A DNA stretch of 64,000 nucleotides from Amphiscolops sp. MND2022 (GCA_964187785.1 OZ076410.1:54684001-54748000); one strand, 5' to 3'. Shown: positions 1 to 64,000, numbered from the stretch's first letter. Numbers and translations: made by a program. The notes: generated from the sequence alone by a model not told the origin.

Positions 1-1607
1 AGTTCTCTCGGTTTGAAAAATTGTTGATTATTTCCAGCATTTTAACTTTTCAAATGTCTTTAAGTCTCAAAATGTTTTTTTTTTCAGTATACTTCCATAG
101 GGGATAAGTTCTGTCGGTTTGAAAAATTGTTGATTATGTCCAGCATTTTGGTTTTTTTTTAATTTTTCTTTAACTCTCAAAATGACTCACTTTATGAACT
201 TCCATAGGGGATAAGTTCTGTCGTTTCTAAAAATTGTTGAATATTTCAAGCATTTTAACTTTTCAATTGTCTTTAACTCTCAAAATGGCTAACTTTAGTG
301 TACTTCCATAGGGGATAAGTTCTGTCGGTTTGAAAAATTGTTGATTATTTCCAGCATTTTAACTTTTCAAATGTCTTTCTCAAAATGGCTTACTTCAGTA
401 TACTTCGATAGGTGATAAGTTCTGTCGGTTTGAAAAATTGTTGATTAGGTCCAGCATTTAAGTCTTTAACTCTCAGAATTGCTTACTTCAGTATACTTCC
501 ATAGGGGATAAGTTCTGCCGGGTTGGAAAATTGTTGATTATGTCAGGCATTTTAGGTTTTTATTTGTCTTTAACTCAAAATGGCTTACTTTAGTGTACTT
601 CCATAGGGGATAAGTTCTCTCGGTTTGAAAAATTGTTGATTATTTTCAGCATTTTAACTTTTCAAATGTCTTTAACTCTCAAAATGGCTTACTTCAGTAT
701 ACTTCCATAGGGGATAAGTTCTGTCGGTTTGAAAAATTGTTGATTAGGTCCAGCATTTTAGTTTTTTTTGTCTTTAACTCTCAAAATGGCTTACTTCAGT
801 ATACTTCCATAGGGGATAAGTTCTGTCGGTTTGAAAAATTGTTGATTATGTCCAGCATTTTGGTTTTTTTAAATTTTTCTTTAACTCTCAAAATGACTCA
901 CTTTAGTGAACTTCCATAGGGGATAAGTTCTCTCGGTTTGAAAAATTGTTGATTATTTCCAGCATTTTAACTTTTCAAATGTCTTTAAGTCTCAAAATGT
1001 TTTTTTTTTCAGTATACTTCCATAGGGGATAAGTTCTGTCGGTTTGAAAAATTGTTGATTATGTCCAGCATTTTGGTTTTTTTTAATTTTTCTTTAACTC
1101 TCAAAATGACTCACTTTAGTGAACTTCCATAGGGGATAAGTTCTCTCGGTTTGAAAAATTGTTGATTATTTCCAGCATTTTAACTTTTCAAATGTCTTTA
1201 AGTCTCAAAATGTTTTTTTTCAGTATACTTCCATAGGGGATAAGTTCTGTCGGTTTGAAAAATTGTTGATTATGTCCAGCATTTTGGTTTATTTGTCTTT
1301 AACTCTCAAAATGGCTTACTTTAGTGTACTTCTATATGGAATAAGTTCTGTCGGTTTGAAAAATTGTTGATTATTTCCTGCATTTTAGCTTTTGAAATGT
1401 CTTTAACTCTCAAAATGGCTTACTTCAGTATACTTCCATAGGGGATAAGTTCTGTCGGTTTGTAAAATTGTTGATTGTCAAGCATTTTAGGTTTTTATTT
1501 GTCTTTAACTCTCAAAATGGCTTACTTCAGTATACTTCCATAGGGGATAAGTTCTGTCGGTTTGAAAAATTGTTGATTATGTCCAGCATTTTAGTTTTTT
1601 AAATGTC
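1..1607. repeat. Tandem satellite, ~100-107 bp unit, ~16 copies, running off the left edge
   Basis: TTCCATAGGGGATAAGTTCTGTCGGTTTGAAAAATTGTTGATT recurs at ~93, 200, 304, 404, 497, 600, 703, 805, 912, 1018, 1125, 1229, 1330, 1434 and 1536. Confidence 0.95.
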
Positions 1608-3952
1608 TAACTCTCCAAAGGTATTCGTTTCGAGTAATTTTTTAAGGGACCTACTATGTTCGATTGAAAAAATATCGCTTATTTGCGGCATTTTGGTGAA
1701 TAGTTTGTCTTTGTCTTATAAAATGGTTTTGTTTAGTATTTTTCAGTTTTTATTGATTATTCTTTCGGTTCCTTGTGCAAATTTTGTCTTCCTCTAATTT
1801 GCTATTTGGTAATTTCACAACTCCCATGATGTAGACACAATGTACTGGGTAAGACGGGCCTAACCCAGCCTGCACAGTACGGGTGTCCACTGGGTTCTTA
1901 GTATTGGTTGATTTCTCTTGAAGCAGGTAGACCGTTACAGCTCTACTCTTCAAGAATCGGGTTGGTTAACCCTAGACTCCAGTAGACACTCAAAATCTCT
2001 TGCACAAGTACTGATTTGATTCGATTCCAATCTTCACTTTTCTTCCCTCTTCGATTTAAATATCTCTACACAGACTATATGGCGGTATCACATGTAAATT
2101 GTACAATTTTTCTACGTGGTATGGAATTACTGCAATATTGTTTTAATCAATTGTTCTTGAAATTTACTAGCTTGCTCCCTCATTTTTTTTATTTTTGCTG
2201 ACTTCTCTTTTGTCTTGGAAATATTTTATCTGGCTATCGATTTTTTGCTTCTGAAAGGGTATAAAAGCAGAAATATTCGTGTGCCCCGGAGGGGCCTATT
2301 TTCACAATCTTTGCCAAATTCATTGCTAAGTCTGTTTCGTTTGTCAGCACATCTCAAAATTTCCTTTCCACTGATCCAGAACTGGCCGAATATGACAAGA
2401 TCTCCAGAACTATATTTTTGAACCCTTCGTTCCAGGTCTTTTCTCGGCAACAAGTCTATCCTTTTCATTGCCTTCACATTTTTATACTCATTTCGAAAAC
2501 AATTGAGTTTGCTTCTTTTTCTTCTCGTGTAAATCGCGTATATTGAGTGAATCGTGTAAATCGGTAGTTCGTGTAACGGTACAATAAAATTTGAATATTC
2601 CGGTACGGTATATGTACCGACGTCAATTCACTGCCACTATGAGAGGTGTAAAACAGCAAAGCCATTACAATAGTCGGCTCAAACTTCAGAAATATGTTAA
2701 CGACCTAATTTTGAATGCTGGTAAGGACATGTTTTGGGTCAAGTTTGTTAGGCAAAGCTAATCCAAATATCGACTTGACTACTGTTTTTGAACGAGAAAC
2801 GATATAAAACTTTTGGCGAAACAATATTTGACAAAAAATTAACACTACCCAGTAAACACAGCCCGTAAAGGTAAATTTCGAGCTCAAATATTGCGAAAAC
2901 ACAATTAAACGTTCAAGAGTTTATTTCAAGATAGCTCTTTGAATATAGCAATCTGAAAAATGCAACTTTTTCAGCCGACTTTTGTTCGTGATTCCGAGTA
3001 CCCACTGAAAAATTCATGTAGATGGAGCGAACGAGTGTTAGTTATTCGTACGCTGAGTTCTTGATATGAAGCGAATGAGTGTTAATTATTCGTTAGCCGA
3101 GAGCTTTGCCTGCATTCAACTGCTGATGCGAAACTTCGTCTAATGGCGGTGTAAACTTGTAGAGTGAATAATTCTGCGCCATATAAATGATAAAGATATG
3201 CTTCTTTTATTGAACATGAAAGCCTAAAAGCCGAAAAAATACTCTGCCTCGAAGTGGCCTATTGTCTACACTGGAATTATATATATAAAACTCTCCGATG
3301 GAAGTCCAATAGAAGACACCCTTAGCCAAAGAGGTCAACTTTTAGTTTCGCAAGACGGTTTTCCCTAGTAGTGAACTTCAAAATTACAAAATTGTGCAAA
3401 ACACTTCAATCGAATTTTTTTTCGAAATGCATTCTCAGAAAAATTTCCAAGTAAGTCGTGCACTACCGCTAAATCCTGAGTTGGGCCGTTATGCTCACTA
3501 AACGGTTTCGTACCTGCTGAAAAGTTGCAGAGTTTTTTTTAAATATAGAAAAGTCACATAGTGCCGATAACAGGGGTTCATTCGGTCTTTCCTCCACCTT
3601 TGCATGCATAAACTTGTTTTGGTTAGTGAGGGACTCGAAACGAAGGACTACTGCTTCTTAGATTTTGTCAACAGGCCTGGAAATACTCGTAAGCCGCTAG
3701 GCCTAGTAGAAAGTACTTTCAGCGATTCTGGTATCTATTGGAAGGAACTAGGGGGGAAAAATTAGAAAAATTTCTAATGTGGCCTGAGAAGAAAGCTATT
3801 TCTACTTGAAGTTTTTTTGCTCCTCAGTGTGGTCATCGCTACACAAAGCGTAGGTTGACTTACAACGATCGAAACATTTTTGAATTTCATGCACCAGTAC
3901 ACGGTTTTCCACTAGTTTTTATTTGAAATTGTCTAACGCAACATCCATTTAG

Positions 3953-4307
3953 AATCCCAGGGTTGCCCTTGGCAATAGAGGGGACGTCATGAACGAAACT
4001 GGCATCAACAACTTCAACGTCCCGAGAAATAAAAGTTCGCCTTCTGTCATGGATGGCGTTTGTGATGAAACATTTGAAAGAAACACGTCAACTGGGGGCT
4101 TTGGGACTACAAATCCGTTGGCTGAGATGACTCTTCAAACAATGGTTGATCCTCCGAGTAGAGACGTTGATGCTGTTTTGACAGACCTACTTCTATGTGC
4201 TCCTGAGCAACCACCCGTTCCCCTGGCTGACGAAGTGTTCGGGAGAGTTAACACTTCAGCCGCTGATTTGAAGGAAACTTATCTTGGTCGCAAAGAAGAC
4301 GTTGAAG
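3953..4307 (+). CDS. Probable 5' coding exon of the SLC4 gene (disordered N-terminus)
   Basis: Open, GC-richer frame (NPRVALGNRGDVMNETG...KEDVE) after TTTAG. It ends GAAG|GT in phase 1, matching the phase-1 acceptor at 11225. No domain homology is recognised in this exon itself. Confidence 0.55.
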
Positions 4308-4318
4308 GTTACTTTTTT

Positions 4319-4996
4319 TAGTCGGCGCTTCATGAAGTGAAACGCGACTATTATAGTGACTCTTTTTTTTCTATCCACACGAACTGACCAAAATAGTTCT
4401 TAAAAGTTCTACAAAATATTATGGTGTCAAATAGCACCATTTGGCCTAGCGAACTGGACCAAAATGGTTTTACCTGTTTTTCCGCGTAACATATCATACC
4501 GGGCGAGACCATAGAGTCCCCCCTTTCAATTTTTTTCGGCACTGCGAGACATTTTTTTCGGATTTTTTTTCGAAATTTTTTTTCTCAAAGGGTCCCCCCT
4601 GCATTTTTTTTGATGTTTTGCGACAGAATGGATGTTGGAAAATCCCAAAGGGTTCCTCCTTTCAGTTTTTTTCGGCATTGTGAGATTTTCTCCCGAAAAT
4701 AAAAAAATTTTCTTTTCAATTTTTTTCATGTTTTGCGACAGAATGGATGTTGAAAAACCTCAAAGGGTCCCCCCTTTCAGTTTTTCGGCATTGTGAGACG
4801 TTAGCGCGCCAGGGGCTCGCGCTAGCGGGCCCCGGCGCGCCACTCGGTCAATTTTTTTAGTATGTAATTTTTTCAAAAAAAATTTCGAAAAATTTTCGAT
4901 TTTCGACTACTGTAAACGAATACTTGACACTTGGAAGTCTTTTTGCTATTTTTGAGCCTTGGATATGGCGCCGACTTGGGCCGGTCCCGGCTTGTT
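4319..4996 (+). mobile_element. Helentron/HINE-like non-autonomous element
   Basis: 5' TTTAGTCGGCGC; 3' GGCGCCGACTT (subterminal inverted repeat) followed by a short GCCGG-TC-CCGGC stem and CTTGTT; internal AAAGGGTCCCCC repeats. Near-identical to 5784-6367. Confidence 0.7.
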
Positions 4997-5783
4997 AAAA
5001 TCCAAGCGCTGTATTTTCAGCGATAGTTTTTCATAAGAAGTAAATTGATTTCAATGGTTATTTTGAAATAAATTCTACTAATGACAGCTTAAATGACACA
5101 TACAGTTTTGATGGCGTTGAAGCACATTGAGTTCCTCATTTTGATTCAAAAAAGACATTAGTAGAGCAATGTGATGTTTTGCACGATGATTTCGTATATT
5201 TTATAAATACCTGATTTTGTTGGAAAAGACTACTGTAAAACATGTCGAATGGTGTAAGAAGCCAACAGAGTATATCCGCTTCAAGTTCCAACTGTAAAGT
5301 TCCTCTAATCGGTGATAGCTCGATAACATCCAGATGTTCGGAACATTTAAGGTGGTTTCTGGAACAAACTTCTTCCGAAAAAAAACATTAACTCTTTCAC
5401 CGTACTTTATCTGAAGTGTGGTAAAAAATGAGCCCAATTCAGCCCAATTCTTCAACTGTATCTGGCGTAAACAAAAGTTTTGTTCAGACTACAAGTTTGA
5501 GGTAACCCGACGCAGATCATTCCTATTAATTATAACACAAAGGTGCCCAAAAGTTGAGTTCCTTTTTTTCAATAGCATGATCAACTATAAATGAGGAATA
5601 TGAATGTTATAAATGTTGATTGGCTGAGATCAGTTGAATGCAGGGATGGCTCAAAAATAACAATTGTTATTTAACAGGCAATTTAACAAACACGTGTTAT
5701 TTATTTTCACAAACACTTTTGTTATTTATTTTCAGTCGGCGCTTTTCTTAAGAAAAGGGTGCGACTATTACAGTCACTCGTTT

Positions 5784-6367
5784 TTAGTCGGCGCTTCATG
5801 AAGTGAAACGCGACTATTATAGTGACTCCTTTTTTTCTATCCACACGAACTGACCAAAATAGTTCTTAAAAGTTCTACAAAATATTATGGTGTCAAATTG
5901 CACTATTTGGCCTAGCGAACTGGACCAAAATGGTTTTACCTGTTTTTCCGCGTAACATACCATACCGGGCGAGACCAAAGAGTCCCCCCTTTCAATTTTT
6001 TTCGGCATTTTTTTCCTCAAAGGGTTCCTCCTTTCAGTTTTTTTCGGCATTGTGAGATTTTTTCCCGAAAATAAAAAATTTTTCTTCATTTTTTTCATGT
6101 TTTGCGACAGAATGAATGTTGAAAAACCTCAAAGGGTCCCCCCTTTCATTTTTTTCGGCATTATGAGACGTTAGCGCGCCAGGGGCTCGCGCTAGCGGGC
6201 CCCGGCGCGCCACTCGGTCCATTTTTTTAGTATGTAATTTTTTCAAAAAAAAATTTCGAAAAATTTTCGATTTTCGAGTACTGTAAAAAAATACCTGACA
6301 CTTGGAAGTCTTTTTGCTATTTTTGAGCCTTGGATATGGCGCCGACTTGGGCCGGTCCCGGCTTGTT
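5784..6367 (+). mobile_element. Helentron/HINE-like element nested in the hAT element
   Basis: Same termini and body as 4319-4996. A further 5' end lies at ~5734 and a further 3' end at ~6760-6790. Confidence 0.7.
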
Positions 6368-6844
6368 TTATTAAAGACAGACTCGAAGCGACGAACGTTA
6401 ACGTTCAACTAAAGGAAACTAAATACCAGGGAAACGCATGTAAATTATTCCAAAGGATCCCCCTTTGGTTTTTTACTTTTTAAACGTTACCTACAAGCCC
6501 GGACGGGACTAAAGGGTCCCCCTTTCGATTTTTTTTCGGAACTGTGCGACTTTTTTTCGAAAACTTTTCAATGTCCCCAAAGGGTCCCCGCTTTGAGTTT
6601 TTTGTTATTTTGCTACAGACTGCGTGTTTATAAATCAAAAAGGGTCCCCCCTTTTACATTTTTCGGCACTGTGCGACATTTTCCGAAAGAAAATTTTTTT
6701 TTCGAAAATTTCAAGTTTTTTTCCAAAAAAAATGTTTTGCGCTTTTTGAGCCTTAGATATAGCGCCGACTTGAGACATTCCCGTCTTGTATTCTTTAACT
6801 ACCGGTACTTTGGTTTCAGATTAAAATCATGTGTAAAACAAAAA

Positions 6845-7620
6845 GTGATATCTGGTATCATTACACAGAAATTCGTCTGAATGGGGTCACTAGAGCCAAA
6901 TGCTCAGCATGCAAGATTGATATGGTAGCAAATGCAGCAAGAATGAAAAAACACAGAAGATTGTATTAGTAAAGAAAACTAGCCTGTTCCTCGGAAAATG
7001 CTGAAACAATCAACTAACTCTTGTCTCCGCTGATACGCCGGCAACCATGAACGCAAAGTTAAAAAAGCAAATTGGTCGCCATTTTAGAGCATCGAACACA
7101 GCTTTTTGTCAACTGGAAAATAAATTCATTGAAATGATGAAACTCTCGAATCCAGCATCTATCATTCCCACTCGGAAAAGACTTGCCGAATATGTTACCA
7201 GGATTGCCAGGAGGTCAGAGTTGCACCCAGTGTTTTATGCTGCAAACTTGATTGATCATAGCTACAATGGCAACCGAATGGACTCCACCGAAATTTCCAA
7301 GAGTATGGAGTATTTGAGACAATGTGATGAAAGTATTCTGCCAGAAGTTGCAAAATTTCTTGCCAAAAGCCCTCCTTATATGGCGTATTTATTTGAAAAG
7401 CAGTACATGGAAGTTCAGCCCAGAGATTGGTGGTTGACGGAAAAAGCTAGGATTCCAAGAAAATTTGGTAAAATTGTTTACAACTCTTGTGGAAGCAGCG
7501 CCCTCAACCGCAAGCTTAGAACGGAGCTTTTCGACATTGGGAACCACATACGGAAAATTGCGGAGCCAATTGAGTGTTGAAAAGCCGGAAAACTGGCATT
7601 TTCATTCAAACAATTGAATA
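6845..7620 (+). pseudogene. hAT transposase remnant (BED finger + N-terminal part fused to C-terminal dimerisation domain; DDE core deleted)
   Basis: SDIWYHY...RAKCSAC...RMKKH (BED finger), HFRASNTAF..LENK..IPTRKRL, then YAANLID...WWL and, in a shifted frame, LERSFSTLG..YGKLRSQLSVEKAGKL. Confidence 0.85.
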
Positions 7621-7789
7621 AATAAGATTTGTATTCTATATAACAAAAAAAATACAAATTTCACTGAATAACATGTTTTTTCTATTTAGCAAACAGTTTG
7701 TTAGTTATTTTTGAATCTAACAAACATTTGACCAACCCTGGTTGAATGCTTTACTGAGACTATTCCAACAACCAATTTAGTTTGTAATT

Positions 7790-9690
7790 TTAAAGTGACC
7801 GCGGGCGTCGGGACCACAGTTCGGTAGGTTGATATTGTTTCATTTGCCCATAGTACAGAAATGGCGAGCCATTTGTATCATTTTGGTGTCAATACAATAT
7901 CAGCTGTAGAGCCTCCTTGCAGTGTCAGTAATGGTCCCAAAAAATTAGTTGCAAAATCATCTGCAAGTTGAGAATTTATAGGGGAAAGGTTGTCGTAACA
8001 CAAAATTATTGATAGTCAGGAATGGCCTACAAGACTCGTATTTTCAATTTTCAATATTCATCAGGTTCTGCTTGGTGTTTTCTGTTTCAAGATTTTCAAG
8101 GAAGTTAGGTTTGGTGTGTTATAGAAACGTTTTGGGTTCTTTTGTGAAGCAGTGATAAACATTTTGTGGAGAAACTTTCACGTGCTTGAATAGTTTTTCA
8201 ACGATGCTGTTCTATTCATTTTGGTTTTCCAGCTCTAACGCCATCGCAAGACAGTTCGCATCCTATCACCGACCCGAGGACACGATGTTCATCAACAGTT
8301 TTTCTGTTTTCTTTATCGAGTTCTGCTTGCCTAATGTTTTCGTTGTTTGCAAAATAATATAACACTTCGTCACAGTGTAGCTGAGTGCAGGGTCCTGTTC
8401 TTCCAGCTGTTCACGCACCGCGGTGTACCTTTTTTGAGTTATGACCAGGGTTTTGACATCCCTAATTTTTTCCGCTAATCGCTAAACCGCTAATTTGAAA
8501 ATCGCTATCTCGCTGAAAAGCTTTTTCTGCAAACTGTTAAATGTTTAGCGTCAGGTATGTTTCAAAATAACTTATTCGGTTTTTGGAAGAAAAAAGACTA
8601 GAATTTTTTGTACTGTGCGAGTTTTACAATGGTAAGAGTTGGAGTTTTTCCGAAATTCATTTTGAAACACCGTCTATACCTAGAAGAAATTTTGAATTTG
8701 GACGGTCTGTTAGTTACCGCTAATTTGAATCGCTAATGAAATCGCTGAAAAATTCCTGCACGGCCGCTAATTCGCTAAATCGCTGATTAGCGGTGTCAAA
8801 ACTCTGGTTATGACCGTACTTTTTTGAGTTCGATCAACGGTAAATTTGCATACCAAACATCGCCATAGCTAAACTATCTCCTTGTGTTATACTTTTTTGC
8901 GATTGTAGGCTTTTGCCGCCGACGAACATACCTAACGGAGTGCCCGTTCAAACTATTGAAACCGTTCTTTGCATCAATGAGCAGAATGCTTTGAATTCTG
9001 AGATCTTGAAGTGTTTCCTGAGACTGTGTATGGCGTGTTTCACTCTTCTGAGTGCGACAAAGGTGGTGATTTTTTACCCACTGGCGGTTAGTCGTTCTGT
9101 ACACATCGCAGAATACATCCACATTACATGTATCAGTACTTTTCCAACCCGAATTGTTCTCACCCCTGGGTTCTTGTCGAGCGGAATCCAACGAACTTTT
9201 TATGGCTCCAAAGCTTCGCTGTCCAGCTCTTCGGTGGTAATTCAGCCTGCAATCTTTGCGACCGTGTTGCAAAGCGCTGTCGAAGATAAATTGAAAGTAG
9301 AGATTTAACATCGCCATTCGTTTGCATCTGCGCCGAAGGGTCCAGATGTTTTCATACCGACTCAACGTTGGTCTCCCCATGAACTTTGTCGAAAATTACT
9401 GACTGGCAAGGCGGAATGTTGGCGGACTTTTTACCACACAGGTGTCATCAGAAGTTCTTGCCGTGGGATGTTTGTTTCAAAATCTCGAGAACAGCTTTGT
9501 CGTGAATTTTTTCAGCGAGCGATAAAACACCGCCTTGTTCTTAGTCATTGATATCTTTTCGGCGGACATGTGAATCCAAATCTCGGAAGATATCTTTCGT
9601 TTTGTTGGACTTCGTTCACTTTTTGTTTTCTACAACATGTTTGCTTCCCTGAACAGCTCTTCAATTTCGTCTTATGTTCATCTATTTTAA
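7790..9690 (-). pseudogene. CRE-clade non-LTR retrotransposon reverse transcriptase relic
   Basis: Minus-strand frameshifted motifs SGPFGADANEW, WIPLDKNPGVR, HAIHSLR, ILLIDAKNGFNSLN, QGDSLAMAM, HRVLGSVIG, SPQNVYHC. Confidence 0.82.
8446..8806. mobile_element. hAT-family MITE (361 bp) inserted in the CRE relic
   Basis: TIRs CAGGGTTTTGACA / TGTCAAAACTCTG, perfect 8-bp TSD GTTATGAC (8438-8445, 8807-8814), and multiple subterminal CCGCTAAT/TCGCTAA motifs. Confidence 0.93.
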
Positions 9691-11224
9691 TCTCGTTATG
9701 TTGCCTTTCAAACGATTATAATTTAGCGTAAATGAATAATCCCAACCTAAAAGTTTTCTAGCCAAGCTTCATGATTACGCGTGTTCGATCAAGTTTCATA
9801 TCAAGTTTCAATACAGCGTAATTTCAACCGTGACATTTCCCTGGGCCCCTAGAGCTCTAATTGCGGTGTCGAAGGCACTGCTTTACCATTTGGTGGTTTT
9901 AGCGAAAACCGGCCTGAAGGGACGTGAAGGGCCCCGGAGGTAGGAATGCCGAGTCATATAACCAGTTTTGCTGTGAAAATGAGAGAAAAATTATGACGAA
10001 TGAAATTGTTTTTGAAATTATCAAACCTGTCGCGAAATGATGCTTCAAAAAGTCAACCAGATGCGTCGATTCTGTTTTGAAAATGCGGTTCTGCAAAGGG
10101 AGGAAAAATACGCAAGAAATTACTACTCCATCTCGGACAATTTTACTCTTCGAAATTTTTCGTTTTCAATAGGCAGTACGTTTTTAAGGTCGTAAAGGGT
10201 CCTCTCTTCAGACTTGTCTGCACAGTGCAACGTTTCGAAAGAAATTCTAAAAATATTTTTGTCAATTATGTTTTGTGGCGTTTTCAGTGAGCGAAAAGCG
10301 TTATCTGTGCACGAAAGGCTTTTCGGTACTCAAATTTGTTAATTTATTTTGCTTTAAAAAGCTTTGAGCATATTTTAAAAGCTTTGCTCTTTTCGAGGCT
10401 CAAGTGGGGCGCCGACTTGAGCCATTCACGTCTTGTTTAAATTCATTGAATCAACTTGACGTTGCATAAATTTCAATGTTGAAACAATTTTTTTTAGAAT
10501 TCATTGAAAAAAGCATCCCTGAACCAGAGTTTTTACATCTATTTTTAATACTGATTTTTAATTCAACATCGCCAATATATCAGTTCATTGCTTTTAGCAG
10601 CAGAGTTGTTTTTGACCGTTTCCATTTTAAGAGGTAGATTTTTCAGGCAGTATCATCGAAAATTAGATCGAAGCTGTGTTTCACAGTCTCAGGCTTGATT
10701 TTTTGCCCCTGTGGTATTTTGTGTGCTGTAATCGTATTTTCGGTCATTATGTTCCACGTAATGTAGGTTAGTTTATATGCCTCACGTTGATTTAACCTGA
10801 AAGGAAGTGCTTATTATCAACGTCATTGACTATAGAAAACTTGATGGCGTGCTGTATTTTTGCACGATCTCTCATTTTGCGGCTAGTTTCACTTTCGATC
10901 GAGGAAAAACTATCCATGTGAGGCATATGATGAACACGACGGTTTAGTGTGGGATGCAGTTGCCTTGGAATATCTTTGATATTGTTTGCATAGAATGTTT
11001 AAATTTAGGATTGTATCAAAAATTAGTCAATTGTGGAAAAAAATATTCAAATTGTGTCTCTCGTTTTTTTTCGAAAGAACTTTTTTTATTTTAAAAAAAA
11101 ACGAGTTCTTCGTTTCTGAAGATAAATTTTGTGGAAACGGTTATGATTGGCTAAAAGTGCTGTAAACGTATCAAATCAAACGTTTTGCATCAGAGGATCG
11201 TGTTACATCTAACTCATAATTTAG

Positions 11225-11538
11225 GTCACAAAAGAAACGTACTCCATTCACGACAACCCCTGGAGTCAGCCGCCCGTTACAGACACAGGCACAGACTGAA
11301 ATCTGAGCAGTCTAGAAAAAAGTCTCACAAAAAATTTAAGAGCCCAAAAGACGAAACAGATGTACAGGGAGCCCCCAAATCCGCAAGAAAGACGGGAGTC
11401 TCTGATTATCCCCGGTCAATGAGTGATTCCGCCGATGAGTTCGTTTCGCGAACTACGTCTTTCAAGGAGGATAATTTCGACGACCTTGATGAACTAACGC
11501 CGCCGAAACTTAAGCCCATCTCAGAGGAAGATGTGCAT
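11225..11538 (+). CDS. SLC4 gene exon (His/Lys-rich then acidic N-terminal region)
   Basis: AG|...|GTTAGT. Encodes HKRNVLH...RYRHRHRLKS...DDLDELTPPKLKPISEEDVH; phase 1 in, phase 0 out. Confidence 0.65.
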
Positions 11539-11614
11539 GTTAGTTGTTTGAAAGTTTTAATGTTTAATGCTGCTCTTAGATTTCATATTTTTGGTCATTG
11601 AACTTTCTGTTTAG

Positions 11615-11712
11615 TTTACACTTGGCTCAGACATAGATGACCGAAGGGATGGAGCTAAAACATCCATAGGAGCAGTTCCTTCGTCACCCACCGAGCACAG
11701 AGCCAGGAAGAT
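11615..11712 (+). CDS. SLC4 gene exon
   Basis: TTAG|...|GTGAG after a 76-nt intron. Encodes FTLGSDIDD...EHRARK; phase 0 in, phase 2 out, matching the acceptor at 17399. Confidence 0.7.
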
Positions 11713-11796
11713 GTGAGATTTTTTAATTAATTATTAGTTTGAAAGATAGACAAGGCTTTTTAGATGTTTTAATAACATTGTAGATGCCTGTCATTA

Positions 11797-12486
11797 CAGG
11801 GGATCTCGGTTATAGTGAACCTCTGTTCACTATATCCGGATTGAATCTAGGAAAACTCGTCGAAAACAACTCGTCGAAAACAACTCGTCGAAAACAACTC
11901 GTCGAAAACAACTCGCCGAAAACAACTCGTCGAAAATACTAGGCGGAAAACTCGTCGAAAAGCAACTCGCCGGAAATTCTCCGGCGGAAAACTCGTCGCA
12001 AGAATAGAAAATAGACTCAGGCAAATATAGTGCTAGCTTTGTGATCATACCGTGTTATGGAGTTCTAAATTATAATGAAGTATTACACTGTAAACTATAA
12101 AAGTGAATCATTGCAAGCAATTATATAACTAAAAAGGGGCTATATTCTGCGTAAAATTTAAGATTTTACGCATCAATTAACGAAAATTAAATCATAATTA
12201 GAACTGAATCATCCCAGTGGGTATCCTGTAAGTATTCGACGAGTTTGCACTTAATTATCATTCGACGAGTTAATTTTCGACCAGTTTTCCGCCCTTTATT
12301 TTCGACGAGTTGTTTTCGACGAGTTGCATTCGACGAGTTGTTTTCGACGAGTTTTCCGCATACCATCCGGATTCACTATAAGCGGGCTAAGTTTCACACT
12401 AGTGAGCAAATATTCGGGACCGCGCTATGCGTTCACTATAAGCAGGATCCTACTATAACCGAGTTCACTATAACCGGGATCCACTG
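11797..12486. mobile_element. Tc1/mariner(pogo)-type MITE with internal inverted 15-bp tandem arrays
   Basis: TIRs CAGGGGATCTCGGTTATAGTGAAC / CAGTGGATCCCGGTTATAGTGAAC (rc), with TA on the left flank. AAAACAACTCGTCGA repeats at ~11853-11960 are mirrored as TCGACGAGTTGTTTT at ~12236-12355. Confidence 0.8.
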
Positions 12487-24430: not shown

Positions 24431-25815
24431 CCATTTGATGCTGTGTTGTCTGATTCACTTCTTTCTCTGTGCCATTTTCTTTCCCAAAAGTAAACAAACA
24501 TTAATTAATTGGGTTAGAAATGGAATGACACAGTGGATAAAAGAAAAAATCAAATCAAATGATGTAGAAGTTCATTATATACAACGGTTCATTGTCCATA
24601 GCCTCCGGCTGCCAGTACTCACTCTCCTCCTGCAAAGTAGTCGGTGTCGTATAAAACTAAAACAGGCCATCTGGTTCGATTGAAGTACAGAATGGAGATA
24701 AACTGACCCTAAGTCCTTTCCGTTCAGTGTACATTCTCTTGAAGGATGATTTTTTGGACTGGGTTGCACTTCCACTTTTTGAGTCGTAGAGGTTGATGGT
24801 GACTGTTCGAGCGGGGTCAAAGCCGGAAACACTCGTATATAACCGCTGAAGTGACTGTTTTCCTCACCGGGGGTCCAAAATTGGAAACCAGCTCGTCGCC
24901 GATTTGTAGGGACGAACTAATGGGAAAAGCGATGTTTTGAGACATTTGTGTTGAAGATGGTTTACGTAAAGATGATCGGAAAGCAAAAGTTGAAATTGAT
25001 TAGCTGTTGATATTGGTATCAGACACGAAGCAAATGGTTTTGGCTCGCGGCCAGACAAGTCCGGCGACGTCGAGCAACAGCTTGTACTTAAACGACCCAG
25101 GCGCTGGTGAGAATTAAACAACAACCCTCTTTCTAGTGGAACTTTTACTGCGTAGCGTGTCTGGGGGGATTGTGTTTCAACAGTTGCGCTTTATTTTACC
25201 TGTTCAAATGAAATTCAACCGCCGAAGGGGCGTGCCAGCTTGCATTTGTCTTGCCGGTTCAAACGAGATTAACCGATGATTCTATGAGGGGGGTCCGTCA
25301 GCTTGCGTCTGTCGTCGAACCCGAATAACCCCCGATTGCTAAATTTCAAAACAAAAAATTCTTTCACCTGCAATATATGAATAAAAATATTTCAGAATGA
25401 AACTCAAATTCAAAAATTTGTAAGGTTGCGCCCGTTGGGGTAATTCAATCAACAATCTCACATGGTCGTTTCAATCTTTTTTTAAGTTTTTTCTTTCTTT
25501 TTCTTCTCTCTTAACTTCTTTTAAAGGGTCCGTTTATTTAAATTAAACCCATTTTTCATGTTGAGACAAATATGAAAGAAGCCCGTTGTTAAGAGGAGCG
25601 CGAGTCGGAAAAATTTGAAGAGGGTGTCGTATACGCTGCAAGCTGCAGATCCTCCTTACAGTGTCACTAACGGTTCTATAAAAGTAAGTATTAAAAACCT
25701 TGATAAGTGGTGGAAAATTGTTATATCATTGCAATATCAAAATGTTAGACATTGCTCGTTGTAGTGAAATCTAGCAAATAAATGCACGTCAGGGTTACCA
25801 TGTGGTGGTTCATCG

Positions 25816-26078
25816 AAAGTAGGCTTTGCCCTACTGAAACACTCCGTTATGTGCCTCCGGGGGTGCTGTTCGCTCAAACGACAACCTGAAATTGTTGATT
25901 CTGCGATAAGTGTAATGGTGGAAGAGGAAAGACTGTCGTTGTGGAAGTTCCACAACGACAGTCTTCCCTCTTCCACTATTACACTTATCACAGAATCAAC
26001 GATTTCAGGTTGTCGTTTGAGCGAACAGCACCGCAGGAGGCACAGAACGAAGTGTTTCAATAGGGCAAAGCCTACTTT
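25816..26078. repeat. 263-bp hairpin (1-nt loop at 25947) duplicating the CRE ORF 3' end
   Basis: AAAGTAGGCTTTGCCCT...GTCGTTGTGGAA-G-TTCCACAACGAC...AGGGCAAAGCCTACTTT. Confidence 0.93.
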
Positions 26079-26710
26079 GTTCTTATGCAGCCCAATACCT
26101 CTGAATAAGTGTCTTCACCCTGTTCGCTCAGTTTGAATGCAAGCCTGCTCATTACCTTAGAGGCAGTCGTTGCGGCTCCACCTGTGGTCGCAAACACGAG
26201 CGGGTTGTAGGAGCTCTTCTCAACTTCGACTATTCGTTGCTCGTACTTCAATCGTTTTTGAGCTTCATGAGGTTTATAGGCTTCCTTGATCGTTCTGGGA
26301 CAAAATTTGACATGAAGATTGAAAATTTTCACCTACAAAAACATACGATTATATCTCGTTTCCCATAGACCGTTTGCTTTCATATCCAAACTGACCTCGT
26401 CTTCAGTGGTCGTTGTTCTGTTTTTGAAGGACTCGTATTCTAGCGGGAGAAGCGGGCGTCCTCTAGCCTTTGTCACAGTGCAGTGCGTGCGCTAGATTGG
26501 AATTTTCTCCACAGGTCATGGTGCTGGGGTATTCTTTGGTTCCCATCCATATCGATTTGCAAGACCGTCGCGAATCTCCATCTTCGTTAATGAGAAATCG
26601 TATCTTTTGATGTGTAAGGCGTTGAGCCATTTGGATGCCCCTTTCTCAGAGAGCTGATGTTCCGTGGCGCATTGTTTCACTTTGTCTATTTTTCCCGTCA
26701 ACATTTTTCT
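25947..26710 (-). pseudogene. CRE-clade non-LTR retrotransposon 3' fragment (restriction-like endonuclease region) inserted in the Polinton
   Basis: KGASKWLNALHIKRYDFSLTKMEIRDGL..RYGWEPKNTP and AYKPHEAQKRLKYEQRIVEVEKSSYNPLVFATTGG...IRTKVGFALL. Confidence 0.85.
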
Positions 26711-26729
26711 TCTGTTATAACGCGCCTAA

Positions 26730-27880
26730 GTTTATGTTGTGAGTTTTCAGCTGTCAAGGTATCGCTGTTATACAGACCATCATCGAGAGATTTTTACCAT
26801 TCTATTGGTCAAATTTGGTTGATTATCATGATTTGTACCTCAAAGCCGATACATTGATTCTAGTGTGTGTTGTTGAGGAATTCCGCACGCTGTGTTATAT
26901 GACTTATGGCTTGGATGGCCCTCATTACTTCACCTACTCGCATTTGTCTGGTGCACTTCCTTGAAAAAAATGCTGTGCAGAGATAGAGCTTCTAACTTTT
27001 CGCTCTCACCTGGAAATGGTGGAAGATATGATAAGGAGCGGTGTTGCGTCAGTATTCGACAAACGATATTTCAAAGTAAACAGCAGATATGTGGCACAGC
27101 ATAAATACAACGACTATAACACCTACGGCATACTCTTGGACGCCAACAATTTATACATGAGTATCATAGAAAACTTTCCATTGCCGTTGAACAGCTTCCA
27201 GACAGTTCCAGATATAAACCTCAATAAGGTATTGAATACACCTAATGAATCGGAAGAAAGGTACATTTTAGAAGTAGACCTCCATTACCATGATAGGCTT
27301 CATGACGGACATGAAGATTTTCCGCTAGCTCCAACAAAAGAAAGATTATTTTATAAAAGTTTGGGAGCGAAGCAGCAAGAACAGTTGACACTTTTGGGCG
27401 AAAACAGACCTTTTAGTTAAAGCAAAAAACTTAGTCACTTTCGAATAAAGAAATACACTGTGCGTTATATAACACTGAAACTATATGTTAGTCTCGCTAT
27501 GGAGGTAACAAAACTTAATCATGCGTTGAAATTTAAGCAATCATATTGGCTGAGGCCCTATATGCAGCTGAACACAGAAAAAAGTAAAGAGTCACGAAAT
27601 AAATTCGAGGATAGCTTCTTCACGTTGATGATCAATTCACACTGATACTCATTCTTTTGCGAAATTAAAATTTTCAGTGAAAATCTTGCATCTATTTCAT
27701 CGCAAAAACGATCAATTTTGTGAAACAAACCAGCAAGTCAGGGCAACTGTTTTGGAATTCGCAAAGCATCACATGTTCAACTTCTACTACAACGTATTGA
27801 AAAAACACCCTGAATTGCTTTGAGCTATATTTCGATACTGACTCCTTGTTATATGAGATCAAACACAGAGACTTCTATGA
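26730..27880 (+). pseudogene. Protein-primed family B DNA polymerase (pPolB) remnant
   Basis: YHDLYLKAD, YGLDGPHYFT, MIRSGVASVFDKR, LLDANNLY, YILEVDLHY...FPLAPTKE, KFKQSYWLRPY, FFTLMINS. Confidence 0.93.
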
Positions 27881-28244
27881 GGTTCAGCGATGAGGGATTA
27901 GAGAACATCATCAAAGGAGCAAAAAAGGCGTATGGAAATTGTGAGCGATGACGAGAGCGAATAAAACTTTAGCTTATATTTTTTGTGCCAATGCTGATAG
28001 CTTCAAACTAATGTGTGCTGTAACCATTGTTTTAATTTGCTTTGTTCTCAAGTACTGGAATAAATTTTCAAGTGGTTTTGAGTGCTTGTTTCGCTCCCAT
28101 TTTTTTGTCCGGCGCGATAACTAATCAAACGCGTAGTAAGCCATAACTTTCACGATTCAATGGAACGTATTACAGATCTGAAACAGTACCGTTCTGTAGG
28201 ACGAAAATGGCTAAAACTCGATTTTGCACGGTTGTTCACTTCAT

Positions 28245-28643
28245 ATATTGGATCTATCTTCCAAAGTACAGTACCATACTATAGACCTGAAGTGGCTATT
28301 ATCCGATGCACATGGCTATAAACGACGTATATTCGATCTATCGTCCAATATGCAATACCGTAAACTAGACCTGATCAGGCTATCACCCGATATACATGGC
28401 TATATAGGACGTATTTTCGATCTATCTATCACTATACTGTACCATAATATAGACTTGAATAGGCTATCATCCTGTATACATGGGTATATAGGACGTATAT
28501 GCGATCTTTCTTTCAATATACAGTACCATACTATAGACCTGAATATTCTATCATCCGATATCCACAGCTGTATAGGCCTTATATTTGACCTATCTTTTAA
28601 AATTCAGTACCATACTATAAACTTGAGTAGGCTATCATCCGAT
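28245..28643. repeat. 84-bp minisatellite, ~5 copies, resuming briefly at ~29148 after the Copia insertion
   Basis: GATCTATC...CAGTACCATACTATAGACCTGA...GGCTATCATCCGATATACATGGCTATATAGGACGTAT repeats every ~84 bp. Confidence 0.9.
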
Positions 28644-29147
28644 TGTTAAACTGAGATCAATGAAAACACTGTTGGTTGAAGGTTGAATTAGAACCCACCG
28701 CCAGACATTACTGTATAAAACAGAAGTCACACATAAATAAGAGTCTACAATCTACCCCCTCCTTAAAGAGAAGAAGGCAGGCGAGAGTTTAACAAGGTTT
28801 CGAGTAATAAATCAGATAATCCACCAGCTTTCGTGAATACGTCAGCTAGCTGATTCTTTGTGTCGGTCCACTTGATAGTCACATCTTCATGAAGAATAGC
28901 ATCCTTGATGTTCATAATGTCCAAGCGTAATCTCTTCTCTGCTACGTCTTTATGAGAAGACAGTGCTACCTTCAAATCATGATTATCAGTAAAGCAAGTA
29001 ATAGAAATGTCCTTTCCCAACACATCGGATAATAAATTTCGAATAAAAATCGCATGATGCAGAGCGTCTCCAAGTGCATGACACTCTGCTGCCAACGTGC
29101 TTCTGACCACGCGCTTCAGCCGTTTAGAGCACCACGTCAACGGAACA
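28644..29147 (-). mobile_element. 5'-truncated Ty1/Copia-type element: RNase H + PPT + ~106-bp 3' LTR
   Basis: WCSKRLKRVVRSTLAAECHAL...FTDN...QLADVFTK (Copia RNase H); minus-strand PPT AAGGAGGGGG; TG...CA-bounded LTR at 28644-28749. Confidence 0.88.
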
Positions 29148-29789
29148 ATGCATGGCTATATAGGACAGTCCTAAACCAAACTATTCAGTTCTATACCACT
29201 CATTCAGTCCATCCCAGTACTATGTTTTTTCAAGCAATATTCAGTAGTTGATAAGTTTATCCCTATGAGTTTCAGAGGTGTTTTGAAGAATGTTCTACTC
29301 ATTCGGCGCCTATATCCTTCCATATTACTACGCACACTGTTTTATTCTATAAAATATGAATTTTCCACACTTGTGTGTTATCGATGAAATTCATTGGTAG
29401 GAGCGTCACAGTACGTGTTTCAGATTATGTTCTAAATGTCCTAGGCCTATATCCTTCCAAATTTCATTGCTTACAACCTGTGCGTCTTTGAAAGTTTTGC
29501 AAGAAAGGTACTAGGGTTCTCTTATTGCCGGGATGGGATCCGCAATTCCACACAAACGATTTCAGCAGGATCCAACATCAGGATGCACTATAAAACCGTT
29601 CTGTTTACTCCAAACACCGTGGGGTTGGTGACTCTCTCACAGACTTACAATTCTCAAGGCTAGCTCTCTATTGATCTCAATTCCTCATTCAAGGAAATCA
29701 AAAAGGCACAAAACGAAATGCGAGAAACATCAATTTCCAGCAACCAATGTATAATGAGAAATAACATGTCTTCATTTTTATTCAGCTTC

Positions 29790-30260
29790 AAAGTTTTCAA
29801 TGTACAGAACAAAAGCATAGCTATTGAGCCCAATACCGCGTTATGAGCTATTTTTCAAAATGCAGTGCTCAATCCCAGCTAGATTGAAAAAACCCCGGGC
29901 CATTGGATGAGCAATTCCAGTACCACAGGGAGCTGGATATGCGCTTGCTCTCAGTTTCCCATTTTTTGCTCTCACAGGCCGTGGAAGAGTATGTTTATTC
30001 CCGGAATTATCTTCTCGATAAAATGACTTTCGGATGCAGATCATTCCTTTTCTCGCATTTGCAATTGCAAGTTTGAAAGTTTTTCCTTCGTTTTTCCCGC
30101 CCGGTACCCCCAAGCCAATTTTTCCACTAACTGCTCTGACAGCGACGTAGTATTTTCCAACAATTTTCAGTTTCCAAATCGTGTTCAGTTCTCTTCATTG
30201 GATTGTCCTTCAAGAGTTCAAGTTTCAGATGTCTTTTCGATGTGCTCTGATGTCGGTTCG
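29790..30260 (-). pseudogene. RPS2: Highly divergent 40S ribosomal protein uS5 (RPS2)-like sequence
   Basis: LKLELLK...YYVAV...GKIGLGV..GK...AIANARKGMICIRKS...GNKHTLP..V...PAPCGTGI...LAGIEHC aligns with RPS2 LKDEVLK...FVAIGD.NGHVGLGVK..K...AIILAK..IVPVRRGYWG...PHTVP.KV...PAPRGTGI...MAGIDDC. One frameshift at ~30155 and an early stop at 29841. Confidence 0.78.
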
Positions 30261-31371
30261 CTGAATTAAAGTCATTTTAGAAGCGCAGAAGTTATATCAG
30301 GAAACGATTGAAACTTTCTCATGAAAAAAATATAGAAGGGAAATTTATTTTATTACGTTTATCAATTGTTGCACTGCATGTTTCATTTTTAGTTCTGGTA
30401 CCATCTTTCGCAGAACCAAAAAAATGCTTATAAAATTGGTCCTTTTGAAGCTACATTCATGTTCTCGTGAAATTTAACATTCAAGAAACTGATTAAAATG
30501 AAGGTTTATCCAATCCTGAATAAAAATCTCTGAATTCAATGAAGGTTTTCGTGAAGACATTATTACCATAAAAGCTGGAGAAATGAGCAGTGATTTCTGA
30601 ATATCCAAAATAAATTATTGCTATTAGAGTAGTATTATTATATTTCTTCTAGAGTAGTATTTGATATTCTGCAAGTTATAAAGTTTTCAATCCGAGGAAA
30701 TTCAAATCAACCAGCTGAACAAAAACTAATCAGAATTAAAGTCTTAGAATGAATTCAAAAAGTTTATGCAACAAATTCGAAATTCCTTTTAAATCATCGC
30801 TTATAATTGGAATTCACGAAGTGAACGCAAATTGATGAGCTTCTCCACTCACTAGCAGGGAACCAGAGCTGTTTACTCACTACTGCTTGATCATGCAAAT
30901 TTCCTGCAAGGTGTTGTGTAGGAAACTTGCGAAAGATGGCGTAATATTTGTTCTACTTTCTGCCAAGAGGTTACGAAGCCAACATTTCCTAGACACTCTT
31001 ACATGTATCATAGTAGTTCCTGAGACCTCGTTTTGAACGAAAGAAATAAGTGTTGTATGGAATAAATGGAATTACTTTTATTTTAACCAGCGAAACAATC
31101 GGTGAAAATGGTTGTGAAAATTCGCTTCAAAATCGCCACCAGTATGAGTCCTAAACGGCTTGCAATTAAATGCATGTAGCACAGTTGGTAAATGTGGCTG
31201 CATGTGATTGATTTTGTATACGATAGACCCTTTTTTGGATTACCGCATTGATTGACACATAGTCGCAACAACTAACCGGAAGCTGCTGTAGGGTGAATGG
31301 CTCTATATTTGAAGTAAATCTATCGATTTCGGTGTTCCAGTGGTTAGCTACTGTGGCTTTCAGTCATGAGG

Positions 31372-31580
31372 TTCTCGGTTCGAGTCGAGTCTACCTTTAA
31401 CTAAATATTTTTTCAAACACCTCCCCCTGTCGGTTTTACTAGACATAAAATTAAACTACTTATAACGCTTTCAAAGTTAAAGTTCGGATGTAACGTTTTC
31501 AAAGTTCGGGTATAACGTTTTCAAAGTTCGGATATAACGTTTTCAAAGTTCGGATGAAACGCTTTCAAAGCTCGGATTTT
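31372..31580. repeat. Repeat module with a tRNA-B-box-like head and GTTCGGATATAACGTTTTCAAA tandem units
   Basis: ~31372-31460 is an inverted copy of ~19103-19200. The ~22-bp units recur at ~19070-19100 and ~53215-53600. Confidence 0.7.
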
Positions 31581-31779
31581 CCCAAAAATTTTTTCTCCAT
31601 ATTTTCTACAAAATTTCACCTAATTTGTTGAGATTTAGATATAGCACCGATTTGGGTCGTTCACGGCTTGTTTTCTTTTCTTTCGTCAGACCACAGACCT
31701 CATCCTGTGTGTACCACTTTTTGTGCACTGTGCTCTTTCACCAAAAGTACTTAGTACTTGATTTTGAACGCATCTAAAG

Positions 31780-32330
31780 CCTCTAACATGGAATACATCC
31801 CCCTTTCCGATTTTTTAATGTCACCAAAGGGTCCCCCTTCACTTTTTGATATTTTGCAGGAAACTGGATTTTCAATTTTCAAAAAGCCCCTTTTAACATT
31901 TCTGGCATTGAGATTTTTCAAAATGATTATTTTTGTCTTAAAATTTGGTTTTCTCAGTGGATCAGCACGCTACATCCGAATTTTGTTTTTCAGGTCGTCG
32001 TTTTTTTGGCACTACGCGACTTTTTTCCCAAATTGTTTCTATCGAAGCCTCATCGACGTTTACCAGAAATGAAACGTTTTGCGGGCATAGAGGACTCCTT
32101 AGGCCTTTCGGCGATTTGCGATTTTTTCCGGAAGAAAAAAACCGATTTTGTCCAAAAAAATTTGTTTCCGGTTGAAGAAAAAATGGTTTCCCAGTCTTAT
32201 CGAGCATGAAAGGCACCCTTTGGGTGTTTTGAATATGTTTTCTGAGTTTTTCATGGAAACGTCCTGGGCATTTTTGAAAAAAACTTTGAGCCTTAGGTAT
32301 AGCGCTTACTTTATGCGTTCTCGTCTTGTT
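31780..32330 (+). mobile_element. Degenerate HINE-like element (3' part)
   Basis: AAAGGGTCCCCCTT internal motifs and a 3' end TTTGAGCCTTAGGTATAGCGC...CGTCTTGTT. Another family 3' end lies at ~31635-31674. Confidence 0.55.
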
Positions 32331-32360
32331 GTTCCATTAATTTAGCTTTATAAATTACAG

Positions 32361-32674
32361 GTTTTTGTGGAAATGAACGAGTTGGTTATGGATGATTTTG
32401 GTCAAATACAGTGGAAGGAAAGAGCACGTTGGATGAAATACGAGGAAGATGTCGAATTGGGAGGAGCCTGGGGAAAACCGCACGTTTCTTCTCTTTCTTT
32501 TCATTCTTTGTTGGAACTAAGAAAACTTCTGGAGCTCGGACTACCTCTATTCGACATCCCTGAAACAACTGTGCCTGGAATTGTACACAGAATTTGTATC
32601 GCCCTTAGAGAAAGAGGAACGTTGAATGAGTACGAGGCTGAGCAAATGGAGAGTACTCTCTTGTTGACACTATC
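32361..32674 (+). CDS. SLC4A: SLC4 (AE2/AE3-like) anion exchanger, Band-3 cytoplasmic domain exon
   Basis: ACAG|VFVEMNELVMDDFGQIQWKERARWMKYEEDVELGGAWGKPHVSSLSFHSLLELRK...|GTTAGT, the canonical SLC4 W-K/E-x-A-R-W..EEDVE..WGKPHV..LSF.SLLELR motif. Confidence 0.96.
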
Positions 32675-33017
32675 GTTAGTATTAGATCAACCAGGTGTTT
32701 TCTGCTAAGAGGTGTTCATTTGCAAATCACCTAAAGAAGCATTGTTCAGAGTTGAAGTTTATGGTTTAAAATTCTAATGTTACAAATAAAGTACACTGCC
32801 TATGAATTCAAGATAAGGGGTGACTAATCCAACAACTAATATCGTTTAAAAAACCCTATTCAAGCTTCATAATTCATCTCTTTAAAGATTGTTTCACCCT
32901 CGCGGTTCCTTTTGGTTAATTTCCGCTGCTAAAAAAGTCCGCTGTTTTAACTGATTTCCGCTGCTAATCTCAATTCGGTGAAAAGTTTTATGCGAGGTCT
33001 GTCAATTTTCCTTGCAG

Positions 33018-33180
33018 GTCAAGAGGGGAACTTCGGAACAAAAAGTTCAGTCTAGGCGCATCTGCTTCAGCCCCGAGCAGACAGAATTCGGTTGGAAACA
33101 ACATGGACACTGTTGATGGGAAAGGAACTACGAGTGGAGACGCACACCTCATCAGAAACTCTCACAAAGAGAGTCACGGA
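33018..33180 (+). CDS. Probable next SLC4 exon (variable loop)
   Basis: TTGCAG|...|GTACG; phase 2 in matches the preceding exon; open frame SRGELRNKKFSLG...SHKESHG. Confidence 0.6.
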
Positions 33181-33513
33181 GTACGTTTCTTGCAATTTCG
33201 TTTTAAATTTCTTAATATAACCCTTGGCTAAAAACTAAGTTTTCACTCAGGAATTAGCCGAACATATTGCTTCGCAAAACGTTTACAAGGCTCTAACCAC
33301 TGGGACACAACAAAAGTTCATATTTTGGAGGGCAACGCTCGATTGACATTCGCTATTCATGTGATCATGAACAACTGACAGATGAAATCCTCGCAATCAT
33401 CAATCTTATAATCAATGCTTCCCTGAAGTTTCCGCACTACCTACAAGAGATGGTGGTCGAAACTTTCGACTCCCAGGTCAAAACTATATTCCAGAAACTT
33501 TGTTCCTGATTTT

Positions 33514-33664
33514 NNNNNNNNNNNNNNNNNNNNNNNNNNNNNNNNNNNNNNNNNNNNNNNNNNNNNNNNNNNNNNNNNNNNNNNNNNNNNNNNNNNNNNN
33601 NNNNNNNNNNNNNNNNNNNNNNNNNNNNNNNNNNNNNNNNNNNNNNNNNNNNNNNNNNNNNNNN
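33514..33664. other. Assembly gap (N run)
   Basis: Run of n. Confidence 1.
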
Positions 33665-33686
33665 CTGCGGTCAATACATACATTTA

Positions 33687-35243
33687 TTAAGGGATGTGCG
33701 GTCCATCCTGGATGTGGGGTCCCCGTTGTGGGGTCAGGCCTTTTTTCGACAACAAAAAACACCTTTACAGTGATGCAAACTGTTTCCAAATGTTGCTCCA
33801 CAGGGTAACTACTCGAAGCTAGCATCAATTGCCGGTCATTAAACCGGTTTTAGTTTTAAAATCACTTCGACCCGATATCCTGTTTTTCGGAGTTCAAGGT
33901 GAAAAAAATTCGTGTCTAACACATACTCGGTCTACAAGATCCGAAGTCTCTGTTTTGTTGTTATTCTTTTTCTTCTCGTTTGTTGTTTTAAAACAGCCTA
34001 AAACCAAAAAAATGATTAGACCACGATACCTGGCTGGCCGGCCTCTCTGATGACTAACATTATATTACAAATACACATTATAATTTATACTTTTGAAGCT
34101 GTCTACATACATATCATACAGGATATCCGGTCAATACATAATTTTATTAGGGGATGTGCGGTCTTTTTTAGATGTGGGGTCACCGGTCGCGTATATGCGA
34201 TTCAAACTTTTGTCTATTTGTAACTCTTCTAAAATATTCGAAATAGTCAAAAAATATTACAAAAAAACAACGTACAAAAAAACAAAAAACATGATTGATT
34301 CATCTTTATTTTGAAATGGCATGTTCTAAATTCTTTTGAGGATTTGAATTTTTAGCTTCTCCACATGCAAGAGACTTCAGGGAAACATTATTTTGGCTTC
34401 GATTTTCGTCCGTGTCTATTTTTCTAGTTTTCTGATTTGGTTTTTGACGTTTAACATGAAATAAATATTAAGGGATGTGCGGTCCATCCTGGATGTGGGG
34501 TCCCCGTTGTGGGGTCAGGCCTTTTTTCGACAACAAAAAACACCTTTACAGTGATGCAAACTGTTTCCAAATGTTGCTCCACAGGGTAACTACTCGAAGC
34601 TAGCATCAATTGCCGGTCATTAAACCGGTTTTAGTTTTAAAATCACTTCGACCCCATATCCTGTTTTTCGGAGTTCAAGGTGAAAAAAATTCGTGTCTAA
34701 CACATACTCGGTCTACAAGATCCGAAGTCTCTGTTTTGTTGTTATTCTTTTTCTTCTTGTTTGTTGTTTTAAAACAGCCTAAAACCAAAAAAATGATTAG
34801 ACCACGATACCTGGCTGGCCGGCCTCTCTGATGACTAACATTATATTACAAATACACATTATAATTTATACTTTTGAAGCTGTCTACATATCATACAGGA
34901 TATCCGGTCAATACATAATTTTATTAGGGGATGTGCGGTCTTTTTTAGATGTGGGGTCACCGGTCGCGTATATGCGATTCAAACTTTTGTCTATTTGTAA
35001 CTCTTCTAAAATATTCGAAATAGTCAAAAAATATTACAAAAAAACAACGTACAAAAAAAACAAAAAACATGATTGATTCATCTTTATTTTGAAATGGCAT
35101 GTTCTAAATTCTTTTGAGGATTTGAATTTTTAGCTTCTCCACATGCAAGAGACTTCAGGGAAACATTATTTTGGCTTCGATTTTCGTCCGTGTCTATTTT
35201 TCTAGTTTTCTGATTGGGTTTTTGACGTTTAACATGAAATAAA
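33687..35243. repeat. Near-identical 781-bp tandem duplication
   Basis: The two copies are offset by 781 bp (e.g. GGATGTGCGGTCC at 33692 and 34473), giving the duplicate ORFs 33829/34610. Confidence 0.92.
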
Positions 35244-35705
35244 AACCGAAAAACAGGATTGATTTATCTTCATTTTGAAATGGGAAGTTCTAAATTCATT
35301 TGGGGATTTGAATGTTTAGCTTGTCCACGTGCATTAGACTTCAGGGAAAATTTATTTTGGCTTCAATTTTTGTCTGGGTTTTTGTTTTTCTATTTTTCTG
35401 ATCGGGTTTTTGTCGTACAACATAAAATAAAACCAGGAAGTCGGATTGATTTATTTTTTTTTATTTTGAAATGGGATGTTCTAAATTCATTTGGGGATTT
35501 GAAATTTTAGCTTGTCCACATGCAAGAGACTTCAGGGAAACTTTATTTTGGCTTCGATTTTTGTCCGTGTTTGTTTTTCTATTTTTCTGATCGGGTTTTT
35601 GACGTACAACATAAAATATAACCTAGAAATCGGGCTGATTTATCTTTATTTTGGAATGGCATGTTCTAAATTCATTTGAGGATTTAAATATTTAGCTTCA
35701 AATAT
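35080..35705. repeat. ~185-193 bp tandem satellite (one more unit at ~34300)
   Basis: TTTATTTTGAAATGG(C/G)A..TTCTAAATTC recurs at ~34305, 35085, 35270, 35462 and 35647. Confidence 0.85.
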
Positions 35706-35711
35706 TATATT

Positions 35712-36134
35712 NNNNNNNNNNNNNNNNNNNNNNNNNNNNNNNNNNNNNNNNNNNNNNNNNNNNNNNNNNNNNNNNNNNNNNNNNNNNNNNNNNNNNNNNN
35801 NNNNNNNNNNNNNNNNNNNNNNNNNNNNNNNNNNNNNNNNNNNNNNNNNNNNNNNNNNNNNNNNNNNNNNNNNNNNNNNNNNNNNNNNNNNNNNNNNNNN
35901 NNNNNNNNNNNNNNNNNNNNNNNNNNNNNNNNNNNNNNNNNNNNNNNNNNNNNNNNNNNNNNNNNNNNNNNNNNNNNNNNNNNNNNNNNNNNNNNNNNNN
36001 NNNNNNNNNNNNNNNNNNNNNNNNNNNNNNNNNNNNNNNNNNNNNNNNNNNNNNNNNNNNNNNNNNNNNNNNNNNNNNNNNNNNNNNNNNNNNNNNNNNN
36101 NNNNNNNNNNNNNNNNNNNNNNNNNNNNNNNNNN
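35712..36134. other. Assembly gap (N run)
   Basis: Run of n. Confidence 1.
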
Positions 36135-36600
36135 CATTAAATTGTATTATATTACAATATATTTTATTATAATAATTATTTTATTGTATTGTTTTACATT
36201 TTAATATTTTTTCTTATTTTTTATTATATTAAATTATATTGCATTTTATTATGTTATTTTATATTTTATTATATTGTTATGTTTCAAATTAAATTGTATT
36301 ATATTACAATATATTATAGTATAATAATTATATTTTTATATTATATTACATTTTATTATTTTATCGTATATTATATTATATTATATTAGATCGTATTAAA
36401 TTATATTACATTAAAGTATACTACATTTATTATTATATAATAGATTACATTATTTTAAAAGATCATTTTACATTATTATATATTATATTATACTATATTA
36501 TATTATATATTTTATTTTTTTTATATTATTTTATCATATATTTCAATTTATTATATTTTAATCTTTTATACCATGTTACATTGTACAGGATTGTATTTAA
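36135..36600. repeat. Degenerate (ATATT)n low-complexity tract
   Basis: Almost pure A/T with TATTA periodicity. Confidence 0.9.
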
Positions 36601-36671
36601 TATGTTTCGAATATTTTTCAAATCATTCTAATTCACCGTCTTCTTGATTTGCAATTGATCTGCGGAAGGGT

Positions 36672-36809
36672 TCAATTGACCTTACATCCAGTTGTATTCA
36701 ATTGATCATACATCCAGTTGGCTTCAATTTTATCATACATTGCATTTCCGACTGCATTTCCCGCCAATGCTGCAGTAAGAAATGCAAAAAGCATGCTGAG
36801 TTCTTTCAT
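36672..36809 (-). CDS. Putative 45-aa secreted peptide transcribed divergently from the SET-YR gene
   Basis: MKELSMLFAFLTAALAGNAVGNAMYDKIEANWMYDQLNTTGCKVN*: signal-peptide-like N-terminus. Below the 60-aa cutoff of the ORF track. Confidence 0.35.
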   Translation of the reverse strand: MKELSMLFAFLTAALAGNAVGNAMYDKIEANWMYDQLNTTGCKVN

Positions 36810-36904
36810 CTACAAGTTTCTTTTATTTCCGTGGCAGGAAGCAAATGTAAATTACAAGTATTATTTACTTGAGCCGATATCAACAGTTGTCCACACGTGG
36901 CTTC

Positions 36905-37140
36905 TATTAGATTGGCTGAACGAAAGCCGAGTAGTGTGTGCAGCATCAATTCACGAGAAGACAGGTCTCGAGCCGAATCAGCGGTCAACAAGTTACTTCA
37001 ATTTGATTGGCTGTGCAAAAGCCGAGTAGTGTTTGCAGCAATAATTCAACAGGAACCTGGCCACGAGTCAAAGGAAGAAAGTAAATCAGCAAGTCGGATC
37101 AGCAGTACTGATTTTTGATTGGTCAGTGGAAAGCCGAGAC
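36905..37140. promoter_or_regulatory. Triplicated promoter module: GATTGG (CCAAT box) followed by AAGCCGAG at fixed spacing
   Basis: GATTGGCTGAACGAAAGCCGAGTAGTG (~36910), GATTGGCTGTGCAAAAGCCGAGTAGTG (~37006), GATTGGTCAGTGGAAAGCCGAGAC (~37117). A strong downstream donor AAG|GTAAGT at 37308 suggests a 5'UTR exon. Confidence 0.55.
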
Positions 37141-38242
37141 AAAATTACCACTGTTTTAACAGTAAACTTAGTCGCTCAATACATTATTCTATCGTTCAGA
37201 ACAAGTTATTGGAAACCACGTTTTAACTGTAATTGTTAGTTTCAACTTTCTAAATTTACTGGAACTCAGCAATTCATTACAATTACCTGGATTGAGACAG
37301 TCAAAAGGTAAGTGATACTCTTTGATATCATACAAAGCAAACATTAAAAAAAGGAAACATGAAAATTTTCGATAATCAATCGAAGAACATTCTAAAAATC
37401 GCTTGTTCTAAAAATACAGAATAATAACTAAAATTTGAAAACAAAATTGTGTGCAATTTTGGATGGAAAATAACTGACTTTAAAATTCTAAAACTCCCTA
37501 TTTTTTATTTATTATAATTCCATGAAAGATCGTACCAACGATTGCTATTCAATATTCCTAAAATGAGGTTCCAGTTTTTTATTCAAATTGTAATTGATAT
37601 TCCAAATTTTAAAAGTACTTTGTCTTGGCGAATGGTCTGACGTTTGGATCTTTTCTGTTACTTTCCCTACCAATTTAATTCAACCCCCCAGTTAAGCAGT
37701 CAAGTGAAATTATCATTGGCTGTTACTATTAATTCAATCAAATTGCAGTATTTTATAACTCCAACTGCAACTGAAACTCATCACTGATTTTTCACTCTTA
37801 TTGTGGGGGGGGGGTTAACAGAAAAGATCCAGAAATTTTACTTTAAGGAATTTTGAAATCAATAATTAATTTTAGAAAACCAGAAAGTTCGTAATAATGA
37901 GACGAAACCGTTTAATAACTTTCAAACGAAACTGTGTCCTTCTTGCAGAGAAATTCACTGAATATTGTTTAGATTACACCGGCATATGAATTTTTCTTAC
38001 TGAACGATTAGTACGAAACATATATCTCAACCGATGGTCTCTCTGGAAACCAAGTCCGTTTTAATGGTCCCAAAAAAGATCCGAAAAATAAATTCACAAA
38101 AAACAAATATTTGAAATCAAGCAATCTTATGTGAATGTCTCACCATTTCGGAGGACTATTACAACAAACTTCGTTTTTGCTTGGGACCAATCGATTTTAA
38201 TGCTACACTTGTAATCAAAATTTAATATTATCTTTCTTTTAG

Positions 38243-39140
38243 ATGAAGACCAGTGCCCATGATGATTCGAGAAGCAAGAAACCCACTGAGTATGCAGAAC
38301 ACTTTGCCAACAACGACCCAGATTGTTTTGAATTAAAACTTGTGTCAAAATCCATTGGACTGGGAGTCTTTGCCCTCAAGGATTTCGAGAAAGGCGAGTT
38401 TTTGGTTAACTACCGTGGGCGTCTTTCCCAGGAAAACAAAGTAGGCCCTGCAATTTTTGGAATTGAGTGGCAAAACAAACGATGGACAATTGATGGAACT
38501 TCGGAGGACCAAAGCCTGGGCAGGTTCATTAATGACACGGATCCATTTCACAAACCAAATTGTGAACCTCACTTGCATTCGTTTGAACAAAATGGCGAGC
38601 CAACATGTGTCCTTTGGTTCAAGGCTATATCCCAAATCGTCAAAGGTGAGCTATCTCAAAATTTTGTACTTTTAGAGAGGCTCTCTGCTCGTGAGACACA
38701 AAGTGGCCACCTTCGGGTCTCGAAAAAGATTGAAATTATAATGTAATGAAAGAAGAAAGTTGAGAAACAATATTGGGTTCATGGTAGCATTTTTGCATCA
38801 TAGTAAAAACATTGAATTTTACCCGACTCTAAATCCCTAAGGCCCCCATGGAACCATTTATGAAAATGCATGGAACAATATGATTCCAAGCACGGAAGAA
38901 TTTGAAAGGCTTTTGAAGTTGGGGGGAATAGGTGAGAATACTATTCAGGATTGGTATAAAGAACCAACGAAATTTCAAGATTCTTTTTGCGCGGCTGTGA
39001 GAACTCCAAATCTCTCGGTACGTTTCTTCTTCGTTTCGTCATTGACATCCAAGGCTTTAAATACTCAGTGCTACTTTCTTTTTGCAGGCGAAGAGCTGCG
39101 ATACGACTACAAAAACCAATTTCAGCCATGGAAACAGCGC
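38243..39140 (+). CDS. SET domain, PR-Set7/SETD8-like, split by intron 38646-39087
   Basis: IGLGVFALKDFEKGEFLVNYRG, WTIDG, LGRFIND, PNC, LWFKA..I.KG|EELRYDY...W. Confidence 0.92.
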
Positions 39141-42100
39141 AAAAACTGGAGTAAGACAGAGAGTGGCTGGCAATTTCTCCACAATGTTCCCAAGGATGGG
39201 TCTTTTCAAGTCGAACTACCTGATTCATTGAGACATTCCCCCTTTAATCGAGACACTCCCCCTTTCGATGAAACACTCGCCCTATCAGCAACTGACCCAT
39301 TGCCAATCCTGGATGATATACAGACAGCAACTGACCCATTGTCAATGGAAGACAGTGAGGCGGTTGATGACAACAAGGAAGATCGTGTTGATCTTTTTTC
39401 ACCAATTAGGAAAAAATTGAGGGGAATGTCACTTTATGCGAAAACATTAAAAGGAAATGACGATGCTCGCTCTGTGAGTAGCAAATCAGAAACGAAATCG
39501 GGAACAATTACTCGACCAAGTACTTCCCAAACGTCTTCTTTGAAGTCAACGGAAGGTACGACAAGTAGCTCAGATAACTTCTCTGACACGTCAGCAAGTT
39601 CTAAACGATCCTCAACCGAACGCCACAGGAATCGAAACGAAAATCGTGAACAAGAGATGAGCAGCCAAAATGTGGAATCGGAATCTGAAGACCACGGTGA
39701 GGTACCAGATAACGATGACTGCTCAATTTCATCCCAATCTGAAGTTCAGGCACAACAGGACTCATCAATAGATAGCAGAATTTCACAGAGTGTAAAGCAG
39801 AATGAATCACAAATTGAATTATCTGAGAACTCACAGGTTGCAACACAGTCTTCAGGTGAAAATTCAGAAGGCAGAGCTACTGCCGTGCGTAAGGTGGCTC
39901 GGAAACGTCTTTCAACCTTAACCATCTCAGCCGCAAAAACATCTGTTCAGAAGAAACGAAAGCAATCATTTTTGCTATATGGCCTCAAAAAAACAGTAAC
40001 CAGCTTGAGCCTCCAAATTGTTCCAAAGAATATCGGAACGAAAACAAAATGGGTGAAATCAAATGAAGTAAATAATAATGTTCTAAATCAACTTCTGAGC
40101 GAAGGGCATCAAGCACAAAAAACTACGTTGTCGAAAACCCTCAGTGATATTGAGGAAGAGCCTGTCCAACCTGAACTCACTCCCAGTTGCAGCTACTCAA
40201 ATGAGGGACTCGAACGCCGTAATACCCTCTCCTCGACCCCCCTTTGTGTTGATCAACGCAGAGCCAATCTGGATGACCTTGATGAGACTGTGAGCGATCA
40301 GAAGTCGGATTCAGAGACCAGCGACGATGAAACAAATAACCATATGGATGTCGATTCCGAAAGCAGCGAATCGGAAAAAGAAAACTCTGATGAAGAAAAT
40401 AGATCCTGGGAACCCGATGAAAGTGACTTTGAAGAAACGGAACCCTTGCCGAGAAAGAAAACAAAGCTTGCAAAGGCAGTGATAGGAGCAAAAGTGGAAC
40501 TGTGCAGGCCTCAGACAAACTTAGATGCGTCATCTGATAAGCTCTCAACAGAGAGAGGTTCAATCGCAGAATCTATCTCAGATGACAGACTGAACTCGTC
40601 ATACAACTCGTCTATTAAAGTTCCTCAAGTCGATGATTGTATCGAAAACACGGCAGATGGATCTGGCATTCAAATTCTTCGACATGGTACCTACGTAACT
40701 AAACGATATCCTTGCGGAATGTGCGGTGACGGGACGTGGTTCACGAAGCCTCAACGACATTTTGTCAAGTCAGCGGAGATATCAGTTCTTAAATTTCAAA
40801 TCAAGGTTGACCTCAGATCAGGTGTTTCGAATCAAGTTCGACCTCATATCAAGTTTTTCGAATCAAGTATGACCTCAGATCAGGTGTTTCGAATCAAGTT
40901 CGACCTCATATCAGATTTTTCGAATCAAGTATGACCTCAGATCGGGTTTTCTCATCAAGTTTGACTTTAGATCGGGGTTTCTCGTGTTTGGATTCTTTAT
41001 CCTTGTTTTGAAGTTTTTCAAAAAAATGTAAAGTGCGAAAAAATAATTTCAAAAATGCCTCGCCTCTTTTCCGAAATACTATCGAACTGATAGCTCCTAT
41101 TCAGATCTCACGCAAAAAATGCGCTCTTTCAAGAAATTGAAAAATTACGAACTACAGCATCAGATCCAAAGTGTAGTGCAGGGGATAGAATGGAAACCGA
41201 AAATCAAATCAGAGTTTTACAGACAACTTTGCTCAATCAAACCGTGAAACAGCACAATGAACAAGTTATCAAGGATAAAAAAGGTAATCAATTTTTATCT
41301 TTCTTGCTCTTTTAAATTTTATAGTCGACTAAATGCTGTCATTTCTGAGTTGTGTTACCAACTAAGTATTTGATGTTTGACAGGAGTGCTCGTACCAGTG
41401 AGACTACCACCACCGGATGCTAACGTCAATGCCAACGACTTTACCTTCTGCTTAAAATGTCAAGGACTATTTACCAAAAAAGGAATTACAGAACACATGA
41501 GATTAAGTTGTATCCACAAAACAAAGGCAGCTATTGGACACAGGTCATTTTTGAAAGAAGATGTACAGAAGCTACTTCTTCAACACGACACAGATCAGTC
41601 AGAAGATTTACAGGAAATGTTAGGCGAGCTAAGGGACGACGAGATTGGGAAAGCAATCAGAAAAGACCGCCTTCTTCTCTATATTGGATCCATTTTGATC
41701 CGACGAAGAACTGCTGATGAAGACAATAAAACAATTCGTAACCGTTTGCGATATCTGGCTAAAATCGTAGTCGGGTGTAAAAGAGAGAACCTTTGCCGGT
41801 GCCTTTTTGCTAGTGAGCTGGATAGTGTATACGAAGTTTTAAACACATTTACACCTTCTGTTCGTATACGAATGGGGCAGCTTCTCAGGAGCGCAATGGA
41901 GCTCATGAAATCCATCGCGATTAAGAAAGATGACTCCAAAATGGCGAATGCGATGACTAACTCCATCGCTGTGCATGACGCCGAATTCAAGCATCAAGTT
42001 GGTCATAAAGCAACAATGGAACAGGAGAAAGAGAAGTTCATGGGGAATTACGACATTTTACCCCTGAGCAAAGATATCAAAATGCTAGCAGAACACCTCG

Positions 42101-43786
42101 AGGAAGAATGTCAATGCTGCATCGAGGCATATGAAGGTGGGCACAAAAATGCAAAAAGGTTGGGATTGGAGAAATGTCCTTTGATTGTACATTGTCATCA
42201 AGGTGTTACAAAACAAACACAAGTCCATTGTTAACCTTTGTTACATTTTGCTTTACTTCACATCCAAAACTGCTCTTGCTGAGAATAAGGGACATCAATA
42301 ATCCTGATTCGAAGTTTTTGAGCGACGAACGTACTGTTTTTCCTCCGCTCTTTTTCATGAATTAAGCTAACAATTTTAAAATTTATTTTTTTTTATTATT
42401 CGGAAAAAACAGGAAGAGAATTCTTTTTTGTCGTAAGAAACTCATGAAATGAATCTCCAATCCCTGTACAACAGGTCCAAAAAAATACTGGCAAGCAGAG
42501 TTGTTTTGTTCAACAAAAGGAGAGGAGGAGAGTTCGTCAAATCAACTCGGAGGGATATTGAGTATGCTTTGCAATTCCACCGAGGTGTCAGTCACGACAT
42601 TGCCGAGTTTCAAGAAATTTTAACTGACCTGGAGAAGCATTTGGCGTCTCAAATGAAGCTTCTAAGGCTTCCCGGGAAACAGGGAAAAGGAATACCAGTT
42701 CTTCTGGATCAACCTAACCAAAAACTTCTCAAATTTTTAATGGAGGACCCTGACCTCAAAACGGAACGGATTCTTTTCCAAAGTGGCAATCGCAGGCCTT
42801 TACACAGCCACAATATTTTGAGTCAGATAACGAAAGAAGTTCCAGGATTAGAAAAACCTGAAGTGTTGCGTGCCACAGCGATGCGAAAGTATTGTGCGAC
42901 TGCATTACAGGTACAGATATTTTTCAATAACCCTATGTGTTGTTTTAAATTTAGAGTTTATATTTAGAGCTTTATGTTTGAAGTCACTCTGTATGAACTT
43001 TCAAGCATCTTTTCAAATTGAAATCGTACGCACTTCCACAAAATTGACAAGAAAACAATTTCAAACACTAACAATTCAGAAATTTACATCGATCTTTTTT
43101 TGTCAAGAAGCTTTTTCTCTCGGTTGCTTTGTGTGACATCAAATACAAGTTGCTTTTCTGTTGTTTCACAGATGATGGAGCTGCCAAAGCACCAAAAAGC
43201 ATGGGTTGCTGAACATTTGGGCCACTCTCTTGATGTTCATGGAAAATACTACAGAATGCCCCTGGACTCTGTTGAGACTGCAAAGATTACAAAGCTCATG
43301 TATTTGATGGACCACTGCAAGATGAACGAGGTTCGAGGCCTCAATTTGAATGAAGTCGACACTGTCATCACTCGCGACAGAATACTTCAGTGTACCGATG
43401 AAAGAGACTACGAGGATCAACTACCTGACATCTTTGACAAAAGTAACTTGGATCGTTGTTCAAAGCACGTCGACGATGAAGCCCAAAGTGACATTGCCCG
43501 CAAACACTCCAAAATTGAAAGGGGAGAACCTTTGGCCCGGAGAAAACAGAAAGATGGGAAACGTTCGTAATGGCCACCTGACCAAGAACGCAAAGTTATC
43601 GAATTATTTCAAAATTTTATCGCCAATAAACAATGCCCGAACAAGGCTCAGTGTGAAGAGTATCTCCATCTATTTCCTCACTGTGAAGGAAAATACCAAC
43701 AACTGAAAGAAAAGGTTAATAACCTAATGACCAAAGGAGAACCAAGGAAGGATTCGCGAAAGAAACAAGCAGAAGATGATGAGTGA
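38243..43786 (+). CDS. Six-exon SET methyltransferase / Zn-finger / tyrosine recombinase / Myb-like fusion gene (~1362 codons, one in-frame TAA at 43568)
   Basis: Exons 38243-38645, 39088-40768, 41105-41283, 41384-42158, 42475-42910 and 43172-43786 are all GT-AG and phase-consistent (1,2,1,2,0), totalling 4089 nt. The splices rebuild KG|EELRYDY, QRHFVK|SH, KKG|VLVP, AKR|SKK and ALQ|MMEL. Confidence 0.9.
40799..40983. repeat. 31-bp intronic tandem repeat x6, alternating variants
   Basis: AATCAAG(T/G)(T/A)(T/C)GACCTCA(G/T)ATCAG...TTCG units at 40799, 40830, 40861, 40892, 40923 and ~40954. Confidence 0.88.
42475..43290 (+). CDS. Tyrosine recombinase catalytic domain (exons 5-6)
   Basis: LFNKRRGGE (42509-42532, catalytic Arg), LPGKQGK (Lys), LRATAMRKYCAT (HxxR-equivalent), WVAEHLGHSLDVHGKYY (His 43223, Tyr 43247/43250). 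Confidence 0.9.
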
Positions 43787-46689
43787 TTTTCCTGAATAGA
43801 ACTTCAACTCCATATTCATATACCATGATCGAATCGCTTAACTTGAACCAGCCCCACACGTAATTTTTGTTTAAAAAATTCAGTTACACATTACACAAGT
43901 GGTTCAAATTAAGATGTTTTACATTATTTAGAAAATCGATTTACTTTACAAGGGTCTGTGTACTCATTACAAAAAACTACAGTAACAATTTCTGATTTTT
44001 TATAGTAAAAAAAATTACGTGTGGGGGAAGGAGGAAAGTCTCTGTTTGAAGTTTCTGAGATGTGATTCTGTTTTTTGTGCTGTTTTAAAATGTGCCTTTA
44101 GGCGCTTTCAAAAAAATTCTTTCAGTTCAAGGAATTTCGTCACCTGGAAAAAATTCGAAAACTTACAAATGAAAGAATACCTACATACAATGAATTTTTC
44201 GAAAATTCGTTTTGGTTAAACAAATTTTGTCACCTGAAAACTTTGAAAAAAAATCCAAATGAAAAGGTGCCTTAATACATTGGATTTGTTTTAGTCCAAC
44301 GAAACGTTTCACATTGTGGAAATTATATAGTGGATTTGTTTTATATGATTTTTGTTTTGCATCATTTAGATGCATTGGTGTTTTGCATCATTTAGATTTT
44401 AGATTAATTGGAATTTTTCCGAACATGGAAATCTTTCGTTTCTTCTCATATCACAGTAGTTTTCCTCGAGTTTTTGGAAACATTGTTTAAGAGTACCATT
44501 TCAGTTGTTTCCAAATTACATGCGGATGTGCGGTCCACACATGAAAAAACAGCGGACCGCATTTCCCAGGTTTCGGAGCTGTCATTTTAAACATACTTTG
44601 ACCGCATATATGGTGACCCCATATTGGCCTCAATGCGCTCGTGTGTGCGGGTATCTTTTTGCAGGTGTAGACGACCGTAGCAGGTTGAGCTATTTTTAGC
44701 CATTTTATGCCATGCAAGAGGGTGACTGGTGGATGGTTAGCCACGAGCCAGCGCGGCGGCGGATGGGTCAAACCGTGTGTTGAAGACTTTTTAACTCCCA
44801 TTTCGCGTAGAGACGTCCCACAGGTATGGTTTTTAATGGACTGCAAGTGCAAGAGTAGACAATGCTAATGGTCTAAACCGCGTGTCTGTATCTGGTCTAA
44901 ATGTGGAAAAAAAGCGTGGCGAAGATGCACCCCCTGTGACTGGAGGTGTCGCTCAGATGGCTCATGGTTGGCGAAATTTTTGAAAATGCACCTGTTCCGA
45001 CGGGAATTTGTTGGTGCAGGTAAGTAACGTTTTTTCGCGAATGTAACGATACCCTATGAAGTGTTTTCTTGCGAAAAAGAGCAATTTTGAGAAAATCTCA
45101 TTACTGGTGTTTTTGTGTTTTTCTTGGGTTTGAGCACACTCGTGCTCACTGAAACCTGGAGAAACAAAAGTGTTGTAAACAGCAACTACAAGGCTCGAGG
45201 AAGCTAGCACAAGGTGCCCAAGGCACCATTTTTTCTTTTGTTTGTAAAAAAAGTGCCGATGTTATGCCAGAAAAATGCAAAAAAGTGGAAAAAGGGTCAT
45301 AAGAGTACCCAAAAACACAAGTGTACTCACGTGTAAAAGCATGAAAAGTCGCTGTACAGTAGTTCCTCGAGCAGAACTAACCTACAGAGCACTAATTACA
45401 ACTTTTACAGCGGATTCAGGCAGCCTGAGGTTGATATTGTGTGCAAAACTTGCAATTTTAGGCATTTTCAGACATTCAATAGTGCATTGTCCGTCAGTCT
45501 TTGGAGTAAAGCTTAGTCGGCAGTGGGGAACCTGTGTATCCTCATTTTCAGTTAATGCAGTAAAAATAACGTGTGGTAGTGAACACCGCATGTGAAAACT
45601 CACGTTCAGTGCTGAGAAAAGTGAAAAAACGCACTGAATTTGATCAATTTTCCACAAAACTGGGTCAGTGACTCCTGAACCCTAGCCAAAAAAGGTTGCA
45701 TTTTCGTAATTACCACTAAACTGAACGTTATTGGCGAAACTGTGGTGAGCGTATCGGTAATTAAAGTCCAGAAAAGCTCTCTGACGTTTCGACATCAGAG
45801 AAGCAAAAAAACGCAAAAAAATCCAAAATTGCAGGACTGTCAGTGCCTTGTACCTAACACGCACAACCAATTGAGGGTTTGTCCCAGTGCTACGGATAGT
45901 GGGGCAACACGTTGGTCCCATTTTGCCTGCCGTACCACTTTCTGAGGTGACCCTCGTGGTCAATTTGTAAAAAAGTTCCCAAAAATAGTGTTTTTCCGTG
46001 AAAAGTGTCCATACTGGGTCGAAACCTTAGGTAAGCCAGCGCGCTTCATTTCGACCATATAGTGACATTGTGGGCACTCACTGGCACATGCTACTAAGTT
46101 TGGTGTCGACCTGTGCAGTACTTGTTGAGAAAACAGCGAAAACGTGACACCCAAAAAAGTGTGCAAAAAAGCAGTTTTTTCTTCGTTTTTCCGAGCAACT
46201 CAGGCACCTTAGCCGAAGAATGGGGCTTTACTGTAGCCCACCATCGTAACTGGTGCTAGTTCTTACGCTGTTGCAGAGCAATTGAGCTCGCTAAGTCTTT
46301 CCAATGAATCGCAAGTTTGAAATAGACGTGAAAAACAGTGTATTCAGGTTCCGAGTGATACCGCACGTCTGTACCCAGGTGAAGTTGTGTGGAAAGGACA
46401 CAGCTCAAAACTGTGTTCTTTTCACTAAACCTAAGTGTACCTAGGATTGGCGCTTCCAGTGCGCACACGAGCCACTTAAGTGTTATTGTGGAATTTTTGG
46501 AAAATCCAAAATTTCTTTGAAAATCTTCCTGCTGGTGCCTGAATATAAAATATCATAAACCAGGTCAATGTTCTGGCGCAGTGTGCTTATGGGATAGTGC
46601 TGTGCAAGTTTGAATGGCCTACTAGCCTTAAAACGTGTTTTGGAAAGCTTCAGCCATTGAAAAACGCCATTTCTCGTAAGTCATCACCG

Positions 46690-47920
46690 GAACGAGTAAG
46701 GAGCTACCCTTAAAGGAGGCCCCGGTTGTCTTCGGAAACCTACTCCAGGCCAGGACTCAGGCCTTACTCTCAAGCCAGCACGCCTGCTGATTGTAACGAA
46801 CAACATCACGGCGCTGCAGAGGTCAGTTCAGGAGGGATTGCAAGTCAGTGATCAATTGTGAACTGCTCAGGAACTACAAATTGTTCGAGTGGAAGCGATG
46901 GGTCATCGCCTGGGTGAAATGAACGATTTGCTGCTTCAGCGCGAATTACGTGTTGAGACCCAGATCTACAACTTGAGCAATCAAATTAACTCCGTGCTCA
47001 ATGCTAGTGACGCTCTGCGCAGAGAAAAGTTGCTCCCAAGATCTGGGGAGGGGGTAACGGCTGGGAGTTCTTCCGCCAGTACTTCGGTGAAACCAAATCT
47101 GGAGAAACCCAATCCGGCTGGCATGATGAAACCTATCTTGGCTGGGAATATGAAGCCCAGCACTTCTAGACCCGCTACCCAGGTCAGGATCAAGGAGCCA
47201 GTGCTCGCCATGCCTGATACTGAGCACAAGCCTGCACGAGTGCAAATGAACGAACCTCATGACTCTAGTTCAGCCGTGCAATCCACTGTGATTTTGACTA
47301 GTACTCGGGACCAAGGCGTGGACCCTGTCACTATCAATCTGGATTCTTCTACTAAAGCTGATTTATCAAGTACCAATGATACTTTGGGATCTCAAACTGA
47401 TGATGCCGCGTATGTGTCGGCGCAGGCTATGCTATCTGGACCGAGTTCCTTATATCTGACTGCAGATAATGGAGTGCCCTCAGGCAAACCCTGTGCGAGC
47501 AGCACTCGCAAGAAGGAGCAGGAGACCATGGACTTGTCTGTTCAGGCCACCCAAAGTAGTGACGACGCAACACGTGATCTGGAACCGAAGGAGGAATTTG
47601 AAGTTATCGCCACTGAGCAATTAAGATTTTACAGCCGCTATCTCAAATGCCATGTCTAAAGAGTTAGCTCTCTTGTTAGTAGGCAGGGATTTGGCGCAAA
47701 CGAGGCCTAGCGTGTATCGAGGCTCGAAGGATGGGTCCATCGATGGGTGGATTCTGGTAATGCGGAGATATCTGAAGCAAACCCAATTAAAAGCTACGTT
47801 GGATGATCAAGCTTGGACCATTATTGGACATCTTGAAGGTGAAGCTCACAACTATATCATCAATAATGCTGAGTCTGAACGCCACACCCCAGAGAAAGTA
47901 TTCGAATTTTTGCGATTAAT
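46690..47920 (+). pseudogene. Ty3/Gypsy gag remnant
   Basis: Coiled-coil and Ser/Pro-rich N-terminus, then RPSVYRGSKDGSIDGWILVMRRYL...WTIIGHLEGEAHNYI...PEKVFEFL (capsid-like), cut off abruptly at ~47920. Confidence 0.75.
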
Positions 47921-49780
47921 GAAGGAACCTAATCGCGACCACATATTCCTCAGGACCAGGAGGTCTCCGTGGGTCTGGATGAAATCCCCAACTAAACTTA
48001 GTTGGGTGCGGGATTGGGACTTCTGGGTGACGAGCGCGGTGGTAGTCCCTATGATGAAATCCTCATAAAAGGGAAGTCGTTTCCGTAATATCCACAAGCT
48101 CTGCGTGGATGAATTTGGGAAGTTCTTTGGCCAACTCGATCTTCGTGGCTAATTTCCCATTGAGCCCGCGGACACGATTCTAAACTCTTCCAATGACTGT
48201 GTCGACAGTTTTTAAATGTTCAACCTTTGATTGTGTCTCAAGTGTCGTTCCGGACGGTGGTGCCGAAGAATCTCCACAGTTCCCTTCGTCTTGATGGAGA
48301 AATTCTTTTTACATATATGACACCATACCATGTGAGGGTTCTGAATGGGGTCTGCTGGTCCAGAGATGAAAGAGTGAGTCCAGCCGATCTTCGCGAATAT
48401 TTCTTACCGCATGGGAACTCCTCTCTTGGATGGTTGCCTGGCCGGTTTGGTCTTCTTATTTCAAGCCGGACCAGGGCCCTTAGTCCCTTTTGCTTCTGCC
48501 TGCAACTCCAAGAGAGTAGTGTCCTGGCTACTACATTCAGTAGTCTCTCCCCCTTCAGTCAACTGTTCAGTGGGAACAGCGGAAGCTCTTGCGGGTTCTT
48601 GGGCCGTCCCTGCGGATCTTTTGAAAGACTCAGAAATTAGAGCCTTTTCAGTCGCACTGTCGCTCTCAGCATAGAATTAGGACTCGTCCATGTCTCTTGC
48701 TCCTTCAGTCCCAGTTTTAGGGTGTGCATCACTGTCTGAGTCTGAAGAACTCCAGCCTCTGCTACTGATAGGTCCAGGGGTCTATGCTCGTTCTCGGGAT
48801 CAAAAGTGGGCAGTTCTTGACGGAGCTGTTGTAGGGGTTCCTCTGACAGCATCAATGACCATCCTCTCCATAAACATGTACGACATCTTGATCGTCTCGT
48901 CTGTTAAGACTCTCAGGAAGTTAAGCACTTGGGACTGGGCGAAGGCAATGACTGGGTGCCCTTCTGTAAGCCTAAATGCATATGTCTCTTCAAAGTATCT
49001 TTTGAGAAGCGCCCTGCTACGGCCGGAAAGTTGTGGGAGGCTGTCCAGGTCTATCGTGGCAGTAGGGTCAGTTGTCCTCTATGCGTCACGTTGTGGAGCT
49101 CCAAGTCCTGATTCATTTCCTCCTTCGGTCCCTGACTCTGAGTCGACAGGATTTCGGCCATAAAGCTAGAAACTGTCTATTTGAAAGTCTTCTTCAGAAC
49201 TTTCGGCCTCACCTTGAATACCGAAAAAAGAACTCTTGGTTGCCCACCTGGCAGCGATGGGACGTCACACACGGAGGAGACGTTAGCATCCTCGGTTGGC
49301 GCGGGAACAGAAACTGTGCCTTCTGGATTGGAGGCAGTTGTTGTCAAGAGCTCGGGAAGTTGCGAATCAGGGTCAATAGCCACTTTATTGGCACTCATGT
49401 CAGCTTCTGTGTCATCTTCACAACCGGGTAGGATGGAGTACAAGATCTTCTAATCCCGGAACTGCCAGATTCTTGGGTAGGACTTTGAGGTCCTTGGGCT
49501 CCTTTGGGACTTGCATCGACTGGCTGTTGGACAACTTCTTGAACATCTTCTTGTGTTCGCTCCATTCTCTGTACGACGGCTTCAGCATAAGCAGTCACGT
49601 CAGGCTCACTTTCTTGACTATAAGGAAAGAAAGCAGATAAGAGCTTGCTCTGAGATTGACCATTAGGGGATCTTGACTCAGTAGGGTTGTCAATTGGGGA
49701 CGGTGTTGGTTCAGCAGCATTTTTCGTTGTTTGATTCTCTGAACAGAAAGGAATGAAAATAGGGTTCCTTGAAAGAAATC
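47920..49780 (-). pseudogene. Decayed antisense ORF of unknown function next to the Gypsy gag
   Basis: Minus-strand coding-like stretches (DLDSLPQLSGRSRALLKRYFEETYAFRLTEGHPVIAFAQSQVLNFLR...; LATKIELAKELPKFIHAEL), interrupted by stops and frameshifts. Confidence 0.4.
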
Positions 49781-50029
49781 CAATTTACCGCGTTTGAAAC
49801 CTTCCGGAAGTTCTTGTCGTGCTTAAAATGAAATGTCTTAGCACGTGTTTTACGATGGAAACAGGAAGCAATTGTGAACAAGTTTTAGTCCTGACCAACG
49901 TGAAATTGGTCTAAACGAAACATGAAAATCCAACCAACCTGATTCTGACATCCTGAATCCGCTAGACGAAGCTTGAAGATTAGTCCAATGTGGGAGATCA
50001 AGTTTGGGAAGATGACCGAGTTCGACTGC

Positions 50030-50490
50030 TAAGGGGAAGATGCTCCGGAATACTTCAAGGAAGCAGTCAGCGACGAAGTTGAAGACCGATGTGAACAGAT
50101 GTAGTAAACAAGATTACAAATGTAAAGAATTCGAATAATAATAGAATTGGAAATTAATCAATTTCAAAAGTTGGAGTTCGTGGCTGAAGAAATAACCAGA
50201 CTAATATTTTATGGTTAGTTACATATTTAAAACTGTACATGGAGTCTGCCAGCGAAAGGTGCAAGAGTGTCCTCGTTATTTACAGCTTGGTTAGTTAGTA
50301 ACCGAATATGGCCGTTTACCTTGTTTAGTTCTGCCGTTCTGTTCCGTTACCCCTATTTATCTTAGTTAGAATTTTCGCAATATTTGATTATTTAGAATTA
50401 CTATTTGACGCCATTTTATTATTCGTTTTTCATTTTTATCGAAGGTTAATTCTGATTGGCTGAAGCCATTTTGAAAGAAGTTGTTTGACG
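50030..50490 (+). mobile_element. Possible PPT plus LTR-like segment
   Basis: Purine tract AAGGGGAAGA at ~50031-50040 followed directly by TG; AT-rich with an ATTGG box. No partner LTR was found in the window. Confidence 0.35.
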
Positions 50491-50818
50491 CGTGCCGTTA
50501 ATTACACTCGAGCTCACTGGTAATTACCTACTTAACTCAAGTTATTTGTTGATGAAAACTCAGAGACTCTTAACACTTCTTCTGATGATGGTAGCGAGAG
50601 GGGCCAAACACGGCGAATTCAAAGGGTGCCGACTCTCAGAAAAAGTTCTTTCAGAAAAGTTTACGAAGGATCAGCACGACTAACCGAAGGTTCTACCGCC
50701 AAATTGAAACTCCGGGAAAAATCCTAACTCGGCCCGAAACAGAATTCTTGGAAGTTTATTCTGCTTTGAATCTCGCTAATAATCTCGCTAAAGTTTCAAA
50801 ATCGCTAAGATAATATTA

Positions 50819-51510
50819 ATGCAAAAATTCAATCTTGCTAGAAACCTCTTCGACATTGATGGGGCAGATTCGGAAGACTCAGATAGTTCGGTTATCTACA
50901 TCTCGAATGGCGAGGACGAATCATCGGACGGATGGGAATCCGACTGCTCGACAGATACAGAGCAACTAGTAGCCCGCATAGAAAGAGAGGTCATCGCCAG
51001 CCCAATGTTGATCGGTGGGCGAATAATGACTGTGGAAGACGAGCACGAGGAGATGGTTCCTGGCCCTAGTTTGAGTGGAAAACTAGATGTTGTTACTCCT
51101 AAACTGGACCACAAATATTTCAATCGGGAAATGTGCTATGCCCCACCTAAAGCAATTGCGAAATCAAGAATTGAGCTTTGCAATACTCTATTGCCTGTTC
51201 TAGAATAACCACTGTCTCCACCAGAACACGAGAGAGGCCCTTCCTTGGATACCCCGCTGGTGCAACCAGCTGTGTCAGGTTTTCACGCGTCCTATCATGT
51301 GCAAAATATGAGCCCCTACCAAAATGTCAGCGAGGTGCGGTACTCTGGGTGTATGGTTTGCGGCCGTTCGACGGACGCAATCAAAAAGGAGAAGACAGAC
51401 TGGTATATTGGCCGGTCTACCCCAAGAGATGAACCAGGCCTGTGACGGTACAGCTAAAACAACTACAGCAAGAGACCAGGAGATTATCCCAGGTACTTTG
51501 CCGACATTTT
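50819..51510 (+). pseudogene. Acidic N-terminus ORF of unknown function, frameshifted at ~51200, probably a retroelement accessory gene
   Basis: MQKFNLARNLFDIDGADSEDSDSS...; coding-like sequence continues in another frame (...YGLRPFDGRNQKGEDRLVYWPVYP); AATAAA-like signal at ~51514. Confidence 0.35.
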
Positions 51511-52618
51511 AAAATAAAACTAGCAAGCTTTTAAAAAACTCATATGCATTTTCTTTTTGTTCATCTTTTTATAGTTTTGTACCTTAATTGAATTTGTATT
51601 AGTGTGTTGATAGTACGATTTGGCAAATCCAAATCAAATTTCAAAGTTAAATGGACAGCCGCGGTAGAAGTGAATCAAAATAATATGAGTTGAGTACAAC
51701 TATACGACAGTAAAGGAAACGTATTCAAGTGACGCTAAGTGCTACTCCGAATGCGTCACTTGAGCACGGAACATCATCCAATCAAGTTGCTTCATTTGCG
51801 GTAATAATAATGCTTTCATCTAGTAATGGCCGAATAAGGCCTGTTGACTTAAAATGGTTGTTTTTAATCAGTACTCTAGTCAAACAGCTGGTTTCAGCTA
51901 CTCTGAGTAAAGTGATGCTGTGATACCAATTATGTTTATAATTAACCAGTTTTATTGTGTTTGCGCTTCTTGTACCAAACAACCGTTTTGTGCAGTATTA
52001 TCCACACTCTAGATGTAGAATTAATTGACGGCTAAGACCATTTGCCTATTTTTTTTACCGATGCTCATTCAATATCAAGGGATTAGGCCTATTCCGGGCA
52101 TATTGTGGGAAGTGCTTTTGCTCTGATCTCAATATAGTAGTAAACTGAGAAGCTGGATTGTGCCGAAATGTTACATTAGCTTGCGCATGTACTATTGTAT
52201 TTTCACTCCTAGTTAAATTCATCAGTGTTCGCGTGGTGGCACGCGTCAACTCCACATCCCGATTATATAACTCTGCATTCCGTTGATAGCTAGTGATATT
52301 TGTTGACACTCTAGTGTTAATGTTTTCATTGATATTTTGTCTGAAGTTGCGGTTTAAAATAATTACACCTTGAAATGTTGCCTGTAAACTTCCCGAAATA
52401 AGTAGAATATCGGGAAAATTTTTTAAGGTCATGTATCTTGTGATATTGTTTGAATGAGAAGAATGTGAAAGTCATGCCTTAGTGGGTATAAATACTCATC
52501 TCCCAGTTGGGTGAGACACAACATTGTAAACTCCAATTGAAAAACGGATTCATCCAAACTCACCAAATTTAGTTTTCCGATCTGAAGAATTTCAAATATT
52601 ATTACTCGGACTTTCTCA

Positions 52619-53150
52619 ATGCCTACTACCAGAAAGCAAAAGAAAGCTAGGAAGTCAACAGGACTAGAGATGCTCTCTGATATTGAGAATCTAGACATAA
52701 TGTTTGGTGAAAACCACTTTGATACAGTGGAAAGAGAGGAAAGTTTAAATCGCAATATTGCTAGAAGGCCTGAAAGTGCCAAAAGCAATAACTTTGAAAA
52801 CGATGATGAAAATACGTATCTGAACTCAGGAGTTATCAACCCAGGTATTAACGCCGATTACGGCCGAAACTCAGCAAGTGCCAACTCTAGTGCTGAGATT
52901 AATAGATTTTCAAGTGAATTGAAGCCCAGGATATCTAGGGAAATGGATATGATGAACAGTGTTAGTGTCCAAATCTAAAGGGCCATTAACGATGCTATTA
53001 GCAACTAGGTTTTACCCCAGATTCAAAATGTCATCATGGCTGGTTCAGGACATATGACCAAGAAAGGATGGAACGTTCCGGCCGAGGGATCGGAAACTAA
53101 TACCGAAGTTCTGCGAAACGAAAAGGCCAGAAAAAAAATCGGAAAGTGAG
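52619..53150 (+). pseudogene. Gag/ORF1-like N-terminal fragment of a retroelement
   Basis: MPTTRKQKKARKSTGLEMLSDIENLDIM...SREMDMMNSVSVQI*RAINDAISN*VLPQIQN: the frame continues through stops and has helical character. Confidence 0.4.
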
Positions 53151-53214
53151 CTTGTCCAAAACCGTCTTAGTGACGGGACCATAGATAATGCTTACGACAG
53201 GGGAAAAATCGATT

Positions 53215-53600
53215 ACGTTATACGGGAAATAAAAACGTTACATCCGAACTTTGAAAACGTTTCATTCGAAATTAAGTACGTGTTAGATGTTATATGAGAA
53301 ACGATTTAACTGGCACTTTTTACAGCTTCGAAAAATGCTCCAACAAACGTTAAATCCGGTATACGTTATATCCGGACTTCATAATAACCGGTTTGTTTAA
53401 TCGGATAAGGGTTGTGTTGTTATAACCGGTATACGTTTCATCGGGTATTCGTTTTATCCCGTTTACGTTAAAGCCGATTTCTTTAAAACAAATTCCAAAG
53501 GGGGGGGGCACTTTTAAAAAAGTGAATAACGAGGAAAGGAATCGTTATAGCCGAACTTTGAAAACGTTACATCCGAACTTTGAAAACGTACTATCCGGAT
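53215..53600. repeat. CGTTA(T/C)ATCCGAACTTTGAAAA tandem/dispersed units
   Basis: Reverse complement of the units at 31480-31570; copies at ~53255, 53365, 53545 and 53567. Confidence 0.75.
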
Positions 53601-54465
53601 GTATGTACGTGTTAGCTGTTACGTATGTTATAGAAAGGTTGCCTGCAACAAAATGAACAAATTTTGTTTATAGAAATTGATAGAATCTGTCATTTCGTCG
53701 GTCTTGAAAAGCCACCATTATTGTTTTTCTTTCTGCGAAAGCGTCGACCAAAAATTTACGCACTTTCAATATTTTATAGATTTCTCAAATGTGCAGTTAT
53801 AACAGGCCGGAACGGCGAAAGTCGGCGCCCGGCTCAAATTTCTAAAACGCAAAGTGTTTGAACATGCAAATGCACAGCACTGTGAAAGTTTTAATCGAAT
53901 TTAGAGCACTGAAAAATACCCTAAAGACTCAAAAACAGCCTATTCCCAACTGGCAACATCAAAAAGAAAATGTTCATTTTTTCCCGCAAGAATTTCCCTC
54001 TTCGGAAAAAAGCGTGCTTAAACCCTTTTTTCCCCACCCGAAATCAATCTTTGCTTTCAAGGGGGTACCCCTTGAACAAATGATTTCTTCTCCAGAAAAG
54101 TCAAAACATCAAAAAACCCATTTTCAAAAACATTTCCTTATTATTTTCTTTCCGGGAATAGTCTCATAGTGACGAATTGCACAAAAGAGACACTCCATTT
54201 TTGCAAAACGCTTCTTGCTGAGCCATGAAATTTGGACATAGCGCAAATTTTTTCCACCTCCTTCAATGAAATGCAAATTACTCTGGACATAACTAACTTC
54301 ATCGATTCGATTAAAGCGTGCTGACTTCATGAAAGGGTCGATCAAGTATGAATAAAATTGGAGCTGCATCTCTTCTGCACTAGCATCATCAGTTCTACCC
54401 AAAACAATTCGGACACATTTTTTTTACAAATCAGTGTTTTTACCTCCACGCATTCGAAATGCATC

Positions 54466-55083
54466 ACCTCGCCAGTTCAGTTGTCCAAATTTTTAGTCAT
54501 TCCAAAAATTCCAGGCAAGTTGGATTCAAAATTTCTTTCACCCTTATATGTCACATAAAAAACGAAATGTAAGTTAAAAACAACAGTGAAAAAAGTAGAG
54601 TGAAGCATGTAACAAGTCTCAGCAGTCTCAATTGAAGTAGTTGCTAGCTAGCATCATGTTTAACGTGCTATTTGAGAAACTGTGATCACATGAGATGGGA
54701 CGTTACGAAACTAACGTTACGAGCTATAGCTCTGAGTGTTAAGTCGAATAGAAAAACACTGCAGTTTACACTATTACAATTGAAACTGAACAAACTTCCA
54801 ATTCGTTGCCGATTCCTTCGCGTTATATTCACACTTAGTTTTGTAACGTCCCATCTCATGCGATCACAGTTTCTCAAATAGCCGTTAAACATGATGCTAG
54901 CTAGCAACTACTTCAATTGAGACTGCTGAGACTTGTTACATGCTTCACTCTACTTTTTTCACTGTTGTTTTTAACTTACATTTCGTTTTTTATGTGACAT
55001 ATAAGGGTGAAAGAAATTTTGAATCCAACTTACCTTGAATTTTTGGGAAGGACTAAAAATTTGGACATCTGAAGTGGCGAGGT
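54466..55083. repeat. Fold-back element, ~250-bp arms, 120-bp spacer
   Basis: 54466-54714 is the reverse complement of 54835-55083, with the inner ~200 bp nearly identical. Confidence 0.95.
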
Positions 55084-57221
55084 TATAACTGAGGTTCTAC
55101 AAAAGGTAACATTGTATGCATGTCTGTAACACATAAGAATTTCCTTCTCATTTCAAAACTACAGCTTCACTTCGTCCAACGGTATTTCAGGGTTATTATA
55201 TCAAACGAAACATTTTCTGGAAACTTTTCACAGCCCTGAGGTTTTTGAAAATAAATGCGGAAAATATTCGATTATCTCCGAGCTGAAAAATGTCCCTATT
55301 TTTGTCTCCATTAACTTATCTTGTTTCCGCTGTATATTTTCATAAACTTTATGGAGGTTTGTTTTTCAAAGAACGATGGTTTCTTTGAGATTACACCTAA
55401 GTATGGAAAAATCCTAATGAATTTGGGGTCACTTTGAAATCGAATTTCCAACTTACAATCTCAGCTCATCTGAAATTTATTCCATTTTTCCAAGTATTGC
55501 TCTACTTGAGATAAATCTGCGAAAAAGTTTTTGTTTTTGCTTTAAATTCAGTACGGTCAGTCTAGACAACTAACCAATAAAGTTTCAAATTGAACAAATA
55601 GTTCAAAATAACCATCATTGATGACCATCCTGGCTTAGGATGATTAAAAACGTCCTTTTTTGAAACAACGGTTTCACTTCGTTTGATTATGACGTAGTTG
55701 ATTCATCCCTAAACTTCTCTTATTTTTGTGCAAATGTAATGTTTCAGAAATTATATGCAAGCTTTTTAAACGAGTCAATTCTTTCAAAGAGTACCATTTA
55801 CCCAAGAGTACACAAAATTATGGAAAAACTCCTCGGGTCACAAAGTGTTCAAAAATGTTGCCTTAAAATTACAATCTGAACTCGTTTAAAATTATTCGCA
55901 AATTTTGAGCTGGAGTGGGATCAAATTTCGCTCTACTTGAAAAAATCTGGCGAAAGGACCATCTTTTTGCATTTAATTTCAAGTTTTTTTGATACTCTAT
56001 TGTTTTTCACAAAAACCATTTGCGAGATCTTGGATGTCTTGATATAAAATGTTTTCGAAAATGGATTTCGAAAAAGTAAAATCATTGAGTAAAAAATAGA
56101 AAGTGATCCCATATTTCTCTAGTCATCAAACACTTGATTTACAACATTTACTCAATATATAAATATAAATATTAAGCAATGTTATCTACACAGTTACCAG
56201 CGTATAATAAATCATTTGATGTAGCGTGTGAAAAGTAATCACAACAAGAACAAGATTACGTTACAGTAAAATTGTAGTTGCGGGAACATTCTAACTTTTT
56301 TCCATTTTTTCGCGAGCGCCATCTTTCTCACTTAAGTAGGAAGTGATACTCAAATCAAAACACTCACGTGGGAAAAAGGTCTTCAATTCAAGTGGAATTG
56401 CGCCGACTTTGTCAAATTGTTTTTCAAGATGGCAAAGTCTAGAATTTGGCGAGAAAAAATAGAAAACAAAGCTTTGATAAGCGCAACAATATTTTGTAAA
56501 ATTGTGCAAGCTTGAAATTGAAATGGCTAAAACGATCTTGAAAGCACTTGCGAAAGGAAAATTCTCACGGAAGTTTTTTATATACGTGGTGGTTACACAA
56601 CAAAATCTGAGAATAAACAGGGACCAAACTTGAAGACTTGAAAGGACCAAACTCGGAAGTGTCCATATGGTTCCATGCATGGAATCGCAACAAAAAATTG
56701 CAAAATTTGAAATGATTTGAAAGTTGAACAATTCAATTTGATCATGTTTTATCTCAAACCAGGTGGGCGATATGGGAGTACAAAAGGATCATCTACTGGT
56801 ATAATATCTAATTTGGCCTGATTGCTAGAGGTTGTTCCAGAGTTTGTTCGTTTATACAGTTTCTCTAGTCCCCAAAAAGTCGGGTGGAACCATATCGCTC
56901 CATTTATGGAACTGAATGTTACGCTGGGTCCAGGTAAAGCATTCCTTAAAAAATCTGCTGAGAAGTTTTATAGAATGTTTCCATGCACCTTAAGCTAAAG
57001 TTTGAAGAGTCATGGTTTTCGACCTTTGCGAACCAGTTTTCAATCTTTGCAAATGAAGGATTATTGCAGTGGAAGAAGAAAATTCCCTAATCAAAAACAC
57101 ATCAGAGATGCCAAACAAACAGTAAACAGAATTAGAACAGGTGAAAAACATCATTAACATCAAATTCTATTTTTTCGCAGCAATCTCTCCAGATCTGTGG
57201 CGACCTTCACACAACTAAATC

Positions 57222-60099
57222 GATCAAAAATCCTGGATGTGCAGATCTTTGCAGGGCCAAACGTGACAAATATTTTACTTTATCCTATTACGTATTCCGA
57301 GTTACCAGCAATTACTAAAATCATTTCATTCCCGATAGTTTACGACAACTGAATTGTTGTAGCTTTGTTCGCTGTTCTGGGAGTCTACTGAACTCCTCCT
57401 TTTGTCACTGGTAAAGCTACGTTGATTGGAATCCGTTTTGGATTGATTAGACTAAAATATACGACATGTCTGAACTCCGTGGTTCATGTGTAGCCCCGTG
57501 ATCCGAAGGTCTATTTAAGCATTTAACATGTTTTCAAGCTCGTCTGGATCACTTTGAAATTTAGATGAGGAAAGATTTTTATAGATAAGGAATGACTTTC
57601 TCAGCTATGGCGGAGTCAATTGATTGTAGAAACCACGAAAAGGTCGTATTTTCATCAAATGTTCTGGTCATTTGGCTGACTAAATTTGATTTCAGTAATC
57701 TAGCCGTTTCAGCAGCGTTTCACGTCTACCTTCTATTTGTGTTTAACAATGATCCAAAATCTCTCCAACAGTTTTTGCTTTTTTTTCCATCTAGCCCTCC
57801 GGGCGCTAAGTCTGTTTCTTTCTCCCTTGAGATTGAGTTGATATCATACTCTTTATTGGGAAGTTTCCAATCATCATGTCGTCTAAGTCAGACAACTTGT
57901 CCTCTTGACGAAAGCGCTTTTCTCAAGCTTTCTGCTTTCTAGTTGAAGGCATTACAAAGAATAGATGCGATCTTGAAAGTGGAAACTGAAATGAGTAAAG
58001 AATTAGCCAGCAACGGTCACTTAGAGCCAATTCTGATTTCACAAAGTTCTTATAATCTTGTAGCAACGTTATTGAAAGAATCATCCTCCGTCCTGGTTGA
58101 GAAACTTATAAAAAATAAAAAAATTCTTCATGACTAGCAGAACTTCGGGTGTCATAAAGCTAGAAATACTCATCAAAAAACGATGTCGGGGTGAAATCAC
58201 ACGTAGCTCAAGCTATAAATAGTGTCGCATTATAGGTTCAAAGATAATGGGATGCAAGGGAGGGGGCGAAGGCGGCACGACTTCTAGGTCAAGGGTGTTA
58301 CTTTTCGTCTTTTTTTATATGAATGAAAGTTACATGGTGTATAAAGCGCGTGGCGGTGCATGCTTTCAAAGGCAACGGATCTGTTTTCCGTCTGGCTATA
58401 GTAACAAACTTGGGATGAGACCTAAGGTGCGTTCAGCTAGGGAGGTTTATTCTTCAGAATCAAACAGCTCAAACTCCGTCGATTCTAGGCAGCAAAGTTG
58501 CAGAAATCCAATGCTAAGCAAATTCTTGACAGAAGTGTTCCTTTAATCAAACTCACCATGGACGAGCCATTAAAATCACTAGTGAGCCTCAACTACCAAT
58601 CCTCAGAGGAAGAAATGCAAGTGGATTAGTCCTTGTCAATAGCAGATCAAGGATACCAAACAAAAATATAGTGGCATCGAAGTGCTGGTTTTTTGGACAG
58701 TTCTTCTTTTCTTCCCACAAGTAGTTGCCTACTGACCTGAAACAGTGCTTACATGATCTGTCCCTGCCCAAACACTTCTGTGGTGCATTGGATAGAGAAA
58801 ATGCCGGGCCCGTAGCCAAGTGATCAAAACTGGATCGAAACTGATCAATCCCAAAACCAATGGTCCGGTCATTTCGACGACTGGCTAGAGATATCGCACC
58901 TTACTGTAGTCGCAAATAGTGCTAGCGAAATGTGCGCACAACGTAATCAAATTGCGAATGGTTGCAAAAAAATGATTGGAGACTGCCTTGCGGGAAATTG
59001 TTCGACGACACCCGGGAAGATAATATCCTTGAGTATGTGGAACAAACGCACGTGAGGGAAGAAACTTATAATACCCGATTAGGAAAAAGGAACGCTTTCC
59101 AAGCACACTACCGACGGAAACCGGTATCAGGCATCTGTGGATGGTGACAACACTGCGCTTCCCCCACGCGTTCTTCCATATAGACAGTATGAGTCTTTTT
59201 CTTTTCATTTATATAACCTAGTTCTGCGCATCTAGATTATTAGTTTTATTAAGCAGTTCGTTGATAATGTTGCCCAATACAGGCAAATTAAAAATCTTAT
59301 AGGAAACGCGTTCAATTAGGCCGGTACTCTAGCCTATTTGACGCGTAATACGTTCAGAGTAATAACCAATCAGATGCATTTGTTACTAGACGACGGAAAA
59401 CAGATTCGTTGCTTTCAAAGCATGCTCCACCAAGCGATTTTTACACCATGTAACTTTCATTAAAAGAAACATACAGTAACATCCTTGACTTCGCGCCCCC
59501 TTCCATCATATTCTCTTTGAATCTATGATGCCATATCATTTATAGCTCTAGCTACGTGTGATGGCAGCCTGACATCATTTTTGTTGAGTATTTCTAGCTA
59601 ACTGACGCCCGAAATTCTGCTAGTCCTGAACTCTAATTTAGGTAGCCAAAGGACCAGAAAACTAGATGAAAATTTGGTCTCTTTTCGTGTGTTCTACAAA
59701 CCCTTGACTCCGCTATAGCTGAGAAAGTCACTCCCTATCTAAAAGTCTTTCCTCATCTAATTTCTAAAGTGATTCAGGCGAGCTTGATAACATGTTAAAT
59801 GCTTGAATAGACCTTCGGATCACGGGGCTACACATGAACCACGGAGTTGGGACATGTCGTATATTATAGTCTAATCAATTCAAAACGGATTCCAATCAAC
59901 GTAGCTTTACCAGTGACAAAAGGAGGAGTTCAGTAGACTCCCACAACAGCGAACAAAGCTACAACAATTCAATTGTCGAAAACTATCGGGAATGAAATGG
60001 TTTTAGTAATTGCTGGAAACTCGGAATACGTAATAGGGTAAAGTAAAATTTTTGTCACGTTTGGTCATGCAAAAATCTGTACATCCAGGATTTTTCATC
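57222..60099. mobile_element. Large fold-back element: ~720-bp inverted arms around a ~970-bp core; left arm interrupted by a ~430-bp insertion
   Basis: 57222-~57705 plus ~58135-58408 match the reverse complement of 59379-60099 (e.g. GTCACTGGTAAAGCTACGTTGATTGGAATCCG / CGGATTCCAATCAACGTAGCTTTACCAGTGAC). Confidence 0.9.
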
Positions 60100-61959
60100 T
60101 AACATTGATAGGTTGATTTTAACCTATTCTAAACATGATTATCGTTTGTTTGGCATCTCTGTGAAGTTTTTAGATCTGTTTTTGATTAGGAAGTTTTGTT
60201 TTTGCACTGCAAACATCCTTCATATCTGCACAGGTTCGCAAAGCCTCTGTGAGCTTTCGCCTTTTCTTCGAAGTGTTGACGAGCACTCAAACTAGACTAT
60301 CAGGCTTACTTTCACAAGGAACAGATTGACTTCGCATGTCGAAAATCTCAAGTTGAACACCGGCAAGCAGTTAGGAAAAACCGCAGAAGTCGAGAAGTTC
60401 ATGCTTTCGAAGTGGGAGACAGACTTACAATCGCGTTCGAAGAAATGTCGTTCCGTAAGGGATACAAACAGCAACATATATGAGAAGTTTTTCGGTTCAG
60501 TCAATTCAGCAATCCATCGCGCGAACCAATAACCTACAGGCTAGCTGCGAGATTTGAAAAAAAAGCGAGCCATCATTGTGTCCATTTTATTCTGAAGAAA
60601 TTACTCTTTACAATTACTGGCCTGATCGGAGTCGGTTGCTTCATCAGCGAGTATTATTTCAGGCGTTCCAGACATTTCACGTTTAAATTATATGTTCACC
60701 ACATTACAATCACATAATAAAGAGCTTGTTGCATAGTTGGGTTCGCAACTAAACCCAAAACCGCATTTTACCATTGCATTTTCCTATAACACGTCTCCAC
60801 ACCTGCATCTCTCAAATACTTTGGCGTGTTTCAGTAACTGTTTACAAGCAGCAATTGAACTAGAGGAAAGGTGGCAAGTTGGCAAGTTGGACTTACTATG
60901 TGGGTGGGAAAACTGATGAAGAATTTCAAAGTATTGAAGTTGTTTAACCAACCTTTTACCAGGTCTTTGAAGTGACATTTAGTGACATTCACTGACCACG
61001 AGGGGAATGAAGCAAAACGAGTTTGAAAAAGTCTTTCAAGTGGATGATCAATTTTGAGACAAGTCTCTGTTGAATTACACAGAAACCGTCAAGTGTGCTG
61101 ATTTTTCGCCCAATCTTTTCCACATTCTAGGTTGTGAGCTGGTTAAATATTCGTGAAAACATGCACCGGGAGTCAAGAAATGTCATCCTTTTCCTCAATG
61201 TACATTCATTTTGGCATCAAGTTCACGTGTATGGGGACTTTTTTTAGAGCAGCAGTTCGTCGGCAAATGCCGTGCTCCACTTCTCAATACATTCTCTTTG
61301 ATTAGTCCACAACAGATGCTGCCGAAGGGGGAGGAGAAGACACCTGGAGGCTCTTTCGGCTAAGGTGCCTGATCCATTATGTCAGTTCCCAATCCTGGTT
61401 TTGAAAAGGTTTCAAAGAAGAACAATGTTGTTATGCTCTTGGAATTGCGCACAGAAACCAGGGATTTGATTACTGTTCAACTCATTTCGAAATTTTGTAA
61501 AATTCCATTGCGTTTGTCTTTCTGTTAGCGATAAAACCCAGGCAGGATGTCATTCGTCTATTCATCTGTAAAACCTAATCATATCGAGCGGCACTTGTCT
61601 AGACTTTTTTTCAAAAAGATCGCCGTCCCGCCAGTTTGGTAGCCGTTTTGGAACAGCCAATAAAAAGTGCTTCCGATGATGAGAATACTTGGAAATCCTG
61701 CTGTAAAATCTTTACTTCGAGCAGCTGAGTCAGAAGTGATCAATGTCTTAGATGGGACTGGGAAGCATAAAGCCGAAGTGAAGAAACTATTTGCAAAACA
61801 ATCAGACAGTAAGTTGGAAGAAAAGGGGGAGAGTGGCTTCCCGAGACAAAAATAAGGCGATTGGTGCCAAAAAAGTGCGAAAATCGGAAACAGAACAAAA
61901 AACTCTTGTAGGTTTTATGAAAGCACATCGATGAAAAAATCCTTTTAGTCTTGGTTAAG

Positions 61960-62960
61960 GCCATGATTTACACCAGTATTGTTTTGGCCTGGGCTTTCTG
62001 ACAGATGCCAGTACGTAAATCAGATAGGCACAACCCGGCGTTTGCTTGCAATGCCATGCCATTTGGTATGTGCAATGCTTCAGCAATTTTCCAGCGAGCC
62101 ATAACCCGAGCGCTACGGGAAATTGCCATCCGGGAAGGAGATGGCGTTTATTGACGAACTCGTCATTGCTACCAAGATAGTCGAGGACCAGATTGTACGC
62201 TTACGCGAAGTGTTTAAAGTTTGCACGAAACAGGTTTCAAAATGAGGGTCGCCAAATGCGACTTCATGAAGTCGTAAATCAAGTTTCTGGGACGGGTGAT
62301 CTCTACCAAAGGTATCAAACAGAATTCTAAAACAGTGTCTAAACTACACGATTGGGAAGTTCCTAGGAACAAAAGGAACTGCAAAATTTCTCGAACTTCG
62401 CCAACTCTTGTCGCAATTTATTCCTCGACATGCCAAGTTTGTGGACTCATTGCATGCTATTACCGGCCTGGAGGGGACTTTTGCCGGGGGATGAGCAGAA
62501 ACATGCTTTGAACGCATTAAGTTGACCTTGATCGAGGCAACTGCCTGGGCATAACCGGATTCAGACGGCGAATTTATGATGGACCTTGATGCCAGTGCTG
62601 TTGCAATTTCCGGCATTTTGAATCAGTGGCAATGTCCTCCAGGCTAAAGGCGCCTGAGACAAATTGTGTGTGGCGGCAAAAATTGAAAGCCACTCAAGCA
62701 AGGTATGGCGCTCCCAACCTTGAGATGTATGCTGCCTATCATTTCATTGTCCAAAATCATAGCGATCTCTCTTCCCAAAGTTCACTATGAGGGCGGACAA
62801 TCAGGCTTTGTCCTGGCTGAAAAGGTCCTCCACTGATCAGGCCTTAATTGGTTGATAGATTATGGCACTCGAGAAATGCCAATTCAGGGTAGAGCATCGC
62901 CCCAGCACGACCCAGCAGCAACGCAATGCCGGATTGCACGAAATAGGACCCGGACGTCAG
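61960..62960 (+). pseudogene. Ty3/Gypsy pol remnant (RT + RNase H)
   Basis: AF.QMPVRKSDR, MPFGMCNASAIFQR, IDELVIATK..EDQ..RL.EVF (YxDD region), MDLDASAVAISGILNQ, YGAPNLEMYA, ADNQALSWLK, RVEHRP..Q.NA; heavily frameshifted. Confidence 0.88.
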
Positions 62961-64000
62961 ATTGTGTTTCCTGGATCCTACAACCTAACTTGGACGATTA
63001 TATTGTATTCGACCGAACTGAATTCTTGCAGCTGCAGGGCCATGTTGCACTTTGCTGCCCTGCAGATCGTGATACCAATTATGTGGCCTTGCGCTAAATT
63101 CTTTGTGGGCGTGGCAGCGACAAAATATTCCAATTTCGCCCAAAAGTTAGCGAAGACCTAACTATTCCAACACCATTATCTTTCGTGGATATTCAGGTCA
63201 TTCACCTGCTGATAATAGCGTGCGCCCAAATTACCGAAGATTTCGTCCTATACTTGGGGCATTTGAAAGCATCATTTTGACCAACGAAACCCCTGATGTT
63301 CACTTCCCTATAGAGAACCTTGAGCGCCCACTTCGCAACTTGGACAATCTCTATCATTGTGTCATGGACGTTTTTGCAGCAACTGTTTTCACACTTATTC
63401 TGCATGGTCGCGTCTATGTCTCCATTGTCAGTGTTAGACAATTTCCTGGCATAACCTAAGTTTAATGTTTTATCTTTTTTGTCTATTTTATTTTTGAGTA
63501 CCTGATACTTCATGCTTGATACGTCCTTCTGGTAGCACGCGTTGCTACCGGATGATGCTGTCGACACATTCCAAACTACACTCCACTTCGTTCCAAGGGG
63601 CAGGAGGGGGTTCTCGTCAACGTCTACTTCATCCTCTTGCATATTTTTTTTGGTCATTGCTTGTTGTTCATTTTCATATCAAAGAGGGTGCTCAATGACT
63701 AAAACCCGGAGAGTCAACGAAAGCGCGGGGATCCCAATTCGAGGTAGTGACGCTCATTTAAGCAATTTTTTTTTCAAAACTTCAGTTGTAGTCTTGTAAA
63801 TTTCATGGAAAATTTGTTTCGCTGTTTCTTTGAGAAGCATGATTCAGAATACTTCTATGAATGCTACAGGTAACCCAAAAATTCTACATGCTTTGCCCAA
63901 AAGGTGCTGTCTTTGTTATTTTTTGCGTATTTTTCCCTAGGTTTTTAGTATCGGCTTCCAGGTTTCAACGTGACACTCGGAAAGGGCGGAACTCGCGCGC

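What the first reader, a model, noticed from the sequence alone, without database searches (positions are those of the whole stretch)
38243..43786. Intron-containing gene fusing a histone SET methyltransferase to a tyrosine recombinase: candidate chromatin-writing mobile element
Seen in sequence: six GT-AG exons splice in frame to ~1360 aa. The order is SET (GLGVFA/YRG/RFIND/ELRYDY), a ~500-aa Ser/acidic linker, a C2H2 (CGMC...HFVKSH), an HNxxV..G motif, a CxxC...H...C finger, a helical region, the YR core (FNKRRGGE, GKQGK, TAMRK, HLGH, YY) and a Myb/SANT-like tail. Established: R-K-HxxR-H/W-Y defines tyrosine recombinases, which mobilise Cryptons, DIRS and fungal Starships; PR-Set7-type SET domains methylate histone H4K20. 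Inference: this is the mobilising gene of a DNA element that could write chromatin marks at its own or its target loci. It does not match the simple YR-only Crypton layout as I know it. From memory, similar SET+YR proteins occur as uncharacterised loci in various animals, so the protein family may be known while the element biology is not.
Basis: partly seen in the sequence, partly recalled or inferred. Interest (0 to 1): 0.92.

Follow-up and report, generated by a model that had tools for sequence, protein, structure and literature searches.

The report
Jumping gene with histone-methyltransferase-recombinase fusion
This is one slightly broken copy of an 11 kb jumping DNA element of an invertebrate, whose single gene joins a tyrosine recombinase (DNA cut-and-rejoin enzyme) to a histone H4K20-type SET domain; I found no paper describing this layout, and similar proteins have been published as ordinary 'KMT5A-like' host genes.

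Summary
The gene is real. Six GT-AG exons encode an N-terminal KMT5A/PR-Set7-like SET domain, a disordered linker of about 500 aa, two zinc fingers and a complete two-domain tyrosine recombinase (YR).

Two corrections:
- As encoded the protein has 1290 aa, not about 1360. An in-frame TAA at 43568-43570, private to this copy, cuts off the conserved C-terminal domain.
- The exon 4/5 junction is 42158|42475.

The YR fold was tested on an intron-less homologue (AlphaFold2 pLDDT 89). The best structural matches are XerH, Cre, lambda Int and XerC/D.

The gene lies in a repeat unit of about 11 kb, from roughly 20 nt inside the N run ending at 33664 to 44647. I found five more copies at 84-99% identity and three copies of a sister sub-family. 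The ends are shared, the flanks are unrelated, and every other copy carries stops, frameshifts or deletions. The unit has no reverse transcriptase and no terminal inverted repeats. A 10-nt motif sits in opposite orientation just inside each end.

SET is as constrained as the YR (Ka/Ks about 0.12 between sub-families). In all element-borne copies it reads N-D where SET enzymes have N-H.

Verdict: a Crypton-like YR DNA transposon with a fused SET domain. Chromatin writing is untested, and no RNA data were available. The scan has already reported the same architecture on other pieces of this genome.

The parts
33665..44647 (+). The whole repeat unit (element), about 11.0 kb. The true left end lies an estimated 14-20 nt to the left, inside the N run 33514-33664, and was not read.
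   Evidence: Homology to L001, L002 and L005 starts at the first readable base after the N run and ends at 44642-44647. Among the other copies the left end is shared 14-20 nt further out. The right end is shared by six copies with six unrelated flanks.
33694..33721 (+). Left subterminal pair of the 10-nt motif ATRTGCGGTC. It recurs at 34154/34172, 34475/34493 and 34931/34949 within the duplicated left arm.
   Evidence: 21 matches in the window against 2.8 expected. Copies in the left arm lie on the + strand. The same arrangement is seen in the divergent sub-family copy L003.
33665..35245 (+). Tandem duplication of about 780 nt of the left arm (33665-34465, then 34466 onward). L001 has one unit.
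   Evidence: L001:3090-3888 matches 33665-34465, and L001:3110-4356 matches 34466-35711.
35071..35698 (+). 186-nt tandem array (3.4 units) in the non-coding 5' part of the element.
   Evidence: Tandem Repeats Finder. The array is present in the other copies and much longer in L006.
38243..38645 (+). Exon 1: start codon and most of the SET domain (aa 1-134). An acceptor-like site directly before the ATG suggests an upstream non-coding exon (inference).
   Evidence: Pfam SET E=6.8e-7. Best solved relatives are KMT5A/SET8. The sequence was read directly.
39088..40768 (+). Exon 2: end of the SET domain (GEELRYDY...PW), a Ser/acidic linker of about 500 aa, and the first half of zinc finger 1 (CGMC...H).
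   Evidence: In-frame splice. SET continuity matches KMT5A and Amphiura P0114. The linker evolves fast, pN/pS 0.62.
41105..41283 (+). Exon 3: end of zinc finger 1 (HFVK|SH) and a long helix carrying the HNEQV motif.
   Evidence: Both junctions are gapless against the intron-less homologue P0014.
41384..42158 (+). Exon 4: CCHC-type finger (CLKC...H...C, about 41449-41511) and the helical core-binding domain of the recombinase.
   Evidence: Model residues 198-330 match the N-terminal domains of XerH and Cre.
42475..42910 (+). Exon 5: first part of the catalytic domain, with R1028/R1029 (FNKRRGGE), K1081 (GKQGK) and R1150 (TAMRK).
   Evidence: 310 library proteins match at E<=0.001. These are conserved columns of the family alignment.
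43172..43570 (+). Exon 6: H1176 (HLGH) and Y1184/Y1185 (KYY, the nucleophile by spacing), ending in the premature TAA at 43568-43570.
   Evidence: Junction 5/6 is continuous in L003 and P0014. The TAA is private to this copy. The collapsed DNA contigs read T at 43570.
43571..43786 (+). Cut-off C-terminal domain, 71 codons plus TGA, open in the same frame behind the stop. It is a conserved three-helix domain, W..DE...V...F...I....P.K..C.....W..IK..V.N.
   Evidence: It is found at the C-end of many family members. The model has three helices at pLDDT 72. No significant fold or Pfam match.
44526..44624 (-). Right subterminal motif cluster: ATRTGCGGTC on the - strand at 44555, 44600 and 44615, and one + copy at 44526.
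   Evidence: The terminal 94 nt is the only 3' non-coding part still alignable with sub-family L003, at 82%, and L003 has the same - strand copies.

Best explanation
The locus is a copy of an autonomous-type, Crypton-like tyrosine-recombinase DNA transposon of about 11 kb in an invertebrate genome. It is nearly complete but disabled at its 3' end.

Its single intron-containing gene encodes one multidomain protein:
- a SET8/PR-Set7-like SET domain;
- a disordered linker;
- two zinc fingers;
- the core-binding and catalytic domains of a tyrosine recombinase;
- a small C-terminal three-helix domain, lost in this copy through a private nonsense codon.

Shown here:
- the fold;
- the catalytic residue set R, K, (T for the first H), R, H, Y;
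- multicopy status with shared ends in unrelated flanks;
- absence of reverse transcriptase, LTRs and terminal inverted repeats;
- retention of the introns in the five other same-sub-family copies compared;
- purifying selection on both the SET and YR parts.

Inferred:
- The recombinase binds the oppositely oriented ATRTGCGGTC motifs just inside each end. It then excises the element as a circle and re-integrates it by strand exchange, as proposed for Cryptons and shown for bacterial integrative elements.
- The SET domain, tethered to the recombinase, either methylates a nucleosomal lysine (H4K20-like) or holds the H4 tail. This would couple recombination to chromatin, through target choice, repair or replication coupling, or control of the element's own expression.
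For: Gene model.

SET domain: Pfam E=6.8e-7 and KMT5A as best solved relative.

YR fold: the AlphaFold2 model of homologue P0014:60-665 (37% identical and colinear with window aa 654-1229) has pLDDT 89.
- Foldseek hits in PDB are XerH, Cre, XerA, the Tn1549 integrase and lambda Int, all at probability 1.00.
- VIA-align gives Z 12 over both domains.
- The top 30 Swiss-Prot matches are XerC, XerD or XerH, plus one archaeal integrase/recombinase.
- Pfam Phage_integrase is hit weakly by 7 of 81 family members.

Mobile unit:
- Five further copies at 84-99% identity and three of a 71-80% sister sub-family lie on different contigs.
- The right end is common to six copies with six different flanks. 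The left end is common to three copies with three different flanks.
- All other copies carry stops, frameshifts or deletions.
- The unit holds no other ORF.
- The end motif is enriched and inverted in both sub-families.

Selection, window versus L003: SET Ka/Ks 0.12. For the YR, pN 0.13 against a saturated pS of 0.88.

The same SET+YR architecture occurs in echinoderm proteins and in AlphaFold DB clusters.
Against: - No excision product, empty site or new insertion was observed.
- No RNA data support the junctions or expression. The four runs found were DNA contigs.
- Every copy examined is damaged, so present-day activity is unproven.
- Target-site structure is unsettled. One copy has an 8-bp flanking direct repeat (GTTCAATA), one sits in (TG)n and one shows nothing. 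An 8-bp duplication would suit a DDE transposase better than a recombinase.
- The YR fold was tested on a homologue, not on the window's own spliced protein.
- The first His of the catalytic set is Thr or Ser across the family.
- The SET domain has N-D where SET enzymes have N-H, so it may not be a methyltransferase.
- No hit to DUF3504 (CryptonA) or DUF3435 (CryptonF/Starship) in Pfam.
Confidence: 0.8

Rival explanations
1. A host gene family. The SET+YR genes would be domesticated, expanded 'KMT5A-like' chromatin regulators, as proposed for Hydractinia, Hydra and sea urchin, and this locus would be one paralogue or pseudogene.
For: - The gene has introns, and the coding sequence is under purifying selection between sub-families.
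- A published study reports dozens of N-terminal-SET 'KMT5A-like' genes with conserved C-terminal ends. Many are switched on in embryos (PMC10368294).
Against: - What is repeated is an 11 kb block with 4.6 kb of non-coding 5' sequence and 0.9 kb of 3' sequence, not a gene. It ends at the same bases in unrelated flanks.
- Copies differ by 1-16% and decay freely.
- The ends carry conserved inverted motifs.
- The catalytic recombinase residues are kept. In contrast, domesticated Crypton genes lack most of them (Kojima and Jurka 2011).
Confidence: 0.07
2. A passenger. The 11 kb unit would be moved in trans by another enzyme, for example a hAT-like DDE transposase, and the SET-YR gene would be cargo.
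For: - Copy L002 is flanked by an 8-bp direct repeat, and L001 is compatible with one.
- Subterminal short repeats are also typical of hAT and Mutator elements.
- MULE-like ORFs exist in the window.
Against: - The ends share no terminal inverted repeat of more than 5 nt.
- L005 has no duplication.
- Two sub-families keep both the YR reading frame under strong constraint and the same end motifs. That is expected if the YR itself propagates the unit.
Confidence: 0.06
3. A YR retrotransposon remnant (DIRS, Ngaro or PAT type) that has lost its reverse transcriptase.
For: Those are the commonest YR elements of animals. Another YR-coding repeat ('X') abuts copies L001 and L003.
Against: - The unit has no RT or RNase H ORF, no inverted or split terminal repeats, and no internal complementary region.
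- The five other copies of the same sub-family keep the same introns, which argues against passage through spliced RNA.
Confidence: 0.03

Closest known systems
Crypton DNA transposons (Goodwin 2003; Kojima and Jurka 2011, PMC3212892)
   Same: - The element is a DNA element with introns, whose only mobility enzyme is a tyrosine recombinase.
- It has no RT, LTRs or terminal inverted repeats.
- Animal Cryptons likewise show no terminal repeats.
- Accessory domains fused or added to Cryptons are known: GCR1_C, C48 peptidase and a mariner DDE.
   Different: - No SET domain is reported in any Crypton group.
- This YR matches neither DUF3504 (CryptonA) nor DUF3435 (CryptonF/Starship) in Pfam.
- It carries two N-terminal zinc fingers and a C-terminal three-helix domain, whereas animal Cryptons are described as lacking a C-terminal domain.
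- The unit is long (11 kb).
- Placement relative to Repbase CryptonA, CryptonI or CryptonV could not be tested.
'Novel KMT5A-like' genes with N-terminal SET domains in Hydractinia, Hydra and Strongylocentrotus (PMC10368294)
   Same: - The SET8-type SET domain is N-terminal and followed by a long protein with a conserved C-terminal part.
- There are tens of divergent, dispersed copies per genome.
- AlphaFold DB entries named 'SET domain-containing protein' and 'SETD8-A' share the ZnF+YR module. I read their accessions as sea urchin and oyster.
   Different: That paper treats them as host H4K20 methyltransferases and never mentions a recombinase or a mobile element. I did not align those particular genes, so identity with this family is likely but not proven here.
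KMT5A / PR-Set7 / SET8 (H4K20 monomethylase)
   Same: It is the best sequence relative of the SET domain. The GxG, Y..G, N and ELxYDY...PW positions are kept.
   Different: The SET domain is N-terminal rather than C-terminal. The N-H pair is N-D in every element-borne copy checked. Identity is low (E about 1e-6).
SETMAR (SET + mariner transposase) and the fungal KDZ transposons linked to TET/JBP genes
   Same: These are precedents for a chromatin or DNA modifier physically joined to, or carried by, a transposon (my own knowledge, not checked here).
   Different: SETMAR is a single domesticated primate gene with a DDE transposase. Here the fusion sits inside a multicopy element and is joined to a tyrosine recombinase.
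Xer/Cre/lambda-Int recombinases and the Tn916/Tn1549 integrases
   Same: The two-domain fold and catalytic motif spacing match; LGH followed 8-9 residues later by Y is the same spacing as in XerD (the XerD spacing is from my own knowledge).
   Different: Identity is 10-17%. There are extra zinc fingers, a SET domain and an eukaryotic intron-containing gene. The first catalytic His is Thr/Ser.

Membership tests
Tyrosine recombinase superfamily | Two-domain fold: helical core-binding domain plus catalytic domain | tested here: met
   The model of homologue P0014 has pLDDT 89. Matches are XerH (Z 12.2, 272-297 aligned residues), Cre and lambda Int. Window exons 4-6 align colinearly with P0014. 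The window's own spliced protein was not folded.
Tyrosine recombinase superfamily | Catalytic R-K-H-R-H/W-Y set | tested here: met
   R1028/R1029, K1081, R1150, H1176 and Y1184/Y1185 are present and fall in conserved family columns. The first His is Thr in the window (TAMR) and Thr in most of the family (consensus STxLRKY). Residues were assigned by motif and spacing, not by superposition.
Tyrosine recombinase superfamily | DNA cleavage and strand exchange through a 3'-phosphotyrosine intermediate | not testable with these tools
   This needs biochemistry.
Crypton | YR as the sole mobility enzyme, with no reverse transcriptase | tested here: met
   There is no other ORF of 60 aa or more with coding character in the 33665-38242 part of the unit, and the called genes of L001 show none with a Pfam hit apart from SET. 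The five other copies of the same sub-family keep the same introns.
Crypton | Dispersed copies with discrete ends, and no TIR or LTR | tested here: met
   Ends are shared in unrelated flanks. The longest inverted match between the ends is 4-5 nt, and the terminal 400 nt share no long repeat.
Crypton | Short (4-6 bp) direct repeats at both termini as crossover sites (fungal and stramenopile Cryptons) | tested here: inconclusive
   L002 has the 8-bp repeat GTTCAATA, L001 has (TG)n on both sides and L005 has none. Animal Cryptons are reported without terminal repeats.
Crypton | YR groups with CryptonA (DUF3504-like), CryptonF (DUF3435), CryptonS or CryptonI | tested here: not met
   None of 81 family members hits DUF3504 or DUF3435 at E<=0.1. 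A language-model search places DUF3435 clusters nearby, at score 0.89-0.90. Comparison with Repbase sequences was not possible, so CryptonI or CryptonV membership stays open.
Crypton | Excision as a circle and re-integration | not testable with these tools
   The only read data available were assembled DNA contigs, which showed no joints.
KMT5A/PR-Set7-type SET methyltransferase | SET fold with GxG, catalytic Tyr (ELxYDY) and a C-terminal PW | tested here: met
   Pfam SET E=6.8e-7 and alignment to KMT5A. GLGVFA, YRG and ELRYDY...PW are present.
KMT5A/PR-Set7-type SET methyltransferase | Conserved N-H pair of the cofactor pocket (RLINHS in KMT5A) | tested here: not met
   The motif is RFINDT in the window family and in L003, and RLVNDD or KFVNDE in the echinoderm SET+YR proteins.
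KMT5A/PR-Set7-type SET methyltransferase | Methylation of H4K20 | not testable with these tools
   This needs an enzyme assay.
DIRS/Ngaro/PAT YR retrotransposons | RT/RNase H gene and inverted or split terminal repeats | tested here: not met
Myb/SANT domain (C-terminal tail) | Three-helix bundle with a significant profile or fold match | tested here: inconclusive
   Three helices are predicted at pLDDT 72. The best Foldseek E-value is 4.8, and there is no Pfam Myb hit.

The most novel reading that the evidence does not exclude
The SET domain is an active, or histone-tail-binding, part of the transposition machinery of an ancient, metazoan-wide lineage of Crypton-like elements. The recombinase would then read or write an H4K20-type mark where it acts. 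On this reading, the 'KMT5A-like gene expansions' published for cnidarians and echinoderms are families of these transposons rather than host chromatin regulators.
Probability: 0.3. Interest if true: 0.8.

Novelty: new variant of a known kind. Interest (0 to 1): 0.6.

Why it matters
- Transposons that carry their own chromatin enzyme are rare. A SET domain fused to the recombinase, kept under purifying selection and present in several animal phyla, suggests that chromatin is part of how these elements choose sites or survive.
- It would also change the reading of published 'expanded H4K20 methyltransferase' gene sets in Hydractinia, Hydra and sea urchin. At least some of these may be transposon genes.
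- It adds an unclassified recombinase family, matching neither DUF3504 nor DUF3435, with candidate binding sites. That gives a tractable system for studying eukaryotic YR transposition.

Tried and rejected
1. My first exon 4/5 junction (42136|42438) spliced in frame but left a 5-aa gap against P0014 and L003. I replaced it with 42158|42475.
2. A sequence profile of the ZnF+YR module against PDB gave only zinc-finger noise. Pfam on single exons found nothing for the YR part.
3. The Pfam DUF7635 hit in the linker (26.2 bits, below the cut-off of 27) was disregarded as low-complexity.
4. RNA-seq check of the junctions failed. The four runs returned under 'rna' were DNA assemblies with contigs up to 164 kb, introns present and no joints.
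5. I looked for a second gene (JmjC and others, as earlier notes report for other pieces of this genome) in 33665-38242 and found none.
6. Search for terminal inverted or long direct repeats found none.
7. The Myb/SANT test of the tail was inconclusive.
8. The attempt to name the organism through the neighbouring SLC4 exon returned only unnamed ENA ORFs.
9. Literature searches for SET plus Crypton or tyrosine recombinase found no description.
10. The left terminus lies in the window's N run. I used only coordinates, match/mismatch strings and the other loci's own flanks.

Full report
**1. What is in the sequence**

The + strand between 38243 and 43570 holds six open segments joined by GT-AG introns of 100-442 nt. 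My first model gave 1295 aa. Comparison with an intron-less sister copy (L003) and an intron-less homologue (P0014) showed that exon 4 runs on to 42158 and exon 5 starts at 42475. That removes a 5-aa gap and gives a gapless match (EAYEGGHKNAKRSKKILASR against ENYQSGKKDSKRAKKILASR).

The exons are 38243-38645, 39088-40768, 41105-41283, 41384-42158, 42475-42910 and 43172-43570, giving 1290 aa. P0014 is a 665-aa ORF on a 2.7 kb contig. It aligns colinearly with residues 654-1229 at 37% identity (E=2e-123), without gaps at junctions 2/3, 3/4 and 5/6. Junction 1/2 is supported by continuity of the SET domain (...IVKG|EELRYDY...PW), as in KMT5A and in the Amphiura protein P0114.

**2. The stop**

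The 71 codons behind it are open in the same frame. The five other copies aligned at this site (L001-L005) carry a Tyr codon there, and the collapsed DNA contigs of the same organism read T at 43570. The stop is therefore a private lesion of this copy.

It removes a C-terminal domain found at the end of many family members, with consensus W..DE...V...F...I....P.K..C......W..IK..V.N. AlphaFold2 predicts three helices (pLDDT 72). Neither Pfam nor Foldseek (best E 4.8) links it to Myb/SANT, so that label stays open.

**3. The SET domain**

Exon 1 hits Pfam SET (E=6.8e-7). Its best solved relatives are all KMT5A/SET8 (E about 2e-6). GLGVFA, YRG, N97 and ELRYDY...PW correspond to KMT5A positions.

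The canonical N-H pair (RLINHS) reads N-D (RFINDT). The same N-D is present in the other copies that keep exon 1 intact at that position. It is also in the divergent sub-family copy L003 and in three echinoderm SET+YR proteins (RLVNDD, KFVNDE). It is therefore an old, conserved state of this SET lineage, not decay. Whether it still allows methyl transfer cannot be told from sequence.

**4. The recombinase**

Exon 5 alone finds 310 proteins at E<=0.001 in the 1.8-billion-protein library. An alignment of 81 relatives shows a conserved module of about 550 aa:
- a C2H2-like finger;
- a long helix with the motif G...HN..V;
- a CCHC finger (PC..C......LW.H...C);
- the YR motifs ILFNKRR.GE, GKRGR.VPVLL, ST.LRKY.AT and LGHD..VHR.FYR.

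Sequence methods barely see a recombinase. There is no PDB hit, and Pfam Phage_integrase is matched weakly by only 7 of 81 members, best E 0.002.

The structure is clear. The AlphaFold2 model of P0014:60-665 has pLDDT 89.2 and pTM 0.78.
- Foldseek in PDB ranks XerH, Cre/Tre, XerA, the Tn1549 integrase, lambda Int, IntI and XerD, then type IB topoisomerases, first, at probability 1.00.
- VIA-align gives Z 12.2 for XerH, with 272-297 aligned residues. These span model residues 176-556, which covers both the core-binding and the catalytic domain.
- In Swiss-Prot models the top 30 are XerC, XerD or XerH, plus one archaeal integrase/recombinase.

In the window protein the catalytic set is R1028/R1029, K1081, R1150, H1176 and Y1184/Y1185. 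The first His is Thr, as in most of the family. The LGH-to-Tyr spacing equals that of XerD (my knowledge). The fold was tested on a homologue, because a spliced protein cannot be passed by reference.

**5. It is a repeat unit, not a lone gene**

The exon 4 ORF has eight relatives of 75-98% identity. Most lie on different contigs of one ENA assembly, and its own 90% cluster holds 42 sequences. I fetched nine loci.

- L001 is 98.7% identical to the window. L002, L005 and L009 are 92-94% identical and L004 is 84-90% identical.
- In L001, L002 and L005 the homology starts at 33665, the first base after the N run. It ends at 44642-44647 in all five.
- L003, L006 and L007 form a sister sub-family, 71-80% identical in coding parts.
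- The right end (...GCGCTCGTTGGTG) is followed by six unrelated flanks.
- Among L001, L002 and L005 the left end is shared 14-20 nt beyond the position that equals 33665, again with three unrelated flanks.
- In the window this left end falls inside the N run 33514-33664. I did not read the corresponding letters in other copies.

The unit is therefore about 11.0 kb. It consists of 4.6 kb of non-coding 5' sequence, the gene, and 0.86 kb of 3' sequence. The 5' part holds a tandem duplication of about 780 nt peculiar to this copy, a 186-nt tandem array and (ATTAT)n. It holds no other gene.

All other copies are damaged:
- L001 has a stop inside HLGH..YY.
- L002, L004, L005, L009, L006 and L007 have several stops or frameshifts. 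L005 lacks exon 1. L004 and L007 carry nested insertions.

The four runs found for the region are DNA assemblies. Their contigs keep the introns and break at variable sites, as expected for a repeat.

**6. The ends**

There is no terminal inverted repeat (longest inverted match 4-5 nt) and no long terminal direct repeat.

The 10-nt motif ATRTGCGGTC occurs 21 times in the window against 2.8 expected. The + strand pairs lie just inside the left end (33694/33712, repeated in the duplicated arm). The - strand copies lie just inside the right end (44555, 44600, 44615).

The divergent L003 shows the same picture, with 14 matches against 0.9 expected. Its + copies are 17-90 nt from the left end and its - copies 23-92 nt from the right end. 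The terminal 94 nt is also the only 3' non-coding part still alignable between the sub-families. These motifs are good candidates for recombinase-binding sites (inference).

Target structure is unsettled. L002 is flanked by the 8-bp direct repeat GTTCAATA, L001 by (TG)n on both sides, and L005 by nothing alike.

One observation remains unexplained. In L001 and L003 the left flank is the same other repeat, 95% identical up to the junction. That repeat itself encodes a recombinase 37% identical to this one and ends in ...CCGACCAAGTGCGGATTCTCACACA(TG)n. L003 has the same 20-mer inverted 7 nt beyond its right end. This hints at insertion next to, or into, sites of related YR elements, but I could not resolve it.

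**7. Selection**

| Region (window vs L003) | Result |
|---|---|
| SET | pN/pS 0.23 (Ka 0.144, Ks 1.19, Ka/Ks 0.12) |
| Zinc-finger part | pN/pS 0.28 |
| YR | pN/pS 0.15, with pS saturated at 0.88 |
| C-terminal part | pN/pS 0.23 |
| Linker | pN/pS 0.62 |

The SET domain has thus been as constrained as the recombinase while the element lineages diverged.

**8. Relatives and literature**

SET+YR proteins occur in Amphiura filiformis (P0114, P0163) and Apostichopus japonicus (P0162), all named 'uncharacterized protein'.

AlphaFold DB clusters with the same ZnF+YR module (TM up to 0.77) include entries named 'SET domain-containing protein', 'Histone-lysine N-methyltransferase SETD8-A', 'C2H2-type domain-containing protein' and 'Tyr recombinase domain-containing protein'. 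The tool hid the organisms; the taxa I give for them elsewhere rest on my reading of the accession numbers. The ESM Atlas lists clusters from arthropods, chordates and cnidarians, some with SET in 79-92% of members. DUF3435 clusters are the nearest named family, at score 0.89-0.90.

Kojima and Jurka 2011 list GCR1_C, C48 peptidase, DDE and HTH as Crypton accessory domains, but no SET. They describe animal Cryptons as lacking terminal repeats and a C-terminal domain.

A 2023 paper on Hydractinia embryos reports 65 'KMT5A-like' genes, mostly with N-terminal SET domains. It also reports 24 in Hydra and 61 in sea urchin, with conserved C-terminal ends, and interprets them as host H4K20 methyltransferases. 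It contains no mention of recombinase, integrase or mobile elements. I found no paper joining SET and a YR transposon.

Earlier notes of this scan report the same architecture on other pieces of this genome, some with an added JmjC gene. This unit has no JmjC.

**9. Verdict**

The best explanation is a Crypton-like YR DNA transposon whose recombinase is fused to a SET8-like domain. This copy keeps all catalytic motifs but has lost its C-terminal domain.

The mobile-element reading is well supported. The mechanism (circle excision, motif binding) is inferred by analogy, and the chromatin-writing role is untested.

It is a new variant of a known kind. The protein family is already in databases and has been noticed in print, but not as a transposon.

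Noticed in passing
window 32367-32708 (+): An exon-like ORF of an SLC4/Band-3 anion exchanger (Pfam Band_3_cyto) lies about 940 nt left of the element. The element may sit in an intron of that host gene, but I did not look for downstream exons.
   Followed up: partly
L001:716-3070 and L003:1-2347; L003:13068-13085: Another YR-coding repeat ('X', 37% identical recombinase) abuts the left end of two copies from different sub-families. It ends in a 20-mer plus (TG)n, and the same 20-mer is inverted just past the right end of L003. This may be an att-like site or nested YR elements.
   Followed up: partly
window 14989-15893 (+), 27016-27420 (+), 28763-29140 (-), 46889-48068 (+): By eye these ORFs look like a MULE transposase, a B-family DNA polymerase (Polinton/Maverick-type), a Copia-type pol C-end and a retrotransposon gag. 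The window is rich in transposons.
   Followed up: no
window 40794-40981: A 31-nt tandem repeat (6 units) fills most of intron 2, and its length varies between copies.
   Followed up: no
L004:8692-14726 and L007:2305-5737: Nested insertions inside the element carry long ORFs of 975 aa and 744 aa. They were not identified.
   Followed up: no
L003:9887-10801 and 11048-11749: The sister sub-family lacks introns 4 and 5 of the window copy and has an intron at a different place (after GEFQ). Intron gain or loss has therefore happened within the element family.
   Followed up: partly
window 38100-43900: Assembler word depth of the DNA contigs rises from about 210 at the 5' end of the gene to 700-900 at the 3' end in run X1. 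This suggests more 3' fragments than full copies, but no single-copy baseline was available.
   Followed up: no
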